Assembly: GCF_017348835.2 (NCBI RefSeq)
Contig: NZ_CP072317.1
Direction: 5' to 3' (one strand)
Length of the DNA stretch: 64,000 nucleotides
Origin: Escherichia coli
GTDB taxonomy: Bacteria > Pseudomonadota > Gammaproteobacteria > Enterobacterales > Enterobacteriaceae
Notes under the pieces: model-generated
The model's database searches: none
The model's input: the letters and a program-made list of their open reading frames with translations, nothing else
Told to the model about the DNA's origin: nothing
Position numbers and translations under genes: made by a program
Part shown: positions 1 through 64,000 of the stretch, piece by piece
Position numbering within the stretch: position 1 is the stretch's first letter
How the letters are laid out: each line of letters starts with the position of its first letter

Positions 1-3000
1 GTTTCCGGTTACCTTCCGTGCCTTCAAGCGCGATGGCAAAGGTTTCACTCGCCCCCTGCGCACCGTGGGCGGTGATGGCATAAGCCAGGTCAATATGTTG
101 CTCTGCCCGCTCCTGGCCGGGGCGAATCACCCGGGTCTGCTGTCCGTCTGACAACGTGACACTGTCACCGGAAACCGCTGTCACCGTCCAGACGCTGTTG
201 GCCACATAACCGCGCTCCCGGTCACTCTTCGTGAAGCGCATCCGGTCGCCGGTCCCCACCCGGATTTTGTCCGGGGTGTACAGTGTGACACCTTCAGCCA
301 CCGCCTCCCGGGGCGAAATCAGCCGCGTGTTACCTTCCGCATCCTCCAGGGTTATCAGCCCGTCATCCTTGCTGATACCGGCAATCCGGTGATACACACT
401 ATCCACCAGGGCAAGGGCATCCGGGTTATTCTCCCAGGTGGAGAGACGACGCAGCTCCCCGTCACGTATATTCGCTGTGTTCAGGACAGGCACCATGACC
501 TGCTCTTTCCCCAGCTCACCGGCCTTTTCCCGTGCATCATGAATCATGCTGTTCAGTACGCGCCGGTCCTCATTCAGGTGCGTGACAATCAGCGTCTGCT
601 CCCGTGCTTCCGGTGTCCTGCCGGTATAGTCGCGGACAATGGCTTCATACAGTGTCATGGGGACATCCGGAAAAGTCTCACCTTTCAGCATCGCCTTCTG
701 CTGCGCTTCTGCCAGTTTCGCTTCCTGGCTGTGACTGAACTCCGTCACGGAGTGCTCCGGTGCCCATGCGCCCTCCTGACGGGGAACCTGAGACGGTTTC
801 ACACTCTCAAGCCCGGACAGTGCCCTTTCCACATCCCGGTTAATCAGGCTGTATACCGCCTCCCGCAGTTCCGGCGTCTGACGCACAATCTCCTTCATGA
901 TGACCACATCGGCAGCACTGCGCGTCTGCTGGAGACGGAAAGGCTGACCGGGCGCGATGGCCTGCAGCTGGTCCGTGTCACCACTGGCCACGGCACGACC
1001 GCCACCGGCCGCAATCAGGGCGTATGCCCGTGCCATGTCGGTATTGCCCACCATTGAGCTCTCATCGAGCAGGAACAGCGTGTTGCTGAAATCCGGCGTT
1101 TCTCCGCTGCGCTGCTGCAGCTGCGTGTCATGCAGAAAGGACGCCAGCGTCTGTGCATCCACGCCGGCGCTGCGCATCTCACCGACCGCACGGTGCGTGG
1201 GCCCCAGCCCCACAACTCGGGGACGCTCACTCGCCGGCAGCATGTTCACGGCTGACATCACCGCCCGGAACTGTGTGGTCTTACCCACACCGGCATAACC
1301 CTGTACCACCGTGAAACGGTCGGACGTTTCCAGTATCATACGGGTGGCGGCACGCTGTCCCGACGTTAACGTCTCCATGAGTTCGCCGGGTACTCTCTCC
1401 ATCAGCGGCGTGACCGCCTCCTTACCTTCGAGAATATGGCGAAGAATACTTTTTTCTGCCTCATACGACGCACGGGAAACCAGCAGGCCTGTGCCATAGC
1501 CTTTTGCCACATCCACATACAGTAAGTCACCGCGTTTTATCTGCGCATTGATTTCCCCTCCCAGTTCAGTAAAACCGGTTCCTTCTGCAGCAAACGACTT
1601 CGCCTCTGTCAGCAGGTCCACCATGCTGAAGGCCAGGTTTTTACTTTCCAGCACAGGAAGGGCCAGATGAATGGCCTGCTGTGCCGGCGTGTGCAGCCCG
1701 GTTTTCTGCAGACTGATAGCGGTTTCCAGCGATGTCTCACCGGCCCGCGCCTTTATCTGCTCAGAAACCACCGTAAAGGAGGGATGGCGGGCAAGTTTTT
1801 CCGCAGTACGGGTTTCATCCAGTGAGGAATACAGCCGGACATCACGACCGCTGCGGGCCAGACCGTTCAGGGTGGCGTTGTCCATTGCCATCTGTGTGAC
1901 GGAGGCAAACACCGTCGCACTGTCACTGACGGAATGCCCGGGCGTTTCCACCCAGCCGTTCTCCAGCTTCAGTGCCGTGAACGGTGAATCAGCCACAGGC
2001 AGGGTGGCCGGTTCAGCCCGCCCCGGCACAACAACCGTCATCGCATCTTCACTGACGGATGCCACCTGCAGGCGGTCACCGCCGGAGACGCGGAGTCCGG
2101 GAATTTTCCCTGTCACCCTCAGTCGCTCGCCGTCTGCCACCGGCATTTTTTCCGGCCGGAACAGCGACCAGCTGCTGTCCAGGGAGGAAATACGCACCAC
2201 CTGCGTTTCGCCCTGCGCATCCCGCAGGGTCAGGCTGTGACTCTGCGCCGTCACCCGGTCGATAACATAGCGGTCATGACTGCGTGTCTCCGGGTTCCAC
2301 TGCTCCATCACCATCCCCGGTCGGTACATATCCCGCAGATAACGGCTCCGGCTGTCCAGCCAGACCGGTGACAGGGCGGTCATGGTCACCTCCGGGTGTC
2401 CGAGCACGCCCTGTGTTTTCAGCTCACTGCGAATGGCCTGTGTCAGTATGGCCTGTTCCCGTACCCCGCTGACCTGTGCCACGCTCTCTTCTCCGGCTTT
2501 CACGCTGGCCGCAAAATCTCCGGCCAGCCGGTCATAGCGGACATTCCGGTCCGGTTCACTGATGATGGTTGCCGGTCGCTGTTCTCCGCCCTGCCAGCGA
2601 TACGTGTTCACCCCGGCATCCTTCATGGCCATCAGCGCACTGCCTGTACCGGTTCGCTGCCCGCTGTCGGTTATCAGGACCTGTACGTTATGACGTGCGG
2701 CACCATCCAGCAGGGTTAACGTCTCTTTCAGGGAGAGTTTTTCGCCCTGGTCGACGATAACAGTACTGCCCGGCGTGAAGACCATGCCCTCCTGCAGCTG
2801 ACGACGTCCGGTTATCAGCTCACCGGACAGCCGTTCATCCTGCTTCAGGTTCATCTGCGAGCGACGGTCAGCAGCGATAATCTGCACCTCCCGCCCCTGC
2901 TCCCGGGCCATCATGACCAGTTCAGCCACCCGCTCACGCTGCCCGGCTGCACCGCCCTGCCCGGACACAATGGCCAGCGACGGACGGTCCTGTGCCAGAA

Positions 3001-4273
3001 CACTGACCGCATCGCTGTAACCAGCCGTCCGGGGGACACTTTTCTCCGGATGTACGGTCACCCGGTTCTGTTTCATGATGTCACGACTGAGTGCCCGGAC
3101 GGACAGCTCATCGAGCACATGAATTCCTGATGTGAACAGCCCCTTCTCACGGTCGAGGGGGATAAGCTGCTCACGGCTGATGGCCTCATCGATACCGGCG
3201 CGTGCCCGTTCAATCACACCATTTTCCGGCGGCAGTATGCCGACCGTCCTGGCCAGCACGTCCGTATACGTGAACTGCACTTTTCGTTCACTTAATCCGG
3301 CAATCGCCTGTGTCACCGCCTGCTGCACATCCGGCCCGTCCTGTGAAGCAGGCCCGGGCGCCTGCGTGCGGATCTCCGCACGCTGATCCGCCGCGTCACG
3401 ATATGCCCGGATGTCGAACCCGGTTTCCTTCAGCGTCTGCATCCATTCAGCCATTCTGACTTCAGGATCGACGTGCTGTTTGGATTTTCGCGTATCCAGT
3501 GCCGCCACATCCCGGGATTTCAGCGAGGCGTCTTCACCGACGGCCTCCCTGATAGCCTGTGAACGACTGGAAAAGGCCTCCACCGGTACGCCCGGCATCT
3601 CCCACATACCGTGCTTACCGACCACTTCGGTTTCATAACCCAGCGCCTCAACGCGCTGACGTAACTCACTCTGATATATTTTCCCGAACGCAATCCGGTT
3701 CGCTAGCACGTTCTCGGAAAATCCGGTTTTCCCCACTTTGTCACTGCTCAGTGTCTTCCACTCGCCGTTATGCTGCGTGACATTAGCCACCACTACATGC
3801 GTGTGTAACTGTGGGTCCTGATCGCGACTGGTGTCATGGTTAAACAGTGCCATCACCAGATTACCGGTCAGCACCGTTTCTGACTGTCCGTCCGTCATCA
3901 CCCGTGTGGAAGCCAGCGCCTCCACCTGACGGACAGCAAAATCCACGGCCTGGTTATGTGCATCAATAAGACGTTTATCCCCCCCGAGCATGGCCATCAT
4001 GGAGACACTTTTGGGGGCGGAGAAGGTCAGGTCGTAGCCGGGACGATGCTTATTACTGCCATCCTGCATGCGGCTTAAATCCGCCCCGTCCGGCAGCCTG
4101 CCCTCCAGAAGACGGGTAAAAACATCCTTATCGACGCTGCCCTGCAGCCCAAGCTGTTCAGCCCCCTGACCAGCCCAGCGTTCTCCCATGCTGCCCAGCA
4201 CATAGTAATTATCCTTGTCGGTGTAATAGTTTCCGGCACTGCCTGCCGATTTAACAACGCTGAAACTCAACAT
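1..4273 (-). CDS. traI: TraI relaxase/helicase, 5' portion only (3' end lies beyond window start)
   Basis: Reverse-complement translation from ATG at 4273-4271 gives [24 protein letters not shown], the F-like TraI N-terminus; ATGA overlap with traD stop; absent from ORF track because no stop inside window; frame not checked base-by-base to position 1. Confidence 0.85.
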   Translation of the reverse strand, partial: MLSFSVVKSAGSAGNYYTDKDNYYVLGSMGERWAGQGAEQLGLQGSVDKDVFTRLLEGRLPDGADLSRMQDGSNKHRPGYDLTFSAPKSVSMMAMLGGDKRLIDAHNQAVDFAVRQVEALASTRVMTDGQSETVLTGNLVMALFNHDTSRDQDPQLHTHVVVANVTQHNGEWKTLSSDKVGKTGFSENVLANRIAFGKIYQSELRQRVEALGYETEVVGKHGMWEMPGVPVEAFSSRSQAIREAVGEDASLKSRDVAALDTRKSKQHVDPEVRMAEWMQTLKETGFDIRAYRDAADQRAEIRTQAPGPASQDGPDVQQAVTQAIAGLSERKVQFTYTDVLARTVGILPPENGVIERARAGIDEAISREQLIPLDREKGLFTSGIHVLDELSVRALSRDIMKQNRVTVHPEKSVPRTAGYSDAVSVLAQDRPSLAIVSGQGGAAGQRERVAELVMMAREQGREVQIIAADRRSQMNLKQDERLSGELITGRRQLQEGMVFTPGSTVIVDQGEKLSLKETLTLLDGAARHNVQVLITDSGQRTGTGSALMAMKDAGVNTYRWQGGEQRPATIISEPDRNVRYDRLAGDFAASVKAGEESVAQVSGVREQAILTQAIRSELKTQGVLGHPEVTMTALSPVWLDSRSRYLRDMYRPGMVMEQWNPETRSHDRYVIDRVTAQSHSLTLRDAQGETQVVRISSLDSSWSLFRPEKMPVADGERLRVTGKIPGLRVSGGDRLQVASVSEDAMTVVVPGRAEPATLPVADSPFTALKLENGWVETPGHSVSDSATVFASVTQMAMDNATLNGLARSGRDVRLYSSLDETRTAEKLARHPSFTVVSEQIKARAGETSLETAISLQKTGLHTPAQQAIHLALPVLESKNLAFSMVDLLTEAKSFAAEGTGFTELGGEINAQIKRGDLLYVDVAKGYGTGLLVSRASYEAEKSILRHILEGKEAVTPLMERVPGELMETLTSGQRAATRMILETSDRFTVVQGYAGVGKTTQFRAVMSAVNMLPASERPRVVGLGPTHRAVGEMRSAGVDAQTLASFLHDTQLQQRSGETPDFSNTLFLLDESSMVGNTDMARAYALIAAGGGRAVASGDTDQLQAIAPGQPFRLQQTRSAADVVIMKEIVRQTPELREAVYSLINRDVERALSGLESVKPSQVPRQEGAWAPEHSVTEFSHSQEAKLAEAQQKAMLKGETFPDVPMTLYEAIVRDYTGRTPEAREQTLIVTHLNEDRRVLNSMIHDAREKAGELGKEQVMVPVLNTANIRDGELRRLSTWENNPDALALVDSVYHRIAGISKDDGLITLEDAEGNTRLISPREAVAEGVTLYTPDKIRVGTGDRMRFTKSDRERGYVANSVWTVTAVSGDSVTLSDGQQTRVIRPGQERAEQHIDLAYAITAHGAQGASETFAIALEGTEGNRK

Positions 4274-6525
4274 CAGAAATCATCTCCCGGCTCAACATCC
4301 TCCCCGCGCTCCCGGTGCACATTAATGTTCACCTCTTCACGACGCTGCATATGCTGCTGGATGTCCGGATGATTTTCCTGTTGCCATGCCTCATAAGCGG
4401 CCATATCCACCACTTCACCGGATTCACTGATCCCGGGTGGCAGTTGCTGTTCCATCTCTTCTTCCGGTTTCATTTTCAGCTCCTGCTCGATCCCCCCTGC
4501 CGGAACACTCACACCTGCATCTGACTTCTTATCATTGATGACAGAAGACACTGGCTGTTGTGGCTGTTGTGGCTGTTGTGGCTGTTGTGGCTGTTGTGGC
4601 TGTTGTGGCTGTTGTGGCTGTTGTGGCTGTTGTGGCTGTTGTGGCTGTTGTGGCTGTTGTGGCTGTTGTGGCTGTTCAGCCTGAGTCACATCTTCTCCGG
4701 AGGCAACCTCCGGTTCAAAGAGGCTGGCCATCTGACGACCTTCTGCTTCCCTTGCGGCAAGTACGGCACTCAGACGGTTCTCCATTTCCGGGTTGATGTC
4801 ACGCGGAATAAACTCCGGAGCGACCTTCGGTCGTGCCTGATATTTCAGAGAGAGTTTGACTGCCGGATACGGTCCGGGCAGAGTGACATAGCAGGTCAGA
4901 TCCGGCAGAGACTGAATGTCGGAATAACTGACCAGCGTCTGACGCTCCATATCCTTACCGGTCGATACCCCGTCACGTACCGGGTCAGCACCGTAGGAAT
5001 ACTGCTCGCTGGCTTTCAGGTGCTCTTTCTCACCAATCTCACCGGCAGCGAACTCTGCAATCTTATGGCTCGGGGAACGGAAAAAAGCACGGGTGTTCAT
5101 GACGTCAAACAGCGTGGCCGCCGCTTTCTCACCGTAGATATCTTCCAGCTGGGCATAGGACTGGATACCAAACACATAACAGCCACCGAACTTACGGGCT
5201 TCCGGCAGGATCTCCACCAGATCCGGCAGTTTGTGTAACGTGGGTAACTCATCACAGAAAAACCACACACGACGGTTACGGTTTTCTCCCATTGCCAGCA
5301 GACCACGAATGGCAATGGACAGCCACATGGAGATCACAGGCTTCAGGGAGGCATGGGTGTCGGCGTTCGACGAAATAAACAGCCAGCCGTTTTTCTGATC
5401 TTCCCGGACACCACGCATCCAGTCACGGATGGTGAAGGGATCACCGTTATGCTCAATCCCCTGCAGGTAACGGATGGCTTTCACGTAGTTGGTCAGCACA
5501 GCACGGATGGAAATCGCCGTTTTCTCAATTTTCTCTTCCACCAGGTTGGCCGCCGGTGAATTACGCAGGAAGGTACGCAGTTTTTCAATTTTGATGGAAA
5601 GCAGTGTGTCCACCAGTTTGCTGTAGCTGCGGTTGGGGTCATTACGCATCAGGTACGCCGCTTCCGCAAAAATGGTACGTCCTGAACCCTGCCAGAACGG
5701 GTCCTCTTTTGTACCCATAGGGATCAGCGTGTTCGCGGTATTATCAAAATCCGGCTGTGTCAGGCACTCCTTCCACAAATCCCATGCGGCACAGCGGGCA
5801 TCCAGCGGATTCAGGATTTTATCGATGGAGGGATCATAGTAACTTTTAACAAATTCCCCTGAACGGTCATAAATCACCACCATATCACCGCGCTGACGGG
5901 CATAGTTGGCCAGACGACGGATAACCTCCGACTTACCGGCCCCGACCGTGCCGTGCAGACAGAAGTTCTGGATTTCGGAATCCCGGATAATCGGCAGGTC
6001 GCCAATCCGGATATCGGAGTCCTTGCCGTCTTTTTTCAGCATCCGGGCAACGTCTTTCGGATTGTCTGTCAGCTGACGACCACCTGTGACTTCATTTTCG
6101 CTCTGTTGTTTACCCTGACGCCCCAGAATCCAGGAGACAACAAAGAAGGTGATCAGGCAAATAACCAGGGCCACGACAGACGCCAGAACGAATGCAGACC
6201 ATAGCTGCTCTCCGCACCAGATCATATATTTATCATGCAGTACCTGGGCAGCGTTCATCCGGAAGGTTTTGCCGTAATACTGGATCTCATAGACCGGCTG
6301 GGATTTTATTAAATCCCGCATGCCTTCCAGTGACGTACACCACCAGTAAATACAGCCGTTGATAAACGTCTGCCAGCTTATTTTTACCCATAAGACCAGA
6401 CCAATGAGGATCCAGAAAAAAATAAACAGGCAGTAAAGCATGATATTGGCGATCTGGCTGAACATGCGGATACGCATGGACGCAATCTGACCGCCCTGGG
6501 TCATATCCTTTGCGTTAAAACTCAT
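4273..6525 (-). CDS. traD: TraD type IV coupling protein
   Basis: 750-aa ORF, near-identical to F TraD as recalled, Walker [10 protein letters not shown]-terminal QQP repeat and acidic tail. Confidence 0.97.
4554..4675. repeat. 9-bp tandem repeat (CTGTTGTGG, about 13 copies) encoding the (QQP)n tract of TraD
   Basis: Directly visible perfect tandem repeat; in-frame with traD. Confidence 0.95.
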
Positions 6526-6575
6526 GATGAAACTCCGGGAAAATCTGGAACAGGGCAGAAAAGGATGATGTGGGG

Positions 6576-7379
6576 TTAATTCACAGAAACAGACCAGGTG
6601 TACCCTGTATGCCGGTGGTGATGCCCGCCTGCAGTCCTGCCGGAAGAGACCTTCTCTGTAACAATGTCAGTCAGGCGCAATACTTCAGACCAGTCACTCC
6701 CATGCGGAAACTGGATCTGAATAAAAAGGCGTACCCGTTCACGGTGATCCAGAACTGTGTCCGGTTCATAAAAACGGCCACTGTCAGGAGAAACACAGGA
6801 CGTTTTATTGATGAGATCATACTTATCGGCAGGAGACTGCGATGAAATCGCCCAGGTGATATTCTCCGCCTGGTGGCCATCAATACGACTGCTCCCCGGC
6901 GTCCATGCAATTTCCTGCGCACTCGCCACGATGATCTCCCTGGAAACTTCAGCCAGCTTTCTGGGTGTACAGAATACCGGTGCCAGCACACACAGGGACA
7001 ACAAATTACAGCTGACCGCCTCCGGTTTAAGCAAATTGCTCCCGGATTTTTCAGGAAAAGATATTTTTGTCAGTATTTCAGTTAATTCCTTATGCCTGAG
7101 AGAATTAATAAAGTACATGATAAGCATCATGAGAAACAATATAACAATAAGCCCTCCGATAACCACTAAAAGGTCAGTATCAATATTATTGCTGTACAGA
7201 TAGTCTTTAGTGGTCACTGTATTATCCTGTATCACCGGGGGGTATTCAGTTACAGGCTTCTCAGTAAATTGATTATTCTCACCAACATATTCAGCGATAT
7301 TGTCTGATGTCATAATGACTTTCTCCGGAAGATCCCGGCTTCGCCGGCAACACTTCACGGTCGCACAAAGAATTTGCAC
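6576..7379 (-). CDS. hypothetical single-pass membrane protein inserted between traT and traD
   Basis: 267-aa ORF (true start may be internal Met near 7311), one hydrophobic helix, AT-rich relative to flanking tra genes. Confidence 0.5.
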
Positions 7380-7415
7380 AACCGCTCAGTGTTTTCATAT
7401 TTATTTCGGAAACGC

Positions 7416-7490
7416 CGGGAGGTGACAAAATTTATTTTGTTACATCCCGGGGTTGGACAACGAGCAACGCGAGGCGTCAGCAAGGAGGCC
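7416..7490. repeat. conserved ~75-bp element, copy A (second copy at 63488-63567)
   Basis: Shared flanks AACGCCGGGAG and CCGGGGTTGGACAAC.GAGCAACGCGA.GGCGTCAGC around a hairpin whose stem sequence differs between copies. Confidence 0.6.
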
Positions 7491-7515
7491 GGTCAGATCA
7501 GCCTCCTGACGAGGT

Positions 7516-8250
7516 TCAGAGAATATTTGCGATTGATTTGGCCAGTTGGTCTTCGAGAACAGGCTTCGCCTCTTCAAATTTCAGGTTAACCTTGTTCGCA
7601 TTTGAAACCACACGGGTCTGGTATTTATGCTGGTTACCTGTTTCAGTACTGGTCTGAATTTTCGCACCTGATGTGCCCTGACGCAGGGCGGCAACATTAT
7701 CCGTTGTCACCGTTGCCTTAGTACGCTCTGCAATCTGTACATCCGTGATCATGGTATAGTTCACATCTTCCACCATCGCATCTGCAGCCATACCCACCAG
7801 ACCAGCAGCAAGGCCTACACCGAGTGTGGCACCGGCAGAATTTGAGTTATAGCCGGTAATACCGGCACCTAACGCTGCACCAACTGCTGCGCCTTCATAA
7901 CCACGGTTCAGCCATCCCTGAGACTCCCGCAGATCCATCTTATCGGCCTTCAGCACATTCGCCTGAATCCAGTAGTAGGCTTTATCCGGAGAAGTCACCA
8001 CCTGATATCCTTTTGCTTTCACAGCATCAGCAATTTTGCCCTGCAGCCCACTCATGTCTTTATCAGACGTGTTTTTGATCTGCAGAAATACCGTGCGTTC
8101 GCTGGCGGGTTCAAGCCAGATGGTCTCACTCATCTGAGTCTTCACCTCAAGGTTACGCTTCTTGATTGCTGTGCTCATCGCACCACACCCTGAAAGGGCC
8201 AGAGTGGAACTGACCAGTGCAACCATCATCAATTTTTTCATTTTCATCAA
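7516..8250 (-). CDS. traT: TraT surface exclusion / serum resistance lipoprotein
   Basis: 244-aa ORF matching F-like TraT, lipoprotein signal ending LSGC. Confidence 0.95.
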
Positions 8251-8295
8251 TGTTCCTTCATATTGAATAAAACGTCATAATATACAAATTAAGAT

Positions 8296-8781
8296 TCACT
8301 CATCATATCGTTTTGAACTATAACCATATGAATTACCACCGATATCCACACCAATACCTGACATAGGTAACCCTGTTGCAGGATTAGTACGATGAAAATC
8401 CATATTATCAAAATCCAGATGCAAATCTTCATTAGTTTGTTCATTTACCTGAGATTGCATCCATTCTCTTACGCTTACACAACCACTAACTCGCCTTAAT
8501 TCGTATAGTGTACCAATGATAAAAACCATCAGGCTTAATAATGGAGAGAGTAAGGAAGATACTGGCATCGTTATATACCAAACGCCTTTACTAAACTTAA
8601 ACTCATCCGACACATTCCGTTTTTTTCGTATTTGAGAGAACAACCATATAAACAGTCCCTGCCATAGTACTATGAAGAACAGCATAAAAATTGTTTCGGC
8701 ATTCCCCCAACTAGCCAGATAACAGGCGATAAACTGTATCACCGTTACCAGAGTAATATGGGTTAAACATCTCATTATCAT
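8296..8781 (-). CDS. traS: TraS entry exclusion inner membrane protein
   Basis: 161-aa hydrophobic ORF in the traG-traT position; AT-rich, variable like known TraS. Confidence 0.6.
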   Translation of the reverse strand: MIMRCLTHITLVTVIQFIACYLASWGNAETIFMLFFIVLWQGLFIWLFSQIRKKRNVSDEFKFSKGVWYITMPVSSLLSPLLSLMVFIIGTLYELRRVSGCVSVREWMQSQVNEQTNEDLHLDFDNMDFHRTNPATGLPMSGIGVDIGGNSYGYSSKRYDE

Positions 8782-8796
8782 CTCCCAAAAACAGCA

Positions 8797-11619
8797 TTAT
8801 TGCTTATACTTATCCTGATATTCCTTTGCCCTTTTCATCAGTTCCTGTGGACTGTCAGCCCCGGGCATTCTTTCCTGAGCCGACTTTTCTTCATTATATT
8901 TATTATTCTGAGATAATGCCTCTGTTTTATGGTGATTCTGCAGTTCAGAATACTGTCCTCTTACAATATTTTCCTCGCCACGTACGCTGTTCTGAGTATC
9001 ACCTATATTCCCTTTATATTCTGTGACCATATTATCAACCTGATGTTTTACATCATTACGGATATTACTGTCCTGCGTTCTTTGATCAATAATGGCCTGA
9101 TGCCCCTGATGGTCAGCAATAATATCCTGACTGCCACCACCCGAAGGTACGCTCTCCATTCCTTTACCAATATCACCACGGGATTCCCGCCAGGCATTAT
9201 CAACACCAGGCTGTACCTGTTCCTGCACAAAAGACCAGGCCATCGCCCGACGACGTTCTGCAATCTCCGGTGAACTGGTGTTTGTCAGAATAGCTTCTGC
9301 ATCCTGTGGCGCGTGTTTCATTACATACTGTGCAAACTGTTGCGACAGGTCTTCACTCATCTGCCCACTCATGCTTTCAGTACGGGATGCCATTTCAGCA
9401 TATTCATGGCTGCGGGTCATATTCGTCGTGTACTGGTCGTAACTCTGCTTCGCTGAATTCAGGGCTGCAGACAACTGATCCACACGGGAATCAGCATTAT
9501 TGTCCGTATGGCTGCCGGACTCACTGACCTTGCGACTGGTAAAATAATCGCTGGCCTCTTTAAAGTCTTGTGTAGCTCTGGCATCGATATCATGACGAGC
9601 ATTATGGCTCGACTGAGTATTACTACTTGCCGTATGCGCATCATTATCTTCCCAATCAATACCAGCCCGACCACCACCTCTAACGCCTAATCCTCCACCA
9701 ACACCAAGAATTTTAGGTTTAACCCCCCATTCAGCATGAGCATCTCCATACATCCCGGCAGAAGCTCTCGTACTTCTGGATGCCAGTTCCTGAGTCGCCT
9801 GCTCATTACTGATATTATGCGCCTTCGCATAGCTTTCCACTGCACTGCGCATACGGCTGGCCATCATGGAGTCCTGTGCGCTCATCGTGCTGTCAGCACC
9901 ACCTGTGACAGAATCACTGCTCCCCCGGTTAGAACCAAACTGGCTGAGCGAGTTCCAGGCACTGGCAATACTGCTGCTGAACCCATGCAGGGCGCTTTCT
10001 GCTCTGTTCGACGCCTCCCGGGCCATTTCCTGTTGTGCCGCTGCAATCTGACGCGTTGCATTGATACCGACCGGTAACCGGGACATCGCCCCGCTCGCAT
10101 CCATCACCATATTACCGTCACGGGTCTGTGTGGCAGTTGCGCCACTGCCGGTCTGGTACATCATCTGACCAAACGACGTGGTGCTGTTGGTGCTCCAGCT
10201 GAAGCCGTTCACGTTTTCCGTCTGCATGTTGCCGTAGGAGTAATTACCGTCAACCACACTACCTGCCGCACTGGCAGTCGGGCTGATAGCAGAGGAAGCG
10301 AAATGGCTGTACACGCTGGAAAAACCTGCGCCAAGGCCTTTTACCATCATCCATGACAACGGGGGTATCATGACAGATATATATCCGGCAGTGGACGCCA
10401 GGTCGGAGTATTTCAGCTGTATCTGAGAGAGTTCAGAGAGCACGACCGGTGCACCATTCTGCTTTGCATAGAATGTCATGGCACTGTTCAGAATGGCATA
10501 CAGCAACGGCCAGGTCTGGAACCACATCAGAGCAAACACATAGCCTCTCAGAACAGACAGCGTCAGTCTGTTGAAGACAGCCGCCAGTACCAGGAGCGGG
10601 AAGATACCAATGGTAATGCCCACCAGAATGGTCTGCACCATCGGCAGGTTTCGCATCAGCACATGACCAATGGAGACATGTGCCAGACGCTGTTTCTCCA
10701 TCGACGAAGTCGTGGCCAGACTGACCAGGCTGGCGGTATCACCGTTACGGGCTGCATTACTGGTGATACCCTCTTTCAGGGCATTCATGGTGACGTTCTG
10801 GCGCATAATATGACTGGCAGACTGGCTGGAGCCGTAGAAATAACTGTAACTGTCACTCACCAGTTGCCTGAATAACAGGTCCGGGTCCGGTCTGCCGCCA
10901 AATATCTGCTGCACATAATAATGCCAGGTCTTGCCTCCCGTCTTTGTATCGAGATTCAGCCTGTCTTTCAGCGTGACCGACGCATCTTTACAGGTTATGA
11001 AATTATTATTGCTGTCATAAACGCCCCGTAGCGGGCTGGGCCGGGAAAAAATCAGCGTGTAGGGGTCAGCGGAGGCCATCAGGTCTTCCAGCGTGTATTT
11101 GTGGTTCAGGTAAATATCCCCCAGCACGCAGTTCTGGACGTAGTCCTGAAACAGATTGATGATTTCCGGATTCCGGGACAGAAAATCGGTGCTTTTCACA
11201 ATCAGGTTCGCCCCGAACAGCATGCCTGTCTTGCTGTAGGTGGCGCTGTCAGGCTGGGTGAATATCATCTCGTAACTGGCCACCATTGCATGCCCGATAC
11301 GGGTCGTCAGTGAAAGTGGCATCGCCAGTCCGACAGGCACATTATCCACCCGGTGAACCTGGACCAGGTCACTGTTATCAATAATCTGCACCGATGTACG
11401 GACATTAACCAGCAGGCTGATAAGCACAAACACGGCCACCCAGCCCAGCAAATCCATCACGTTGTGCCGCTGTACCCACATCACGGCCACCGCGAGAACA
11501 GACAATGTGAGCGCAATTTTTTCGATGGAATCCCACGTCCGGGTCCCCATAAAGGCGGCAATGGCGTTCAGGTTATTGCGTAACCACTCACCACCGGCAA
11601 TCACATAGACTTCATTCAC
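8797..11619 (-). CDS. traG: TraG mating pair stabilisation protein
   Basis: 940-aa ORF, N-terminal polytopic membrane domain, F-type TraG size and synteny. Confidence 0.93.
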   Translation of the reverse strand: MNEVYVIAGGEWLRNNLNAIAAFMGTRTWDSIEKIALTLSVLAVAVMWVQRHNVMDLLGWVAVFVLISLLVNVRTSVQIIDNSDLVQVHRVDNVPVGLAMPLSLTTRIGHAMVASYEMIFTQPDSATYSKTGMLFGANLIVKSTDFLSRNPEIINLFQDYVQNCVLGDIYLNHKYTLEDLMASADPYTLIFSRPSPLRGVYDSNNNFITCKDASVTLKDRLNLDTKTGGKTWHYYVQQIFGGRPDPDLLFRQLVSDSYSYFYGSSQSASHIMRQNVTMNALKEGITSNAARNGDTASLVSLATTSSMEKQRLAHVSIGHVLMRNLPMVQTILVGITIGIFPLLVLAAVFNRLTLSVLRGYVFALMWFQTWPLLYAILNSAMTFYAKQNGAPVVLSELSQIQLKYSDLASTAGYISVMIPPLSWMMVKGLGAGFSSVYSHFASSAISPTASAAGSVVDGNYSYGNMQTENVNGFSWSTNSTTSFGQMMYQTGSGATATQTRDGNMVMDASGAMSRLPVGINATRQIAAAQQEMAREASNRAESALHGFSSSIASAWNSLSQFGSNRGSSDSVTGGADSTMSAQDSMMASRMRSAVESYAKAHNISNEQATQELASRSTRASAGMYGDAHAEWGVKPKILGVGGGLGVRGGGRAGIDWEDNDAHTASSNTQSSHNARHDIDARATQDFKEASDYFTSRKVSESGSHTDNNADSRVDQLSAALNSAKQSYDQYTTNMTRSHEYAEMASRTESMSGQMSEDLSQQFAQYVMKHAPQDAEAILTNTSSPEIAERRRAMAWSFVQEQVQPGVDNAWRESRGDIGKGMESVPSGGGSQDIIADHQGHQAIIDQRTQDSNIRNDVKHQVDNMVTEYKGNIGDTQNSVRGEENIVRGQYSELQNHHKTEALSQNNKYNEEKSAQERMPGADSPQELMKRAKEYQDKYKQ

Positions 11620-12998
11620 AGCGTGCTCCCTCCGAAGTGATAGTTGTTCTGGTAACGGCTGAGCATGCGGGCGGAAAGCTGCTGGCGCATATAGCTCATC
11701 TGACGGTCAACAACCAGCAATGCATCCTGCTGGACCTTTACCTGCCCCTGGAAAACCGCAATCTGTTGCTGTGCCTGATTCAGATTCTCCAGCACACTGT
11801 CCAGCACGGTCTGTGGATAGTTCCCGGTGGCAATCATGGCCCGGGCCTGCTGAAGCAGTTCCTGAATGTACTGGAGCATGATGTCGTAGCCGATATAGTC
11901 CGTCAGCTGGTAAACCACGCTGCTGGATACACCGAGCATCTGCGGGTCAATAAGATATTTAAAGACGGGGACGGTGGTGCTGGAAATGAAGCCTTTTTCC
12001 CTGTCATCCAGTGGAGTATCACTCACCGCTTTATTCTGAATACTGGTGAGCAGTTTTGTAATCTGTGATTTCAGGGCTTTATCCCGGGCGATGGTCACAT
12101 TTGCATCCGCCACCACCTTCAGACACTTGTCCGAATCGTTGCAGTGATAAACTTTTGCCGTTCCCCCCTCCATAATCGCCCGGAGGATATCGCGGTCAGT
12201 GGTACGCGCCGGCAGGGGGGTAATCTCGCTGTCTTCCCCAAAAATCAGCGTACCGGTGAGCGTCATAATAAATTCTTTCAGTTCTTTGTTACCATCAAGC
12301 ATCCTGTTTTTGGACAGCGAGTCCCAGATGATATTGATGTTCTTCAGCACCCGTTCCTTATCTTTGTCACTGGCCTTGTCACGAACAGACGATGACTGTC
12401 CTCCGACCGTGCAGCCCTGACGGGACGCGGCCCAGTCAGCAAAAATATTGCTCTCACCGGCAATGTCCTGACAGACCTTCTGCTGTGACACCTGAGTCTG
12501 AGGAAATAATCCTCCGACAATCCCCTGCGCCACCTGACAGGAGCTGAGGTTCATACTGTTAATGTCGCTTGCCATTTTCTGCAGGAAGTCTTTTGCGGTT
12601 TTGATTTCCGGCACCGTTGCCTGCAGGGCAAGGTCAAAAAAGTAACCGGCAGCGTTGCTCATAATCTGCTTAACAAAACGCTGCAACTGATCGCCATTAA
12701 TAAAACTGAACGAGCCGAGATAGGCGTCGATGCCGCCACATCCGGCATTGATATCCGGCAGCGTCATGGAAATCAGCTGGATATTTTTGACCTGGGTGCG
12801 GGCATACAGGGAGCCACCATAGGCATACCCGGCGGCCTGCCCCTGCCAGACGCCCGGTTGTGTGGTATTGGAAGCAAATCCCAGCTTATTAAAGAACTGA
12901 TTCATGTCGCTGTTCACATCCGCTGACGCTGCGGGTGTGACCGTCAGTAAAGCGGCACAAAGAACCAGAAGAGGTTTAATGCGAAGCATTATTGCCAC
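11616..12998 (-). CDS. traH: TraH pilus assembly protein
   Basis: 460-aa ORF with signal peptide, synteny between trbF and traG. Confidence 0.93.
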   Translation of the reverse strand: MAIMLRIKPLLVLCAALLTVTPAASADVNSDMNQFFNKLGFASNTTQPGVWQGQAAGYAYGGSLYARTQVKNIQLISMTLPDINAGCGGIDAYLGSFSFINGDQLQRFVKQIMSNAAGYFFDLALQATVPEIKTAKDFLQKMASDINSMNLSSCQVAQGIVGGLFPQTQVSQQKVCQDIAGESNIFADWAASRQGCTVGGQSSSVRDKASDKDKERVLKNINIIWDSLSKNRMLDGNKELKEFIMTLTGTLIFGEDSEITPLPARTTDRDILRAIMEGGTAKVYHCNDSDKCLKVVADANVTIARDKALKSQITKLLTSIQNKAVSDTPLDDREKGFISSTTVPVFKYLIDPQMLGVSSSVVYQLTDYIGYDIMLQYIQELLQQARAMIATGNYPQTVLDSVLENLNQAQQQIAVFQGQVKVQQDALLVVDRQMSYMRQQLSARMLSRYQNNYHFGGSTL

Positions 12999-13401
12999 CC
13001 TCCCTTAATTTCTTCTCCCGGCGCATACGGCGTTTCAGCCGGAATATTCTGATCCCCCCGTTTATTAATTCATTTAAAGGGTTCCTGACGTATACGATAA
13101 GAAATCCACCTGCAAACGCCCATAACGTATACGGAATGACATACATCAGGATGTTCCACATATAACGAAAATTATTTAATTCCGGGTCAGCTTTCCACGA
13201 ATCAATACAGGCATCAAAAATACTATGCATAATCACCCATAAAAAAGTTCCGGCAGCAACGAACACAAAAAACAGATCAAAATATATATCAGAAACCCTG
13301 CGTTCATAATCATAATCCCGTTTAGTTTTTCTGTTTTTTAGTTCCGCATCATTTCTTTTTTCTTTCATTATAAGTTTCCTCTGATATTTCCGATGATTCA
13401 T
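12976..13401 (-). CDS. trbF: TrbF-like small membrane protein
   Basis: 141-aa ORF in F trbF position (start possibly internal Met), hydrophobic segments. Confidence 0.55.
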   Translation of the reverse strand: MNHRKYQRKLIMKEKRNDAELKNRKTKRDYDYERRVSDIYFDLFFVFVAAGTFLWVIMHSIFDACIDSWKADPELNNFRYMWNILMYVIPYTLWAFAGGFLIVYVRNPLNELINGGIRIFRLKRRMRREKKLREGGNNASH

Positions 13402-13627
13402 TCAGACCGTTCATGCGGCTGTAATATATTTCAGACACCGAAATCCATCCCACAATTGCCCCCACAAAAAACACAACAGAAACAGAAAAGGTAAGACACA
13501 GCGAAACGACAATTTCCACAGGGCTGGCGGGATAAAAAAGCCCCTGACGGATAAAGGGGATATTCAGGCTGACGATTATTCCCGTCGCGATGCCGGATAT
13601 TCCGGCAATGAGTAACACCACCTGCTT
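13349..13627 (-). CDS. trbJ: TrbJ-like small membrane protein
   Basis: Distal ~93 codons of the 13349..13729 ORF beyond the trbB stop; start codon uncertain. Confidence 0.45.
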   Translation of the reverse strand, partial: KQVVLLIAGISGIATGIIVSLNIPFIRQGLFYPASPVEIVVSLCLTFSVSVVFFVGAIVGWISVSEIYYSRMNGLNESSEISEETYNERKKK

Positions 13628-14171
13628 ATTTCGTACCTTTTTCCTCTCCGTACATCTGCAGAACGGTATCCATCCGCGCCATAAAACTGGCGGCATCCGT
13701 TGCCCCCTGCAAAAGCGGTAATGCCTCAAGTGTGTTGACGTTGACCAGGAAGGTAGTCGGTGTGGCCACCGGGATATTCGGGAAGAAGGTCTGCATCACG
13801 TCCGGTGGCACCGGTAATGCTTCCGGAAAGGCGGTATCCCCCTGACCATCCAGGGTGTAGGGAAAAACGGAAAAGCCGTACTGCTGTGCCAGCTGTTTCA
13901 GTACCGGGTCAAACTGGTGACAGTAAGGGCAATGCCCCTGCATAAACAGCACCACCTTCCAGTCGGCCAGGTTAACCTGCCTGCCGTTGCTGAGGCGGAA
14001 CCAGCGGGGAGCCGGCTTTTCTGTTCTGGCTGATGTGTCTGCTGCCGGTTGTGCAGGCTGCACGGCCATACCCTGCGGATTCCAGAGTCGTTCAATTTCA
14101 TCCCGGGTGGAGGTCTGCACACCTGTGGCCATCATCAACAAAATGACCGGCAGTAATTTAGTGAGAGACAT
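13626..14171 (-). CDS. trbB: TrbB thioredoxin-like periplasmic protein
   Basis: 181-aa ORF with signal peptide and CPYC motif. Confidence 0.9.
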   Translation of the reverse strand: MSLTKLLPVILLMMATGVQTSTRDEIERLWNPQGMAVQPAQPAADTSARTEKPAPRWFRLSNGRQVNLADWKVVLFMQGHCPYCHQFDPVLKQLAQQYGFSVFPYTLDGQGDTAFPEALPVPPDVMQTFFPNIPVATPTTFLVNVNTLEALPLLQGATDAASFMARMDTVLQMYGEEKGTK

Positions 14172-14442
14172 GTCCGCCCTCCTGCTGCCCTTCCATCATG
14201 GCCTGTTGCCTGGCTTCCAGTGCCTCACGCTCTTCCAGGCTGACACGTGCAATCCATGCATCCAGCACCTGGTATGCGCCGAACAGCACAAGGATGGCCG
14301 CAATCAACTCCGCCAGAAAAAAAGCCATCCAGGGTTTGCTGTAAACAAGACGGGCGACGATATGAAACCAGACACCCAGGGAAAATACCCACATTCCCGT
14401 AATATCAAGCCGGGGTAAAGAGAATCTGTATTTACTTATCAT
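14158..14442 (-). CDS. traQ: TraQ pilin chaperone
   Basis: 94-aa membrane ORF, F TraQ size and position. Confidence 0.8.
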   Translation of the reverse strand: MISKYRFSLPRLDITGMWVFSLGVWFHIVARLVYSKPWMAFFLAELIAAILVLFGAYQVLDAWIARVSLEEREALEARQQAMMEGQQEGGHVSH

Positions 14443-14560
14443 GTTAAACTCCGGTTATTATTTACATGAGAGTATTCATGTCTGTAATATTCGCGTTTGT
14501 GTGATATTAATCAGATCAACCTCATTATTTTGTATGGTTTTTATTACCGTTTTATATGAC

Positions 14561-14905
14561 TTAGCCTGTCATAAGCCCCCTTATAAAAAACCACATCACT
14601 CCGGACCATGCTGATGACAACATAATACAAACAAACATCCTTCTGAAACTGTCAAACTTCGTGATAACCGGTATGGTACTGACTGCCATTGAAACAACCG
14701 GTACGGCACACTGATTCATAACCGCACCACAAAGAAACAAGAAATTATCTGGCAGCATACATACACTTATGACATTTACTACAAAGAAGACAAACGAGCT
14801 CAGCAGATAAACTCCTTTATTATTTGGTCCTGTAAAGAAATAACCAACAACCCCCACGATAAACAGGCTGGCACCTGTAAAAAAACACAAATCCCCTGTA
14901 TGCAT
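14561..14905 (-). CDS. trbA: TrbA-like membrane protein
   Basis: 114-aa hydrophobic ORF in the F trbA position between traF and traQ. Confidence 0.55.
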   Translation of the reverse strand: MHTGDLCFFTGASLFIVGVVGYFFTGPNNKGVYLLSSFVFFVVNVISVCMLPDNFLFLCGAVMNQCAVPVVSMAVSTIPVITKFDSFRRMFVCIMLSSAWSGVMWFFIRGLMTG

Positions 14906-14918
14906 ATATAACCTTTGG

Positions 14919-15662
14919 TTAAAAATTCGGTTTAAAATCTTCAGAAACGTTCAGGAACTGTTTTGCCAGGTCGTCCTGTGAAATAAAGCCGTATGATAAC
15001 GGGCGAACACTGCCCTGTTTCGGGTCAACCAGCATCATGGCCGGGAAATATTTCACACCGAGGCGCTGCGCCTGCCCCTGGTCAGTCCGGGAATCCGGCA
15101 ACAGCGGATTAATCACGCCATCCACGGAAACGGGAATAACACTCAGACCATAGGTATCCCTGAAGCCATTAATGACCTGCGCCAGTTGCCCGTCGATGGG
15201 GTCCTGCCCCCGGTAAAAGAACATGATGCCGTAGTGTTCAGCCAGTTTCGCAATGGCCTGTCGCTGCTGCGCCTGGTCTGCCGCCAGCTGGTTCCGTACC
15301 GTGCCGTTGTAATGGCTGTACTGCAGGTTATAGTCCAGTTCGGGATGTGCCAGCATGGCCTTTTTAGCACTCATGGTGAAAAGCCCGGCCTGCTGAGTCC
15401 AGTAATTCTGCAGCCGGAAATATTTAACAAAATTATCCACGCCGGGATACAGAATGGCTTCGTACAGCGCCCGCTTTGTTGCCGTCTGCAGCGCGGCCAG
15501 TTTCTGCATAATATCCGGCTCCTGACGGGGGGCTGCAGGTACAGGTTTATTTTCTTTTTCCTTCGGATTTATTTTCTCGTTATACCACTGCCAGCCTGCA
15601 TCTTTCCCTGACGCCGGAAAAATAAAGCAGCAGAGTAACAGTGGCAGTAATGCTTTATTCAT
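14919..15662 (-). CDS. traF: TraF pilus assembly protein (thioredoxin fold)
   Basis: ORF 14919..15695; start set at MNKALL to give 247 aa as in F TraF. Confidence 0.9.
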   Translation of the reverse strand: MNKALLPLLLCCFIFPASGKDAGWQWYNEKINPKEKENKPVPAAPRQEPDIMQKLAALQTATKRALYEAILYPGVDNFVKYFRLQNYWTQQAGLFTMSAKKAMLAHPELDYNLQYSHYNGTVRNQLAADQAQQRQAIAKLAEHYGIMFFYRGQDPIDGQLAQVINGFRDTYGLSVIPVSVDGVINPLLPDSRTDQGQAQRLGVKYFPAMMLVDPKQGSVRPLSYGFISQDDLAKQFLNVSEDFKPNF

Positions 15663-15915
15663 CTTCATTCCTTTCATCATTTTTTCTTTCATCATCTTTC
15701 TGCAGGCCAGTCAGGGCAGAAAAACAAAAATACAGAATAAACAGGAGCACACCGGAGTAAAGGATAACGAAAGCAGCGGCAAGCATCCCGTCTGCCGTGG
15801 TTTCTTTTACCGTATCCCACGACCAGATAATTACCGGGGAAATGACAATCGCTGTAATCGAAAGCCGGATAAGAAAATCAACAAGACGATTAGAAGTGAA
15901 TATAACTTTCATCAT
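15655..15915 (-). CDS. trbE: TrbE small membrane protein
   Basis: 86-aa ORF, F TrbE size and position. Confidence 0.7.
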   Translation of the reverse strand: MMKVIFTSNRLVDFLIRLSITAIVISPVIIWSWDTVKETTADGMLAAAFVILYSGVLLFILYFCFSALTGLQKDDERKNDERNEDE

Positions 15916-15938
15916 TTCCCCCGGTTATTTTCCATACC

Positions 15939-17789
15939 TTACTGTCCTGCCTGTTTCAGCTGGTCAGCAATCTGCTCTTTCACTTTCTGCGTCAGAACGC
16001 CACTGTCCGGGATTTTCTGGTTATTCATCAGGTCTTCGTAGAAGTTAGTGAAATCCAGTCTGTCGAACTGAATTTTCTGCAGCTCATCAACCGTAATCCC
16101 CCGACAGTCAGGATGCTTCGCACTGCCAAACCCGATACGCAACTGCCCGTTACGCCCCTGCTGCTGGACTATCTGCGCCAGCTTCGAATCAAACTGGCAG
16201 TAGCTGCGCTTTTTCTGCAGACAGACACCCAGCACTTTCTTCGAACAGAACTCTCCGACACTGACGGTCAGTTTGTTGTCCTTTGCCTTTCCCAGCGCCT
16301 TTTCTTCGCTGTTGCACTTCGCCAGACCCACATCCTGACCCCAGCCACCATCCTTACAGCAGTTACTGAAGCCGGCTGCGGCCTTACGGCAGAATTTCGC
16401 CTCACCCGTGAAAGCCCTGACATCCACACCATTCAGGGCGGCAACATCCTTACCTGCGGCGGCAAGCGCAGCCAGCTGTGATACTGCTTCACCAAAATCA
16501 CTGCTTTTTCCGCTCTGTGCCTTATCGCATTCACCGTCAAGGCAGAAGACATCACCACCACAGACCATCACTTTTCCTGATGTTCTGGACTCGCAGGAGT
16601 ACGTGGCGTACTCATGCAGACAGGTTCCCTCATCGGAATAAAACGCGCACTGACGTGAGGCCAGCGTACAGGCCGGATTATCGACATATTTCTGACAGGT
16701 GCCGTTATCTGCGGACTGAGTGACATATTTATCCCGGTATGCCCAGCATGCCTGTGTGATGTTCCAGGGTTTACCTTCCATCACTCCGGTTTTCGTACCA
16801 CCCGGCTCTGAACACTCAGTGCCTGTCAGCACGCCATCCGCTTTATTAAACGGACAACTCTCCACCCACTCCACCCGGGGAACCCATTCTTTATCACGGA
16901 CCTTCATCCTGAGTTTCAGCGTAAAGGTGGAAGCACCACTGACAAGCGATTCATAGACTTTCCTGTCACCATTCCCGTGCGGGAGGCAATTACCGTTAGC
17001 AGTACAGCCACTACCGGTCAGAACCTGCCCCTGTGTCACCTGCAAACCTGTCGCCCCGGACAGGGGGTAAGTATCCGACTGCCCGTTTGCCAGGCCGACA
17101 TTAAAGGTTGTATTCATGAAGGTATAACGGGAGTTCAGGAAGAAAAAAGCGGCGTATACAGACAATGATGCACTTTCCACTGTACCGGTTACCGGAGCCG
17201 TGACACTGAACACCAGTTTCAGCCCGTTCATACTGAACCGGAACTGTGAGTGCGGTATCGTCACTTCACGATATTCATCCGTGTATTTCCAGTCCCCGGT
17301 GATACTGGCAGTCCGTGTGCAGTACTCCTCCACCATCGTGTCCCGCTCACAGGTATAGTTTGTGAATTCACTGCGGTTTATCTCCTGCGCACTGCACTGC
17401 TGTCCGGTATTTCCCACAATGCTGTCAGCCCGGTTCACCACATCCCTGCCGGTCTGAATGAACGGTGCATCCGGTGACAGAATGTCTTTCGGCTTGTTCA
17501 TGAAGGACTCTGTGATGGTTTTTCCGGTTTCACCGGTCGCCCATTCCGTGGTGCCGTCATTTTTCAGGCCGCCATCCCCGCCGGCAGTCACGCCACCGTA
17601 ATATTTTGTCTCGTCCGGATTCGCGTTATAGCTGGGGATACTCTCCTGTGGCTTAAAGCCCTGAATACTGCCTGTACCCTGCCCCTGAATCTGACGGGCA
17701 AAATCAGAACCGGCCCGGTAATCACTGTTGCTGTCAGCCTGTGCCATGCCGGCAACCAGAGCCAGTATCAGAGGTAAAATACGTTTCAT
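15939..17789 (-). CDS. traN: TraN outer membrane mating pair stabilisation protein
   Basis: 616-aa cysteine-rich ORF with signal peptide; F-type TraN. Confidence 0.95.
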   Translation of the reverse strand: MKRILPLILALVAGMAQADSNSDYRAGSDFARQIQGQGTGSIQGFKPQESIPSYNANPDETKYYGGVTAGGDGGLKNDGTTEWATGETGKTITESFMNKPKDILSPDAPFIQTGRDVVNRADSIVGNTGQQCSAQEINRSEFTNYTCERDTMVEEYCTRTASITGDWKYTDEYREVTIPHSQFRFSMNGLKLVFSVTAPVTGTVESASLSVYAAFFFLNSRYTFMNTTFNVGLANGQSDTYPLSGATGLQVTQGQVLTGSGCTANGNCLPHGNGDRKVYESLVSGASTFTLKLRMKVRDKEWVPRVEWVESCPFNKADGVLTGTECSEPGGTKTGVMEGKPWNITQACWAYRDKYVTQSADNGTCQKYVDNPACTLASRQCAFYSDEGTCLHEYATYSCESRTSGKVMVCGGDVFCLDGECDKAQSGKSSDFGEAVSQLAALAAAGKDVAALNGVDVRAFTGEAKFCRKAAAGFSNCCKDGGWGQDVGLAKCNSEEKALGKAKDNKLTVSVGEFCSKKVLGVCLQKKRSYCQFDSKLAQIVQQQGRNGQLRIGFGSAKHPDCRGITVDELQKIQFDRLDFTNFYEDLMNNQKIPDSGVLTQKVKEQIADQLKQAGQ

Positions 17790-18436
17790 TTCCCGGAATC
17801 TCCTTTCCCTGCCAGTAAATCATGAGCCACCTGCCGGCAGTCACCCGTGGCGGCCACTTTCTCCAGCGCCTGGCCGACCCGCAGGTTTCCCCGGATGATG
17901 TCGTATCCCTGACTGCAGAACACCACCAGTGCCGGTACACTGCGAATGCCGTACTGTGAAAACAGCGTCGGGTCGATCTGAACACCATCAGTCGCGCCGT
18001 CTTTCACCAGGGACAGCACGGCTTCAGCGGTGGTCTTCAGGTCATTGTTCACCATGCCCCGCAGTGTGGCGGGTATACCGTAGTGCCGGGTTTCGCCCAG
18101 CATCCGTTTCAGCCCCTCTTCGGGAATGGAAAACGACACAAAATACAGGGCACCCTGCCGGGGTTTCCCGTCCTGCGAAGCCTGCTGTTTACGAACCAGC
18201 TCATCCAGAAAATGGTTATCTGAACGCTGAAGGGGGTTTTCCAGCACCTGTTTCTCCGCCCAGGCTTTCAGCTGATGGTCAGGTTTCTCTCGCAGTTGTC
18301 TGCTTAAATTTTCCTGCTGCTTCAGGAACTGGCGGTTTTCAGTTGTGTTCACATTTTCTGAAGCATGAACAGCAAGATGCATCCCTGCTGTCAGAGCAAA
18401 AAGTGCAAATATTTTCCGGTTCATGATATTTCTCAC
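17786..18436 (-). CDS. trbC: TrbC pilus assembly protein
   Basis: 216-aa ORF with signal peptide, F TrbC synteny. Confidence 0.9.
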   Translation of the reverse strand: MRNIMNRKIFALFALTAGMHLAVHASENVNTTENRQFLKQQENLSRQLREKPDHQLKAWAEKQVLENPLQRSDNHFLDELVRKQQASQDGKPRQGALYFVSFSIPEEGLKRMLGETRHYGIPATLRGMVNNDLKTTAEAVLSLVKDGATDGVQIDPTLFSQYGIRSVPALVVFCSQGYDIIRGNLRVGQALEKVAATGDCRQVAHDLLAGKGDSGK

Positions 18437-18744
18437 TTTCTGCTATTTACAGGCATGAACTCATCAGAAAAAAGATAATTGAGAAAAACAGCCACAAACG
18501 CACATGTAAATGTCACCTTCAGATATAATCTGACAAGTGTCACTTGTTCTGATATATCTGCGTTCTTCCATTCATGAATAATTTCAGCGAGAAAACTGTC
18601 AGGTGCAAAATAAAATAATATAACGGGCACTATTACAAGACCAAAAGGAAATAATTTTAATGTTCTGCTTATCAGCCTGAGCAGTACAGCACTTATTTTC
18701 CTGAGGTGCTGAATATATTTACTGTCCATTGTTGCCATTTTCAT
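18433..18744 (-). CDS. hypothetical membrane protein between traU and trbC
   Basis: 103-aa AT-rich ORF with hydrophobic helices, translationally coupled to trbC. Confidence 0.4.
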   Translation of the reverse strand: MKMATMDSKYIQHLRKISAVLLRLISRTLKLFPFGLVIVPVILFYFAPDSFLAEIIHEWKNADISEQVTLVRLYLKVTFTCAFVAVFLNYLFSDEFMPVNSRK

Positions 18745-18767
18745 TTCCTCTTATTCATTAAAATGAT

Positions 18768-19760
18768 TTACAGGAATACACAGTTACGTTTACGCCACAT
18801 CAGGTAGCCGAAGTTTTTCTTTGTGTTGGGCGGATTTTTTCCCGTCTCCCAGCGCATCACACTGCGCCCGAACGGATGGCACTGTCCGCTGTCCGGATAC
18901 ATATTCACCATCTGATAACGCCAGCGTTCTTTAGGCAGGATTGGGGACGGATATTCATTACAGACGGCGTTATTTTTCCCGATGGTTTCCATAATCATGC
19001 CCTGACGGTGTAGTTTGAACGCCATGCGTTCACTGACCAGCAGGGAGGACTGCAACGGACTGGACTCATTACTCACCCAGCCATTGAACGGGTACATACT
19101 GCCCTGCGAACCGGCACACCAGAACAGAACATCGAGAGGCATATTAAAGGCGCTGGCAATGGCATCTGCTGCACAGGCCCCCTGTGCTATCGGATTGGCA
19201 AAGATGACAGCTTCCGGATTGAGAATGGTGGTCAGGCTGCTGTCCGTCCAGGTGGGGTCAATTTCAGAAAGATAAGCGATATCCAGGTCACCACCTTCCA
19301 GACAGCCCAGCGATGTGATGATGTTAAGCCAGTACGTCAGCGGGTATTTGTACCAGTGAACGTGATAGAACGCCCCGTTCACCTGCTTCTCATCCTTTTT
19401 CGCCGTTCCCTGTGCCGTTTTACCAAAAGCCGGCAGGCTGAAGCCCAGGTTCACCATGCATCCCGGTGACCGGGTGACGTCCGTCAGCGCCATCGGCTCC
19501 CAGTAACCAATGGCCAGCCCGATACGCCTGAACAGCGGCGGCGGTGCCGGACAAATCTGAATGGGCATCGACGGGTTCGCCGTGTCGGGGACCTTACCCT
19601 GACTGACTTTGATACTGCCCAGCGAGAGCGGGAAAATACAGCTCCAGCAGATATCCGTGATCGGGTTTACAAAACGCCCCTCACAGGCAGAATCCGCAGA
19701 TGCCGCAGGGACATGACCGGCGAGAAGGAATAACATCAGCAGCCACAGGCTTCGCTTCAT
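18768..19760 (-). CDS. traU: TraU pilus assembly protein
   Basis: 330-aa ORF with signal peptide matching F TraU. Confidence 0.95.
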   Translation of the reverse strand: MKRSLWLLMLFLLAGHVPAASADSACEGRFVNPITDICWSCIFPLSLGSIKVSQGKVPDTANPSMPIQICPAPPPLFRRIGLAIGYWEPMALTDVTRSPGCMVNLGFSLPAFGKTAQGTAKKDEKQVNGAFYHVHWYKYPLTYWLNIITSLGCLEGGDLDIAYLSEIDPTWTDSSLTTILNPEAVIFANPIAQGACAADAIASAFNMPLDVLFWCAGSQGSMYPFNGWVSNESSPLQSSLLVSERMAFKLHRQGMIMETIGKNNAVCNEYPSPILPKERWRYQMVNMYPDSGQCHPFGRSVMRWETGKNPPNTKKNFGYLMWRKRNCVFL

Positions 19761-20389
19761 TTTCTGCCCTCCTCTGCCGGAATAAATTCCACCTTCAGGA
19801 AGCGATCGCCGGGAACGGCGCTCACCCGTGCCGGGACCTGATCAATGCCGAGGCGCTGGCAGAGCACACCGTTCTGGTCAAAGTAAACACGGCTGTCCAG
19901 AGACTTCTGCATCTCCGGGATACTGCCCTGCACGAGGATAATTTTGCTCTCCAGTGTGGGCGGCGTCTGGCGTTTCATCCAGGCCACCTGCGCCGGATCA
20001 TCGCCATTGATGAAATACAGCGTCTGGTTAAAAGGCACATACTGCAGCGGATTCATCACTTCACCCTGACGGGCAAACACCCGCCCTTCGTTATCCCGGA
20101 TATCCGCAGCCAGTCTGACGGACGGGTCAAACAACCGGCTGCTGTATTTCTCCGTGCGTCCGATACCGGGCACGGCAGGGGGCCGCAGACTGTTGCGGAT
20201 CACCCGCTCCTTAAAGGCATCCATTTTCCGGCCCATCTCACCGGACTGCTCCAGTGCCGTCAGGCGCTGCATGATCACCGTCAGCATGTCCGGCTCCTTT
20301 ACCGGCCACAGATCGCCCCAGGTGCCAAGATCGGCGGCGGCCACACTCTGCCCCCATATCAGCAGGGCAATCAGCCCCCGGCATCTCAT
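19757..20389 (-). CDS. traW: TraW pilus assembly protein
   Basis: ORF 19757..20503; start set at MRCRGLIALL to give 210 aa as in F TraW. Confidence 0.9.
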   Translation of the reverse strand: MRCRGLIALLIWGQSVAAADLGTWGDLWPVKEPDMLTVIMQRLTALEQSGEMGRKMDAFKERVIRNSLRPPAVPGIGRTEKYSSRLFDPSVRLAADIRDNEGRVFARQGEVMNPLQYVPFNQTLYFINGDDPAQVAWMKRQTPPTLESKIILVQGSIPEMQKSLDSRVYFDQNGVLCQRLGIDQVPARVSAVPGDRFLKVEFIPAEEGRK

Positions 20390-20772
20390 GGTTCCGCTCT
20401 CATTCGCCGGGCAATATCCTGCTGGATTTCCCGGGTGATATCCGGAGCCCCCTGTACCACGGCAGGCGACACCAGGATGACCGCGTGGTGTTTCTGCTGC
20501 CACGCCTGCAGGCTGGCTTCCAGTGCCGTGTTAAAACGCGCTGAAAGGGCTTTTGACTGTGCTTCTGACAGTTGTTTCTGACTGGCGCTGTCAAAAAACG
20601 CATCCACGGTCTGTTTCATGTTGAAGGCGGCAGTCACCGGTGCGTTCAGTCTGACAATGCCGTAACTGACGGCTGCGTTCAGTAACACCATTGCCAGGCA
20701 TCCCGGCACCGTCCACCACCAGTGGCTGCGTCGGGGGGCTGTAACATCCGTCGTTTTTTGCGTTGTGGTCAT
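20386..20772 (-). CDS. trbI: TrbI
   Basis: 128-aa ORF, F TrbI size and position. Confidence 0.85.
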   Translation of the reverse strand: MTTTQKTTDVTAPRRSHWWWTVPGCLAMVLLNAAVSYGIVRLNAPVTAAFNMKQTVDAFFDSASQKQLSEAQSKALSARFNTALEASLQAWQQKHHAVILVSPAVVQGAPDITREIQQDIARRMRAEP

Positions 20773-23399
20773 GCAACACTCCTGTATTTCTCATGTTCTT
20801 CCAGCCAGGCTTCCAGCGAAGCCATCTCCGGCCCTGACTTCTTCCACGCCAGCTGCCACACCGCCTCATGAATACTCAGCCCCTCTTTACGTTTCTGCTG
20901 CACAAACTCAAAATCCGGGCCGTCAGAGCTGTACATGGCGCGGCTTAACGGGTCCACAAACAGGCGGTGCCAGGAGGAATGGTTTTCCACCTGCAGCAGG
21001 AAGGAACTGAACCACTGGTCTTTGGCCGCACCAAACTTACCAATCATGTCGCGCTGCAGTGGCTGGAACTGGTCCGGATACAGCTGGTTGTATTTTGCGA
21101 ACTCCTTCGCACTCTGTTTGAGGATAATTTTGTAGGAGGAGTTACCCCATGCCGCACGGGCCGCACTGGAGGCCTTGTCAGAGTCAAAGTCGACGATGTT
21201 CTGTGTGATGGTGATATAGGCACCGGTATGACGGCGGGCGGTACGGTAACCTTTCTCAATAAACTCACCGACCTTGCGATTTTTGAAGTCCAGCAGACGC
21301 CAGCCTTCATCAATAACGTTCAGTTTCTTGAGGTTACGCGGCGTGCGGTACATCCTGTTCTCGATGTAGATAATCAGGGAGAACATCACCGCAACCAGCA
21401 GTGACGGACGGTCTTCCAGTCCGCCCAGCTCCAGCACCACCATTTTCGCATCATCCCGCAGGGACGGCTCATCGGAGTTAAAATACTGGCCGTAAGTGCC
21501 GTTGGCAGTGTACTGGTCAAGCAGCACAATCATTTCGTCCAGACGGCTGCGGATGGTCGGTGACCCGGCATACTGCTCGCTGTCACTGGCGTTTTTCAGG
21601 AAATCCACCACGTCATCAATACGTGCCCTGTTCTCTTTGGCCAGCCAGGAGGCCCTGACCGCCTGCAGCAGCAGACCTTCATGCACTTCATCCAGGTTAC
21701 CGTTGGGGCTGGCCATCACTGACAACTGGTCACGGACACGCTCCGCTGACTGGTCAATATCGGTGATGTTCGCAAACGGGTTAAAACGCAGGGTTTCACC
21801 GTCCAGATATACGCCACCCATGTTCTCACACAGGGACTTGTAGCCATCCCCCATGTCGAACACCACGGCAAAGCCCCCGGAGTCCAGCACGCTGCGGATA
21901 AGTGGCTGTATCAGCCCGGTTTTACCGGCCCCGGAGGTGCCACAGACCGCCATGTTGTAGTTGGTGTTATTCATCCCCCGGAAGAAAATATCGATAAACG
22001 CCAGCTGGTTACGGTAGGTGGGTGCCAGCAGACCTGCCGGTGTCAGGGGGTTATCCGCCACTAACGGCATCAGGTTGGCAACATTAAAGCTCTCTGCGCG
22101 CTGAACCACTCCGGCCTCTTTCAGCTGTTTAAACAACCCTTTCCCGGCCATAAAGGGCAGACAGGTCAGGAAATTGCGCATGTGGTTAAAGCGCGGTGAA
22201 ATCAGCTCAAAACCGTTTTTACGGAAGCTGTTCAGGATGTCCTGCTCCACTTCCAGCGCCGTTTCATTGTTGTCCTTGCAGAATGCTGTGATGTTGAGGA
22301 AGTAGGACACGACAGAAGACTGACCGGAGCCCAGACGCTGACGCAGTTCCCCCCACTCCTTCGCCTCTTTCTCCACGGACGGAAACCATTTGGCATAGGA
22401 GGTCTTCGACTTTTTCTCCAGGTCCATGTACTTCAGGTTGGCTTCGCTGTGGGTTTTCACCTGGTCTTCCACCACCAGAGTCAGCGTCAGGATGAACGGA
22501 CAGGAGATGGACAGTTCCGGGTTCAGCAGGTTGCTGTAGTTGTCGGCCATATTCCACAGGAAGGCGATTTCCGGGTTACGGGCCAGATGGAAATTCAGGA
22601 TACGGGCCGTGCTGTTCCTGCCGTTCTCACGCAGGCCCAGCGTCAGGTAATCAGCCCGGACATTCAGGTCAAAACTGTCCTCCACACACTGATAATTCAG
22701 ATCAGAATACGGGTCCAGCTGACGTCTTTTCGGGTACAGGGAGTCCGGGTTATGGTTAATCATCTCCCCGACAATATCGATAAAGGCCTGTGCATCCACC
22801 GTCTGTGTGGCGATACTGGCCCCCTGTAACGACGCCCGGATGATTTTCACCAGGTTTTCCATTTCCAGAATGTCAGCCCGGCTTTTTTTCTTCGAGGGAG
22901 AACAGTACGAGATAAATACCCGGTAATGGCGCAGGGTCAGGGGCAGATTCATCCCCTCCGGCAGCGGAAACTGTGTCGCTGCCGCTTTCATATAATAGGC
23001 CCGGGTAATGGCGTTAAACCGTTCAGCCTGTTCACCTGACCAGGAGAACTCACGCAGCCCGTACTCAATCCTGTCACCAACCAGCTGACTGGACATCAGA
23101 TGGATACACAACGGAATACCGCGCGGCAGTTTGGTGCGCAGCATGTGATCGAGTGCCTCCACAATGGACTTATTCGCCCCATTGATGGGAATGGCTTCCA
23201 GCATAAAGCCCATCGTGGTGTCATTCATGAACAGACCGGATTCCTGGTTGTAATCACGGTACGGCAGCAGACGGCTGAACTGCGGGAAGCTCATTTCGCC
23301 CAGAACTTCATTGGCCTTTGCGGATTCGTCAGGCAGTTTCAGTGCTGTGACGAGGGAGTTAACCGCCTGAGTGACGGCCTCAAGTGGGTTATTACTCAT
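20769..23399 (-). CDS. traC: TraC VirB4-like ATPase
   Basis: 876-aa ORF, Walker A GTSGAGKT, matches F TraC. Confidence 0.97.
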   Translation of the reverse strand: MSNNPLEAVTQAVNSLVTALKLPDESAKANEVLGEMSFPQFSRLLPYRDYNQESGLFMNDTTMGFMLEAIPINGANKSIVEALDHMLRTKLPRGIPLCIHLMSSQLVGDRIEYGLREFSWSGEQAERFNAITRAYYMKAAATQFPLPEGMNLPLTLRHYRVFISYCSPSKKKSRADILEMENLVKIIRASLQGASIATQTVDAQAFIDIVGEMINHNPDSLYPKRRQLDPYSDLNYQCVEDSFDLNVRADYLTLGLRENGRNSTARILNFHLARNPEIAFLWNMADNYSNLLNPELSISCPFILTLTLVVEDQVKTHSEANLKYMDLEKKSKTSYAKWFPSVEKEAKEWGELRQRLGSGQSSVVSYFLNITAFCKDNNETALEVEQDILNSFRKNGFELISPRFNHMRNFLTCLPFMAGKGLFKQLKEAGVVQRAESFNVANLMPLVADNPLTPAGLLAPTYRNQLAFIDIFFRGMNNTNYNMAVCGTSGAGKTGLIQPLIRSVLDSGGFAVVFDMGDGYKSLCENMGGVYLDGETLRFNPFANITDIDQSAERVRDQLSVMASPNGNLDEVHEGLLLQAVRASWLAKENRARIDDVVDFLKNASDSEQYAGSPTIRSRLDEMIVLLDQYTANGTYGQYFNSDEPSLRDDAKMVVLELGGLEDRPSLLVAVMFSLIIYIENRMYRTPRNLKKLNVIDEGWRLLDFKNRKVGEFIEKGYRTARRHTGAYITITQNIVDFDSDKASSAARAAWGNSSYKIILKQSAKEFAKYNQLYPDQFQPLQRDMIGKFGAAKDQWFSSFLLQVENHSSWHRLFVDPLSRAMYSSDGPDFEFVQQKRKEGLSIHEAVWQLAWKKSGPEMASLEAWLEEHEKYRSVA

Positions 23400-23524
23400 A
23401 TGAGTATTCCTTAGTGCGTTTAAAAAAGGAAAATATCAGTCTGTGGCCGTGGATATATCACGCAGTGCCATTCCTGAAACCACAGCACAAATAAGAGATG
23501 GAGGCTTTTAACAGGAAACCAGGA

Positions 23525-23899
23525 TTAACGTTCCTTTACTGAATGAGCATCATTTAATGCCTGAATTTGTTTTTCGCGAATCTTATTGCGCTCATTTTCT
23601 CTTACACGTTTCACCTCTGCCATTTCGTTTCTTTTTCTGCATTCTGATGCGATTTTATTTGCCTTACCAAGTGTTAAAGGTTCAGACTGATAATTAAGTG
23701 TCTCCTGAAATGCTTCTGCTGCACAGGGAGTTTCCTGTAAAATCTCTGTCAGTTGTTCTGGTGTTGCAGGTTGTTGCGCAAGGTAAACGATGTAAAAAGG
23801 AATACATACAATCATAGCCATAACGCCAACAAATATAAAAGCCAGAACAGATTTTAAATATATCGACTTCATTTCATTTTCCTTCGAAGCAGTAAGCAC
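23525..23899 (-). CDS. hypothetical membrane protein (cargo between traR and traC)
   Basis: 124-aa ORF, N-terminal TM helix plus basic coiled-coil tail, AT-rich. Confidence 0.45.
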   Translation of the reverse strand: MLTASKENEMKSIYLKSVLAFIFVGVMAMIVCIPFYIVYLAQQPATPEQLTEILQETPCAAEAFQETLNYQSEPLTLGKANKIASECRKRNEMAEVKRVRENERNKIREKQIQALNDAHSVKER

Positions 23900-24118
23900 T
23901 CATTGCCCACCACCATTTAGTGTTTCCATCACGCTGTTCAAAGGTTCATTTGTTTTAACTTCAATACACTCCCCTGTATTTCCAAAGCCCCTGCCGCCAT
24001 GTGCTTCGATTGTCCGAAGAACCTGCACGCATACGTCCGTATTTGGCATGGGTGTAATATTCCAGCTTCCGCCACCGTTAATATTTTTTATCAGCACAAG
24101 AAAAATAAAGGTATGCAT
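23900..24118 (-). CDS. hypothetical small protein (cargo between traR and traC)
   Basis: 72-aa ORF adjacent to neighbours, AT-rich. Confidence 0.35.
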   Translation of the reverse strand: MHTFIFLVLIKNINGGGSWNITPMPNTDVCVQVLRTIEAHGGRGFGNTGECIEVKTNEPLNSVMETLNGGGQ

Positions 24119-24197
24119 TCTTTATTATCTCCGCTTGTATATTAATCACTGAATATCCCTTCAGTTAACTTATGAGGTCATAAAACACTGCAGATTC

Positions 24198-24674
24198 TCA
24201 TTCGGATTTATTCCCTTCAGTAAACTTCCGAATAGTATCCTGTTCACGCTGACGGGTGGCAGACTCCTGCATTGCATCCACTTTCTCCTGCCAGAGACGC
24301 CGGATATCCTGTTCATCCCGACCAGTCAGTTTTTTACCGGACAACAAACGGTTAAGCAGTTCCTGTCTCACATCTGGTACGTCTTCAGTCAGACGCATAA
24401 GCCGGAGTAATTCCTGACGACTGAGTACCATGCGTGATTCCTCCGGTACGCTGTAATAATTAAAAATACGACTGAATACCCCACAACAGCAGGCAACGGA
24501 CAGGCACAGGGATTTCAGATACAGGCCAGAAACACAGAATGTGGCAACACCACAAAGAATAGCTATAACTAAAAATCCCTTACCCAGTGCCATACACAAA
24601 GAACCCTGTTTTCTGGATATCCGCTCATGCTCATCCAGAATAAAATCTATTTTTTCATTTTCTGATTTATGCAT
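24198..24674 (-). CDS. hypothetical membrane protein (cargo between traR and traC)
   Basis: ORF 24198..24713; probable start at internal Met; cysteine-rich TM segment. Confidence 0.45.
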   Translation of the reverse strand: MHKSENEKIDFILDEHERISRKQGSLCMALGKGFLVIAILCGVATFCVSGLYLKSLCLSVACCCGVFSRIFNYYSVPEESRMVLSRQELLRLMRLTEDVPDVRQELLNRLLSGKKLTGRDEQDIRRLWQEKVDAMQESATRQREQDTIRKFTEGNKSE

Positions 24675-24888
24675 AGTGTTTCCTCTGCCTTTCCTGATAC
24701 GCCTGACATTCAACGCACAACGTCACACCGGGAAATATTTTCCGCCGGGCTTCCGGAATAGGATTTCCGCATGCTTCACAGAGATAAACAGGAATACCAT
24801 GAACATTTATTTCCTGGCGTATCCGGTTTATTCCTGTCATGGTCAGTTGTTCTGTCACTGAATATGCTTCATCGGCTTCATCACTCAC
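24667..24888 (-). CDS. traR: TraR DksA-like zinc-finger protein
   Basis: 73-aa ORF with CxxC...CxxC motif, matches F TraR. Confidence 0.9.
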   Translation of the reverse strand: MSDEADEAYSVTEQLTMTGINRIRQEINVHGIPVYLCEACGNPIPEARRKIFPGVTLCVECQAYQERQRKHYA

Positions 24889-25022
24889 GGAATATTCCTC
24901 CCGACATGTTCTGACACGCTACCGCCCATCCCTTTTCACGCACAGGGCACTCGTTTTACAGGCGGATTTTGAATACAGAAAGCCCGCCGGCATTGCCGGC
25001 TGATATACAACTTCAGGGCCAG

Positions 25023-25538
25023 TTAATTAATACGTGGTTTTCCCCACGCAGACGGTTTAATAACAAAAAACACGCTGGATGGCTGATGATAAACATCCTG
25101 GTTATCAATATAAGGCGCTATCCATAATGCTGCCGTCTGCTCACCCGTTCTTAGCGGACGAGGAGGTGTTACCGGCGTAACTGAACTGACCGGAACAACC
25201 GTTTTCACTTCCCGGGCAGCGGTAAACAGCGGGCGTGGTGCCAGCAGTTTCTGCTCCGGATGTGCTGTCACCGCAGGTCTGCTGCCGGACGGAGTGGTCG
25301 CGGTGACGGTCTGCACCGGCATTGTCCGGAAGTTCCCTTCAGCCAGGCGCGGCAGTGATGCCGCAACCGGCTTTGCTTCTGAGGACTGCTCCAGTTTTTT
25401 GGCCTTCTCATTGGCCTGCTCCATCGTCATACAGGTATCGGATGTGGTGGCGTTACACTCAAATTCCGTATTTGTTCCTGCGCAGCCGGAAAGTAATAAG
25501 GTTCCCAGCAGAGGAATAAATAAAGAAATCTGTTTCAT
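25023..25538 (-). CDS. traV: TraV outer membrane lipoprotein
   Basis: 171-aa ORF with lipobox LSGC. Confidence 0.9.
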   Translation of the reverse strand: MKQISLFIPLLGTLLLSGCAGTNTEFECNATTSDTCMTMEQANEKAKKLEQSSEAKPVAASLPRLAEGNFRTMPVQTVTATTPSGSRPAVTAHPEQKLLAPRPLFTAAREVKTVVPVSSVTPVTPPRPLRTGEQTAALWIAPYIDNQDVYHQPSSVFFVIKPSAWGKPRIN

Positions 25539-25786
25539 TGCCCTTCTCCTTTTTTATTACTCCCCACAACAGCAGAAATTAACTCTGCTGTCAGATTTGT
25601 TTTCCCTGCACAGGGATGTCCGGAGACCACTGTATTTCCCGGAGAAGAAAATAAGCTCATCGACATTCCCTTCTTCATCACACCGACAGCAGCCATATTA
25701 AAATTGTGCGGCAATGATTCAGAACTGAACACCTTCGGAGCAGGAAGAACTATTTTTGTGGTGCAGTTACTGAGAACAGCATGCAT
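25535..25786 (-). CDS. trbG: TrbG-like protein
   Basis: Distal 83 codons (from MHAVLSN) of the 25535..25903 ORF; F TrbG is 83 aa. Confidence 0.5.
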   Translation of the reverse strand: MHAVLSNCTTKIVLPAPKVFSSESLPHNFNMAAVGVMKKGMSMSLFSSPGNTVVSGHPCAGKTNLTAELISAVVGSNKKGEGQ

Positions 25787-25841
25787 AAAATCATCTGATA
25801 CGTTTTTATCCGGCACAACGCGGGCTGTAATAACATTAATA

Positions 25842-26429
25842 TTACGCATGTTCATTTTTATCTCCGTTGCTTCTGTTTGTTCGGTCATCAGGGAAATAAA
25901 CATGGCATTTCCTGATTTTTCCCGGCAGGGAAGCGTCTTCCGTATAAACGTCCTTCAGATATTCATCTGCGGTTACCACCCGGATACATTTCATTTTTCC
26001 GGGCAGCACCGGATATTTCCCGGTGCCTGCCGCAAACGACATATACATCAGTGCCAGCGTTGCCCAGAATGCGGTGACCAGTTGCATCAGTGACCGGTCA
26101 GTCTCCCTGACATAATCTGCAGCATCAGCCGCGCGGTAATGGCAGATATCCTGTATTTCTGATCTGCCTGAAGAATCAGAGGAAGAAAACCAGCATTCAC
26201 TGACCGGGAACTGTCCGGCAGGTGCTGTTTGTCTTACGAAGTTAATCTCCTTAACCAGTAATTTCCCCGGCGTGGTGTTGTCCTTCCATAAAACAAACAG
26301 AGCCATCAGGGCCATTGTGGCCAGCGGCCAGATAACCACAAACCTGACGACCCACAGCAGCCAGCGAACGACAAACGCCACACGGAATGTCAGTGCATCA
26401 CCCGCCATTTCCGCCCTCCTTGCCGGCAT
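25842..26429 (-). CDS. traP: TraP membrane protein
   Basis: 195-aa ORF with N-terminal TM helices in F traP position. Confidence 0.8.
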   Translation of the reverse strand: MPARRAEMAGDALTFRVAFVVRWLLWVVRFVVIWPLATMALMALFVLWKDNTTPGKLLVKEINFVRQTAPAGQFPVSECWFSSSDSSGRSEIQDICHYRAADAADYVRETDRSLMQLVTAFWATLALMYMSFAAGTGKYPVLPGKMKCIRVVTADEYLKDVYTEDASLPGKIRKCHVYFPDDRTNRSNGDKNEHA

Positions 26430-27849
26430 CCCCGCCCAGCGGGTTCTTGTCTCCGGACATAAACTGCTGCGGATTCAGATTGCCCAGCTGTTTCAGCATC
26501 TGGTCGGTGTTAAAACCGTTCAGGTGGCTTTCTGCCGAGGGAGGATTCGGCACCGGGCTTTCCGGGTTACCCTCTTCCGCTGTACTCTGTGACTGCTCCA
26601 GTGCCATTTCCTCCACGGTTTTCAGCTGGAAGCCGTCCTGGAACACCACGGTCACTTCGTTGCCCGCACCAATCGGTATCACCGGGTGATACTGTTCGGC
26701 ACGTTTGATGTAGTAGTCACTGAGCGTCTGTGCGGCTTTCGATGCGCCGCCACCGATACCCATTTTCAGGACATCACCAGCCCCGTAAGCGGCTGTGGCA
26801 CCCAGCCCGACAGCCGGTTGGGAGGCGCGCTCCATTCCCTGACCGATACCGTCAACAAATCCCGCGCCCCATGCCCAGCCGAGGATTTTGCCGTTACGCA
26901 TCACCACTTCGCCCTTGATACCGTTTTTACCCCGGAAGCTGACATGCCCCTTAATCGGCATATCAATAGTTTTGCCGTCCTTCAGGCAACTGATATTGCG
27001 GGTGCGTACAATGGCACGTTCACTGGACACATCCCCCCAGGCTTCCAGCCCCACAAAACATCCCGTTGCGTCATACGTCTTGCTGTTCGGCATTTCCACC
27101 AGGCCGGTGATACGCAACTGCATCGGCACCGTGGATTCATTACCGGTGACTGAGGCATTGGCATCCGCCCCTTCAATCAGCATGGCTTTCGCAAAACTTC
27201 CTGACGGAATGTACGGCAGCGATGGTCCCTGTTTTCCCTCATTACGGGTAAACACCTTACGCTGTATCCGGTTAGGCACCGGCACAGACTGGTACGTCAC
27301 CTGTGGTGGTGGCGTGACACCATTCCCGGGATAAAACGCCGTCGGCGGTGGAACAGCAACGCTGCCCTGCGGCGGGAAGGATACGGGGGTGTTTCCTGGC
27401 TGTGGTTCGCCTTCCGGGCCGGGCGGTGGGGCAGGCATCTGCGGTACAGGCTCACCGGTCGCCGTGACGGGATTAGCACCCAGGGCTTTTACCTGCTCTG
27501 CCAGGGCGGCATTGTCCTGTCCCAGCTTTTCAATACGACGCTGGTCATCACCGCGCTGTTTGTTCAGAACATCCAGCTCACGACGGATTTCCTCATACTG
27601 CTTCTGCATCTGCGCTGCCGTCACCTGCATCTCTGTGGTGGCATGCTGACGCACCTTGTCATCAAAGGTCGTATCCACCACACCGGTCATATCCGGCACA
27701 GGCTCCTGTTCAGCCACGGTTTCACCGTTACCGGACATGTCCACATCAGACAGATACAGTGCCCCACCAATCGCGGAGGCTGTACCGACAACCACAATCC
27801 CCAGCCACAGGTACTGCTTGCGTTTCACAATGGTATTGATACTGGCCAT
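26398..27849 (-). CDS. traB: TraB (VirB10-like)
   Basis: 483-aa ORF, proline-rich linker, matches F TraB. Confidence 0.95.
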   Translation of the reverse strand: MASINTIVKRKQYLWLGIVVVGTASAIGGALYLSDVDMSGNGETVAEQEPVPDMTGVVDTTFDDKVRQHATTEMQVTAAQMQKQYEEIRRELDVLNKQRGDDQRRIEKLGQDNAALAEQVKALGANPVTATGEPVPQMPAPPPGPEGEPQPGNTPVSFPPQGSVAVPPPTAFYPGNGVTPPPQVTYQSVPVPNRIQRKVFTRNEGKQGPSLPYIPSGSFAKAMLIEGADANASVTGNESTVPMQLRITGLVEMPNSKTYDATGCFVGLEAWGDVSSERAIVRTRNISCLKDGKTIDMPIKGHVSFRGKNGIKGEVVMRNGKILGWAWGAGFVDGIGQGMERASQPAVGLGATAAYGAGDVLKMGIGGGASKAAQTLSDYYIKRAEQYHPVIPIGAGNEVTVVFQDGFQLKTVEEMALEQSQSTAEEGNPESPVPNPPSAESHLNGFNTDQMLKQLGNLNPQQFMSGDKNPLGGDAGKEGGNGG

Positions 27850-28577
27850 CAGTTGCCCTCCCCGTCACGGATGACATACACATCCATGCGCGCACCTGCC
27901 AGTAACTGGCTGGCAGGCTGGCTGAACATCACGGCACGGGTTCCCGGCTGCCAGAAATCACTTTCCCGGATATTCAGGGCAGACAGCGTTTTATTTTCCA
28001 CGACAAAGCGGACCATCTTCAGGTGATTCCCCGTCCATACGGAATCTGCCACTGAAGACAGCCCCGCCGGGGCCTGCAGGGTTTCCTTTGTCACAGGAAC
28101 CTGATACCAGCCTGCAGGTAATTTTCCGCCACGGACAGCCTGGCTGATGGTCACAAGCAGGGATTCGTAAGGCGTGGACGTTTCCCACGCTCCGGCTTCT
28201 TCTCCGGTTCCGCGCAGGTCACTGACCAGCTGAATGGTACGCCCCGCGCCTTCACGGGGAACAGCCTGAATGGAAAGGTTCAGACCACGCTCTGTTTCCA
28301 GAATGAACGTAAAGGGCTTTTTGTTGACGGTGGCCACCACCACACCGCCGGAGGCGGTCTGCTCATTATTGGTCAGGGCACCATCCAGACTGTTCACGGC
28401 GATAATCCGGTCACCGGGAACGGTAAACAGATTCGGGCTGGTATTGCTGATGGCAATACTGGCCTGACCACCGTTCACCATTGGCACCACAGTGGGGGCC
28501 AGCGTACCGTTTGCGGCCATCACGCTGCAGGAAAAAAACAGGCCGCCGAATATTATTGCCGTATTATTTTTTCTCAT
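27849..28577 (-). CDS. traK: TraK secretin-like protein
   Basis: 242-aa ORF with signal peptide. Confidence 0.95.
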
Positions 28578-29130
28578 CGTCTGTTTCCCCGAAATTATCC
28601 AGCCAGGTCACCCCGTTTTCCCGCTTCAGAATAAGGATGTAATGTTTGATATCAGTAAAAGGTTCGGAGTTACCAATCCATGTTTTCCGAATTCCACGGA
28701 TTTCCACACGACCATACTGAGGCCAGACACGGACACTGGTCTGGAAAAAAGCAGAATTCACGTTATCTTTTTTAATGAGTTTCGCTTCTTCAGCCAGAAT
28801 AACTTTCATCTGGTTCTGTGCACCCGGGCGGATATATTGCAGAAGCGCCTGATGTGAAGCATCGACGATTTCCGGTGAGACATTCAGACGGAGGGCAATA
28901 AATGACAGCGCCATCTGCTGCAAATAAGAGGCATCGGCACTGTTCTGTGACACGGCAAAGGGCACATTAAATCCCATTGGGGTCACGGCAGTGCGTTGCT
29001 CATTCTGAAGACGGTAGTTATTCACCCCCTGAATGAGGTTAACAGAGAGGCTGAGAACAATAAGCACTGACATAAATATAAAGGCGATGGCCATTACACG
29101 ACTGGTACTTAAACGGGCACCGTGTTCCAT
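28564..29130 (-). CDS. traE: TraE pilus assembly protein
   Basis: 188-aa ORF with N-terminal TM anchor. Confidence 0.95.
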
Positions 29131-29151
29131 ATAACAATCCTGGTATCAGTT

Positions 29152-29463
29152 CTATTTAATCCACTGCCGGAAACACGAATCGGGAACATTATGAAAAATA
29201 CCGCGCAGCAGGGCTGTTGGCATATACCAGTAAATCAGGTCACGTAACCAGGAACTGCCCCGCCCTTTTTTCAGTTTTTTAATCCCGAAATAAACCAGAA
29301 CCGCTGCACCAATACCGAACAGATATTTCGATGTTGTGATACCCCAGCCAACACAGATTGCTGCGGGGATCAGTTCATCCAGTGGCAGGCCAAACCAGCG
29401 GCTCTGGTTGGTCAGTGTTTCCGGGAAACGATATTTCTTAAGTTTATTCTCGTCTCCCGACAT
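29152..29463 (-). CDS. traL: TraL pilus assembly protein
   Basis: 103-aa membrane ORF between traA and traE. Confidence 0.9.
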
Positions 29464-29477
29464 CGTTTTATTTCCTG

Positions 29478-29837
29478 TCAGAGGCCAACGACGCTCATAC
29501 CCACAGCAATAAATACAGAGATGATGGCAAAGCCGACCAGGAACTTGACGTTTTTGGTCATCATGTACATGACCGCACCGACCAGCACCTCAGCCAGAAC
29601 AACCCATTTAACGATACTGGAGTCCTTACCGAAGGTCGCCTTAACCGTATCGTTACCTTTAGCCATCAGGTCGCCTTTACCAGCAGCCATAGCTAACTCA
29701 GGGAACAACATCATCAGAACAGCAACCGGGATCACTGCACGAACCAGGCGAAGCATATTCAGACGAGTGAATTTAGAAAAAAACGATTTCTTTTCAACGG
29801 GCGCAGAAGCACCCTGAACACTTAAAACAGTATTCAT
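29478..29837 (-). CDS. traA: TraA propilin
   Basis: 119-aa ORF with long leader ending AMA and hydrophobic mature pilin. Confidence 0.95.
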
Positions 29838-29869
29838 AAGTTACCTCTATTGTGGATAGATTAATAAAC

Positions 29870-30097
29870 CTAAAGATCTTTAATTATCGAATCAGTTTCC
29901 TCTGCTCCCTCCTTTATTGCATCCAGATTATAAAAGTCAGGAAAACGGTTCAGATGATCACGTAACCTGACTAGCACCTCATTAGTTTTTGTTCTCCCAC
30001 TACGTTCCCGGGCACCTAAGAGCTTGTGATTAGTAGCATCGTCCAATACCAGTAAAACTTTATTGCCCGGAGCAGGCCTTATTATATTTCTGCTCAA
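29870..30097 (-). CDS. traY: TraY (short R100-type ribbon-helix-helix oriT-binding protein)
   Basis: 75-aa ORF immediately upstream of traA. Confidence 0.8.
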   Translation of the reverse strand: MSRNIIRPAPGNKVLLVLDDATNHKLLGARERSGRTKTNEVLVRLRDHLNRFPDFYNLDAIKEGAEETDSIIKDL

Positions 30098-30233
30098 GTC
30101 TCCTCCTCAGCCACTTAGATAATTAAATATAATTATACGAATCCATAAAAATAGAAACGAAAATAGAGTAAATTACATTAACAAAACAAGGTGACATAAT
30201 GTCACCTTGTTTTTAACAAAAACGAAACATCAA

Positions 30234-30905
30234 CTATTCAGCACATTTTAAAATAAAAAACAATTCATCAAAGAATAAACTATGCATCCTGCTTGTATGA
30301 AAAATCATTAACAAATCATGTTTTGAATGTATACCGAAAAACTTATACACTTCTGAAATTGCATTCCGGGAAGAACCATTAGTAATAGACAAAAGAGATG
30401 CTATCGATTCATGACAAAAACCAAATGAATAAAGAATAAAAACTTTCCATTGGATTTCCGTTGATTTGTTTTTAAATTCAAGCATTCTGTCATTTGTTAT
30501 ATTTGTACGTAATCCTCTACAATAATCCACTATCACATTAGAATTTTTGCAGAAAAAAAGCCATAAAACATTAACCACCTCCCCATATATTAATGGTATA
30601 AATTGTACCAGCCAGAGTTTATCACCTATAGCCACGCTCTGTATTTTATTCATGGACGAAGGCAAAGACATAGCATCCAGTTCTTCTCTTAAGAACGATG
30701 TAGCTACTTGTACAGGAAGGGAGTAAAACCACTCTTTGATATCAAGACTACCTATAAATTCTTTAGAGAATTTTTCATTGTAGCCGATAAAATCTCCATT
30801 AGTATTTCGAACACAAGCAGGGATTGAAAAAACATCGACAAAAAACTGTTTATCCAAATATATTTGACGTTCAGTATTAAGTTGTCTAGGATCCGTCGGA
30901 TACAT
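30234..30905 (-). CDS. traJ: TraJ transfer activator (R100-type)
   Basis: 223-aa AT-rich ORF; ATG at 30905-30903 with AGGAGG RBS. Confidence 0.85.
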
Positions 30906-30979
30906 AGGAACCTCCTCTCAAAGGATTCTATGGACAGTCGATGCGGGGAGGTCGCTCTCCCTGCATCGGCGATTTTTAA
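30902..30979 (+). ncRNA. finP: FinP antisense RNA (approximate ends)
   Basis: Antisense to traJ RBS and start; two stem-loops, second (30944-30972) followed by GATTTTT on + strand. Confidence 0.6.
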
Positions 30980-31098
30980 TATCTGTTTTAACGTGGCATT
31001 AACCACATAATTAATATAACCTTTATGTGGTTAATTGTCATCAAATTGAACCAGATCAAAATCCTGTTATTTGAAGTAAATCAACTTTTAATTCTTTT

Positions 31099-31482
31099 TT
31101 ATTCCTCATCATTTTTTGGAAAAAATCGTTCCATCTCAGATGACACCTTCTCACGAATATCTTCAACCATATTGGCATATTCAAACTTTGGATTCCCGGA
31201 GACATGGGGACTTAGAGACTCAATACCCAAAATTTTCGCTACTGATGACTGTGTTTTTACAACACATTCAAGAAGAAGTTTATTAAACTCTGTCTGATTA
31301 AACGCAGACTCTTTACGCTCCATCTGAGCCTCATATACACGAAGCCCCAGTTCAAGAAGCATTGAAGCTGTTCCCGAAACACTTATATCTTTATCTCTTG
31401 CCCCCTCCTGACGACGCTGTTCAACTATCGCATTTACTTTATCATAGACATCATTACTGATATACAAAATTACTCTGGCCAT
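31099..31482 (-). CDS. traM: TraM relaxosome accessory protein
   Basis: ORF 31099..31584; start set at MARVILYISND to give 127 aa as in F TraM. Confidence 0.9.
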   Translation of the reverse strand: MARVILYISNDVYDKVNAIVEQRRQEGARDKDISVSGTASMLLELGLRVYEAQMERKESAFNQTEFNKLLLECVVKTQSSVAKILGIESLSPHVSGNPKFEYANMVEDIREKVSSEMERFFPKNDEE

Positions 31483-31599
31483 AAGATAAAACCTTTCATT
31501 ATTAAGCAATGAACTTTTCACTATAAATATGCATATAGTGTTTACAAGTAAGAAAGACACTCCTAGCAGCGCCTCTAGGATCATCCTATAAAAAAATGC

Positions 31600-31870
31600 G
31601 ATCCGGCGCTAGGGGCGTCCCTAATATATATCAATGTTTTTCATGAAAATTGTCAGTACTGATCCTAATAAGAGTCGCTATAGGGTCGTAACAGGATCGC
31701 CAACGACTCTCTATTTAATAATTCAGAATTATTAAATATAAATAGCGTTTGTTAATTACATGATTTAAAACGTAAATCAGCAAAAACTTGTTTTTGCGTA
31801 GTGTGTGGTGCTTTTGGTGGTGAGAACCACCAACCTGTTGAGCCTTTTTGTGGAGTGGGTTAAATTATTT
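31600..31870 (+). other. oriT: oriT, nic within GTGTGT/GGTGC at about 31806/31807 on + strand
   Basis: Sequence TTTGCGTAGTGTGTGGTGCTTTTGGTGGTGAGAACCACCAACCTGTTGAG matches F/R100 oriT core; lies between traM and orf169. Confidence 0.8.
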
Positions 31871-31897
31871 ACGGATAAAGTCACCAGAGGTGGAAAA

Positions 31898-32407
31898 ATG
31901 AAAAAATGGATGTTAGCAATCTGCCTGATGTTTATAAATGGGATCTGCGAAGCCGCCGATTGCTTTGATCTTGCAGGTCGGGATTACAAAATAGACCCGG
32001 ATTTACTGAGAGCGATATCATGGAAAGAATCCCGTTACCGGGTTAATGCCATCGGTATTAATCCGGTAACGGGATATGGCAGCGGACTGATGCAGGTAGA
32101 TTCCCAGCATTTTAACGAACTGGCCCGCTATGGAATTAAGCCGGAACATCTGACAACAGATCCCTGTATGAACATTTATACCGGTGCTTATTATCTGGCA
32201 ATAGCCTTTAAAAAATGGGGCGTCTCCTGGGAGGCCGTTGGTGCATACAATGCCGGATTCAGGAAGACCGAACGCCAGAACCAGAGACGTCTTGCCTACG
32301 CATCAGAGGTTTACCGGATTTATACCTGGATAAAGAGCAGTAAAGGCATCCGGGTTCCGACCACGAAGAAATCACTTTCCCAAATTAACAGTGTGCAGAA
32401 AAATTAA
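31898..32407 (+). CDS. lytic transglycosylase (F orf169 / gene X family)
   Basis: ORF 31805..32407; start at [10 protein letters not shown] gives 169 aa with signal peptide and SLT-like motifs. Confidence 0.85.
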
Positions 32408-32703
32408 TATTGTATACATTGTCAAATACCGGTTATGCCGCGACAGCGGCATGGAAGGCCACACACAAAAATATCATATGAGTGATAATGCTGACTGGCC
32501 GAAGCCCCGCAAAGCGGGATCCCATCTTATATATATCCGGTAACTGCGCAGCCTCCTGCCAGACCATTTTTCGCGGGCACAATATTTACAGACTACCGAA
32601 AAGCCAGTTGATGAAATTGAGGCATATCAGACGACACAGCAATGCCGCAGGATGATAATATAAGTAAAGCCCCGAAAAATTTTTCGGGGCTTTACTTATA
32701 TTA

Positions 32704-33525
32704 TCATGACTTCCACTCCCTGAACTGTTCGGCAATCATCCATAATGCTTTGTTGATTCGGATATCACCGTCAATGCCTGTAATGGCTCTTGTTCTGGTA
32801 TTTTTACCGGAGGCACTTCGCCCCGATAATCCACCTTTTATCATATTCTCCTGAACCCGCTGCCAGGTTGTCCAGAGATCGTTCTGTTTATCCTCCCAAC
32901 GGCGGGGAGTAATTATTTGTTCTGGCGTCACTGGCGTTTTATTTTCATCTTCGTACCTGGCCATCAATGCAGCTCTGCCAAATAAATGTTGTTCGTCACT
33001 GTTAAGATGTATCTCTTTCATTGTCTCCATATTTTCAGTGACTTTATCAAAGACACCGAGCACTTCATACGCTCCCTCAATAACCTGCCCGACAATATCA
33101 CCTTTATGTGGAACGCGGATTTCGCCAAAATTATTCCCACACACCAGGCCATTTGTGCAGACAAAACGAAAAATTCCTGGGATCATCTGATAACTGGATG
33201 AACCATCATGTGAATTAAGCAGGATAATTTCAGGAACTTCTTTCCCGTTAATATGCCCTTCCCTGCGAAGACGTAACATATGTTTACTGTATTCGCGGCG
33301 TCCCAAATCACGAACCCGACTCTGACAGGCAAAGAATGGCTGGAAACCTTCATCACGTAACTTATTGATGATATTGATGGTTGGGATATATGTATAACGC
33401 TCACTCCGGGATTCATGTTTATCACCAGAAAAGACAGATGGAACAAACTGCATTAATTCGTCATCCGTTAACGGGCGCTCACGGCGAATAGAATTATATC
33501 GACCAAAACGGGAAGCTAATCGCAT
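32704..33525 (-). CDS. conserved leading-region protein (F orf273-like)
   Basis: 273-aa ORF in the orf273 position of F-like leading regions. Confidence 0.55.
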   Translation of the reverse strand: MRLASRFGRYNSIRRERPLTDDELMQFVPSVFSGDKHESRSERYTYIPTINIINKLRDEGFQPFFACQSRVRDLGRREYSKHMLRLRREGHINGKEVPEIILLNSHDGSSSYQMIPGIFRFVCTNGLVCGNNFGEIRVPHKGDIVGQVIEGAYEVLGVFDKVTENMETMKEIHLNSDEQHLFGRAALMARYEDENKTPVTPEQIITPRRWEDKQNDLWTTWQRVQENMIKGGLSGRSASGKNTRTRAITGIDGDIRINKALWMIAEQFREWKS

Positions 33526-33635
33526 AACAGTAACTCCTTTATGAAGGCATAAAATTAATAAAAGTTTTTTCGCTTAATATCATCCCCCCTCGGTTATCGT
33601 TAACAAAAAGACAACAATTCCGAGGGGAAGGACCA

Positions 33636-33932
33636 TCAAATCAGGTCAGTTCGGGACTGACCAACCTGCCGAGTGAAAAGCAGTAACAGCGCGATCAACT
33701 CATCAGCGTTTTTTCTGACAAGAGGAGTATGATTCTCCAGGCTATCCAGTAAGTCATGCAGCTCATTATTGACCTGGTGGAGCACCTTAAAGAGTGCACC
33801 AGAATCCCGGCAGCTCTGATATGCAAGATTTGCCTGAACAGCACGATTCTGCATGATCCCGATTTGTGCGATTGCGTCTTTCTGCTGATCGCCTGTTGGC
33901 TGATAAGTGGTGTTAAAAGAAAATGCGCTCAT
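33636..33932 (-). CDS. hypothetical protein, first ORF 3' of Frpo-like repeat copy 1
   Basis: 98-aa ORF; start codon 9 bp from the repeat boundary. Confidence 0.45.
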   Translation of the reverse strand: MSAFSFNTTYQPTGDQQKDAIAQIGIMQNRAVQANLAYQSCRDSGALFKVLHQVNNELHDLLDSLENHTPLVRKNADELIALLLLFTRQVGQSRTDLI

Positions 33933-33940
33933 AATTCCTC

Positions 33941-34620
33941 CTGTATCTGATGTTTTCAGCCCCCATCATCTGTTGAGTTTCGGGAGCCGCGGTTTTGACG
34001 TTTTGCGGGGACCTGCCTTTTGTTCCCTCCGGTATTCACCATCACCTGTTTGAGAACCTTCGCCGCAAGGGGCATCACTGCCACGGCCTGACGCACCTGT
34101 CCTGGGCAGAACGCAAAATTTTTTACCGGGTTTTGGGTAAAAAATTTTGTGGGCTGTTCATTTACCCTGGACAGTCAGTGCGGCAGGTTGTGGCTGTCTA
34201 TGCCCCCGGCGACAGGGGCTTAAACAGGTGAATGGCACCGGACAGAACAACGGGCAGGGACCCGCCGCAACGACGTGAAGCGCGGTTTGCGAAACGGCGT
34301 TGCTCCTTACATCCCGGCGTCTTTTGCCGGGATGCCGGGAGCGCAGGCCACGGCGCGACAAGGGTGGCGCGACCGTTCCGGTCGCTGCAAACCCGGGTTT
34401 TTGCGTCAGGGATGGAAGCCCGCCAGGGCGGAGACAGCTTCGCTGGCTCCGTTCACGACAGCCCGCCCCGCCAGGGGGACGCCCGGAAAAGGCATAAGCA
34501 GGAGAACAACAAAACAGACAATAATCAGGGCAGCAGTAATCAGAGTCAGAGCAGTAATCAGAGTCAGAGCAGGAGGAAAAAGAGAATAATCAAAGGGAAG
34601 GTGATGTGATTTCTGGTAAG
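33941..34620 (+). promoter_or_regulatory. Frpo/ssi-like repeat unit, copy 1 (candidate single-stranded-DNA promoter)
   Basis: Near-identical to 39431-40110 and related to 42750-43400; contains a ~230-nt imperfect hairpin on the + (transferred) strand. Confidence 0.6.
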
Positions 34621-34846
34621 TCATAAACAGAGAAGGCGGGGGAAAAGAACGGGCGCCGCAGGCGCACGTTCATCCCCGTTCCCGGAGGGAAACGGCCTTC
34701 CTGGCAGTCTGGTTGTTCATGCCCGTACAATGCCAGCAAGGAGAAAGGGGCCACCGGCGAACCAGCAGCCCCTTTATAAAGGCGCTTCAGTGCAGTCAGA
34801 CCAGCATCAGCCCTGAAAAGGCGGGCCTGCGCCCGCCTCCAGGTTG

Positions 34847-35005
34847 CTACTTACCGGATTCGTAAGCCATGAAAGCCGCCACCTCCCTGTGTCCGTCTCT
34901 GTAACGAATCTCGCACAGCGATTTTCGTGTCAGATAAGTGAATATCAACAGTGTGAGACACACGATCAACACACACCAGACAAGGGAACTTCGTGGTAGT
35001 TTCAT
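34847..35005 (-). CDS. hok: Hok-family toxin (hok/flmA)
   Basis: Manual translation gives [52 protein letters not shown] (52 aa); below ORF-track size cutoff; GC hairpin 34821-34840 in 3' region. Confidence 0.85.
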
Positions 35006-35063
35006 GGCCTTCTTCTCCTTGCGCAAAGCGCGGTAAGAGGCTATCCTGATGTGGACTAGACAT
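34851..35063 (-). CDS. mok: Mok (modulation of killing) overlapping reading frame
   Basis: 70-aa ORF overlapping hok in another frame, as in hok/sok loci; sok antisense RNA expected on + strand about 35030-35110 but not delimited. Confidence 0.55.
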
Positions 35064-35284
35064 AGGGATGCCTCGTGGTGGTTAATGAAAATTAACTTAC
35101 TACGGGGCTATCTTCTTTCTGCCACACAACACGGTAACAAACCACCTTCACGTCATGAGGCAGAAAGCCTCAAGCGCCGGGCACATCATAGCCCATATAC
35201 CTGCACGCTGACCACACTCACTTTTCCTGAAAATAACCCGCTCATTCAGGCTGTTTACGGGTAATCTGTGTGATTGTTGCCGCA

Positions 35285-36004
35285 TCACGCCGCCTCCCGG
35301 AGTTTGTTCGGCACCATCCACCGCTCCATCTCACGGACAGCGTGACCGGCCTCTCTTGCTGCAAGACTGGCTTCCGCAATAACCTGCCAGAACGGCATAT
35401 CCTGCCACTGCCAGCGTTCCATTCCGGCCAGTGACGGAAAACGCTCACCCCACTGCCAGAACAGGGTTTCCAGGTCATGCTCTGCCACCCGGTCACTCCA
35501 GCGTGCATGCCAGCTTCCGACTGTTTCCGGCGAATGGAATGCCAGTTCGATTTCAGCCTGAGCGACCAGCGCCTGGTACGCACGGGCTTTCTGCTCTGCC
35601 TCCCTCGCCTGCTGGCGGCTGTACTTTTGCATGACCAGTGCGGATTTGTGGCGACTGCGCTCCCTGACACGGAACCGCACCGACGGGAACAGCCGCTCTG
35701 CTGCATCGCCGGGAAGGGGAAGAAGGCAGACCTCGCCCTGAGTTTCAATCAGCACATCGACGGCATACAGCCACTGAGAACGGTTGCCGCGCAGTTCTTC
35801 TGCGGTCAGGGACGGCATGAAAAATCGCAGGTCAGACAGCGATATCCTGCGGCTTCCGTTCAGACAGCGGAAAAACGCCCCCGCATACGGATATTCCGCC
35901 AGCGTGTTTCCCTGGTGGCGGCGTTTTTCTGTCTCCGCCACCGCCCGCCATGCGGCCTGTTGCTCTGCGCTGAGGGGAACCAGTGCCTGTGAACGTGCGC
36001 TCAT
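35285..36004 (-). CDS. psiA: PsiA plasmid SOS inhibition protein A
   Basis: 239-aa ORF, stop/start coupled to psiB. Confidence 0.9.
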
Positions 36005-36435
36005 GCCTGACCTCCTTCCGCCATCAGGATATGGATGATGTCACTGACGCTGTACCCCTGCGCGTCCAGTGACGCCGCCAGTGCCAGTGAATGGCTGACG
36101 GCTTCCGGTGCAAACCGCCGCTGTACCTGAACCACCGCAAACGGCTCACCACCGGCATTCACCAGAACCAGCACCCAGACCTGAGAGACATCGCCCGGTG
36201 AACATAACGCCAGGTGAAAACGTTCGTGGGCAGGCGTGAAACGGACCTGGACGGGGAAAAAGCCGCCGAACTCGCTGCCATACTCGCCGTTCATCGTCCA
36301 GTTATCCGGCGCATCCAGCTCCCGCATCACGGCATGTGTGAGTTCACGACGTTCATCACTTCCGGCAGCCCGGATATCTTCATATTCCTGTGCGCTCATG
36401 GTCTGTAATACATTCAGGGTCAGTTCAGTTTTCAT
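36001..36435 (-). CDS. psiB: PsiB plasmid SOS inhibition protein B
   Basis: 144-aa product from second Met, matches F PsiB. Confidence 0.9.
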
Positions 36436-36503
36436 CACGGTATCTCCCTTGCTGCCGCCCCGTCTCCGGCAGGGCGGCGTGATAAATGGTTTATGACTGG
36501 CGG

Positions 36504-38527
36504 TCAGGCGGCTTCTGCCTGGTCGTCACGGTACTCCGTGGTTTCCGTCTCTGCCTGTGGACGTGGTGTACACATCCAGCCAGGCACCCAGCGGTTGTCT
36601 TTCATGTGGAACTCTGCATGTTCAGCGGCATCGCCTTTCTTCATTTTCTCCGCGTCCCGCGCAGCACCGGACAGTCCGGCATCATTCAGGGCATCGATAA
36701 TCTGCGGCTTTTGCAGGTGTCCGAAGAAGTTTGCTTTCGTCGGCTGCCACCAGTCGCGCATGTGGAATCCGATAGCGCTCTCCAGCGAGTCCAGCGGACT
36801 GCGTGACGTGTGACCATGCTCGCGGGTCTGAACGCCGTGGATGCTGCACGCGGTGCAGAAACTGAGCAGGGATAACAGTACCTCCTGGCTGAGTGACAGG
36901 AATGTCGTCATATCCCGTGACCATCCCTCCGGTAACAGGGCTGCAAGACGGGCTTTTTCTGCCATCAGCGCCAGGAATGCGGCACCGTCCTTCCCCGATG
37001 GCGCATCGCTGGTCAGCGAATAATGTTTACATTCCAGGCTGATTTGTGCTGGTTTACTGTACGCTCCGCTGCCAAACACATTCAGGCAGAGCGCTGATGA
37101 ATCCCCTAATGATTTTGGTAAAAATCATTAGGGGATTCATCAGGGCAGAGCGTCCATGCCAGCAGTGCCAGAGATTTGTCCGGTTGCTGCATCAGTGCTG
37201 CCTGGACTGCCAGCGTGCGTTCGGAAGACATTTTCGTCAGCAGTGGCAGACTGATTTCCTCCACGGGCGCTTTCTCCTGCACCTGTTCCGTGCGGTCAGC
37301 GTCGTCAGCCGCATCATCCTCGCTGCGCAACTGCACACCACGCTGGACACACACGTTGCCATAACGCCAGGACACCACCACACCGCTTCCGGCACGCATC
37401 TCCGGCGTCCACGCCCTGACCTTCGCCATGCAGCGCATCAGCTTCATTTCTGCTTCCAGCAGGTCAGATTCCTCACACTGGTTTTCCAGCGCGTCGTAAC
37501 GCGTCATCAGTTCGTTCAGACGTTCTTCTTCCGCCTCCGTCAGCACCGCTTCCGGCTCCGGCAGACAGCGGTATGTTCCGGCATCCTCACGGCACTCACC
37601 GACAGGCTCCATGCGTCCGGCGCACCATCCCCAGCCTTCGGCTTCCCGAAGGTGTTCAGCAACAGCCTGGAGTTTTTCCAGCAGGGCGGCATCGAGCGCC
37701 ACGCAGTCCACATAGCCACCCTCGTCGTCGCTGAACAGGTCAGTGCGCAGTTCATCTGGCGAGAAGGCATCAGCCCCCACGAAGCGGAATTTACTGTTCC
37801 CTGCCACCGCCACTTCACTTTCGGTCACCAGACGACGAATGGTCTGTACTTCCGGTTTACCGCCCCATCCCGACTGACAGGCGGCTTCAAACACCTGCAC
37901 CTGACGCGCGGTGTCGTTCTCCAGCGCCAGCGCCTGACAGTGCTCGGTGGTGATGAGGTCTTCTGCCAGCGCATCGAGGATGACAGGCGCAAGGTCAGCC
38001 AGTTTCAGCATTCGCTGAACGTGGCGGGGTGAATAGCCCAGCAAATCACCGATTTGTGCAGGTGTTTTGCCTTCCTGCGCCATTGCACAGAATCCGGCAA
38101 TCTGTTCGGCTGGGTGCATATCCCGACGATGACCGTTCTCGGTCATCGATGCGGCCGTCGCCAGTTCCTGCGAAATAATTTTCACGCGGACAGGCCAGTC
38201 AGCCGGAATGATGCCACGCTCTGCCAGCATGTTGAGTGCTGCCAGTCGGCGACCACCTGCGGCGACACCGTGGCGGTCACCTGGCAGGGCATGAACAACC
38301 AGATTCTGCAGCAGGCCGACCCCCTTAATGGAATCAGCCAGTTCGCTGACGGACTCCGCAGAATACGGCACCGTGCGCACATTCAGTGGTGACTTAATCA
38401 GCGAGGCCAGCGGCACGCTCACTTCCTCCGTCTGCGCCAGCAGGGCAGACAGGACAGTTTCCTGCGTTTTTGCAGGTTTACGGCTTGCTTTACGGGTAGA
38501 TTTTGGTTCAGACTTTGTTACTGACAT
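36504..38527 (-). pseudogene. ParB-like leading-region gene disrupted by a 59-bp insertion
   Basis: ORFs 37106..38527 and 36504..37079 are in different frames; removing the 50-bp element plus one 9-bp duplicate restores one frame; upstream ORF ends in DESPNDFYQNH encoded by the insert. Confidence 0.7.
37094..37143. mobile_element. 50-bp palindromic mini-element made of IS10 terminal inverted-repeat sequence, flanked by 9-bp direct repeats
   Basis: CTGATGAATCCCCTAATGATTTTGGTAAAAATCATTAGGGGATTCATCAG; flanking GGCAGAGCG at 37085-37093 and 37144-37152. Confidence 0.65.
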
Positions 38528-38587
38528 GACTATCCCCTTATTGTGTAGTTAATGTCTGCCGGACGTGATCCCCGTCCGGCACCTCTC

Positions 38588-38860
<273 letters not shown>

Positions 38861-38878
38861 TTATCACAGTCAGGCCAG

Positions 38879-39406
38879 TCAGAACGGGATATCGTCTGAA
38901 AACCCGTAATCCTCCCCCTCCGGTGGTTGCGGCTGAGGCTCCGGCTGCGCAGCCTTACGTCCACGGCCTTTCGTTTTCGCGCTCCCTTTTTTCGTCGCGT
39001 CAGCACTCTGTGACTGACCATTCTGCTGAGGCTGCGGTTGCACCTGAGCGTTCTGCTGTGGTGCACTCCCCAGCATCTGCATGGTGCCCGTGGTTTTAAC
39101 AAGGATTTCGGTGACGTAACGGGTAATACCGTTATCTTCCCAGCTACGGGTGCGAAGCTGGCCTTCAATGTAGACCTGCGCCCCCTTACGCAGATATTCA
39201 CCTGCCACTTCCGCGAGCTTGCCGAACAGCACCACGCGGTGCCATTCCGTCTGCTCCTTCATTTCCCCCGTCTGTTTGTCGCGCCAGGTTTCTGACGTGG
39301 CCACCTGCAGGTTTGCCACTGCGCCCCCGTTGGGGATGTAACGGACTTCCGGATCTTTTCCCAGACGACCGACAAGAATGACCTTGTTAATGCCACGAAC
39401 TGCCAT
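38879..39406 (-). CDS. ssb: plasmid single-stranded DNA-binding protein
   Basis: ORF 38879..39445; start at [16 protein letters not shown]; OB-fold N-terminus, Q/P-rich linker, acidic tail DDIPF. Confidence 0.92.
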
Positions 39407-39430
39407 GATGTGTCTCCTTCTGTTGATGTT

Positions 39431-40110
39431 TTCAGCCCCCATCATCTGTTGAGTTTCGGGAGCCGCGGTTTTGACGTTTTGCGGGGACCTGCCTTTTGTT
39501 CCCTCCGGTATTCACCATCACCTGTTTGAGAACCTTCGCCGCAAGGGGCATCACTGCCACGGCCTGACGCACCTGTCCTGGGCAGAACGCAAAATTTTTT
39601 ACCGGGTTTTGGGTAAAAAATTTTGTGGGCTGTTCATTTACCCTGGACAGTCAGTGCGGCAGGTTGTGGCTGTCTATGCCCCCGGCGACAGGGGCTTAAA
39701 CAGGTGAATGGCACCGGACAGAACAACGGGCAGGGACCCGCCGCAACGACGTGAAGCGCGGTTTGCGAAACGGCGTTGCTCCTTACATCCCGGCGTCTTT
39801 TGCCGGGATGCCGGGAGCGCAGGCCACGGCGCGACAAGGGTGGCGCGACCGTTCCGGTCGCTGCAAACCCGGGTTTTTGCGTCAGGGATGGAAGCCCGCC
39901 AGGGCGGAGACAGCTTCGCTGGCTCCGTTCACGACAGCCCGCCCCGCCAGGGGGACGCCCGGAAAAGGCATAAGCAGGAGAACAACAAAACAGACAATAA
40001 TCAGGGCAGTAGAAAAAAGAAGAACAGTAGCAGTAGCAGTAGCAGTAGCAGTAGCAGTAGCAGTAGCAGTAGCAGTAGCAGGAACAACAACATCATCAGT
40101 AACAGACAAA
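39431..40110 (+). promoter_or_regulatory. Frpo/ssi-like repeat unit, copy 2, immediately 5' of ssb
   Basis: Near-identical to copy 1; ssb start about 25 bp away. Confidence 0.65.
40026..40081. repeat. hexanucleotide microsatellite (CAGTAG, about 9 copies)
   Basis: Perfect tandem repeat at the distal end of repeat copy 2; copy 1 carries an 18-bp-type imperfect repeat at the same place. Confidence 0.9.
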
Positions 40111-40260
40111 TGACAGGTCTGAAAAGACAGAAGCCCCCATCAGAACGTCCGCGTAATGAAAGGGGCGGCGCGTGAGCGCGGCCCCTTTCAGCGCCACCGG
40201 CGCGCGGTTTTTTCCCGGCGCGGACAGACGGGCATTTATCCTCCCGCCAGCCCTGTGTCA

Positions 40261-40824
40261 TCAGGCACGCAAACGAATAATCATCGTCGGGACATCGGTA
40301 TAAGCAAACGTGCCGCGCGGCAGCTCCTCGCGGACGTCAGAAAACGGTAACAGCTTCTCCTGCTGGCGTGGCCCGTTGAGACAGACGGCAACCAGAACGC
40401 CCCCCGGACGCAACAGGGAAAAAGCCCGCAGGATATGCCGGATATCCTGCCCGTGACTGAACGGCGGATTCATAATGATCCGGCTGTAATACTGCACCGA
40501 CTGCCATTCCATGAAGTCGCCACACTGTACCCTGACACCGTTAAAATTTTCCCGCAGATACCGGACCAGCCCGCTGTTAATCTCCACCGCATCACACATG
40601 GCCTCCGGCGCGGTATCCCGAATCGCCCGCAGTATGGCCCCGGTGCCGGCAGAGGGTTCCAGAATGTGATCACGGTTGCTGATTTCCGCCAGCGTCACCA
40701 GGCGATCACAGATCGGGGCAGGACTCACAAAAAGCTGAGATTCAGCCCGGATTTCAGCAACCGGCGCGGCGTTATCCAGCCTTGCGCGCATCAGCCGGAT
40801 ACGTTCTCTTAACTGACTGTGCAT
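40261..40824 (-). CDS. orphan SAM-dependent DNA methyltransferase (NPPF motif)
   Basis: 187-aa ORF with SAM-binding EPSAGTG-like motif and NPPF; no adjacent restriction gene. Confidence 0.65.
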   Translation of the reverse strand: MHSQLRERIRLMRARLDNAAPVAEIRAESQLFVSPAPICDRLVTLAEISNRDHILEPSAGTGAILRAIRDTAPEAMCDAVEINSGLVRYLRENFNGVRVQCGDFMEWQSVQYYSRIIMNPPFSHGQDIRHILRAFSLLRPGGVLVAVCLNGPRQQEKLLPFSDVREELPRGTFAYTDVPTMIIRLRA

Positions 40825-40870
40825 ATCATTATCTCCGTCATCCCCCGGGGATTTCCCGGGGGGATATACC

Positions 40871-42232
40871 TTATTTCTGTGGGATTTCCGTGATTTTCAT
40901 GTCGGTGATATACACATTCACCAGACGGAAATTATTGTCCATTGTGCGGCGGTAGCGGTATGCCCCGTGGTCTTCTGCTTCTTCCACACTGCGCACGGCC
41001 TTACAGTCCCGGGGCAGGGCGGCCCACTGCGCCTTTGTCATTTCCCGGAAACCTTCCCCCGGATAGTTGACTACCGGCGGACGCTTCGCGGCCTGACTGG
41101 CGACGGCAGCCTCTTCTGCCGATGGTGCTTTGTAGTCCGTGATGCGATCGGGCGTCACTTTCATCGTGCCGCTGTACCCGAGAAAACTGTAATTTGGCGT
41201 TGTGACTGAACTCACCGCCCCGTTGCTTTTGTTCACGCGGATGATAGTCAGCCACTCGCCCCGGCTGAAAACCTGTCCGCCCGGCTCAAAATCCTGTGTC
41301 CGGGTAACCACGCCGCCGCTTTCGTCCAGCATGGCACGCTCATAGATCAGGCGGTTCTGATAGTGGTTAACCCAGCGTTGCTGATGCTGAATCTGCCGTT
41401 CATGACAGCGGATCGCAATTTCGCGGGCCTGCTCCGTGGTGATGATGTCATCATCCAGGGCCGACCATAACGACCGGCTCCCTTCATACTGGCTTTTTTC
41501 TGCCGGGCGCGGATACGTATCCAGCGGGAAACAGGCGCTGATATGGTCATGACTGCTGATGAGTTTTGCCATATTCAGATCCAGCGATTCAGCCCGCCAC
41601 ATCGTCAGATATTTCTGCGACTGTGCGATGGTCTTTTCAGCCTTGCGCAAATCAGCTTCGATTTTTTTGATACGACGCCAGCGAACGTCCGGGCGTTCTT
41701 TATACTTCGCGTGAAGCAGTGCCGACCGCGCCCGTTCTTCCCAGTATTCCGCACGTTCAAAGAGCATCACGGCACGTTTCATGCCGTTTTCAATACGCTG
41801 CGCATCACGACGGGCGCGGCGTTCGCTGTGATGCCCCACAAGAATGGGCTGACCGGGCGGGATCATCGCGGCCAGTCTTTCCACTTCATCAAGTGCCTGT
41901 GCGGATTCACTGGCCCGCTTTCCGCTGTATCCGGTAAACCGCTCCGCCCGTGCTTCCTGACGTTCAGCGAGCGTGCTGTCTTCATCCTCAATCTCTCCGG
42001 CAAGTGAGAGGAGCACGTCTTCCCGGCCCGGTGTCCAGGCTGGCGCGACAAACAGCGCCTGTCTGGGTGCCCAGCGGAAACCGGCATCATGCACTTTTTT
42101 ATACGTCTCCGGGTCAAGACGTGACGCGGCATACAGGCGCAGTTTGTTGTCATCCGGTGAGTAGGTCGCGCGGTACATCTGCACAGGGCTGGCGGCTTCC
42201 GGGGCGGTCATGGTGATTGCAGCTAATGTCAT
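40871..42232 (-). CDS. hypothetical leading-region protein (453 aa)
   Basis: Long ORF with good coding continuity between the 76-aa ORF and the methyltransferase. Confidence 0.55.
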   Translation of the reverse strand: MTLAAITMTAPEAASPVQMYRATYSPDDNKLRLYAASRLDPETYKKVHDAGFRWAPRQALFVAPAWTPGREDVLLSLAGEIEDEDSTLAERQEARAERFTGYSGKRASESAQALDEVERLAAMIPPGQPILVGHHSERRARRDAQRIENGMKRAVMLFERAEYWEERARSALLHAKYKERPDVRWRRIKKIEADLRKAEKTIAQSQKYLTMWRAESLDLNMAKLISSHDHISACFPLDTYPRPAEKSQYEGSRSLWSALDDDIITTEQAREIAIRCHERQIQHQQRWVNHYQNRLIYERAMLDESGGVVTRTQDFEPGGQVFSRGEWLTIIRVNKSNGAVSSVTTPNYSFLGYSGTMKVTPDRITDYKAPSAEEAAVASQAAKRPPVVNYPGEGFREMTKAQWAALPRDCKAVRSVEEAEDHGAYRYRRTMDNNFRLVNVYITDMKITEIPQK

Positions 42233-42283
42233 AAAATGTTCTCCTTCCGTCTGTTGCCGCCCCTCGCGGGGCGGCTCACCTCA

Positions 42284-42514
42284 TCAGTTAAAAGCGCGTT
42301 TCAGTTCGAGTGTGCGGAGCACCTGCCCGAAAGCCGTATTTTTCATGGCGGGGATGTGTACACCACGTCCCCGGTGAAAACTCCGGGCAATGTGTCGCCC
42401 GAAGGCTTTCAGCACGGGGTCAATTTCCGGCGCGGGGATGTCTTCGCGTCTGAAACGGGGATGACGGCGGGGCTTTACAGCCGCTGCGGAAGGTGAAACA
42501 ATACTTACCGTCAT
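42284..42514 (-). CDS. hypothetical basic small protein, first ORF 3' of Frpo-like copy 3
   Basis: 76-aa ORF. Confidence 0.4.
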   Translation of the reverse strand: MTVSIVSPSAAAVKPRRHPRFRREDIPAPEIDPVLKAFGRHIARSFHRGRGVHIPAMKNTAFGQVLRTLELKRAFN

Positions 42515-42749
42515 AAATGAAACTCCTTATGACTGTTGAATGGAACCGCAGAAACTGCTCGAACAGTTTTTGCGGTGTGGATTAAGCAGGTCCTCCCCGG
42601 CCTGCTTTTTTCATATCTGCGTCTGACGTTCTCCGGTGTTTTCCTCCTTCTGTTCCTGCGTTCTCATTACCTGCCAGCCGGATGACTGACAGAACAAATA
42701 AATGCGTATTGCCGGAGCCTGAAATAAATCCTGATTTTTAAAGAACATC

Positions 42750-64000: not shown

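Follow-up and report, generated by a model that had tools for sequence, protein, structure and literature searches.

The DNA considered here is a stretch of 64,000 nucleotides from Escherichia coli, the whole of which we call the window. According to the annotation of pHK23a, the order of the genes that concern us is traT, a 738-bp open reading frame, traD and traI, with traI lying directly downstream of traD and overlapping the traD stop by one base. Inside traD there is a perfect tandem array of a 9-bp unit. The features are the following.

1..4273, minus strand: 5' part of traI (relaxase/helicase), from the pHK23a annotation mapped to the window; the gene is cut by the window edge.
4273..6525, minus strand: traD, encoding a 750-aa F-type type IV coupling protein, R100-type allele (translation, Pfam, NCBIfam, TrwB structures, pHK23a annotation, and flanks equal to those of R100 traD).
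4717..4791, minus strand: conserved helix, TraD aa 579-603, which leaves the ATPase body and is the N-terminal anchor of the spacer (DSSP on the AlphaFold2 model; conserved columns R592, L602 and F603).
4498..4716, minus strand: hypervariable spacer, predicted to be disordered, aa 604-676, 73 aa (AlphaFold2 and an alignment of 34 homologues).
4552..4676, coding on the minus strand: perfect 9-bp tandem array, 13 full units and a partial one (Tandem Repeats Finder, codon listing and regular expression).
4276..4497, minus strand: conserved C-terminal module, aa 677-750, GGIEQEL...EPGDDF (homologue alignment).
4276..4320, minus strand: last 15 residues, aa 736-750, the acidic tail or discrimination motif for the TraM tetramerisation domain (comparison with a 717-aa F-type TraD; function from PMC10939261, PMC7555446 and PMC3159463).
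31099..31482, minus strand: traM (pHK23a annotation; match to PDB 2g7o/3d8a with E=2.5e-39).

The translation of traD scores 1676 bits against the NCBIfam model PRK13700 (cutoff 1221) and 835 bits against TIGR02759 (cutoff 521). Pfam places TraD_N at aa 32-128 and TrwB_AAD_bind at aa 172-561, and finds TraG-D_C in addition, while aa 161-573 align to the crystal structures of TrwB (1e9r/1gl6) with E=2e-47. A Walker A motif, GAGKS, is located at aa 195-199, and its residues G197, K198 and S199 are invariant in our alignment. Everything that was tested for membership in the F-type TraD family speaks for it, namely the model score, the domains, the acidic tail together with a traM gene, and the position in the operon. 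A further Pfam match, to Amelogenin (PF02948), was rejected, since it reaches 24.5 bits against a cutoff of 27, covers only aa 614-666 and is a compositional match to a glutamine- and proline-rich stretch.

The 875 bp that flank the array are 100% identical to those of R100 and NR1 (NC_002134, NC_009133). The plasmid pHK23a, which we read directly, differs from the window by one mismatch in 37,000 bases and has a 13-unit array. Judged by its sequence, the plasmid in the window is a pHK23a-like IncF plasmid with an R100-type traD allele. The first 25 kb of the window are found again, at 100% identity, in at least 14 independent public plasmid records; each matched span measures exactly 25,000 bases, and a 13-unit array is thereby implied in all of them. 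The 13-unit state is thus recurrent, and the copy number is reproducible rather than a one-off artefact of assembly. These pHK23a-like records, in which 13 units have been kept, come from both E. coli and Klebsiella.

At the DNA level, Tandem Repeats Finder reports a single array at 4552..4676, with a period of 9, 13.9 copies, 100% matches, no indels and a score of 250. It is the top-scoring tandem array of the 64-kb window; the runner-up, a hexamer array at 40025..40081, scores 114. An exact-match regular expression finds 13 full units at 4552..4668 and then a partial unit, and in the raw sequence the array is uninterrupted. The unit is TGGCTGTTG on the plus strand and CAACAGCCA on the coding strand, and each unit is read on the minus strand as the codons CAA CAG CCA. 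A perfect periodicity of 125 bases cannot come from chance, hence the array is real. As sources of the array, chance and artefact are rejected in view of its perfection, of the recurrent 13-unit state and of the steps of 9 in which its length varies among records (see below).

In the protein, the coding tract (4552..4674, minus strand) reads QP(QQP)13, which amounts to 41 residues at TraD aa 618-658, and the next residues are VSSVINDKK. The tract supplies 41 of the 73 residues of a spacer that is bounded by F603 and G677, both of them invariant or near-invariant. We aligned 34 F-type TraDs with 59-98% identity to the window protein. The segment from F603 to G677 is unconserved in these proteins, consists to 61-88% of P, Q, A, T, S, G and V, and ranges in length from 24 to 95 aa with a median of 55.5 (the F-type protein has 40, the window 73). 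The module that comes after the spacer is near-constant in length (69-74 aa in the eight homologues checked) and carries the motifs GG-EQEL, LPPGI-E-GE-VDM-AYEAWQ and QRREEVNIN, followed by the acidic tail. AlphaFold2, supplied with the alignment of 34 TraDs, models the ATPase body mostly with good confidence; pLDDT is below 50 for aa 604-695, with secondary structure absent throughout the spacer, and at aa 610-690, the whole QQP tract included, it is 24-33 and secondary structure is lacking. Runs of QP or QQP occur at the same position in TraD relatives down to about 73% identity; in more distant TraDs, for example those of the Klebsiella type, the spacer is instead rich in Pro, Ala and Thr and not repetitive.

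The last 15 residues of the protein are identical to the tail of the 717-aa F-type TraD, and residues 58-127 of the TraM encoded in the window are identical at 68 of 70 positions to the F TraM tetramerisation domain that was crystallised with the TraD tail (2g7o/3d8a). Given this matching tail and the similarity of TraM, the docking chemistry should be as established for F. In F TraD the part that contacts TraM is the last ~8 residues (PMC7555446, PMC10939261).

The original prediction, which put about 13 perfect copies of a 9-bp repeat at 4554-4675, in the C-terminal part of an F-like TraD and "just upstream" of its acidic tail, was largely right. The name of the gene is confirmed by the PRK13700 score, the TraD_N and TrwB_AAD_bind domains and the TrwB alignment; the coordinates and the count agree with the Tandem Repeats Finder array within 1-2 bases; and the tract does lie in the C-terminal extension, at aa 618-658 of 750. 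It is also upstream of the tail, but "just" has to be dropped: 92 residues separate the QQP tract from the C-terminus of TraD, about 84 of them before the TraM-contacting tail, and the conserved module of about 74 aa is among them.

As a feature the tract is already known. Lang et al. described it in 2011 (Mol Microbiol 82:1071, PMC3245843, Fig. 8) as the QQP motif, a variable region of F-like TraD that lies between the nucleotide-binding domain and the TraM-interaction region, in a C-terminal extension of ~150-200 aa. Its length there is QPQQP in F (one QQP after the leading QP) and 23 residues in R1 (PMC3245843). The tract of the window has the same properties, that is sequential QQP in the C-terminal extension, N-terminal to the TraM-interaction region, and a length that differs among plasmids. 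With 41 residues (13 units) it is longer than the tracts of F, R1 and R100, yet it falls within the 3-30 units of its own allele. What is new here is the extent of the polymorphism at identical flanks, the pure units specific to each allele, and the location of the tract within a spacer whose variability extends over the whole family; the paper of 2011 reports neither how fast the array changes while its flanks stay identical nor the purity of units per allele.

The variation in copy number was sampled in two ways. For the allele of the window, both flanks were joined as a query, so as to favour no copy number, and the best 60 matches were taken, all of which have 100% identical 875-bp flanks. 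Fifty-eight of these 60 carry in-frame arrays, which range from 3 to 30 units; 16 different counts occur among them, the median is 11 and Nei diversity is 0.92. Arrays of two units or fewer may be under-represented in a sample of this kind. Thirteen units occur in 6 of the 58 and 13 or more in 27. For all alleles together, a megablast search with 4273-4900 matched 3,976 plasmid records; of 5,426 complete E. coli genomes it matched 2,802, with 3,211 records in all. Evenly spaced samples of the two rankings gave 57 and 58 usable rows. The matched span minus the query is an exact multiple of 9 in 114 of these 115 rows. They contain about 1-23 units with a median of 7 (at least 13 units in 16 of the 115), where counts derived from spans may be off by one in F-type alleles, which have an extra 9 bp in the flank, and where copy numbers from public assemblies may include some errors. 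Protein clusters at 90% identity merge repeat variants; spans of BLAST records were used for the counts instead, and 12 of them were checked by direct reading.

In the R100-type allele, with the unit CAACAGCCA, direct reading gave 1, 3, 6, 8, 9, 10, 13 (the window), 15, 16, 18, 23 and 30 QQP units after the leading QP, and in the F-type allele, with the unit CAACAGCCG, it gave 1, 6, 9 and 12. All 13 in-frame arrays of several units that were read are pure, so that each of the two allele classes keeps its own unit over a wide range of counts. This indicates that turnover within alleles is faster than point substitution. Over 4,511 bp of flanking sequence, pSTEC-O145-12E70-1 (8 units) and pBb17FEP-TC-CTX (6 units) match the window without a single mismatch. 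R100 and NR1, which we take to be two laboratory lines of one plasmid, have 9 and 10 units respectively, with identical flanks and the unit CAACAGCCA, against 13 in the window. Two sister pOXA-1207 plasmids have been reported to differ by an in-frame 9-bp traD deletion among few other differences (bioRxiv 10.1101/2025.07.31.667721). The array changes fast but not chaotically, since not every isolate differs. From these population samples we infer that the copy number probably mutates far faster than the DNA around it.

The expectation that the repeat number differs among related F-like TraDs is thus confirmed by 1-30 units read directly; PMC3245843 likewise states that the number differs. The tract had further been called expanded. 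This is justified in comparison with F (1 unit), R1 (23 residues) and R100 (9 units). It does not hold within its own allele, where the median is 11, the range is 3-30 and 27 of 58 arrays have 13 units or more; the same-allele sample therefore rules out expansion as an unusual state, and 13 is an ordinary value.

Arrays out of frame are rare. Two of the best 60 same-allele matches, pSJ_82 and pHK09, have them. In pSJ_82 four bases are missing from the second unit, and in pHK09 there is a 112-bp duplication adjoining the array; here the repeat seems to have misaligned with a similar motif, TGGCAGTTGCTGTT, that lies about 100 bp from it. Neither record has an annotated traD. In the first all-allele sample, one record differs in length by 98 bp. 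Altogether, 3 of about 175 records inspected (about 2%) have out-of-frame lengths. They may be real pseudogenes or sequencing errors; if they are real, they would mean the loss of the TraM-binding module.

In our opinion, it is probable that the tract is a hypermutable and nearly always in-frame minisatellite, located in a flexible linker that tolerates changes of length, and that it drifts nearly neutrally. Thirteen identical CAACAGCCA units would misalign during replication, presumably by slipped-strand mispairing, as the pattern of variation suggests, and slippage would add or remove whole units, which preserves the frame and the TraM-binding module downstream. Unequal recombination is a possible alternative to slippage. 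In the protein, QP(QQP)n would form part of an intrinsically disordered, proline-punctuated spacer, perhaps best seen as a tether, linking the C-terminal module of ~74 residues, which ends in the acidic EPGDDF, to the ATPase body of TraD, a membrane-bound hexamer. The tail would then catch TraM tetramers at oriT and so dock the relaxosome at the secretion channel, as is established for F. Such a spacer would need to be flexible and long enough, while its exact length would be constrained weakly; with a weak constraint on length, the copy number would drift rapidly and nearly neutrally, and the 13 units of the window would be one ordinary value of this drift. The 73-aa spacer of the window is within the natural range of 24-95 aa.

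What is published on the C-terminal domain can be set beside this reading. TraM tetramers at oriT have a groove to which the TraD tail binds, and several flexible tails provide avidity (PMC3159463, PMC7555446). Cognate transfer is stimulated 10^4-10^5-fold by the last 15 residues of TraD, but only ~10-30-fold by the remainder of the C-terminal domain (PMC10939261). Taken with natural spacers of 24-95 aa, the published deletions suggest that any tuning effect of the tract is modest. The predicted gain in reach is small as well. A simple polymer estimate, made with scaling constants for intrinsically disordered proteins, gives a root-mean-square reach of ~7.3 nm with 1 unit and ~8.4 nm with 13 units, a gain of ~1 nm, and a contour length that goes from ~40 to ~53 nm.

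The most serious competitor, which we nevertheless consider unlikely, is that the array is an adaptive tuning knob; it extends the original suggestion that repeat number could tune relaxosome coupling. According to this explanation, the length of the tether is selected for the efficiency or specificity with which TraD tails reach TraM bound to oriT, or for susceptibility to male-specific RNA phages that need TraD, and the pure repeat is a device for evolvability. The very high diversity at constant flanks, the purity of arrays in two allele classes and the Q/P-rich tracts that TraDs with as little as ~73% identity have in this position would all fit. Lang et al. noted the difference in QQP length between F and R1, and variation of TraD together with phage pressure was proposed there for differences towards R17 (PMC3245843). 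Further, the C-terminal domain without the last 15 residues has an effect of ~10-30-fold, and of ~10^3-fold for a non-cognate substrate (PMC10939261). On the contrary, the copy number has no sharp optimum and is spread from 3 to 30, the spacers with which distant TraDs function are 24-95 aa long and free of repeats, reach is predicted to change little, and purity is expected from rapid slippage alone. Nothing in the sequence data calls for this explanation. A full-text search of the literature available to us for functional tests of repeat length returned only Lang et al. 2011 and the incidental report of a 9-bp traD deletion; the one paper there that contains both "TraD" and "QQP" is again Lang et al. 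2011, which raises the possibility of a role for TraD variation.

Still more speculative, and in our view rather improbable, is the proposal that the purity of the array is itself an evolvability device. One-unit steps of the tether would let IncF plasmids rapidly re-tune relaxosome docking or substrate promiscuity, or permit escape from the male-specific RNA phages R17/MS2, which exploit TraD, as Lang et al. hinted, and rare out-of-frame slips would produce a tail-less TraD with relaxed substrate specificity. The persistently pure arrays in two allele classes could come from selection for mutability, and this is a point against neutrality.

It is very improbable that the copy number of the window and the variation in databases are an artefact of assembly or sequencing, in the form of collapsed or expanded repeats. 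The out-of-frame lengths in 3 of about 175 records could be read in this way, as could a 596-aa cluster of partial TraD proteins whose representative ends at the start of the tract. However, the array has 125 bp and is shorter than a typical read, the lengths differ by whole multiples of 9 in 114 of 115 and in 58 of 60 records of complete plasmids, the identical 13-unit state is found in at least 14 independent records, and the differences between F, R1, R100 and NR1 are already present in sequences of the Sanger era (PMC3245843 for F and R1). The last candidate, a DNA- or RNA-level element (a regulatory or recombination site) or an antisense gene, is the least credible of all and was dropped: a 226-aa open reading frame with a TTG start on the plus strand, 4558..5238, does run through the repeat, but it begins within the array, would open with a tryptophan/leucine repeat and is thus a by-product of the array. 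Between 4000 and 5300, sites resembling promoters or terminators are about as frequent as in shuffled sequence (1 vs 0.7 and 1 vs 1.1). The tract is in frame in a conserved and intact gene, and about 98% of records keep the frame; this points to a constrained reading frame on the minus strand and is consistent with a need for the downstream TraD module.

The preferred reading, slippage in a tether that tolerates changes of length, can be compared with known systems. The complex of the F TraD tail with TraM (PDB 3D8A; Lu et al. 2008; Wong et al. 2011, PMC3159463) shares with the window the identical last 15 residues and a TraM with 68 of 70 residues identical; the structure covers the extreme tail only, without the spacer that bears QQP, and F has one QQP unit. 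Contingency loci of Neisseria and Haemophilus resemble the array in being perfect short coding repeats whose copy number changes far faster than by point mutation. Unlike them, the array has a 9-bp unit, so that on/off switching is not expected and the frame is lost only in the rare events (about 2%) that involve something other than whole units. On/off phase variation would also be at odds with our data, given variants in frame in 114 of 115 and 58 of 60 cases and no promoter signal above chance. Proline-rich spacers occur in other envelope machines too; in TonB, repeats of the type (Glu-Pro)n/(Lys-Pro)n form an extended, proline-punctuated linker of low complexity between a membrane-anchored part and a distal module for binding, and a range of linker lengths is tolerated. 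The QQP tract may be analogous, though there is no sequence relationship, and the spacer of TonB is charged and is not a polymorphic DNA minisatellite.

TraD gates the transfer of IncF plasmids, and it is chiefly these plasmids that carry ESBL and other resistance genes in E. coli and Klebsiella; the traD region is present in about half of the complete E. coli genomes searched (2,802 of 5,426). If repeat length altered the efficiency or specificity of transfer, the array would be a fast-evolving modifier of the spread of resistance; our analysis suggests that the tract is mostly a tolerated, drifting linker. In practice its value is modest: as a highly polymorphic VNTR marker within the plasmid, with a diversity of 0.92 at identical flanks, it could tell apart epidemic plasmids that are otherwise identical. 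The natural series of length variants is, in addition, a resource on the relation of tether length to coupling-protein function.

The tract is also an apparent break-point in assemblies of short reads, and out-of-frame events in it can yield traD pseudogenes. The cluster of 596-aa "partial TraD" proteins has 4,849 member sequences; its representative stops exactly where the tract begins, which suggests that the assembly of short reads breaks off at this point.

The copy number of the QQP tract, the perfect 9-bp repeat within traD, is in our opinion difficult to recover from short-read draft assemblies. One protein cluster (P0017), a 596-aa "partial TraD" cluster, has 4,849 member sequences, and the last residues of its representative (...EVASGEGVTQA) coincide exactly with the start point of the tract. 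This suggests that contigs of short-read draft assemblies are commonly broken at the repeat and that the number of QQP copies is therefore lost from such data.

Over the tract and its surroundings, the following features were placed on the window:
~4677 upward, minus strand: the part of TraD to which the P0017 representative corresponds
4558-5238, plus strand: 226-aa open reading frame with a TTG start, antisense to traD
4528-4686, minus strand: sub-threshold Pfam "Amelogenin" match to TraD aa 614-666 (24.5 bits, cutoff 27)

The antisense reading frame is almost certainly not a gene: it starts within the QQP array, and its first residues would be a tryptophan/leucine repeat that the array itself creates. 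Nor do we accept an Amelogenin domain in TraD, given that the match is below the cutoff and is due purely to glutamine and proline composition; automated annotation could nevertheless attach this false label to the protein.

The array varies between plasmids. R100 (NC_002134.1) has 9 QQP units versus 10 in NR1 (NC_009133.1), with identical traD flanks. We take these two to be laboratory lines of one and the same plasmid, and if so, the difference is either a one-unit change during their laboratory history or a sequencing difference. In two further plasmids the array is out of frame: in pSJ_82 (NZ_CP011065.1) the second unit is 4 bp short, and in pHK09 (NC_019071.1) a 112-bp direct duplication, with a TGGCAGTTGCTGTT motif similar to the QQP repeat unit at its junction, adjoins the array. 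Both records lack a traD annotation. These variants are either pseudogenes without the TraM-binding module or sequencing errors.

Collinearity of the window with pHK23a extends to ~42.8 kb. Because the ~2.3-kb group II intron (ltrA) of pHK23a is absent from the window (~42777-43319) and the IS26-flanked resistance region (55600-64000) is rearranged relative to that plasmid, the source of the window is a near relative of pHK23a and not pHK23a itself. The first length difference between the two lies in a second perfect microsatellite:
40025-40081, leading region: (CAGTAG)9.5

On one side of it lies ssb, on the other a gene for a class I SAM methyltransferase (minus strand, 40261..40824). No credible open reading frame was found across this array, the frames there being of low complexity only (poly-Leu, Thr-Ala, Val-Ala or poly-Ser). 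Its copy number differs between plasmids: many spans over the array (477 to 549 versus 501 in the query) are off by multiples of 6 bp, and the window has 9 units versus 8 in pHK23a.

Follow-up and report, generated by a model that had tools for sequence, protein, structure and literature searches.

What is the small, AT-rich reading frame that lies between traU and trbC in the transfer operon of some F-like plasmids, and does it encode anything of use to them? We analysed it in a stretch of 64,000 nucleotides of Escherichia coli DNA (contig NZ_CP072317.1; hereafter the window), for which an original prediction, made from the letters alone, had described a hydrophobic protein of 103 amino acids that does not belong to the F core set and is translationally coupled to trbC.

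The reading frame between traU and trbC

The frame is intact and runs over 103 codons from ATG to TGA at positions 18433..18744 of the minus strand, the tra operon strand of the window, in the same orientation as its neighbours traU and trbC. With a GC content of 0.35, as against 0.55 in the two flanking genes and 0.51 across the window, and with the two hydrophobic helices predicted for its product, it is indeed a small AT-rich membrane ORF in the position originally described. The features of the locus, all on the minus strand, are the following.

18768..19760: traU, which lies upstream and bounds the variable slot on the left.
18746..18752: Shine-Dalgarno-like AAGAGGA of ygeA, within the 23-nt traU-ygeA spacer (18745-18767).
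18739..18744: two added codons (ATG AAA) of the maximal, 103-aa ygeA ORF, whose upstream start lies 2 nt from the Shine-Dalgarno motif.
18433..18738: ygeA coding sequence with the favoured start (ATG 18738-18736, TGA 18435-18433), product of 101 aa.
18425..18432: ygeA-trbC spacer, GAAATATC, 8 nt from the TGA stop to the trbC ATG.
17786..18424: trbC, lying downstream, with a product of 212 aa from ATG 18424.
18362..18424: first 21 codons of trbC (signal peptide MNRKIFALFALTAGMHLAVHA), where the segment that diverges from F has its right-hand part.

Over the 601 bases around the frame, the window shows 100% identity with Shigella flexneri plasmid R100 (NC_002134.1) and with many IncFII resistance plasmids; aligned without gaps over 12.6 kb, the window and R100 agree at 97% of positions. 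The gene, ygeA, is thus real and already catalogued as a gene of R100-type plasmids. Its annotation and that of its relatives are inconsistent: RefSeq gives the product as a hypothetical protein (WP_000224416.1), UniProt names the 103-aa form 'YgeA' (Q6SJ10, from pC15-1a), and other YgeA entries read 'uncharacterized membrane protein' or 'conjugative transfer protein'. In plasmid pSTEC1585_2 an intact 103-aa ygeA-like ORF with a good Shine-Dalgarno motif (2501-2809 of the extracted locus, L002) is unannotated in the RefSeq record. The gene serves as a map landmark in a paper on the ST131 plasmid pEC958, and the survey 'Five Shades of F' is limited to genes defined in F; our literature search found no functional study of ygeA, no mention of WP_000224416 and no discussion of an ORF between traU and trbC. 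What is modestly new here concerns the corrected starts, the quantified presence, absence and allele structure of the gene, and its tie to a small family associated with type IV secretion systems (T4SS).

Translation starts of ygeA and trbC

The stop codon of traU is followed by ATCATTTTAATGAATAAGAGGAA ATG AAA ATG, i.e. by the intergenic spacer and two candidate starts, the first of which (18744) lies 2 nt and the second (18738) 8 nt from the Shine-Dalgarno motif. The upstream start, giving the 103-aa form, is used by some database entries and the second ATG by RefSeq; the AAGAGGA motif is kept in the alleles of pSTEC1585 and pSLK172-2, and the homologous spacer of other alleles offers a single start at a distance similar to that of the second ygeA ATG. 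Because the spacing, the RefSeq start and the other alleles all favour it, the second ATG is likely to be the start codon, and the product most likely comprises 101 residues instead of the 103 originally proposed.

The claim that the ygeA stop codon overlaps the trbC start fared no better, as it rests on a GTG at 18436 that is not the conserved start of TrbC. RefSeq places the start at ATG 18424, and our alignment of TrbC from seven plasmids, some with a different gene preceding trbC, has the N-terminus M-x-R/W-K-I at the corresponding ATG in the six plasmids with a ygeA-like gene. Judged from these sequences, trbC most likely starts at ATG 18424, leaving a spacer of 8 nt between the two genes. 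In F, where nothing intervenes, the traU stop and the trbC start are separated by the same 8 nt, which agrees with the original view of the ORF as lying outside the F core set. Translational coupling or re-initiation across the short ygeA-trbC spacer is plausible. A scan of the ygeA ORF returned no promoter consensus on either strand and no terminator consensus, and the gene would presumably share the transcript of the long tra operon and be translated by way of a Shine-Dalgarno motif of its own.

The segment that differs from F spans the DNA between the traU stop and the end of the TrbC signal peptide (about 18362-18767): trbC codons 1-21 have 40-50% DNA identity to F, as opposed to 87-100% further downstream. 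There is a break in F/R100 homology at the cleavage site of the signal peptide, which might mark the boundary of a cassette; we rejected this reading, since the F signal peptide resembles that of pSLT (8/18 positions alike in an alignment inspected by eye); the break is therefore better read as the outcome of a hypervariable signal peptide combined with allele exchange. The TrbC signal peptide varies strongly between plasmids (MKLSMKSLAALLMMLNGAVMA in F, MNRKIFALFALTAGMHLAVHA in R100), the mature protein being nearly identical. As a whole, trbC displays high synonymous diversity and mosaic alleles, exemplified by that of pWS0115A, whose 5' end is R100-like and whose 3' end is pSLK172-like.

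Evidence for a protein-coding gene

An AT-rich island in a GC-richer operon, with a product that matches no known protein family, could in principle be a non-coding spacer, such as an H-NS-bound or other regulatory element or an RNA gene, that happens to contain an open frame. The comparative data effectively refute this reading, which we regard as very improbable. At the base composition of ygeA a random frame of 101 codons stays open with p ~6e-4, and the ygeA frame stays open in many diverged alleles, with the lengths of the ygeA-like proteins held at 100-105 aa across the divergent alleles of the slot. Similarity is retained at the protein level down to 25-30% identity; pairs of alleles exhibit dN/dS values of 0.22-0.53 (Nei-Gojobori method), and their differences are distributed over codon positions in the order 3>1>2 in nearly all pairs. 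Purine-rich, Shine-Dalgarno-like runs precede most members. The alignment is marked by Pro31, by FYFxP closing the first transmembrane helix (TM1), by an S-D-x-I-x-x-W motif in the loop and by L-x-R-L-Y-L-K leading into the second helix; Trp57 is shared by every one of the 21 full-length members aligned. No RNA family was recovered from Rfam at E<=1 between 17700 and 19800, and the strand opposite ygeA has no ORF of 40 aa or more. Since protein conservation, codon pattern and Shine-Dalgarno motifs point the same way and RNA or promoter signals are missing, we reject the non-coding reading; ygeA is, with high probability, a genuine protein-coding gene. Conservation and a translation signal, the two things whose absence would have told against the ORF according to the original prediction, are thus both present.

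Presence, absence and exchange at the slot

A tblastn search of YgeA against 72,556 plasmids yielded homologues in 2025 plasmid records, 1157 of them at 90% identity or more and 861 below 60%. Plasmids pSLK172-2, pSTEC1585, pWS0115A and pSLT, as well as a Salmonella IncFIB plasmid, each have an allele of 25-65% identity at this position, so that the homology search and survey of F-like plasmids suggested at the outset reveal a conserved ORF with divergent alleles in one place. The R100 allele is found in 823 of 5426 complete E. coli genomes (15%), almost always on plasmids; at least 80% of the ygeA sequence is retained in 874 of 882 E. coli records, and, the partial match aside, every row sampled from them has an intact coding sequence in its annotation.

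There is no ORF between traU and trbC in F itself, and an 80-nt probe across the F junction detects the empty traU-trbC site as a contiguous sequence in at least 1430 plasmid records. With traU joined directly to trbC in F and in so many other plasmids, ygeA is dispensable, and because F manages without it, the gene is not needed for conjugation as such. Where a gene is present, the slot has been exchanged by recombination, as indicated by the comparison of R100 and pSLK172-2, in which TraU has the same protein accession and the adjacent YgeA proteins are only 45% identical.

Other alleles bring additional cargo, namely an ORF of 173 or 150 aa before trbC, and a 123-aa ORF together with an HNH endonuclease gene between trbC and traN. 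In pSLK172-2 (locus L003) this cargo is arranged as follows.

2860-3381: 173-aa ORF.
4043-4862: 123-aa ORF and HNH endonuclease gene.

The 173-aa, 123-aa and HNH partners are all absent from R100. The Pfam library, including the SNase family, gave no identity for the 173-, 150-, 180-, 156-, 158- and 123-aa neighbours of the other alleles.

Several further loci deserve mention. In L024, a duplicated 66-aa fragment of TraU (PF06834; 3599-3799) follows two inserted ORFs of 180 and 148 aa and stands just upstream of the ygeA-like gene; it looks like a recombination scar at the 3' end of traU. In L023, traU is followed by two tandem, diverged ygeA paralogs (3590-4780), the second of which is fused in frame to the 173-aa ORF to give a product of 259 aa (P0055), which suggests a functional link between the YgeA-like and the 173-aa proteins, with the 173-aa part in the cytoplasm. 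The window itself contains a second AT-rich island (GC 0.38-0.42) on the minus strand at 23525-24700, upstream of traC, with ORFs such as 23525-23872 (115 aa, hydrophobic N-terminus) and 23900-24118 (72 aa). The corresponding region holds four hypothetical proteins in the RefSeq record of R100 and only traR before traC in F, and seems to be a further slot for variable cargo, like that of ygeA.

Selective constraint within the R100 allele

Within the R100 allele the constraint on ygeA is weak. Among 11 R100-type sequences with 10 replacement and 5 silent segregating changes in ygeA, pN/pS is 0.55, compared with 0.07 for traU and 0.16 for trbC, and pairwise values obtained earlier were close to 1. 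There are also frameshifted variants, as well as truncated ones at low frequency.

These values raise the question of whether the R100-type gene is a decaying remnant of a larger accessory module, like those of pSLK172-2 or the IncX plasmids, that now drifts without a function. The absence of the partner genes from R100, the relaxed constraint, the truncated variants in databases and the complete loss of the gene from F would all be expected under such decay. Against it speaks the near-complete retention in E. coli reported above, as does the contrast between the exact protein, present on at least 1000 contigs, and the truncated forms, none of which occurs on more than 13. The replacement changes are conservative (I/M, V/A, L/I), and a frame of 35% GC, if neutral, would gain stop codons fast. 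We therefore consider a functionless remnant improbable.

The YgeA protein

YgeA has a GRAVY value of +0.60 and two hydrophobic stretches. The 101-aa form can be divided into the following parts.

1-28: basic N-terminus.
~29-46: TM1.
47-69: acidic loop with the invariant Trp57.
~70-90: second transmembrane helix (TM2).

An AlphaFold2 (AF2) model built from the family alignment (mean pLDDT 81) has helices at residues 6-44, 47-59 and 62-90. The 28 N-terminal residues carry charges of +6/-1 and the loop +1/-5, which by the positive-inside rule argues for a hairpin with both termini inside and an acidic loop in the periplasm. From this distribution and the model we infer that YgeA would be an inner-membrane, N-in/C-in helical hairpin, consisting of a cytoplasmic, basic and amphipathic N-terminus, TM1, an acidic periplasmic loop helix of about 23 residues, TM2 and a short cytoplasmic tail. 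YgeA shares with the rest of the ygeA-like family full-length homology, Pro31, FYFxP and Trp57, along with the predicted architecture of two hydrophobic helices, a basic N-terminus and an acidic loop.

Database searches offered no match that would suggest a more specific role. Pfam and NCBIfam returned only noise for YgeA, far below the cut-offs (DUF3810, E 0.58; SstT, E 0.03); PADLOC gave no hit; and PHROGs gave none for the R100 protein and only noise-level scores for its relatives (E 0.05-0.19). The family profile had 0 matches among PDB sequences at E<=10, and a Foldseek search of the model against the PDB produced nothing significant (best E 6.5). The lipobox expected of an Eex-type exclusion protein is not visible in the sequence. 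TrbE was tried as a possible relative on account of its similar two-TM architecture and dismissed at an hhalign probability of 0.5%, and a family HMM run over all ORFs of the window and of the F tra segment detected no paralogue. Nor does ygeA resemble a type I toxin or small-RNA locus, given a product of 101 aa as against <60 aa, the lack of a promoter consensus in the ORF and the lack of an Rfam match.

A small family in conjugation clusters

Profile searching with YgeA gathered only 46 clusters of a small and rapidly diverging family from 1.84 billion representative proteins. The most distant members are marginal by score (E 2e-5 to 8e-5), and for the weakest the gene context counts as much as the score; wherever their context is readable, the distant members lie inside conjugation clusters of the VirB/Trb type. 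Every ygeA-like member examined on a long enough contig is part of a conjugation cluster, and none of them lies in a phage or a chromosomal island.

The contexts are varied. In L014 the ygeA-like gene comes after genes for the coupling protein and a TraF-like S26 peptidase in a TrbH/TrbI/CagX cluster, and is directly followed by a 158-aa homologue (6411-6887; E 3e-10) of the 123-aa ORF of pSLK172-2; small genes of this kind therefore co-occur across unrelated transfer systems. In L021 the gene follows VirB4/8/9/10/11, a coupling protein and TrbM, and in the IncX5 plasmid pBK31567, which carries a separate EexN lipoprotein, it follows a coupling protein and a Cag12-family gene. It stands directly after a 612-aa repeat protein in L019, a contig that also has a Cag12-family gene, and the MOBP plasmid pO177B2 has a gene for a YadA-like protein upstream of it.

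In pO177B2, L016, L021 and pBK31567 the ygeA-like gene abuts or overlaps the start of a gene for an SNase-family thermonuclease, which carries a signal peptide; in three of the four the two genes overlap by 4 nt. A nuclease of this kind is absent from R100. The pairs are located as follows.

L026 (pBK31567), 9001-9809: ygeA-like gene and thermonuclease gene.
L021, 8001-8809: ygeA-like gene and thermonuclease gene.
L006, 2414-3219: ygeA-like gene and thermonuclease gene.
L016, 420-1243: ygeA-like gene and thermonuclease gene.

What YgeA may do

With high probability, ygeA is a real gene for an inner-membrane protein, dispensable, horizontally exchanged and expressed with the tra operon. As its family occurs almost only in conjugation clusters, and in those of two types of machinery, YgeA is predicted to work with the T4SS, a functional tie that is drawn from gene neighbourhood. 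Its most likely role would be that of an auxiliary membrane factor acting beside the mating-pair-formation machinery or beside companion cargo (nucleases and small proteins), as opposed to a structural core subunit. Taken together, a real, exchanged membrane gene of the tra operon whose product is a partner either of the T4SS or of accessory cargo is the reading that we consider probable, with moderate confidence in the statement as a whole.

Gene neighbourhood alone does not separate a helper of the T4SS from cargo riding in a well-expressed operon. YgeA might accordingly be a hitch-hiker (a 'moron'), an acquired membrane protein that uses the tra operon for its expression and confers a benefit unrelated to transfer, for example because the donor is shielded from male-specific phage, from the weapon of a competitor or from a companion nuclease, or because of a specificity of the exclusion or immunity kind. 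This would fit the foreign base composition of the gene, its presence/absence polymorphism among plasmids, the very deep divergence of its alleles beside an identical TraU, the tandem diverged paralogs of L023 and the repeated adjacency to an SNase nuclease, an HNH endonuclease and ORFs of 123-180 aa. It sits less well with the lack of any PADLOC defence-model or PHROG match and with the confinement of all members judged to conjugation clusters, none having been seen in a phage or chromosomal island; moreover, R100 lacks the companion genes, yet ygeA is intact in hundreds of plasmids. Mere cargo is thus a possibility to be kept in mind, if a rather unlikely one. A more far-reaching proposal, which we put forward tentatively and hold to be unlikely, is that the YgeA-like proteins form an unrecognised inner-membrane family tied to conjugative T4SS, common to F-type and VirB/Trb-type systems, and fitting a determinant of mating specificity or self-protection rather than inert cargo. 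The pattern behind it comprises the cassette exchange, the fast diversification with deep alleles, the tandem paralogs and the recurrence beside nucleases and small proteins.

Few vehicles of antibiotic resistance are commoner in Enterobacteriaceae than R100-type IncFII transfer regions. A gene that so many plasmids would express together with the pilus-assembly genes, and that the laboratory model F does not have, is a minor gap in the F paradigm. Should ygeA affect mating, sensitivity to phage or the fitness of the donor, differences between F and clinical IncF plasmids could in part be explained by it. The practical significance of an annotated hypothetical protein that is non-essential is modest.

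Comparison with known systems

The YgeA of R100 and pC15-1a (Q6SJ10; WP_000224416.1) is identical to ours in sequence and position, i.e. it is the same gene. Analogues exist in the small Trb membrane proteins of F (TrbE, TrbD, TrbF, TrbJ and TrbA), which F genetics has found to be non-essential. YgeA is likewise short, hydrophobic and dispensable, and its gene is wedged between essential tra genes, co-directional with them and tightly packed; it differs from the small Trb proteins in having no sequence relationship to them, in its absence from F and in its foreign base composition.

Closer by descent is the ORF of pSLT (WP_010999945.1; Q93GM9, 'conjugative transfer protein'), a member of the YgeA family at 25-30% identity that has the same slot and motifs and a product of 102 aa. 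Unlike ygeA, it overlaps trbC by 16 nt, has a GC content of 0.44 and is accompanied by an HNH endonuclease gene after trbC. The protein WP_015256850.1 of IncX5 plasmid pBK31567, 77% identical to the YgeA-family member P0053, is also a two-TM protein encoded inside a T4SS operon; unlike ygeA, its gene belongs to a VirB-type (MPF_T) system and abuts that of an SNase-family nuclease.

In its predicted form, a small N-in/C-in hairpin with a charged C-terminus, YgeA recalls the Class II (two-TM) holins and the type I membrane toxins. It differs from them in that it has no PHROG or Pfam similarity, that an antisense promoter or RNA was not detected and that its gene belongs to an operon of essential genes; with 101 aa, it also exceeds the type I toxins in size.

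Follow-up and report, generated by a model that had tools for sequence, protein, structure and literature searches.

Among the main vehicles of resistance and virulence genes are the F-like plasmids, whose textbook model is plasmid F. The canonical order in one part of the F transfer operon is traV-traR-traC. In a 64,000-nucleotide stretch of Escherichia coli DNA (hereafter, the window), three AT-rich ORFs lie between traR and traC, and the original prediction regarded them as cargo inserted into the F order. The locus raises the question of whether these genes were gained by the plasmid or lost by F, and of what they may do inside a transfer operon.

Gene layout and composition

The ORF listing places three minus-strand ORFs between traR and traC, at 24198-24713, 23900-24118, and 23525-23899, exactly as described. 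The sizes given for them, 171, 72, and 124 aa, are correct for mechanical ORFs, but the conserved starts give 158, 72, and 115 aa. For ORF-A (24198..24674, minus strand; WP_000549587), the mechanical ORF extends to a TTG at 24713, whereas family alignments and the RefSeq annotation support the conserved ATG at 24674 (MHKSENEK). ORF-C (23525..23872, minus strand; WP_000836682; UniRef name “YfiC protein”) extends mechanically to a GTG at 23899, and the same two sources support the conserved ATG at 23872 (MKSIYLK). ORF-B (23900..24118, minus strand; WP_000556745) keeps its 72 aa. The block is preceded by traR (24667..24888, minus strand; 73 aa, GTG start), and its downstream edge is traC (20769..23399, minus strand; 876 aa). 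The overlap with the traR stop that was ascribed to the 171-aa ORF also holds from the conserved ATG of ORF-A, where it is 8 nt long (ATGCATAA). The ORF-A/ORF-B spacer (24119..24197, minus strand; 79 nt) contains a GGAG ribosome-binding site ahead of ORF-B, and the pre-traC spacer (23400..23524, minus strand; 125 nt) holds the traC ribosome-binding site. A Shine-Dalgarno-like sequence is found upstream of every conserved start in the block. Plus-strand ORFs of 46-106 aa also overlap the block; the constraint pattern matches the minus-strand frames.

Comparison with the flanking genes bore out the lower GC content of the block. The GC content is 0.449 in ORF-A, 0.434 in ORF-B, and 0.371 in ORF-C (0.37-0.45 overall), against 0.543 in traC, 0.523 in traV, and 0.579 in traB (0.52-0.58). 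Codon third positions show the same difference, with GC3 values of 0.415, 0.397, and 0.267 for the three ORFs and 0.69 for traC. The gene traR, with a GC content of 0.455, is as AT-rich as the block.

The block is an already catalogued set of hypothetical genes. ORF-B and ORF-C match the R100 (NR1) proteins WP_000556745 and WP_000836682 at 100% identity, and R100 differs in having two tandem ORF-A paralogues instead of the single copy in the window. The old R100 names of ORF-A are yfhA and yfiA: the protein after traR has been called YfhA (PMC2762410), and yfiA comes from one GenBank record. ORF-B corresponds by position to R100 yfiB, a name that is inferred. The literature yielded no more than two labels, “conserved hypothetical YfhA” and “YafA, unknown function”.

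The predicted co-expression with the transfer operon is very probable, because the three genes lie on the same strand with short spacers or an overlap, have ribosome-binding sites, and show no excess of promoter- or terminator-like sites. Within the block, such sites are fewer or no more frequent than in shuffled sequence, and neither a promoter nor a terminator was called in the ORF-A/ORF-B spacer. The 125-nt pre-traC spacer folds no better than its shuffles (z = -0.02) and has no match in Rfam.

Evidence for a deletion in plasmid F

After traR, plasmid F retains an in-frame start of ORF-A of approximately 35 codons (MHKSVAEHSDLIPDEHEWIFRKQ...), and the ORF-A profile recognizes this stub with E = 4e-11. 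A 1-nt frameshift follows, after which approximately 1.1 kb is lost. The loss ends just upstream of traC and leaves only the last ~14 nt of the pre-traC spacer. F is without ORF-B and ORF-C and has ORF-A only as the frameshifted stub. A start of ORF-A that is first in frame and then broken argues that F is a deletion derivative. The polarity of the proposed insertion is thus reversed: the sequences identify the F order as the deleted state and the block as older than the F arrangement, not as a recent insertion. The F-type junction was found in 2,229 plasmids, in which TraR occurs without ORF-A.

The architecture of the traV-traC interval was compared in about a dozen sampled loci. Homologues of ORF-B and ORF-C fill the same interval in distant Klebsiella F-type plasmids, so these genes are old residents. 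In the sampled Klebsiella F-type plasmid, TraR and ORF-A are both missing, and ORF-B is present at 72% identity together with X-like genes and a homologue of ORF-C (E = 5e-11). From this comparison, the interval appears to consist of two evolutionary modules. The first, traR and ORF-A, is adjacent in every traR-bearing F-like locus sampled; the second, ORF-B and ORF-C with or without a 134-aa gene, is shared with Klebsiella F-type plasmids.

Distribution, selection, and core or cargo status

Copies with 100% identity to the block are present in many IncFII plasmids, among them pC15-1a. A presence/absence survey across F-like plasmids, which had been proposed as a check, finds it in approximately 1,000-1,170 PLSDB plasmids: with the traR-traC region as query, 1,167 of 3,556 matching records cover at least 80%, and the ORF block alone retrieves 1,030 records. 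Among 5,426 complete E. coli genomes, 629 contain the block, and 1,063 of its 1,065 places are plasmid-borne. In a tblastn search of PLSDB, the ORF-A, ORF-B, and ORF-C families were found in 3,146, 3,602, and 3,336 plasmids, respectively, of which 96-97% are predicted to be conjugative. Each protein has about 80-150 relatives in database clusters.

As judged from their alignments and substitution ratios, all three genes are real, conserved, and under purifying selection. Constraint is strongest in ORF-B (dN/dS 0.04-0.20), and ORF-C gives values of 0.21-0.73. The N- and C-terminal parts of ORF-A have dN/dS values of 0.37 and 0.20-0.26, respectively, and the membrane hairpin has values of 1.1-1.2. 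These values bear on the idea of functionless hitch-hiking or decay, in which the genes would persist only through their place inside an essential operon. Repeated losses would fit it, namely the F-type deletion, partial deletions in p6-Pyelo_1, and secondary IS elements that lie within ORF-B or ORF-C, or between the two, in plasmids that otherwise match exactly; ORF-B is also unannotated in pGZM7d, and a function is known for none of the three genes. However, purifying selection on ORF-B and on the cytoplasmic domains of ORF-A, intact reading frames in hundreds of identical copies, and retention across E. coli-, Salmonella-, and Klebsiella-type plasmids and plasmid groups make this reading very improbable.

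Family searches place the genes neither in the core of the transfer system nor among conventional cargo. Pfam, NCBIfam, PHROGs, and PADLOC gave no significant match for ORF-A, ORF-B, or ORF-C, a sequence-profile search of the PDB gave none, and the matches obtained in fold searches were all generic, either helical or ferredoxin-like. NCBIfam likewise gave no match for nine orphan neighbours encoded at the Klebsiella, pSLT, and IncX-like loci. No paralogue of a Tra/Trb protein is present among the 480 ORFs of the window. A second match to the ORF-B profile in the window is an overlapping alternative frame, which arises from frameshifted database variants. With no Tra/Trb model match and no window paralogue, the genes are not core F-type secretion genes. 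They are also dispensable, since F-type plasmids lack intact copies, some otherwise identical plasmids have the IS elements at ORF-B and ORF-C noted above, and a TnSeq study (PMC4288162) gave the IncI1 homologue, YafA of pESBL, probabilities of 0.96 for non-essentiality and 0.00 for a requirement in transfer. The result that would have overturned the original prediction, conserved core tra genes with known roles, was thus not obtained: the genes are conserved, but they are neither core nor of known role. The term cargo does not describe them well either. They contain no cargo or defence domains, annotated copies have no flanking IS, integrase, or recombination boundaries of their own (apart from the internal secondary IS elements), the families occur almost only on conjugative plasmids, and ORF-A homologues lie in or beside type IV secretion system (T4SS) operons.

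A better comparison may be with the small non-essential tra genes of F, for which the established knowledge reportedly comes from Frost et al. 1994. These genes (traR, trbA, trbD, trbE, trbG, trbH, trbJ, and artA) are likewise short, often membrane-associated, and located among essential pilus-assembly genes. They lie on the same long transcript and are dispensable for laboratory transfer (PMC5102898). They differ from the block in having no sequence relationship to it, and the block is absent from F.

ORF-A, a plasmid family with a variable membrane hairpin

The predicted membrane character of the first and third ORFs was supported by two hydrophobic helices in ORF-A and one in ORF-C. In ORF-A, hydropathy windows span residues 23-71, and Lys and Arg cluster at both ends, which is consistent with a predicted N-in/C-in two-helix hairpin in the inner membrane. 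The conserved ends, an N-terminal helix (EKIDFILDEHE) and a C-terminal three-helix domain (LLNRLLSGKKLTGRDE..IRRLW), are both predicted to be cytoplasmic. ORF-A has the N-terminal motif M(H)KSxAEKIDxILDEH of its family, in which I12, L13, D14, E15, and H16 are invariant in 41 sequences. It also has hydrophobic helices at residues ~25-75 followed by LLNRLLSGKxLTGRDExxIxxLW, with little or no variation in the motif columns. Of 107 representatives detected by the profile search, 18 sequences were retrieved, and all of them carry the motif.

The alignments point to a hypervariable hairpin between conserved cytoplasmic ends. dS is ~0.55 in the hairpin and ~0.10 in the rest of the gene, which indicates mosaic allele classes. 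Over residues 1-130, the window protein is the same as R100 copy 1, and its tail is that of copy 2. The gene contains a recombination breakpoint, with 100% identity to R100 upstream and 97.7% downstream. The tandem copies of R100 and p72 differ chiefly in the hairpin. Such a pattern would be expected if ORF-A were a specificity determinant in plasmid competition, with an exclusion or immunity-like function in which the variable hairpin recognizes a variable membrane target. TraS, the entry-exclusion protein of F-like plasmids, which acts in recipients through the TraG of the donor, is likewise a small hydrophobic inner-membrane protein that is strongly allele-variable inside a conserved operon. 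Its gene, however, is placed between traG and traT, the two sequences are not similar, and large conserved cytoplasmic domains are present only in ORF-A. Furthermore, a ratio near 1 in hydrophobic helices is also expected from relaxed constraint, the known exclusion genes of F, traS and traT, are elsewhere in the operon, neither PADLOC nor any other family matched, and the IncI1 homologue had no effect in the pESBL TnSeq data. We consider a role in competition highly unlikely.

Two other ideas for ORF-A were considered. By eye, ELLNRLLSGKKLTGRDEQDIRRL in the C-terminal domain resembles a SAP/HeH nucleic-acid-binding motif, but this idea was given up because no search for SAP, HeH, or Rho_N supported the resemblance. 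A class II holin would suit the IncX-like loci, where SLT/virB1 follows the ORF-A homologues, but finds no support in F-like plasmids, which have no lysin gene next to ORF-A. None of the PHROG holin families matched, and a conserved cytoplasmic domain of 80 residues would be unusual for a holin.

The family extends to IncI1 (yafA), IncI2, and IncX-like plasmids and one ICE, and its members are repeatedly found within or beside T4SS operons of several types. In IncX-like plasmids, they are located just upstream of virB1/SLT-virB3-virB4. YafA of IncI1 plasmids (ColIb-P9/pCol1B9, pESBL) is a full-length homologue with 36-39% identity, two hydrophobic helices, and the motif LLNRL(F/L)SGK.(L/M)TGRDE; the N-terminal motif is kept in it and in divergent family members. 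In contrast to ORF-A, its gene lies outside the transfer operon beside that of a FinO-domain RNA chaperone (yafB/fopA), no TraR gene is nearby, and the C-terminal tail is longer. The function of IncI1 YafA is described as unknown (PMC7491321).

ORF-A and TraR

TraR is a secondary-channel regulator of RNA polymerase and, to our knowledge, essentially all work on it has been done with plasmid F. The arrangement of traR and ORF-A suggests that the two proteins could act together. ORF-A directly follows traR in five sampled F-like lineages, and its start overlaps the traR stop in four of them. The overlap is 8-14 nt in the window, R100, pSLT, and two further sampled loci (L008 and L016), and the genes are 13 nt apart in another (L023). 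This adjacency holds even where ORF-A identity drops to 24-47%. ORF-A could therefore be a membrane-anchored partner or antagonist that is kept in a fixed ratio to TraR by translational coupling and sequesters or releases it, with ORF-B and ORF-C as unrelated neighbours. The joint absence of traR and ORF-A from the sampled Klebsiella plasmid, the low GC content common to both genes, and the concentration of constraint in the cytoplasmic parts of ORF-A are consistent with this proposal. Overproduced TraR slows growth, and in F, which has no intact ORF-A, no role of TraR in transfer was seen (PMC2613031). RseA-type anti-sigma tethers of sigma-E would offer an analogy, as they are small inner-membrane proteins with a conserved cytoplasmic domain whose gene is coupled right after that of a transcription regulator. 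They show no homology to ORF-A, however, and have a single span instead of a two-helix hairpin, and ORF-A has no periplasmic sensing domain. Against the proposal, the homologues on IncI1, IncI2, and IncX-like plasmids and the ICE have no TraR gene nearby, and TraR occurs without ORF-A in the plasmids with the F-type junction, so a strict partnership is not required on either side. We regard a dedicated TraR partner as doubtful.

ORF-B and ORF-C

ORF-B has no hydrophobic helix and is probably a small soluble protein, with a predicted strand-strand-helix-strand-helix fold. Its two mostly conserved Cys residues (30 and 51) would suit a periplasmic protein, although no recognizable signal peptide was found. 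ORF-C consists of a one-helix N-terminal membrane anchor, an acidic segment, and a basic charged helix with a net charge of +5, in agreement with the basic tail described earlier. It shares with the YfiC family the anchor, a QQPATPEQL segment, and two invariant Cys residues flanking a helical hairpin; C50 and C78 are among 30 invariant columns of the family alignment. Both Cys residues and the motif PLTL..A.KIA..C are kept in the Klebsiella homologue. With K2 and K7 ahead of the anchor and an acidic stretch behind it, ORF-C is predicted to have its N terminus inside and its C-terminal domain in the periplasm.

Another reading is that ORF-A, ORF-B, and ORF-C all have an auxiliary part in the structure or assembly of the F-type secretion machine or its pilus, in the manner of TrbI, TrbE, TraP, and TrbD, and that they are needed only in natural settings, for instance with particular recipients, on surfaces, or in the gut. 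All three genes sit among pilus-assembly genes within the traV-traC stretch, and ORF-B and ORF-C keep this position in F-like plasmids of both the E. coli and the Klebsiella type. The proteins encoded by ORF-C and the related X genes are anchored and have conserved Cys pairs, as periplasmic proteins would have, and ORF-A homologues adjoin virB1-virB4. However, no likeness to any Tra/Trb protein was found in the window or the family libraries, F transfers at high frequency without the three genes, and ORF-A occurs with three unrelated mating-pair-formation types and even outside transfer operons (IncI1 yafA beside fopA). We consider a shared auxiliary role for all three unlikely.

A model for the interval

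The explanation that we prefer is that the block is the R100-type traR-traC interval, with three genuine, conserved, and dispensable accessory genes that predate the F arrangement, itself the product of a deletion. Together with the mechanism that follows, we give it an even chance of being correct. The tra promoter PY would read through all three genes within the long tra transcript, and translation of ORF-A would be coupled to that of traR via the 8-nt overlap. As a two-helix hairpin inserted into the inner membrane, ORF-A would expose its two conserved ends to the cytoplasm, where it would most likely serve as an anchored adaptor whose cytoplasmic partner is TraR or a conserved host factor. 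Such an adaptor would tune the response of the donor to building the secretion machine. The N terminus of ORF-C would be held in the inner membrane, with a small disulfide-stapled helical domain exposed in the periplasm, and ORF-B would be a small soluble alpha/beta protein. ORF-B and ORF-C are most likely non-essential auxiliaries of F-type envelope or pilus assembly.

A more specific and rather improbable version is that YfhA is the natural membrane partner of TraR, and that traR and yfhA form a two-component module which couples production of the secretion machine to the reprogramming of RNA polymerase. Plasmid F is finO-null; if this version is true, F would be a natural yfhA-null as well, which would explain why no conjugation role has been found for TraR.

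Implications for F-like plasmids

The textbook traV-traR-traC order is the result of a deletion. Among F-like plasmids of the E. coli type, about one in three carries conserved and selected small envelope genes in the traR-traC interval, and most Klebsiella F-type plasmids carry the interval genes in part. If ORF-A works with TraR or a host factor, conclusions on TraR and donor stress responses that are based on F may not transfer to clinical IncFII plasmids. If the module is real, the YfhA/YafA family would represent a widespread class of membrane adaptors, encoded by plasmids and directed at a conserved host target in the cytoplasm.

Gene content and composition of the traR-traC interval

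In the ORF list, the tra genes, all on the minus strand, run from traK (27849-28577) through traB, traP and trbD to traV (25023-25538) and traR (24667-24888). Three further minus-strand ORFs lie between traR and traC (20769-23399), exactly where the original prediction placed them: ORF-A (24198-24713), ORF-B (23900-24118) and ORF-C (23525-23899). The expected lengths of 171, 72 and 124 aa are those of the mechanical ORFs, with ORF-A read from TTG and ORF-C from GTG. The conserved starts lie further in according to both the family alignments and the RefSeq entries for identical plasmids: at ATG 24674 for ORF-A (MHKSENEK..., 158 aa) and at ATG 23872 for ORF-C (MKSIYLK..., 115 aa). Each conserved start of the three genes is preceded by a Shine-Dalgarno-like sequence; the ATG of ORF-A and the stop of traR overlap by 8 nt (ATGCATAA). 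A few database records (P0041, P0042 and P0099; 148-229 aa) fuse the PF01258 domain of TraR to ORF-A; a frameshift or a sequencing error at the 8-nt overlap is the probable source of these fusions.

The block has a lower GC content than the flanking tra genes, as had been claimed. Values are 0.449, 0.434 and 0.371 for ORF-A, ORF-B and ORF-C (GC3 0.415, 0.397 and 0.267), versus 0.543 for traC (GC3 0.69), 0.523 for traV and 0.579 for traB. The exception is traR, which at 0.455 is equally AT-rich, so the compositional island begins at traR rather than downstream of it. Other low-GC pockets (0.34-0.40) occur in the window at 8001-9000, 30001-32000, 48001-51000 and 56001-58000.

Promoter- and terminator-like sites showed no excess across 23000-25600, and the 125-nt spacer 5' of traC had no significant RNA structure and no Rfam match. 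The simplest reading is therefore that the three genes belong to the long tra transcript, and we infer this co-transcription, in line with the proposed co-expression. Read-through from the tra promoter PY would express them, and translation of ORF-A may be coupled to that of traR. A conserved traR-yfhA module with putative translational coupling was not found in the searched literature and may be new.

Distribution and relation to R100

Plasmid pC15-1a (NC_005327) and many IncFII plasmids of E. coli, Klebsiella, Shigella and Citrobacter share the 1.65-kb traR-to-traC stretch at 100% identity. It is at least 80% covered in 1,167 of the 3,556 matching PLSDB records, and the ORF block alone reaches this coverage in 1,030. 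The block is also at least 80% covered in 629 of 5,426 complete E. coli genomes, where nearly all matching places are plasmid-borne (1,063/1,065). Every copy is annotated as 'hypothetical protein'. The feature is already known, for its genes have been on record ever since R100 was sequenced, the locus reproduces them exactly, and hundreds of entries list them as 'hypothetical'. ORF-A is YfhA, described as the R100 ORF after traR with 'no similar ORF in F' (PMC2762410); the name yfiA occurs in one GenBank record, and UniRef lists ORF-C as 'YfiC protein'.

ORF-B and ORF-C of R100 (NC_002134) are the same as in the window, and ORF-A is doubled in tandem (paralogues of 137 and 157 aa). Residues 1-130 of the window ORF-A are identical to R100 copy 1, and the remainder is the tail of copy 2. 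Identity to R100 is 100% from traK to ORF-A codon 130 and 97.7% from there to traC, a drop that indicates a recombination breakpoint inside ORF-A (24286-24674, minus strand). The last residues of copy 1 are those of the TraR C-terminus (QETQRKHYA), which places the start of the duplication unit within the 3' end of traR. In IncFII plasmids that are identical in other respects, IS elements have inserted near window position 23873-23920 (loci L026 1045-2025 and L027 971-1939), with ISKpn26 between ORF-B and ORF-C or IS903B disrupting the 3' end of ORF-B.

Loss of the block from F

In F (NC_002483), a 160-bp gap separates traR from traC. The F sequence still aligns with the window beyond the traR stop, and the peptide that it encodes there, MHKSVAEHSDLIPDEHEWIFRKQKSLYM..., fits the ORF-A family profile at E = 4e-11. 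Next comes a 1-nt frameshift, beyond which the new reading frame goes on with a first-helix-like stretch (GNGALITGIPFMATAF...) resembling alleles in the family; the sequence then skips to approximately 14 nt 5' of the traC start. The stub and the jump indicate that about 1.1 kb was lost from F. The block had been viewed as an insertion into the canonical F order traV-traR-traC, and this polarity must be reversed: F keeps a frameshifted ORF-A start, and the alignment identifies the three genes as ancestral relative to the F arrangement. The F-type junction is at least 80% covered in 2,229 PLSDB plasmids, so deleted and full haplotypes are both common. The yfhA pseudogene in F was not found in the searched literature and may be new, although Cox & Schildbach 2017, reportedly a comparison of R1, F and R100, may already note it.

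Between traU and trbC there is a second AT-rich accessory ORF (18433-18744, minus strand; GC 0.35; 101-103 aa, two hydrophobic segments), the same protein as R100 WP_000224416. At this position a mere 8-nt gap is present in F, which thus also lacks this R100-type gene.

The ORF-A family

Searches yielded 149 clusters among 5.8 billion proteins and 107 representatives at 50% identity among 1.8 billion. The family is small and essentially limited to Enterobacteriaceae mobile elements. By tblastn, it occurs in 3,146 PLSDB plasmids, 96% of them predicted conjugative. The three genes are tied to conjugative elements, and 'cargo', the term first applied to them, is a loose label for genes so closely bound to conjugation systems.

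YafA of IncI1 plasmids is an ORF-A homologue (36-39% identity) that adjoins yafB/fopA. Its function has been described as unknown (PMC7491321), and pESBL TnSeq gave it scores of 0.96 for being non-essential and 0.00 for a requirement in transfer (PMC4288162). The genes are dispensable for transfer in at least F-type and IncI1 settings. Further homologues occur in IncI2, in an ICE and on IncX-like plasmids, where the gene lies immediately 5' of SLT/virB1-virB3-virB4, after a NusG-like gene and a gene for a 74-88 aa protein (L013 5179-6829; L009 1894-3272; L014 1303-2953). By eye, the latter protein has a ribbon-helix-helix-like look. With TraR, NusG-like and FinO-domain FopA neighbours, the family sits beside a transcription or RNA regulator in three plasmid groups; this adjacency could be coincidental. 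An IncI1-type yagA-fopA(yafB)-yafA module also adjoins a colicin Ia gene on an IncFIA/FIB plasmid (L025 1643-4495), so the homologue travels with fopA as one unit. The union of YfhA/YfiA, YafA and the IncI2, IncX-like and ICE relatives in one family was not found in the searched literature and may be new.

Conservation in ORF-A extends to its N-terminal helix (EKIDFILDEHE), its pair of hydrophobic helices and its C-terminal domain (SRQxLLxLMRLTEDVPDxRQELLNRLLSGKKLTGRDExDIRRLW). The AlphaFold model is all-helical (pLDDT 79; approximately 90 in the C-terminal domain). Lys/Arg residues flank both outer sides of the hairpin, whose connecting loop has 7 residues, so both termini are predicted to be cytoplasmic. 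ORF-A would thus be an inner-membrane protein whose conserved parts face the cytoplasm.

Coding constraint

ORF-A, ORF-B and ORF-C are real, conserved genes. Against homologues on other plasmids, dN/dS is 0.04-0.20 for ORF-B, 0.21-0.73 for ORF-C and 0.28-0.79 for whole ORF-A. These selection data contradict the reading of the genes as functionless hitch-hikers, which is very improbable. Within ORF-A, dN/dS is about 0.37 in the cytoplasmic N-terminal part (dS about 0.45), 1.1-1.2 in the membrane hairpin (dS about 0.55) and 0.20-0.26 in the C-terminal part (dS about 0.10-0.2). This contrast marks the hairpin as an old mosaic cassette, essentially unconstrained or diversifying, within a conserved frame. 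Such hypervariability against constrained cytoplasmic parts was not found in the searched literature and may be new. The variable hairpin and the tandem paralogues would suit a competition or exclusion specificity factor, a role to which we give little credence.

ORF-B, ORF-C and the plasticity of the interval

None of the three genes matched Pfam, NCBIfam, PHROGs, PADLOC or any PDB sequence or had a paralogue among the ORFs of the window, and F-type plasmids lack them, in agreement with their being outside the core tra set. ORF-C, present in 3,336 plasmids, comprises K2 and K7, an N-terminal anchor, an acidic segment with invariant C50/C78 and a +5 charged helix. This order fits an N-in topology, in which ORF-C would present a small helical domain, stapled by a disulfide, in the periplasm. 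The anchor, like the two hydrophobic helices of ORF-A, supports the predicted membrane location of both proteins; ORF-B is probably soluble.

Arrangements of the interval differ among plasmids: A-A-B-X-C in p72 (X being a 134-aa anchored protein with a Cys pair), A-(B)-C in pGZM7d, A-B-C with an internally deleted C in p6-Pyelo_1, A plus an unrelated hydrophobic ORF of 87 aa in pSLT, and traR-A in three divergent F-like contigs (L008, L016 and L023). The Klebsiella IncFII plasmid pKP3295-2 (L006 1519-3948), sampled for its type, lacks traR as well as A and has seven small ORFs between traV and traC. Among these are B, at 72% identity, a homologue of C that retains both Cys (33% identity, E = 5e-11) and a pair of X-like genes; most of the seven are membrane-anchored, several have conserved Cys pairs, and none matched an NCBIfam model. 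Two modules, [traR + A] and [B +/- X + C], thus make up the interval, which acts as a plastic hotspot for small envelope genes.

Proposed role

We give about even chances to the whole statement that the three genes are conditionally useful accessories and not machine parts, with ORF-A as an adaptor and ORF-B and ORF-C as auxiliaries; any specific role is far less probable. ORF-A could be a membrane-anchored adaptor for a cytoplasmic partner, and ORF-B and ORF-C may assist envelope or pilus assembly. That all three are structural auxiliaries is rather doubtful. The sharpest specific hypothesis, that ORF-A is a partner of TraR, is unlikely. In its favour, the adjacency and overlap are kept while ORF-A identity drops to 24-47%, and both genes are jointly missing from the sampled Klebsiella plasmid; overproduced TraR slows growth, and TraR had no transfer role in F, which has no ORF-A (PMC2613031). 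However, homologues occur without TraR on IncI1, IncI2 and IncX-like plasmids, and TraR occurs without ORF-A in the 2,229 F-type plasmids. The block represents well-defined, catalogued accessory genes, and a link between ORF-A and TraR is the testable and more interesting possibility.

Follow-up and report, generated by a model that had tools for sequence, protein, structure and literature searches.

yeiA, the first gene behind the oriT-proximal Frpo element of R100-type plasmids, is unrelated to its F counterpart and lies in an exchangeable cassette site

Introduction

Leading-region genes on ssDNA promoters decide the establishment of resistance plasmids in a new host. In F, the sole experimental model, Frpo1 is followed first by an ORF known as orf95, ygeA or yubO and then by the DUF932 gene, here called ygeB or yubP. 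A YgeA-sfGFP fusion was seen before ss-to-ds conversion, transiently and in an Frpo1-dependent manner (Couturier 2023, PMC9849209). Transfer amounted to 93% in the wild type, 25% in the Frpo1 deletion and 3.9% in the ygeA deletion, so that F without YgeA transfers more than 20-fold less; a deletion of ygeB alone was not obtainable (PMC9849209). Transcripts under the control of Frpo1/2 are enriched in recipients (PMC12672017), and Frpo transcripts prime complementary-strand synthesis in vitro as well as in vivo (bioRxiv 10.64898/2026.01.09.698686). Leading regions are enriched in anti-defence genes that lie behind Frpo and use the T-strand (PMC11541004), and the DUF932/YubP family has been flagged as possibly anti-restriction by structure (Samuel et al.).

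The gene described here, yeiA of R100-type plasmids, resembles ssb, psiB, psiA, yfjA, yfjB and the ardA of IncI1 plasmids in having the T-strand as its template, in directly following a class-1 ssDNA promoter and in being near oriT. It differs from them in two respects: their proteins have assigned activities or Pfam families, whereas YeiA has none, and YeiA is restricted to a subset of F-like plasmids, unlike the other Frpo/ssi-driven leading-region genes. It is an ordinary, real member of a known gene class and reveals no new kind of system; that the gene is annotated as hypothetical, and that its regulatory unit is of a known kind, was known already. What is new is that the first gene behind Frpo1 in R100-type plasmids is unrelated to that of F and that the slot which the two genes occupy is an exchangeable cassette site.

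Position and identity of yeiA

The window analysed here is a stretch of 64,000 nucleotides of Escherichia coli contig NZ_CP072317.1 (assembly GCF_017348835.2). Exactly where the original prediction had placed a 98-aa ORF, at 33636-33932, the minus strand carries a yeiA-family CDS of 98 codons, with its ATG at 33932-33930 and the stop included at 33636. A Shine-Dalgarno sequence, AGGAGG, can be read on the same strand at 33937-33942, 4 nt upstream of the ATG. Across a 110-nt spacer (33526-33635), the second cistron of the unit follows on the minus strand, a DUF932 gene of 273 aa (32704-33525) that is the orthologue of YgeB/YubP.

Megablast of positions 33500-34400 returned plasmid R100 (NC_002134) at 100% identity, together with many IncF plasmids of E. 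coli, Klebsiella, Shigella and Salmonella, likewise at 100%. In R100, the ORF is annotated as the CDS WP_001272251.1, “hypothetical protein”, and the identical protein is named “YeiA” in UniRef. The description as “unassigned” therefore calls for a qualification, the ORF being an annotated hypothetical protein; its family has no Pfam or NCBIfam model. The literature yielded no publication on YeiA or WP_001272251, and the protein was not found in the tables of Samuel et al., in which the YubP/DUF932 family and the small YubO family are present.

The minus-strand genes around yeiA, from traM to ssb, point towards oriT: traM (31099-31584), hok/sok (about 34847-35179), psiA (35285-36004), psiB (36001-36438), a ParB-like gene (36504-38527) and ssb (38879-39445). 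The gene of an SLT transglycosylase (31805-32407, + strand) is in the opposite orientation.

The spacer between yeiA and the DUF932 gene contains a hairpin (33586-33627) that consists of CCCCTCGG, a 26-nt loop with an inner stem, and CCGAGGGG. F has a counterpart at the same place (CCCTCCTG/CCAGGGGG), the arms of which differ yet pair, indicating that the stem has been kept through compensatory changes. The hairpin is not a canonical terminator; RNA processing or stability and ssDNA structure are candidate roles.

The Frpo element and the transferred strand

Copy 1 of the Frpo-like repeat, a class-1 ssDNA promoter element, extends from 33948 to 34402. It is the + strand that folds, and transcription would run leftwards into yeiA. 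The main hairpin comprises 319 nt (33977-34295, + strand) with its apex loop at 34128-34135, and a 496-nt segment around it, folded as ssDNA, reaches -148 kcal/mol (z = -12.8 relative to shuffles). Copy 1 is 93% identical to Frpo2 and 89% to Frpo1 of F, and it matches the F ssiD/Frpo reference sequence of Samuel et al. (Table S2); the repeat is thus a true Frpo homologue. Neither a sigma-70 consensus scan nor inspection by eye located -35/-10 hexamers in copy 1.

Two further copies are found in the window, both direct: copy 2 (39424-39878) is 100% identical to copy 1 over 455 nt, and copy 3 (42730-43183) is 85-89% identical. When the three copies and their flanks are aligned, the identity of copies 1 and 2 ends 15 nt upstream of the yeiA ATG, and conservation relative to F or to copy 3 ends 22 nt upstream. 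The original prediction was thus right in placing the ORF immediately downstream of copy 1, as its first cistron, and erred in the distance of the start codon from the repeat, given as 9 bp and measured as 15 nt. A looser repeat boundary that includes the shared GGAG would give about 9.

The + strand also carries AGTGTGTGGTGCTTT at 31800-31814, about 2.1 kb from yeiA, which is the nic motif (AGTGTGT/GGTGCTTT) of the R100-type oriT. With the nic motif on the + strand, this strand is the transferred one and hence the template for yeiA; it enters 5' to 3' towards yeiA. The minus-strand orientation of yeiA is the same as that of psiB and ssb, in keeping with a leading-region gene for which the T-strand serves as template.

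yeiA is a protein-coding gene under purifying selection

Members of the yeiA family were found by tblastn in 1,797 PLSDB plasmids, and in 1,718 of these (96%) the match covers at least 80% of the YeiA query. The identity is at least 99% in 1,374 plasmids and 60-80% in 234. Among five diverged members (30-70% pairwise identity), dN/dS ranges from 0.09 to 0.31 in the comparisons with unsaturated dS, and yeiA is accordingly under purifying selection. Taken together, the CDS annotation in R100, the occurrence in 1,797 plasmids, the low dN/dS and a confident AlphaFold2 fold (see below) establish yeiA as a real protein-coding gene, more than a chance ORF. The two yeiA alleles form a mosaic, with a dS of 0.04 over codons 1-40 as against 1.38 over codons 41-92, a contrast that points to recombination inside the gene.

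An exhaustive profile search of 1.84 billion representative proteins returned just 50 matches, all of them members of the YeiA family or fragments thereof save one adhesin; the range of the family among enterobacterial plasmids is narrow. The adhesin (P0127, 2,628 aa, 13 matching stretches) was rejected as a relative, as it is repetitive and its repeat fits the N-terminal profile by chance.

These data bear on a reading according to which the YeiA protein is irrelevant and the ORF is a leader or spacer, either tuning the expression of the DUF932 gene or supplying the RNA primer for complementary-strand synthesis. The priming of this synthesis by Frpo transcripts (bioRxiv 10.64898/2026.01.09.698686) and the conserved hairpin between yeiA and the DUF932 gene would be in line with such a role. 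It is nevertheless very improbable: dN/dS lies far under 1 at saturated dS, members of as little as 31-43% identity still show amino-acid conservation with invariant residues, the fold is confident, and an empty slot also occurs. A purely cis-acting leader function is unlikely in view of the selection that acts on the protein.

Cassette architecture of the Frpo1-DUF932 slot

In F, the slot of yeiA is taken by ygeA, in the same orientation and with a product of similar size (95 aa vs 98 aa for YeiA). The DNA of F and that of the window are near-identical through Frpo as far as about 20 nt short of the ATG, and the near-identity resumes at the stop codon. The proteins encoded in between are not homologous, as BLASTP of YeiA against YgeA/YubO gave no alignment and hhalign a probability of 0.8%; they also differ in pI (9.7 for YgeA, 5.8 for YeiA). 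In the R100 allele, the final four codons and the stop of yeiA (TDLI*) extend into a stretch with homology to the stop region of ygeA.

Some plasmids carry both genes. In pFHI_NMBU_10_01, a full Frpo is followed by a yeiA allele of 100 aa (70% identical), then by an Frpo remnant with an internal deletion, and finally by ygeA and DUF932. Such a remnant between yeiA and ygeA, at 3304-3459 of locus L012 (NZ_CP046540), joins about 50 nt from the distal part of Frpo to about 40 nt from its promoter-proximal end. It shows that an Frpo end of its own once belonged to each small cassette or still moves with it. The tandem layout, with yeiA and ygeA each behind an Frpo end, occurs in at least 71 plasmids; the two genes are thus separate cassettes, not alleles. 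On the basis of this layout, F and R100 appear to have arisen from a two-cassette array by reciprocal deletions, unless a cassette was inserted into one of them. The opposite situation is found in the Klebsiella plasmid pBJ108-KPC (NZ_MT108209, locus L011), where a diverged Frpo-like element (2615-3001, 67% identical) abuts the DUF932 start: neither yeiA nor ygeA nor any other small ORF precedes DUF932, and a DUF5983 gene follows it.

In PLSDB, ygeA occurs in 3,052 plasmids and DUF932 in at least 5,000, as compared with 1,797 for the yeiA family. With yeiA, ygeA, both or neither behind Frpo1, yeiA is an optional cassette of the Frpo1-DUF932 unit, and its slot, which lies between Frpo ends, behaves as a site of cassette exchange. 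This has consequences for the experimental model. At least 1,374 near-identical plasmids (at least 99% identity) of E. coli, Klebsiella, Shigella and Salmonella have yeiA as the first gene of their oriT-proximal Frpo unit; the gene that F carries in its place is a different and unrelated one. R100/IncFII plasmids can therefore not simply be assumed to share the strong phenotype that ygeA has in F, and the testable question arises of whether yeiA complements an F ygeA deletion.

More distant members of the family are found in comparable surroundings. P0121 (43% identical; locus L004), in a diverged F-like plasmid, lies 18 nt behind an Frpo-like hairpin and ahead of DUF932, SLT and traM, and P0119 (56% identical; locus L008) lies 16 nt behind an Frpo-like element. 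P0124 (locus L013) comes third after an Frpo of 92.5% identity, within a series of small ORFs on the same strand, the last of which encodes an MqsA-like antitoxin. The remote member P0125 (33-37% identical), the N-terminus of which is cut by IS1, resides in a plasmid of the MOBC/MPF_T type; small ORFs come after it, with a J-domain (DnaJ) protein encoded two genes downstream; the loci of the IS1-cut member are L009/L010 (GCA_019958175 and GCA_019957805) and L003 (NZ_CP037908). According to these four contexts, the family is tied to Frpo units and not always to DUF932: yeiA is consistently a leading-region gene of an Frpo unit, and its linkage to DUF932 is not consistent.

The linkage is of relevance for another reading, in which the co-transcribed DUF932 protein has YeiA as its partner or modulator, YeiA thereby being a non-homologous functional analogue of F YgeA. 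yeiA adjoins DUF932 in R100-type plasmids as well as in the diverged L004 plasmid, and in F the ygeA deletion (3.9%) is worse than the Frpo1 deletion while ygeB alone is undeletable (PMC9849209), which suggests an interplay of the small gene and DUF932. We regard such a partnership as improbable on several grounds. Between the window and the L004 plasmid, DUF932 is 93% conserved and the small protein 43% identical, and the two hence do not co-vary. YeiA family members are found without DUF932, DUF932 is found directly behind Frpo without a small ORF (pBJ108-KPC), and in the tandem plasmids ygeA sits between yeiA and DUF932. An AlphaFold2 model of a YeiA-(GGGGS)6-DUF932 fusion, a crude and weak test, gave no sign of docking, with the N-terminus disordered and a pTM of 0.56; the DUF932 part of this model had no distinct fold match.

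Fold and sequence features of YeiA

YeiA comprises 98 aa (11.0 kDa, pI 5.8, charge about -2). The AlphaFold2 model, computed from a 15-sequence alignment, is a three-helix bundle (H14-41, H44-64 and H70-96; mean pLDDT 81, pTM 0.68) preceded by a disordered segment of residues 1-13. Seven residues are invariant across the family (A31, V32, A34, E57, L58, H68 and K74). Conservation also extends to an N-terminal M(S/G)AFxF and to the loop between helices 2 and 3, ExHTPV(I/F)RKKA; a catalytic motif is lacking.

The original description of the ORF as having no recognisable motifs is borne out by searches of Pfam, NCBIfam, PHROGs and PADLOC, none of which gave a match above threshold. The best Pfam match was ApoLp-III (E 0.014, 16 bits vs a cutoff of 36) and the best PHROG match had an E of 0.23. 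ApoLp-III and, in PADLOC, RTasSLATT were rejected as sub-threshold matches that reflect helical composition. Searches of the PDB by sequence, profile and fold found no match, nor was there a match to viral folds. The structure prediction that had been recommended as a follow-up thus yielded a generic three-helix bundle with no informative match. Among generic bundles, the BAG domain (4hwh), YlaN, the GAT domain and Legionella Lem22 share 9-17% identity with YeiA, and no Foldseek E-value is below 0.1. As de novo designed bundles score equally well, a three-helix fold match is uninformative on function.

A resemblance to the N-terminal part (Q-motif, domain 1a) of UvrB, YQPTGDQQKDAIAQI vs FKPSGDQPEAIRRL, was considered and not upheld by database-level searches. 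Pairwise BLASTP of YeiA against a UvrB sequence gave an E of 8e-4 for residues 4-50. YeiA profile searches of the 1.84 billion proteins and of the PDB contained no UvrB, the PTGDQ motif is lost in remote YeiA members, and YeiA has no Walker A motif (GxxGxGKT).

Anti-defence screening, the other recommended follow-up, found no above-threshold match of YeiA to known anti-defence or anti-restriction families (ArdA, KlcA/ArdB, Ocr, Acr and others in Pfam/PHROGs). The result weighs against a further reading, namely that YeiA is an anti-defence protein inhibiting a restriction, CRISPR or other immune system of the recipient. This is possible, if doubtful. YeiA is small, non-enzymatic and accessory, present or absent between close plasmids, and has mosaic alleles (dS 0.04 in codons 1-40, 1.38 in codons 41-92); leading regions are rich in T-strand anti-defence genes behind Frpo (PMC11541004), and the neighbouring DUF932/YubP family is the one flagged as possibly anti-restriction (Samuel et al.). 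On the other hand, not only a sequence match but also a fold match to known anti-defence families is missing, with a charge of about -2 YeiA cannot be a classical DNA mimic, its dN/dS gives no sign of positive selection, and its family has a narrow range among enterobacterial plasmids.

Proposed role of YeiA

By analogy with F, it appears rather probable that YeiA is a zygotically induced, non-enzymatic binding protein that is encoded by the first cistron of the Frpo1 unit and helps establishment. Its early expression may be inferred from the homology of its promoter to F elements of demonstrated activity. The unit could operate in the following manner: When the transferred (+) strand enters the recipient, Frpo would fold into its long hairpin, which host RNA polymerase would use as a promoter. 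Transcription would then proceed towards oriT through yeiA and subsequently the DUF932 gene. Complementary-strand synthesis would destroy the hairpin and thereby turn the promoter off, limiting YeiA to a short pulse. As yeiA is the first gene behind the ssDNA promoter, YeiA is probably made in a short burst on entry of the plasmid into a new cell.

For the protein itself, we infer a stoichiometric role: during establishment, YeiA may bind a host or plasmid protein. The lack of catalytic motifs, the compact helical bundle, the flexible and conserved N-terminal peptide and the conserved His/Arg-Lys-Lys loop point in this direction, “binder” being the default assignment for a fold as generic as this one. 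Many F-like plasmids, including F, do without yeiA, and any role must hence be accessory; its optional, mosaic and cassette-like distribution is in keeping with an accessory gene for host interaction or anti-defence. A more far-reaching version of the proposal, which we consider unlikely, is that YeiA is the first representative of a hitherto unrecognised protein family, induced zygotically and serving to manipulate the host or to counter its defence, and that in the clinically dominant R100/IncFII-type resistance plasmids it may hold the place of YgeA in F. If this were true, YeiA and YgeA would be non-homologous solutions to one establishment problem, shuffled by Frpo x Frpo recombination. 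The J-domain neighbour of the remote family member and the generic BAG-like fold together offer a very weak hint at a chaperone connection.

Other features of the leading region

Copies 1 and 2 of Frpo are direct repeats 5,476 bp apart that flank hok/sok, psiA, psiB, the ParB-like gene and ssb. Their 100% identity over 455 nt points to recent gene conversion and provides a standing substrate for deletion of the intervening segment; hok/sok has been proposed to guard against this inter-Frpo deletion (Couturier et al., PMC9849209). Just distal to each of these copies lies a tandem repeat, at 34522-34572 (an 18-nt unit in 3 copies) and at 40025-40081 (CAGTAG in 9.5 copies). The two tandem repeats occupy equivalent positions relative to the Frpo copies but differ in unit and length.

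The ParB/RepB-like leading gene (36504-38527, minus strand) appears split into a 473-aa ORF (37106-38527) and a 191-aa ORF (36504-37079) where F has a single 652-aa gene, and it may be a pseudogene or carry a frameshift in this plasmid. Further along, the + strand has a match to the Rfam family AS-pc01, “antisense to pHK01_035” (42509-42610; 89.7 bits, the gathering score being 79). A 76-aa ORF on the minus strand (42284-42514), about 215 nt below Frpo copy 3, shares its 5' end with this match and may therefore be under antisense control.

Follow-up and report, generated by a model that had tools for sequence, protein, structure and literature searches.

Sequence evidence for an intact R1-type hok/mok/sok locus in the leading region of an IncFII plasmid

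A 64,000-nucleotide stretch of Escherichia coli DNA (hereafter the window) carries at positions 34847–35063 what is very probably (probability roughly 0.96) an intact hok/mok/sok type I toxin–antitoxin locus, which represents the R1 parB allele (named flm in F) and is carried in the leading region of a conjugative plasmid of the IncFII, R100/R1-like type. The Rfam family RF01794 matches this locus over the full length of the model (1–157) with a score of 88.9 bits in a scan of the whole window, where the gathering score is 59. This score, together with 100% identity to R100 across 521 bp, far exceeds what would be expected of a chance match. The copy described here is of a known, common and ordinary type, and it is undamaged. 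Given its sequence identity to the R1 system, its function is expected to be post-segregational killing.

Hok and Mok reading frames

The hok toxin gene occupies positions 34847–35005 on the minus strand, beginning with an ATG at 35005 that is preceded by a Shine–Dalgarno (SD) sequence, GGAG, at 35018–35015, and closing with a stop codon that ends at 34847. By exact-sequence look-up, its 52-amino-acid (aa) product is identical to Hok of plasmid R1 (UniProt HOK_ECOLX; UniRef name 'Protein Hok'). The protein matches Pfam HOK_GEF (PF01848) with E = 1.2e-21 (76.5 bits, cutoff 22) and matches the NCBIfam Hok family toxin model NF007279 from end to end with 126.4 bits (cutoff 73); its match to the HokA model is weak, at 44.6 bits, and falls under the cutoff of 89. 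A tblastn search with Hok recovered the same locus, with 100% identity across 52 of 52 residues, as the sole Hok-like locus within the window, and neither this search nor the whole-window Rfam scan revealed a second hok-family locus of the srnB or pnd type there. The sequence-only reading had proposed that the hok frame was missed by the open reading frame (ORF) track, which is plausible because the frame is below a 60-aa cutoff, both at 52 aa and at the 59 aa obtained when the ORF lister extends it to a TTG at 35026.

The mok reading frame (34851–35063, minus strand) overlaps hok in another frame and encodes 70 aa from an ATG at 35063. Its product matches Pfam DUF5431 (E = 2.6e-41) and the NCBIfam model NF010277, 'modulator of post-segregation killing protein' (151.6 bits, cutoff 110), and is identical in an exact-sequence look-up to FLMC2_ECOLX (UniRef name 'Protein FlmC homolog'). 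The interval 34847–35063, which had been proposed as the span of the locus, is the exact union of the hok and mok frames and holds for these two, whereas the whole functional locus is wider, extending from the terminator at about 34736 to the −35 element of the hok promoter at 35214.

It might be argued that the 52-aa frame is open by chance and that nothing but an antisense RNA or a structured untranslated region (UTR) is really present, since the ORF is short, overlaps other frames and is called in RefSeq with a different start that yields 41 aa. However, a chance frame would not be expected to give the Pfam and full-length NCBIfam matches described above. Furthermore, start-codon, stop-codon and 57 missense suppressor mutations of R1 map to the hok frame (PMC9841398), and the Hok protein is conserved among homologues although the synonymous DNA differs. 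We therefore consider a chance frame scarcely credible and retain the assignment of this ORF as the Hok toxin.

The different start is a recurring feature of the RefSeq records of R100, R1, F and pCTXM3_020032, in which Hok is annotated as a 41-aa protein that initiates at an internal GTG at 34972 (34847–34972, minus strand) and thus begins 11 codons after the ATG at 35005, the start for which there is experimental support. Both mok and Sok are missing from these records.

Promoter, RNA ends and regulatory elements of hok mRNA

A promoter scan identified a hok promoter at 35185–35214 (minus strand), composed of a −35 element TGGTCA (35214–35209), an 18-nt spacer and a −10 element TATGAT (35190–35185), that is identical to its R1 counterpart. 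The TATGAT box lies at −12 to −7, and its mutation abolishes hok transcription in R1 (PMC9841398). The hok (mok–hok) mRNA accordingly spans 34736–35178 on the minus strand, with the G at 35178 as position +1. This choice places every regulatory position mapped in R1 (PMC9841398) on the same mRNA coordinate, including G4, C5 and T6 of tac (the translational activator element), A70, G71 and C72 of ucb (the anti-SD box), G105 and A106 of the mok SD, the mok ATG (116–118), the hok ATG (174–176) and the hok stop codon (330–332).

Three isoforms of hok mRNA, with lengths of 441, 398 and 361 nt, have been described for R1, along with a 3′ end of the Tr form that reads ...CCCGCCUU (PMC1635323). On the window coordinates, the primary transcript extends to about 34736, the full-length mRNA of 398 nt ends with ...GAAGCGCC at about 34779–34781, and the processed, translatable mRNA of 361 nt ends at 34818, where the Tr 3′ end is set by the hok R primer (PMC1635323). 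A terminator-like hairpin at 34738–34775 (minus strand) has the form AAAGGGGCUGCUGG-UUCG-CCGGUGGCCCCUUU followed by CUCCUU, with a predicted energy of −27.6 kcal/mol (z = −2.3). Its position equals that of the R1 441-nt isoform plus a 2-nt insertion, and this putative terminator probably marks the end of the primary transcript.

The elements that govern translation of R1 hok mRNA are all found at corresponding positions. Nucleotides +1 to +10 constitute tac (GGCGCUUGAG; 35169–35178, minus strand), and nucleotides +389 to +398 constitute the fold-back inhibitory element fbi (CUGAAGCGCC; 34781–34790, minus strand). The ucb element, GCCCCGU, is located at +71 to +77 (35102–35108, minus strand), and its alternative partner is tac, through the pairs G4–C72, C5–G71 and U6–A70 (Rfam model; PMC9841398). 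The mok SD region (35070–35076, minus strand) includes GAGG at 35074–35071, which corresponds to mRNA positions +105 to +108; the SD positions reported for R1 are G105 and A106 (PMC9841398). Further downstream, the downstream complementary box dcb, GCCUC, occupies +138 to +142 (35037–35041, minus strand) and is complementary to GAGGC of the mok SD. This pairing is present in the Rfam consensus and in the constrained open fold described below, and in each of the 11 homologues it is either unchanged or still able to form. Finally, folding of the 361-nt RNA yields a GC-rich 3′ hairpin at 34818–34839 (minus strand) that forms the protective 3′ end of the processed mRNA; mutations within its stem destabilize the Tr mRNA (PMC9841398).

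Sok antisense RNA

The sequence-only reading had predicted that sok would be found on the plus strand around 35030–35110, and the gene is indeed located there. Its promoter (35019–35047, plus strand) carries a −35 element TTGCGC (35019–35024), a 17-nt spacer and a −10 element TATCCT (35042–35047), and the RNA of 64 nt spans 35054–35117; both are identical to R1. The promoter matches only seven of 12 consensus positions, which accounts for its absence from the output of a generic promoter scan, and we assigned it by its identity to the R1 sequence together with the distance that separates it from the mapped 5′ end of Sok. The ends of Sok were set by the R1 sok primers (PMC1635323), with the 5′ end written as GACTAGACATAGGG... 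or GACUAGACAU... and the 3′ end as ...GGGGCTATCTTCTT or ...AUCUUCUU.

Sok is complementary to hok mRNA from +62 to +125. This stretch spans ucb, the mok SD and the mok AUG, which begins at +116, and the hok start codon lies outside it. A target that includes the mok start and excludes the hok start fits the known indirect control of hok via mok. The predicted Sok fold (−26.5 kcal/mol, z = −6.74) consists of a 12-nt 5′ region that is single-stranded in the centroid structure, a long hairpin and a U-rich tail.

The Rfam family RF01794 is named 'sok antitoxin', but its match is to the hok-sense strand, running from 35179 to 35003 (minus strand), which is from one base before +1 to the hok AUG. 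Thus, RF01794 in effect models the open hok leader, and strand calls derived from it would mis-orient Sok (35054–35117, plus strand).

A 59-aa ORF on the plus strand at 35085–35264 appears in several records as 'hypothetical' or 'protein sok'. This ORF lies opposite the promoter and leader of hok, in antisense orientation, and matches no family; we regard it as an annotation artefact.

Comparison with R1, F and other hok loci

We aligned the window with R1 parB (NZ_KY749247) and F flm, and thereby carried out the hok/flmA family alignment that had been named as a check on the original assignment. The hok ORF of the window is identical to that of R1 and differs from F flm by four nucleotides. 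Both hok and mok are intact, with no frameshift relative to R1 and with nucleotide identity across both frames. In R1 (parB; GenBank X05813; NZ_KY749247 at about 57360–57890), the Hok and Mok proteins, the hok and sok promoters, Sok RNA, tac, ucb, SD, dcb and fbi are all identical to those of the window, and hok resides directly downstream of psiA in the leading region, as it does here.

Within the mRNA, the window and R1 differ at only three sites, comprising two substitutions and a 2-nt GC insertion. An A at +44 of the window in place of the R1 G converts a U–G wobble into a U–A pair in a small hairpin, where UA is present in nine and UG in two of 11 sequences. A G in place of A at about +363 falls within the 3′ tail that is lost on processing. 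The GC insertion in the 3′ UTR is shared with F flm and, in the predicted fold, is accommodated by an internal loop of 4 nt. According to these predicted structures, the three differences should be structurally neutral, and they alter no defined element. A few more substitutions relative to R1 are found upstream of the hok promoter.

The flmA/flmB/flmC locus of F (NC_002483, about 62.7–63.2 kb) has the same architecture as the window hok and lies between psiA and Frpo1. In the FlmB/Sok target region, F differs from the window by several substitutions as well as 3-nt and 2-nt deletions around the mok start. The differences of F flm are therefore mainly in the antisense target, indicating that the window carries the R1 type of Sok specificity, not the F type.

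Several plasmids carry exactly the same sequence at the hok locus. R100 (NC_002134), which has Tn10 inserted upstream of psiB, is 100% identical over 521 bp, as are IncFII F2:A-:B- resistance plasmids such as pC15-1a (NC_005327) and pCTXM3_020032, the latter of which is 100% identical to the window across 21 kb of the surrounding leading region. Many E. coli and Klebsiella plasmids of clinical origin also match the same 521-bp query at 100%; in total, at least 5,000 plasmid records match, 1,192 of them with at least 99% identity.

These comparisons bear on the possibility that the locus is a decayed remnant, in which the toxin ORF persists in a system that is dead through loss of sok, of a promoter or of the switch elements. 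Other plasmids do contain truncated hok copies from which the promoter and roughly the first 90 nt of the leader are missing (hits H81–H85), and the poor consensus match of the sok promoter could be taken as a sign of decay. However, the two promoters, the two ORFs, the gene for Sok and all switch elements match those of functional R1 exactly, the three differences from R1 preserve pairing or fall in unpaired or removed regions, and the 521 bp are kept at 100% in R100 and many clinical plasmids. Decay is thus a very improbable explanation, and the preferred reading is that of an intact R1-type locus.

More distant members of the Hok/Gef toxin fold family include srnB of F, pndA of R483/R16 and chromosomal hokA–E, which follow the same logic of antisense RNA and mRNA refolding. 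Their sequences are much more divergent from the window hok. The 5′-truncated copies H81–H85 cover positions 172–521 only of the query and are usually the second copy in a plasmid record, showing that decayed hok loci exist elsewhere.

Predicted folds and covariation

The 398-nt hok RNA (35178 to 34781) has a minimum free energy (MFE) of −175.3 kcal/mol, compared with −129.4 ± 5.7 kcal/mol for shuffled sequences (z = −8.07). In both the MFE and the centroid structures, tac (1–10) pairs with fbi (389–398) and ucb (71–77) pairs with the mok SD region (103–109), which is thereby sequestered. This fold reproduces the published closed, untranslatable form. When the first 30 nt of hok RNA are folded alone, as in a nascent transcript, they form a local hairpin involving tac that corresponds to the reported metastable structure.

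We imposed the published open form as a set of constraints (G1–C75, G2–C74, G4–C72, C5–G71, U6–A70 and GAGGC at 105–109 with GCCUC at 138–142). For the 398-nt RNA, forcing this form carries a penalty of 13.5 kcal/mol, which falls to 1.9 kcal/mol for the 361-nt RNA. Thus, 3′ trimming is predicted to lift nearly all of the barrier to the open form, a result that is consistent with the switch but is not proof of it. Unconstrained MFE folds of 359-, 361- and 363-nt RNAs retain the ucb/SD pairing and do not flip from closed to open, such that the switch appears in the thermodynamic model as a near-degeneracy (1.9 kcal/mol) with no clear flip.

Covariation was assessed with an alignment of 11 homologues at 80–100% identity, which comprises the window, R1, F, pO157 and seven plasmids at 80–85% identity from E. 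coli, E. albertii, Enterobacter and Klebsiella. Across these sequences, 90.3% of the cells of the full-length structure are paired, a value inflated by the derivation of the tested structure from the window's own sequence, compared with 35–44% when the partners are slid by one to three columns. Compensatory changes affecting both sides are present at 16 pairs, a number matched by none of 500 shuffles. All nine tac/fbi pairs are kept in 11 of 11 homologues, and because both elements are invariant their covariation is not scorable. Indeed, tac, fbi, ucb, SD and dcb show no variation in the set, so the covariation support comes from other helices and not from the switch boxes, which on this alignment speak neither for nor against the structure. 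When the open leader derived from Rfam is projected on the 11 homologues, its covariation does not exceed that of the shuffle or slide controls, since at this level of divergence the key boxes do not vary.

Proposed mechanism

In the R1 hok/sok system, the mRNA is known to be trimmed exonucleolytically at its 3′ end, the duplex to be cleaved by RNase III, the RNAs to differ in stability and the system to act by post-segregational killing (PMC1635323, PMC9841398). The killing mechanism is thus established for R1, and near-identity suggests that it also applies to the window locus, whose anatomy and predicted folds are direct results and whose transcription, processing, RNA half-lives and killing should follow those of R1. 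If so, a weak promoter would produce a stable and tightly folded hok mRNA, in which the end pairing of tac and fbi, along with the masking of the mok ribosome-binding site by ucb, would keep the RNA untranslated and unbound by Sok. Slow 3′ trimming to the 361-nt form would remove fbi, and this loss would permit the 5′ region to refold into the tac/ucb and SD/dcb pairings, exposing the region around the mok start together with the loop targeted by Sok.

In a plasmid-bearing cell, the abundant but short-lived 64-nt Sok RNA would pair with the exposed region and block mok translation. Translation of hok would be coupled to that of mok, and the Sok/hok duplex would then be cut by RNase III. In a plasmid-free cell, Sok would decay first, and the stored hok mRNA would then mature and be translated to yield the 52-aa membrane toxin that kills the cell. 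Together with pemIK and parMR, hok/sok would keep the plasmid in the population.

The presence of an intact R1-type hok/sok locus on a resistance plasmid may help to account for persistence of the plasmid without antibiotic selection, and makes the plasmid a possible target of anti-Sok strategies (PMC1635323). The assignment adds little new knowledge, but it completes the annotation of plasmid maintenance functions (hok/sok, pemIK and parMR) and illustrates two recurring annotation problems, which are a short Hok without mok or Sok and an Rfam 'sok' model that lies on the hok-sense strand.

Plasmid context and Frpo-like repeats

The locus is bordered on one side by psiA (35285–36004; Pfam PsiA) and on the opposite side by Frpo-like element copy 1 (33948–34572), in agreement with the neighbourhood originally proposed. 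The claim that the plasmid carries at least three maintenance systems was likewise borne out, with parM at 47749–48711, parR at 48714–49064, pemI at 59966–60220 and pemK at 59632–59961 present in addition to hok/sok.

Copy 1 of the Frpo-like element is part of a pair of direct repeats (33948–34533 and 39424–40009) that are spaced 5,476 bp apart and are perfect over 586 bp, with 97.9% identity over roughly 630 bp. The pair brackets a 5.5-kb segment that includes hok, psiA, psiB, a parB-like gene and ssb, and a third copy with 89% identity is located at 42746–43183. The repeats of the window are 90–94% identical to the regions of F upstream of ygeA and ssb, which are the Frpo1 and Frpo2 positions (PMC9849209). 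In R1 the two corresponding repeats share 99.5% identity, whereas in F they share only about 90%, which suggests homogenization in the IncFII lineage. When the plus strand, which is the transferred strand, is folded as single-stranded DNA with DNA parameters, it adopts a single long hairpin with imperfect pairing that spans about 320 nt (33977–34298) and is centred near 34130. This predicted structure fits a candidate Frpo-type single-strand promoter upstream of a 98-aa ORF at 33636–33932 (minus strand).

This setting raises the question of whether the main selected role of the intact module is local, either to guard the leading-region segment between the Frpo-like repeats from deletion by recombination or to act in early establishment after conjugation, or both. 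The position of hok within the 5.5-kb ssb...psiB–psiA–hok segment between perfect 586-bp repeats favours such a role, as does the resemblance of these repeats to the F Frpo1 and Frpo2 regions. In F, which has the same arrangement of the hok region, flmAB has been proposed to safeguard the intervening segment (Couturier et al., PMC9849209). Moreover, hok is read from the transferred (T) strand like other leading-region genes, with the plus strand of the window as template. However, a local role is compatible with classical post-segregational killing, which has been demonstrated for the nearly identical R1 locus cloned out of context (PMC1635323, PMC9841398), and deletion of Frpo2, or of Frpo2-driven ssb and psiB, left F transfer unaffected (PMC9849209). 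We regard a chiefly local role as unlikely, though far from negligible, and favour plasmid maintenance by post-segregational killing as the reading of this locus.

A more speculative and rather improbable extension is that the Frpo-like single-stranded DNA promoter upstream of ssb drives read-through transcription of hok on the incoming single strand, so that hok-sense RNA appears before Sok is made and loads the new host with toxin mRNA ahead of the antidote. Since hok is read from the transferred strand, its template is the plus strand, which enters the recipient first, and the lack of a strong terminator between psiA and hok would make read-through from the Frpo-like promoter possible. Sok would be unavailable early, as the strand that templates it has to be made first by complementary-strand synthesis. 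If true, early loading of hok would penalize recipients that abort plasmid establishment and would guard the region bounded by the perfect 586-bp repeats against deletion. A paper on the early-conjugation transcriptome makes no mention of flm/hok expression (PMC12672017).

Additional sequence features were observed around the repeats. A duplicated CTCTGACTCTGATTACTG motif is present at the outer edge of Frpo-like copy 1 (about 34540–34590), where it lies inside a 72-aa ORF (34406–34624, minus strand) that is called 'hypothetical' in some records and has no family match, and a short tandem repeat, (GCAGTA)n, is found at the outer edge of copy 2 (40006–40107). Just downstream of the hok terminator region, positions 34686–34724 form one arm of a 39-nt inverted repeat with 74% complementarity that is possibly due to chance. 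The other arm (38287–38325) is about 3.6 kb away, between psiB and a DUF905 gene, where R1 and F have a parB-like gene.

Other matches above the Rfam gathering score in the window comprise the FinP and traJ 5′ UTR antisense pair, the replication-control RNA CopA and three families antisense to traI, traG and pHK01_035. These matches, at 30899–31008, 62847–62937, 1348–1424, 10815–10900 and 42509–42610, fit an F-like transfer region and an IncFII replicon.

Follow-up and report, generated by a model that had tools for sequence, protein, structure and literature searches.

A ParB-like gene in the window, by which we mean the whole 64,000-nucleotide stretch of Escherichia coli DNA analysed here, is split by a short foldback sequence, and the question is where this sequence came from and what it has done to the gene. 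The foldback is a 50-bp palindrome at 37094-37143 (CTGATGAATCCCCTAATGATTTTGGTAAAAATCATTAGGGGATTCATCAG), self-reverse-complementary save for its four central bases GGTA and laid out as 23 + 4 + 23 (arm CTGATGAATCCCCTAATGATTTT, loop GGTA, arm AAAATCATTAGGGGATTCATCAG). On both sides it directly abuts a copy of the 9-bp sequence GGCAGAGCG, the left one at 37085..37093 and the right one at 37144..37152, their starts being 59 nt apart. The 23-nt arm occurs twice in the 64-kb window, both times within the palindrome, and its chance expectation was 0 in 100 shuffles even when 3 mismatches were allowed; folded as a single strand, the stretch reached -27.4 kcal/mol (z = -7.75 against shuffles). The palindrome is thus a real observation, far beyond chance. 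An assembly artefact was ruled out, since 915 independent records share the identical sequence. Moreover, inspection of the palindrome sequence revealed no T-run behind the stem on either strand, and an acquired regulatory role of the hairpin was dropped as a candidate, as nothing supports such a role.

Next to the split ParB-like gene lie psiA, psiB, a DUF905 gene and ssb, which marks the locus as leading region, in a plasmid of the F-like kind. Overall, the window carries an IncFII backbone of the R100 type, collinear with R100 at 99.4-100% identity save for an IS26-bounded resistance module. The 5′ fragment of the broken gene (37106..38527, minus strand) is a 473-aa ORF ending in LAWTLCPDESPNDFYQNH, of which 462 residues are native and the last 11 are encoded by the palindrome, where the stop codon also lies. 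The 3′ fragment (36504..37079, minus strand) holds native residues about 465-654 and is out of frame with the 5′ fragment because 59 is 2 mod 3. An earlier note on this DNA had ascribed the frameshift between the two ORFs to 59 bp, the palindrome plus one copy of the repeat, and removing these 59 bp indeed produced a single 1,965-nt ORF of 654 aa without internal stop; the reading frame returns only upon this removal. In RefSeq the equivalent of 36504-38527 is one pseudogene, ‘frameshifted; internal stop’, and the locus has no other annotation.

The restored protein has Pfam domains ParB_N (residues 41-131) and HTH_ParB (136-222), and over its full length is 92% identical (599/654) to a 652-aa protein of plasmid F, whose gene sits likewise between the DUF905 gene and psiB. 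This F protein is YfjB, equated by length, position and annotation. A preprint of July 2026 renames YfjB as HerB and describes it as a ParB-like, CTP-binding leading-region protein that is induced upon plasmid entry (PMC13370423; bioRxiv 10.64898/2026.07.07.736705). Its domains are given as D1 (residues 1-136, CTP-binding), D2 (137-235, HTH), D3 (238-417) and D4 (418-652) (PMC13370423). In these terms, the native part of the 5′ fragment covers ParB_N, HTH_ParB, D3 and the start of D4, and the 3′ fragment most of D4. The statement that a conserved leading-region gene had been broken holds, and plasmids carrying the palindrome have the gene annotated as a pseudogene, in keeping with a lesion and not with 59 bp housed inside an intact longer ORF. 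Relatives lacking the insert point the same way: plasmid F and the empty-site plasmid L001 both have an intact ORF without the 59 bp.

To which mobile element does the palindrome belong? The arms had been proposed to be IS10 terminal sequence, and alignment bore this out. The palindrome agrees with the IS10-Right outside end at every base from 1 to 37, beyond which intact IS10 outside ends diverge from it, and both arms match the outside end at 23/23 positions, which leaves no room for a sequence unrelated to IS10. The flanking 9 bp had been read as a target duplication resembling the IS10 target consensus; they match five of the six specified positions of NGCTNAGCN, the Tn10 hotspot consensus reportedly established by Halling & Kleckner in 1982. 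An intact IS10 (IS4 family; 1,329 bp, with one outside and one inside end) is excluded, as the insert is only 50 bp long, has no transposase ORF and has outside ends on both sides. The insert might still be what a single IS10, not Tn10, left behind after transposase-mediated excision and repair, given that the arms are IS10 terminal sequence and that IS10 is common in these hosts. However, a single IS10 would contribute one outside and one inside end, and the inside end (CTGAGAGATCCCCTCATAATTTC) agrees with the arm in no more than 17/23 positions. As both arms match the outside end throughout, the parent had outside ends at both extremities, like Tn10. Furthermore, when IS10 or Tn10 is excised by cut-and-paste, the breaks are known to be flush with the termini and nothing of the transposon stays behind, so that the chance of a single-IS10 footprint is practically negligible.

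The element with outside ends at both extremities is found at this very place in R100 (NC_002134), where Tn10 occupies 36132-45278 (9,147 bp) between the DUF905 gene and psiB, i.e. inside the same gene. An insertion of Tn10 in the parB-like gene of R100/NR1 has been reported (PMC2797631). In R100, Tn10 lies at a base position identical to that of the window palindrome and is flanked on both sides by CGCTCTGCC, the reverse complement of GGCAGAGCG; the junctions read ...gacgCTCTGCC/CTGATGAATCC... and ...GGATTCATCAG/CGCTCTGCCtgaatg. The reading of the flanking 9 bp as a target-site duplication was thereby borne out, as they occur on both sides of the palindrome, singly at empty sites and in the same form around the R100 Tn10.

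We then compared the two ends of the R100 transposon, CTGATGAATCCCCTAATGATTTTTATCAAAATCATTAAG... at the IS10-Left end and ...CTTAATGATTTTTACCAAAATCATTAGGGGATTCATCAG at the IS10-Right end. Each outside end is near-palindromic over its bases 14-37, and the two IS10 copies are inverted relative to each other; therefore both Tn10 ends carry direct repeats, 24 bp in length and 23/24 identical (TAATGATTTTTATCAAAATCATTA and TAATGATTTTTACCAAAATCATTA). Deleting in silico the sequence between these repeats gave two possible 50-mers that differ only in one loop base, and the one whose loop comes from IS10-Right is, in reverse complement, the window palindrome base for base. The alignments agree with this construction. 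Window 24286-37130 aligns with R100 58086-45242 at 99.992% identity, and window 37107-51346 with R100 36168-21910 at 99.38%; both alignments break 37 nt inside a Tn10 end and overlap exactly over the 24-bp repeat, and over 1.5 kb to either side the identity with R100 is 99.94% and 100%.

Accordingly, the palindrome can be divided into its sources. Positions 37094..37130 (plus strand) are outside-end bases 1-37 of the Tn10 terminus from IS10-Right, the R100 alignment reaching 37130 (R100 45242), and comprise the first arm (37094-37116), the loop GGTA (37117-37120) and the start of the subterminal repeat. The 24-bp repeat that joins both Tn10 ends lies at 37107..37130 (TAATGATTTTGGTAAAAATCATTA). 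The second arm (37121..37143, minus strand) stems from the opposite Tn10 terminus, in R100 the IS10-Left end, and holds its outside-end bases 1-23; window 37107-37143 corresponds to R100 36168-36132. Loop base 37118 is G, the IS10-Right type, with A in the other allele. Since the loop base comes from IS10-Right and 37131-37143 from the other end, the crossover falls in the interval 37119-37130.

We therefore regard the 59 bp as the remnant of a ‘nearly precise excision’ of Tn10 at its native site in the IncFII plasmid R100, with a probability of roughly 0.94. The product sequence, the common site, the common duplication, the near-identical backbone and the presence of both predicted crossover alleles carry this reading, and no direct evidence contradicts it. 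The R100/NR1 insertion and the window share the gene, the base position, the 9-bp duplication and a near-identical backbone, but R100 keeps all 9,147 bp including tet(B), whereas the window keeps only 50 bp; 9,097 bp of Tn10, with tet(B) and both IS10 copies, have gone. Of the two origins that the earlier note had offered, the ‘footprint of an IS10 event’ stands as far as the word footprint goes; its parent was the composite Tn10, given the poor match of the inside end and the full Tn10 in R100, and not IS10 by itself.

Nearly precise excision of Tn10 is said to have been described by Ross, Swan & Kleckner (Cell 1979) and by Foster, Lundblad, Hanley-Way, Halling & Kleckner (Cell 1981). As reported, the remnant in the classical work measures 50 bp and forms across the 24-bp repeats; gene function is not restored, and the remnant can later be lost. 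Reportedly, Foster et al. (1981) and Lundblad & Kleckner found that the process depends on host functions, independently of transposase and RecA, and that long inverted repeats stimulate it. It becomes more frequent in mutants defective in mismatch repair, recBC, uvrD or ssb. The window locus has the same makeup: two Tn10 termini are joined across the 24-bp repeats, both arms are outside ends, both copies of the duplication are kept, a full Tn10 with the same duplication occupies the same site elsewhere, and the interrupted gene is not restored. Nothing structural distinguishes it from the classical remnant. The differences are that classical remnants came from laboratory isolates, whereas this one arose in nature and became fixed in an epidemic lineage of plasmids (915 PLSDB records), and that here both crossover alleles are present in nature. 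One paper paraphrases nearly precise excision as involving ‘internally located inverted repeat sequences’ (PMC5991714).

The course of events may be pictured as follows. An R100-type ancestor would have carried the 9.1-kb Tn10 (IS10-Left, tet(B) region, IS10-Right) in herB/yfjB with its 9-bp duplication. In single-stranded DNA the 1.3-kb inverted IS10 copies could snap back on each other, so that the short repeats come to lie side by side where the stem begins, and a deletion between these subterminal direct repeats would leave bases 1-37 of one end and bases 1-13 of the other, that is, the 50-bp palindrome with both copies of the target duplication kept. Established work suggests that such a deletion would be a replication-slippage or copy-choice event of the host, without transposase or RecA. 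The excision itself is historical and beyond observation, and for slippage and for the independence of transposase and RecA we rely on the literature. As part of the leading region, the site becomes single-stranded whenever the plasmid is transferred, and one may speculate that entry into recipients in this form favoured excision.

For this deletion two loop alleles are predicted, and both exist. In PLSDB, the full 50-mer was present in 932 records, 915 of them with the same flanks as in the window, and 15 records still have Tn10 at the junction (R100, NR1, NC_011812 and others). In a sample of the more than 4,000 remaining matches, the empty site appeared as two pieces spanning 89 bp (148 minus 59); empty-site records number in the thousands, and the sampled plasmids have an intact CDS annotated as ‘ParB/RepB/Spo0J family’. 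Direct comparison with pNDM-d2e9 showed a single GGCAGAGCG and no 59 bp, and L001 likewise has a single copy. That L001 is a precise-excision revertant was ruled out, as it is only ~93% identical to the window and hence belongs to another lineage. The 50-mer with loop TATC, derived from IS10-Left, occurs at the same site with the same duplication in 9 PLSDB records (L012-L014 among them); hosts include porcine Salmonella Typhimurium from Korea as well as E. coli from a Norwegian pig and from a cat in Thailand.

Between 35545 and 37629, these TATC plasmids differ from the window at loop base 37118 alone, and they diverge from it only further upstream. That the TATC allele is a point mutation of the GGTA allele is possible in principle and unlikely, since it is the sole difference in ~2 kb and coincides with the IS10-Left polymorphism. 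The plasmids also bear on whether R100 ancestry is needed at all. Tn10 could have inserted independently at this hotspot in an ancestor other than R100 and then undergone nearly precise excision: with five of six consensus positions matched, a repeat insertion at the same 9 bp is conceivable, and the TATC plasmids show 73-79 differences from the window further upstream. We consider such a separate history quite improbable. Close to the site, the backbone shares 99.94-100% identity with R100, and the Tn10 orientation implied by the two loop alleles is the same as in R100. Moreover, the TATC plasmids equal the window over ~1.5 kb to one side of the site and 490 bp to the other; beyond these stretches they diverge abruptly, which fits later recombination. 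The sequences thus point to one ancestral insertion also for the TATC records, with the alternative excision outcome and a later recombination of the backbone.

The other origin suggested in the earlier note was a miniature IS10-derived mobile element, that is, a MITE-like sequence inserted by transposase in trans and generating its own 9-bp duplication. The 50-mer shares much with MITEs: it is short and non-coding, carries terminal inverted repeats of a known IS in the form of two complete 23-bp outside-end arms for transposase binding, and is flanked by a target duplication. The 5,426 complete E. coli genomes were searched for copies elsewhere, as had been proposed, and the 50-mer was found in 306 records from 299 genomes, 245 at the herB site and ~61 elsewhere. 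It has at least five flank contexts in E. coli, which taken alone would suit a mobile element. However, three of the five contexts have no duplication but unrelated flanking sequences, namely papA|strAB, a truncated gene for the M subunit of a type I R-M system (hsdM) and a truncated IS10 transposase gene.

The papA context is instructive. At its left junction an intact IS10 was found in 18 genomes, and at the right-hand junction in 52; strain D10 carries a complete Tn10 in papA at that same left junction, with the duplication TGCTTGACC. A full Tn10 precursor thus exists at both sites examined, herB and papA, and we found neither a duplication at every copy nor multiple dispersed copies that are without a full-length precursor. 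The numbers per genome also speak against amplification by transposition, as there is one copy per replicon, one in the window and about one per genome. In 100,044 species-representative genomes, the remnant junction GGTAAAAATCATTAGGGGATTCATCAG had one match, a 4.9-kb contig assigned to ‘Streptomyces morookaense’, which is the same plasmid locus and probably a contaminant. At the window site itself, the position and the duplication are those of the R100 Tn10 in a backbone of 99.4-100% identity, and the two alleles track the IS10-Left/IS10-Right loop polymorphism, as expected from Tn10 deletion and not from copying of a single element. With 4 bp between them, the two ends of one such element are sterically prevented from pairing in a transpososome; hence a 50-bp element with this spacer is probably too short for synapsis of its own ends. 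A scar that is unamplified, in several copies without duplications and not the product of short-element transposition differs from MITEs in these respects, and we hold a miniature element to be very improbable.

One further copy may serve as a control. Strain SL112 (University of Florida) provides the sole context besides herB in which the scar has a 9-bp duplication, TATCAGGCC; the scar lies between epmB and yjeJ, ~5 kb from an engineered frd operon. Presumably the frd deletion of the KO11/LY180 lineage was introduced by transduction with a linked Tn10 that was later eliminated. A literature search gave no confirmation of a linked Tn10 in the history of KO11/LY180, and the use of SL112 as a positive control for Tn10 excision is only partly supported.

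The scar may retain some activity. It holds two complete IS10 outside-end sites, and it is conceivable, though we think it unlikely, that these are used by IS10 transposase in cells carrying IS10. One end by itself might then pair with the end of a nearby IS10, giving rise to deletions, inversions or new composite transposons; movement as a tiny non-autonomous element is much less likely. The three palindromes without duplication, which lie at rearrangement boundaries, are compatible with such use of the scar by IS10 transposase, and are equally compatible with a simple deletion between two separately inserted inverted IS10 copies.

What, then, has nearly precise excision of Tn10 left of the gene? 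As encoded in the window, the gene does not specify the full-length, four-domain HerB. It resembles HerB/YfjB of F in identity (92%), in its place between the DUF905 gene and psiB and in its ParB_N and HTH_ParB domains, and differs in being a pseudogene cut after residue 462, within D4. D4 is reported to be the dimerisation core, and constructs without D4 form no foci (PMC13370423). The truncated product is without the larger part of D4, to which the 475-479 strand and the 545-625 subdomain belong (features as described in PMC13370423); from the truncation data of that preprint, it should therefore not form foci. HerB is also reported to ease plasmid establishment (PMC13370423). Thus, the window lineage stays defective in herB, a state in which R100 was before it. 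R100 is still conjugative although its gene has always been interrupted at this point, and the R100-type lineage can evidently do without intact HerB. It is also conceivable, though again we think it unlikely, that ~900 plasmids keep a lesion which by the classical work can excise precisely because loss of HerB is neutral or advantageous in this lineage.

Loss of Tn10 may also have affected the neighbouring genes. Relief of transcriptional polarity on psiB and psiA is plausible, and so is the loss of outward transcription from IS10-Right. For psiB of R6-5, Dutreix et al. (1988) reportedly credited enhanced expression to an upstream Tn10.

The phenomenon itself is textbook transposon genetics, described in 1979-81, and opens no new question; this kind of feature is already known, and the particular instance follows directly from the facts of R100. 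Its value lies elsewhere. The scar is an unambiguous marker of a single event, according to which a Tn10-bearing ancestor of the R100 type gave rise to a very large IncFII group of clinical importance; to it belong pC15-1a (NC_005327), many plasmids of K. pneumoniae and CTX-M plasmids such as pCREC-591_2. In their description of pC15-1a, Boyd et al. (2004) reportedly note only the ‘absence of Tn10’. Moreover, both predicted crossover products of a deletion pathway defined in the laboratory have become fixed in nature, and the scar plasmids, a very successful group of resistance plasmids, are like R100 without intact HerB/YfjB and so offer a natural knock-out for gauging the importance of HerB. 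Annotation pipelines label the locus only as a frameshifted ParB pseudogene, and a Tn10-remnant feature could be added. No description of this scar in R100 derivatives was found in the literature searched.

The scar is itself unstable. In NZ_CP145621, only four extra bases (TCAG) are present at the site, the psiB-side flank being identical to the window, and on comparison of the sequences a second deletion, running from an ATTCA of the flank to the ATTCA of the right arm, would account for these bases. Separately, a 49-bp version of the scar exists, with GGG instead of GGGG.

When the palindromes at the outside ends of Tn10 are read inward, the loop is TATC in IS10-Left and GGTA in IS10-Right, both in the Tn10 of R100 (NC_002134, ends at 36132-36171 and 45239-45278) and in that of E. 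coli strain D10 (L018, positions 16111 and 25257). From sequence comparison, the IS10-Left loop looks inverted relative to that of IS10-Right, that is, when flipped it reads GATA versus GGTA. Because of this inversion the ends of Tn10 are identical at 23 of 24 positions as direct repeats, and for a hypothetical pair of IS10-Right-type copies this identity would be only 20/24.

The IS10-Left loop was also found in a second scar allele at the herB site, where TATC/GATA replaces TACC/GGTA (the base at window 37118) in an otherwise unchanged 50-mer (L012 1571-1620 in NZ_LR882055; L013 in NZ_CP149333; L014 in NZ_CP115353). Nine PLSDB records carry this allele, with pigs, a cat and Salmonella among the sources, and the backbone of these plasmids matches that of the window exactly near the scar, with divergence starting ~490 bp upstream.

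Shortened versions of the scar were also observed. In NZ_CP145621 (E. coli, human stool, Bern; L002 1501-1593), just four additional bases, TCAG, are left at the site matching window 37085-37152, which fits a secondary deletion of the 50-bp remnant, running from ATTCA of the flank to ATTCA of the right arm. The herB frameshift persists, and the PLSDB table annotates no CDS between psiB and the DUF905 gene of this plasmid. The palindrome in CP050276, a 404-kb K. pneumoniae plasmid (L003 2501-2549), is 49 bp long with GGG instead of GGGG in its right arm, and this could reflect either true loss of 1 bp or a sequencing error in the homopolymer. The scar and its flanks are identical in a 4,944-bp contig assigned to ‘Streptomyces morookaense’ DSM 40503 (contig164, NZ_JABBXF010000164.1), which holds an enterobacterial IncF leading-region locus and is almost certainly contamination of that assembly.

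Elsewhere in E. coli, the identical 50-bp palindrome lies at boundaries of chromosomal rearrangements, namely a junction of papA with aph(3'')-Ib (strAB) (L005/L006 2001-2050), a truncated type I R-M M subunit gene (L008 2001-2050) and a truncated IS10-family transposase gene (L009 2501-2550), and no target duplication was found at any of these loci. These copies likely arose by deletions joining two inverted IS10/Tn10 ends that had inserted separately. The papA/strAB junction is common to many pig and poultry E. coli. In E. coli SL112 (NZ_CP043486; L007 2001-2050, and L016), the epmB-yjeJ interval holds the 50-bp scar with a 9-bp duplication, TATCAGGCC. An engineered frd operon, with a glycosyl hydrolase family 8 gene in place of frdB/C, lies ~5 kb from this scar, which was probably left behind by a laboratory Tn10 that served in building the strain.

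Among the large parts of the window, only a resistance module at 51347-58370 lacks collinearity with R100. It is bounded by IS26 and contains three copies of it (about 51347-52168, 54932-55753 and 57551-58370), together with blaCTX-M (52536-53411), a 5'-truncated blaTEM (54193-54930) and erm(B) (56521-57294). Leading-region segments of ~630 bp are repeated at window 33948-34575 and 39424-40054 (also 42746-43183), upstream of ssb and downstream of psiA/hok. These segments might correspond to repeated single-strand promoter regions of the Frpo/ssi type; each matches both R100 33221-33851 and 47797-48424 at 97.8%.

What the first reader, a model, noticed from the sequence alone, without database searches (positions are those of the whole stretch)
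40871..42514. Unassigned 76-aa and 453-aa ORFs are the first genes downstream of Frpo-like copy 3
Genes directly downstream of leading-region ssDNA promoters are the first expressed in the recipient and often have anti-defence or establishment roles. This pair precedes an orphan methyltransferase and has no function assignable from sequence.
Basis: inference. Interest (0 to 1): 0.55.

Follow-up and report, generated by a model that had tools for sequence, protein, structure and literature searches.

The report
Early-expressed split methyltransferase operon on plasmid
The two ORFs are real and very common IncF plasmid leading-region genes (ydaB and the DUF3560 gene ydbA), and because ydbA and the methyltransferase gene behind it form one fused protein in most phages and other mobile elements, the three genes are most likely an early-expressed DNA-methylating anti-restriction module, still untested.

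Summary
ORFs of 76 aa (42284-42514, -) and 453 aa (40871-42232, -) are the first intact genes downstream of a third Frpo-type ssDNA-promoter repeat. A 187-aa orphan methyltransferase gene (40261-40824, -) follows them.

All three genes have Shine-Dalgarno sites and are under purifying selection (dN/dS 0.12, 0.07 and 0.31). They occur in at least 5000 PLSDB plasmids as ydaB, ydbA (Pfam DUF3560) and ydcA.

"No function assignable" is only partly right. In 99 of 147 distant homologue clusters and 68 of 74 viral loci, the YdbA region is fused N-terminally to a YdcA-like methyltransferase domain. YdcA is a catalytic domain only (TaqI/HsdM-like, NPPF motif) with no target-recognition domain.

My best reading is that YdbA and YdcA are a split two-part adenine methyltransferase. 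It would be made from the incoming strand to protect the plasmid from restriction.

A conserved antisense RNA (Rfam AS-pc01, 42509-42610, +) covers the ydaB ribosome-binding site. It probably silences the operon once the plasmid is double-stranded.

The YdbA fold (pLDDT 93) matches nothing informative in the PDB. YdaB remains unexplained. Plasmids F and pESBL lack the module, so no published early-expression data cover it.

The parts
42746..43001 (+). Core of Frpo-like copy 3, a class-1 ssDNA promoter hairpin on the transferred (+) strand. The repeat family extends to 43029, with a further 82-nt repeat at 43102-43183.
   Evidence: Three-copy repeat. 92.5% identity over 255 nt to the functional F Frpo2 fragment. 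The ssDNA fold gives -134 kcal/mol with z = -8.3, and the same hairpin as copy 2. I could not place the -35 and -10 hexamers with confidence.
42515..42745 (-). 232-nt leader between the promoter repeat and ydaB. It is a shortened version of the Klebsiella leader, which carries an extra 75-aa ORF.
   Evidence: Leader alignment with L085. In copies 1 and 2 the repeat runs almost straight into the next gene's ribosome-binding site.
42509..42610 (+). AS-pc01 cis-antisense RNA (Rfam RF02875). It is complementary to the ydaB Shine-Dalgarno site, start codon and 5' leader.
   Evidence: 89.7 bits against a gathering score of 79. Conserved at the same place in diverged Klebsiella (94.8 bits) and IncFIA/FIC (105 bits) versions.
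42474..42502 (+). Sigma-70-type promoter-like site for AS-pc01 (TTTACA-17-AACAAT with an upstream TG), lying inside the ydaB coding sequence.
   Evidence: It is the only promoter-like site in 39700-43300 and ends 7 nt before the Rfam match starts. A consensus match only.
42584..42607 (+). Intrinsic terminator of AS-pc01.
   Evidence: 9-bp stem followed by TTTTTT. It coincides with the 3' hairpin of the Rfam model.
42284..42514 (-). ydaB: a 76-aa, very basic protein (pI 11.9) of unknown function, found only on Enterobacterales plasmids.
   Evidence: 234 homologue clusters, all enterobacterial, one named YdaB. 26 invariant columns among 24 sequences of 75-89% identity. dN/dS 0.12. pI.
40871..42232 (-). 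ydbA: a 453-aa protein with a DUF3560 domain. It corresponds to the N-terminal roughly 450 residues of the fused DUF3560-methyltransferase proteins.
   Evidence: Pfam PF12083, residues 89-206, E = 1e-36. 3891 representative clusters at E <= 0.001. AF2 model pLDDT 93.4, pTM 0.81. dN/dS 0.07.
40261..40824 (-). ydcA: a 187-aa orphan SAM-dependent methyltransferase. It is a catalytic domain only, with motif I LEPSAGTG and motif IV NPPF.
   Evidence: Pfam MTS and others. PADLOC and PHROG DNA-methyltransferase models. M.TaqI catalytic domain is the best PDB sequence relative. HsdM, PacII M and M.TaqI are the best structural matches. It is 35-47% identical to the C-terminal domain of fused YdbA homologues.
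39424..39878 (+). Frpo-like copy 2. It is the promoter of the next operon (ssb and following genes) and the downstream boundary of the module.
   Evidence: Repeat families D1 and D2. 97.9% identity to F Frpo2.

Best explanation
ydaB, ydbA and ydcA form one leading-region operon. YdbA (DUF3560) and YdcA together make a split, two-polypeptide version of a widespread single-chain DUF3560-methyltransferase enzyme.

Proposed sequence of events:
1. Inferred: on entry of the transferred (+) strand, Frpo-like copy 3 folds into its hairpin and recruits host RNA polymerase. The operon is transcribed before the complementary strand is made.
2. Inferred: YdcA supplies the gamma-class (TaqI/EcoKI-like, NPPF) adenine-N6 catalytic domain but has no target-recognition domain. 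YdbA supplies the nucleic-acid-binding or targeting part through its basic, arginine-rich helical DUF3560 core and its C-terminal beta-rich domain.
3. Inferred: the pair methylates the incoming plasmid DNA so that recipient restriction enzymes do not cut it.
4. Inferred: once the plasmid is double-stranded, Frpo is inactive and the AS-pc01 promoter becomes usable. The antisense RNA pairs with the ydaB ribosome-binding site and keeps the operon off.

What is shown here: gene reality, the promoter homology, the fusion/split relationship, the absence of a recognition domain in YdcA, and the presence and conservation of the antisense RNA.

What is not shown: physical YdbA-YdcA interaction, the substrate, early expression of this operon, and the protective effect. 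The role of YdaB is not explained.
For: Fusion/split relationship.
- Of the 147 newly retrieved representatives among the 150 best 50%-identity clusters homologous to YdbA, 99 carry a C-terminal domain 35-47% identical to the neighbouring YdcA.
- In IMG/VR, 68 of 74 loci are fused, 3 have an adjacent separate methyltransferase gene, and 3 have no methyltransferase homologue in the locus.
- A concatenated YdbA+YdcA sequence aligns colinearly to 73 fused proteins at 38-49% identity. Both halves keep their invariant residues.
- An independent split with the same gene order exists in a phage-like contig (L094, methyltransferase HMM E = 1e-57).
- Fused genes have no other conserved neighbour, so the two-module unit is self-sufficient.

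YdcA lacks a recognition domain.
- It matches only residues 23-164 of the 421-residue M.TaqI.
- Its best structural matches are HsdM, PacII M and M.TaqI.
- It has the (S/T)P...NPPF signature that Iyer et al. 2017 (PMC5512222) describe for EcoKI/TaqI-like adenine methylases of mobile elements.

YdbA looks like a nucleic-acid binder. The DUF3560 helices have pI 10.2, and 17 of the 30 positions with at least 85% conserved K/R lie in residues 88-215.

Context.
- Frpo homology and fold are confirmed.
- Fused homologues sit beside ArdC, other methylases, a ParB_N protein and Lar.
- The same window carries a 92%-identical homologue of the experimentally ssDNA-specific leading-region methylase M.EcoGIX (PMC7736820).
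- AS-pc01 with its promoter and terminator is conserved across about 71% nucleotide divergence.
Against: - AF2 on the concatenated sequence gives pTM 0.63, against 0.81 for YdbA alone. No fixed YdbA-YdcA interface is predicted.
- YdbA-like proteins occur with no methyltransferase homologue in the sequence held. These are L096/L097 and 3 of 74 viral loci. DUF3560-only PHROG families also exist. The module may therefore have an autonomous function.
- The YdbA fold has no informative PDB match, so DNA binding is not supported by structural homology.
- By profile score, rRNA adenine dimethylases tie with M.TaqI. An RNA substrate is not excluded.
- YdcA evolves faster than YdbA (58% against 76% amino-acid identity to the Klebsiella version).
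- No expression data exist for this operon in recipients, because F and pESBL lack it.
Confidence: 0.5

Rival explanations
1. YdbA is an autonomous anti-defence or establishment effector. It could be a binder or inhibitor of a host nuclease or sensor, or a protector of the incoming strand. On this view it is fused or adjacent to a methyltransferase only because mobile elements string independent counter-defence modules together, as in polyvalent proteins.
For: - YdbA-like genes exist with no methyltransferase homologue in the sequence held (L096/L097; 3 of 74 viral loci).
- PHROGs has DUF3560-only families.
- One long homologue carries LPD29, a polyvalent-protein domain.
- The YdcA-type methyltransferase domain also occurs inside giant polyvalent phage proteins without DUF3560 (PHROG profiles of 1259-3925 positions).
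- AF2 predicts no fixed interface.
Against: - The pairing has a fixed order and nothing else attached in about 90% of loci across 40-50% sequence identity. That is unlike the shuffled architectures typical of polyvalent proteins.
- YdcA has no recognition domain of its own.
- Independent splits keep the two genes adjacent and in the same order.
Confidence: 0.25
2. YdbA is an enzyme in its own right, a hydrolase or nuclease as many UniProt entries name it. The conserved GQPILVGHHSERR loop plus invariant H290, R294 and E298 would form the active site, acting on host or plasmid nucleic acid.
For: - Near-invariant G127, Q128, P129, I130, L131, G133, H134, H135 and S136, and invariant H290, R294 and E298.
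- 'Hydrolase' or 'HD superfamily hydrolase' names are attached to more than 1200 members of family 28 in Samuel et al. Supplementary Table 1.
Against: - Pfam finds no HD or other hydrolase domain in 88 members.
- There is no PDB sequence or fold match to any hydrolase.
- The names are automatic annotations.
- The conserved loop sits between two long helices and has lower model confidence.
Confidence: 0.1
3. The YdbA/YdcA enzyme methylates host RNA or protein rather than plasmid DNA, for example rRNA or tRNA adenine, or a glutamine as HemK does. It would reprogramme the recipient during establishment.
For: - rRNA adenine dimethylases (Dim1/KsgA, Erm) and HemK score as well as M.TaqI against the family profile.
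- Pfam hits include RrnaAD and MTS.
- A recent preprint reports host reprogramming by another leading-region protein, YfjB (PMC13370423, abstract seen).
Against: - The strongest matches are to DNA-methyltransferase models of phage and defence libraries (mad2 E = 2e-19; PHROG DNA methyltransferases E = 1e-25 to 1e-29).
- The top structural matches are HsdM, PacII and M.TaqI.
- Neighbours in other elements are anti-restriction genes and DNA methylases.
Confidence: 0.1
4. The ORFs are conserved hitch-hikers with no role of their own in establishment. The cassette would persist because it is bracketed by recombining Frpo repeats on very successful plasmids.
For: - F and pESBL conjugate efficiently without the module.
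- F Frpo2 is a mosaic of window copies 2 and 3, which shows recombination among the repeats.
- Loss of whole leading-region segments had no effect on laboratory conjugation in another plasmid pair (PMC3817090).
Against: - Purifying selection is strong on all three genes.
- The family spans thousands of clusters in phages and other elements.
- The module has a dedicated, conserved antisense regulator.
Confidence: 0.05

Closest known systems
M.EcoGIX / M.BceJIII, leading-region ssDNA-specific orphan adenine methyltransferases (Fomenkov et al. 2020, PMC7736820)
   Same: It is an orphan adenine methyltransferase in the leading region, oriented for transcription from the transferred strand, and proposed to protect incoming DNA. 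A 92%-identical M.EcoGIX homologue lies in the same window at 46549-47232.
   Different: M.EcoGIX is a single 227-aa DPPY-motif enzyme with no detectable similarity to YdcA. In pESBL it is driven by a different promoter, class 3 (PMC12672017). YdcA is an NPPF, TaqI/HsdM-like domain tied to a 453-aa DUF3560 partner. Its substrate and strand preference are untested.
Type I restriction-modification HsdM plus HsdS (also PacII M1M2S)
   Same: YdcA's best structural matches are HsdM and PacII M. As with HsdM, the catalytic polypeptide lacks a recognition domain. A separate helix-rich protein would supply DNA recognition.
   Different: YdbA shows no detectable sequence or fold similarity to HsdS. There is no HsdR or other nuclease nearby. 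In most relatives the two parts are one chain.
Phage P1 DarB and the methyltransferase modules of polyvalent proteins (Iyer et al. 2017, PMC5512222)
   Same: It belongs to the same EcoKI/TaqI-like adenine methyltransferase clade, with the (S/T)P helix and NPP(F/Y) motif. It is deployed by phages and conjugative elements at entry. YdcA hits PHROG profiles of giant polyvalent proteins, and one YdbA homologue carries LPD29.
   Different: In DarB-type proteins the methyltransferase is flanked by LPD36 and an SF2 helicase. Here the only partner is the DUF3560 region. DUF3560 does not appear in the main text of that paper (0 occurrences).
F plasmid Frpo1/Frpo2 (ColIb-P9 ssi1-3) class-1 ssDNA-promoter operons
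   Same: Homologous hairpin repeat, same orientation, and co-directional genes pointing toward oriT.
   Different: This is a third copy driving a cassette absent from F and pESBL. A 232-nt leader carrying a cis-antisense RNA lies between the promoter and the first gene. In copies 1 and 2 the repeat abuts the next gene's ribosome-binding site.
Cis-antisense translational control on F-like plasmids (FinP/traJ, Sok/hok, CopA/repA)
   Same: AS-pc01 is a roughly 100-nt antisense RNA with stem-loops and a terminator. It overlaps the Shine-Dalgarno site and start codon of its target. FinP, sok and CopA are all present in the same window.
   Different: Its target is an establishment operon behind an ssDNA promoter. 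Its regulatory effect has not been measured here. From memory, unchecked, it was only catalogued in the RNA-seq study of plasmid pHK01.

Membership tests
Pfam DUF3560 (PF12083) | Significant match to the family HMM | tested here: met
   E = 1.1e-36, residues 89-206 against model positions 3-121 of 124. All 88 aligned homologues match.
Fused DUF3560-methyltransferase proteins (about 650-700 aa) | Colinear homology of YdbA to the N-terminal roughly 450 residues | tested here: met
   Matches cover query residues about 20-451 at 41-57% identity. Alignments A2 and A3.
Fused DUF3560-methyltransferase proteins (about 650-700 aa) | The adjacent gene product is homologous to the C-terminal methyltransferase domain of the fusions | tested here: met
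   YdcA hits 99 of 147 representatives at 35-47% identity, always at their C-terminal ends. 68 of 74 viral loci are fused.
Fused DUF3560-methyltransferase proteins (about 650-700 aa) | The two parts act as one enzyme (physical complex in the split form) | tested here: inconclusive
   The AF2 model of the concatenated sequence has pLDDT 89 but pTM only 0.63. No multimer prediction or experiment was possible.
Gamma-class (EcoKI/TaqI-like) N6-adenine DNA methyltransferases | SAM-binding motif I and catalytic motif IV NPP(Y/F), in that order | tested here: met
   LEPSAGTG followed by IIMNPPF. G513, G515, N572, P573 and P574 are invariant in A3. Aligned to M.TaqI motifs.
Gamma-class (EcoKI/TaqI-like) N6-adenine DNA methyltransferases | N-terminal helix capped by a TP motif (Iyer et al. 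2017) | tested here: met
   The family consensus is APQLFPTPxxLAxRMV. The window protein has QLFVSPAPICDRLV, with SP in place of TP.
Gamma-class (EcoKI/TaqI-like) N6-adenine DNA methyltransferases | A target-recognition domain in the same polypeptide | tested here: not met
   The 187-aa protein aligns only to residues 23-164 of the 421-residue M.TaqI. No further domain is found.
Gamma-class (EcoKI/TaqI-like) N6-adenine DNA methyltransferases | m6A formation on DNA | not testable with these tools
   rRNA adenine dimethylases score equally well by profile. A methylome experiment is needed.
Frpo/ssi class-1 ssDNA promoters | Sequence homology to an experimentally active Frpo | tested here: met
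   92.5% identity over 255 of 288 nt of the F Frpo2 fragment in the acrIIA4 construct of Samuel et al..
Frpo/ssi class-1 ssDNA promoters | Stable long hairpin on the transferred strand, upstream of co-directional genes | tested here: met
   z = -8.3. Same fold as copy 2. The genes are on the - strand, pointing toward oriT.
Frpo/ssi class-1 ssDNA promoters | Reconstituted -35 and -10 boxes and a mapped transcription start in transconjugants | tested here: inconclusive
   I could not place canonical hexamers unambiguously in the stem (and manual inspection). No RNA data exist for this copy.
Rfam RF02875 AS-pc01 | Covariance-model score above the gathering threshold | tested here: met
   89.7 bits against 79, full length 1-99. 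94.8 and 105 bits in two relatives.
HU/IHF-like DNA-binding proteins (for YdaB) | Significant similarity to an HU-fold family | tested here: not met
   There is only a 38-residue match to the eukaryotic HU-CCDC81 domain at E = 7e-4. The PDB profile search finds nothing.
HD-superfamily hydrolases (database name of many YdbA homologues) | HD domain match | tested here: not met
   No HD or other hydrolase Pfam family appears in the window protein or in 88 homologues. No PDB hit.
Defence-system proteins (PADLOC) and NCBIfam named families | Match of YdaB or YdbA to any model in PADLOC (defence-system proteins) or NCBIfam (curated named families). No dedicated anti-defence library was available. 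| tested here: not met
   0 families for both proteins. PHROGs gives only unknown-function families for YdbA and none for YdaB.

The most novel reading that the evidence does not exclude
DUF3560 would be a new kind of nucleic-acid-engaging module that turns a methyltransferase catalytic domain lacking a recognition domain into an entry-phase enzyme. It might load the enzyme on single-stranded or just-replicated DNA for broad-specificity adenine methylation. Alternatively it could have its own catalytic activity through the invariant HH-S-E-R loop, giving a two-activity counter-defence enzyme shared by phages, ICEs and plasmids. Enterobacterial plasmids would then have split it into two genes, added the small basic protein YdaB, and placed the whole under ssDNA-promoter-ON / antisense-OFF control.
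Probability: 0.2. Interest if true: 0.7.

Novelty: new variant of a known kind. Interest (0 to 1): 0.45.

Why it matters
YdbA (DUF3560) is one of the largest uncharacterised gene families enriched in plasmid leading regions. It is family 28, with 1913 members, in Samuel et al. 2024. It sits on thousands of clinical IncF resistance and virulence plasmids of E. coli, Klebsiella, Salmonella and Shigella.

If YdbA is the missing targeting half of the YdcA methylase, these plasmids carry a second entry-phase methylation system beside M.EcoGIX. That system is distinct in mechanism and shared with many phages.

This would help explain broad transfer across restriction barriers. It also gives a concrete, cheap experiment: a methylome with and without YdbA.

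The ssDNA-promoter plus antisense-RNA arrangement is also a tidy candidate mechanism for the "on at entry, off afterwards" behaviour of leading genes.

Tried and rejected
- YdaB as an HU-like protein. This was rejected.
- YdaB paralogues behind the other Frpo copies. There are none in the window. So I could not confirm that the 'YdaB/YdfB/YgdA' family 1 of Samuel et al. is a true paralogue set.
- YdaB-like partners next to fused homologues in Caballeronia and Pseudomonas. Several 76-aa genes occur there but are unrelated. No conserved neighbour of any kind exists in 72 viral loci.
- A confident YdbA-YdcA interface. The concatenated AF2 model has pTM 0.63, which is inconclusive.
- Published early-expression data. 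F and pESBL lack the module, and the supplement of Wen et al. 2025 is not held.
- Placing the -35 and -10 hexamers in the copy-3 hairpin. Several candidates (TGGACA, TTGACG) lacked a convincing -10 at 16-18 nt, so this is left open.
- Isolated-phage genomes. There was one weak hit only. The phage signal comes from metagenomic viral contigs.
- Literature search for DUF3560, ydbA and ydaB. No functional study was found.
Full report
**Setting**

The window is an F-like (R100/pHK01-type IncF) conjugative plasmid. Rfam finds traJ 5'UTR/FinP at 30.9 kb, sok at 35.0 kb, CopA at 62.8 kb, and AS-traI and AS-traG in the tra region.

A 100%-identical PLSDB plasmid was used to read the gene order. From left to right it is:
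- traM, then the SLT (gene X) gene;
- DUF932, hok and psiB;
- a stretch with no listed gene, which holds the frameshifted ParB-like gene;
- DUF905 and ssb;
- the methyltransferase, DUF3560 and the 76-aa ORF;
- a 63-aa ORF, DUF1380 and an antirestriction gene (KlcA-type);
- further on, a DNA methylase, then parM.

From established knowledge of F-like plasmids, oriT lies between traM and gene X, and the leading region enters first. The transferred strand is therefore the + strand of the window. All leading genes lie on the - strand, pointing toward oriT. That is the orientation needed for transcription from the incoming single strand.

**Check of the observation**

They are genes, not chance ORFs.
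- Each has an AAGGAG-type Shine-Dalgarno site 8 nt upstream of its ATG (sequence).
These are mostly Escherichia, Klebsiella, Salmonella and Shigella plasmids, and mostly conjugative.
- Klebsiella pGR-1504 carries the same three genes at about 71% nucleotide identity. Comparison with it gives dN/dS of 0.12 (76 aa), 0.07 (453 aa) and 0.31 (methyltransferase).

The 'Frpo-like copy 3' is also real.
- A repeat of about 300 nt plus 82 nt occurs three times, at 33948, 39424 and 42730. Copies 1 and 2 are identical and copy 3 is 85-89% identical to them.
- Copy 3 is 92.5% identical over 255 nt to the F Frpo2 fragment that Samuel et al. used to drive acrIIA4 from ssDNA.
- Its + strand folds into a long hairpin, with z = -8.3.
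- I could not place the -35 and -10 boxes unambiguously.

**What the proteins are**

The 453-aa protein is YdbA. It carries Pfam DUF3560 at residues 89-206. NCBIfam and PADLOC have no match, and PHROGs gives only unknown-function families.

The key result comes from an exhaustive search of 50%-identity cluster representatives. It found 3891 relatives, and most of the best distant ones (41-57% identity) are about 650-700 aa long. In 99 of 147 of these, the extra C-terminal domain is 35-47% identical to the neighbouring 187-aa methyltransferase YdcA.

Other searches agree.
- In IMG/VR viral contigs, 68 of 74 loci are fused, 3 have a separate adjacent methyltransferase gene, and 3 have none in the locus.
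- A profile search found about 2000 more clusters, all with the fused architecture among the 120 best listed. The named members are from Caballeronia, Pandoraea, Rhodoferax, Burkholderiaceae and Pseudomonas.
- YdbA+YdcA concatenated aligns colinearly with 73 fusions.
- Stand-alone YdbA-like genes outside Enterobacterales gave mixed results. One has an intact adjacent methyltransferase gene (L094). One has adjacent methyltransferase fragments (L092/L093). One has none in the sequence held (L096/L097).

The association is therefore very strong but not absolute.

**The methyltransferase**

YdcA has motif I (LEPSAGTG) and motif IV (NPPF). It also has the N-terminal (S/T)P helix described for EcoKI/TaqI-like adenine methylases of mobile elements (PMC5512222).

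Its best PDB sequence relative is the catalytic domain of M.TaqI, residues 23-164 of 421. Its best structural matches are HsdM, PacII M and M.TaqI. It has no target-recognition domain.

rRNA adenine dimethylases score similarly by profile. DNA is the favoured substrate but is not proven.

**Structure of YdbA**

AF2 with 88 sequences gives a confident model (pLDDT 93.4, pTM 0.81). It has four parts:
- a small alpha/beta domain (residues 20-83);
- three long helices (88-212), which are the DUF3560 domain, with the near-invariant loop GQPILVGHHSERR;
- a second alpha/beta-plus-helix unit (219-304);
- a beta-rich C-terminal region (320-442).

The DUF3560 helices are basic (pI 10.2) and hold most of the conserved Arg/Lys positions. 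This fits nucleic-acid binding but does not prove it.

A model of the concatenated YdbA+YdcA has pTM 0.63, so the relative placement of the two parts is not fixed.

**YdaB**

The 76-aa protein is very basic (pI 11.9) and is conserved only on Enterobacterales plasmids. It has no paralogue in the window and no counterpart next to fused homologues.

The weak Pfam hit to a eukaryotic HU-like domain (E = 7e-4) is not backed by profile comparison with bacterial HU or by the PDB. Its role is open.

**Regulation**

Between copy 3 and ydaB lies a 232-nt leader. Rfam places AS-pc01 (RF02875, 'antisense to pHK01_035') at 42509-42610 on the + strand.

The first stem-loop of AS-pc01 is complementary to the ydaB Shine-Dalgarno site and start codon. 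The only sigma-70-like site in the 3.6-kb region ends 7 nt before it. A terminator closes it. AS-pc01 is conserved at the same position in the Klebsiella version and in an IncFIA/FIC version.

Because its template is the strand that is made only in the recipient, it can be transcribed only from double-stranded DNA. I infer that it shuts the operon off after establishment.

**Cassette nature**

Plasmids F and pESBL go straight from the 63-aa ORF region through one Frpo to ssb. They lack ydaB, ydbA and ydcA. F Frpo2 is a mosaic of window copies 2 and 3. This fits recombination among the repeats, as proposed for other plasmids (PMC3817090).

As a consequence, the published transconjugant RNA-seq and microscopy do not cover this operon (PMC12672017, PMC9849209).

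**Context elsewhere and literature**

- In Caballeronia the fused gene lies in a long co-directional array with ArdC, another methylase and a ParB_N protein. In P. aeruginosa it lies beside a C5 methylase and a zeta toxin. In a phage-like contig it lies near a Lar restriction-alleviation gene.
- Samuel et al. list DUF3560/YdbA as leading-region family 28 (1913 members, 'Uncharacterized'). Their Foldseek comparison to UniProt50 structures gave 240 members a 'Methyltransferase domain' label. They did not discuss it.
- K. pneumoniae chromosomal CRISPR arrays hold spacers against the DUF3560 gene, the methylase gene and the Frpo repeat (PMC6965323).
- No functional study of DUF3560, ydbA or ydaB was found.

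**Verdict**

It misses that ydbA belongs with the methyltransferase, and that a known antisense RNA sits on the first gene.

The best-supported mechanism is a split DUF3560 + gamma-class adenine methyltransferase, expressed from the incoming strand and silenced afterwards (confidence about 0.5). The main rival is that YdbA is an autonomous effector.

The family is already catalogued but is functionally unknown. I rate it a new variant of a known kind (orphan entry-phase methylase) and of moderate interest.

Noticed in passing
window 42509-42610 (+), promoter 42474-42502, terminator 42584-42607: The Rfam AS-pc01 antisense RNA overlaps the ydaB ribosome-binding site and start codon. It has its own promoter-like site and terminator. 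It is conserved in relatives at about 71% nucleotide identity.
   Followed up: yes
window 36507-38527 (-): The ParB-like leading gene is broken. It is the homologue of the 652-aa F protein that I take to be YfjB (my inference). Residues 1-461 align in frame -1 and residues 460-652 in frame -3. This is a frameshift near 37.1 kb. The gene is absent from the PLSDB gene table of the identical plasmid, which omits pseudogenes.
   Followed up: partly
window 33948-34402 and 39424-39878: Frpo copies 1 and 2 are 100% identical over 300 + 82 nt and lie 5476 nt apart. They bracket hok/sok, psiB, the ParB-like gene and ssb. This suggests recent gene conversion. F Frpo2 is a block mosaic of window copies 2 and 3.
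   Followed up: partly
window 40025-40081 and 34522-34572: A perfect (CAGTAG) x 9.5 tandem repeat lies about 150 nt beyond the distal (oriT-far) end of Frpo copy 2. An 18-nt repeat of about 3 copies lies at the equivalent place beside copy 1. F has a purine-rich GAAGAG-type run there. Function is unknown; these may be length-variable.
   Followed up: no
window 46549-47232 (-): A second orphan methylase in the same leading region is 92% identical (209 of 227 aa) to M.EcoGIX of pESBL, the characterised ssDNA-specific enzyme. The plasmid therefore carries two unrelated entry-phase methylases.
   Followed up: partly
window 42611-42751 (-); L085 6402-6629: Klebsiella relatives have an extra intact 75-aa ORF between the Frpo repeat and AS-pc01. 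The window keeps only a shortened, degenerate remnant.
   Followed up: partly
L093 4512-4853 (+) and 5047-5430 (-): In a metagenomic contig the methyltransferase gene downstream of a stand-alone YdbA-like gene is in two pieces, with the second piece inverted. This could be an assembly artefact or an invertible segment.
   Followed up: no
L085 (Klebsiella Frpo copies); literature PMC6965323: Published K. pneumoniae chromosomal CRISPR spacers match the DUF3560 gene and the methylase gene. One spacer, which that paper lists as matching an intergenic region with 2-4 hits per plasmid, reads GAGCAGGCACCCGCCGCAACGACGAAGAGCGC. It matches the Klebsiella Frpo repeat in alignment A5.
   Followed up: partly
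window 1348-1424, 10815-10900, 62847-62937 (+): Further plasmid antisense RNAs reach Rfam gathering scores: AS-traI, AS-traG and CopA.
   Followed up: no
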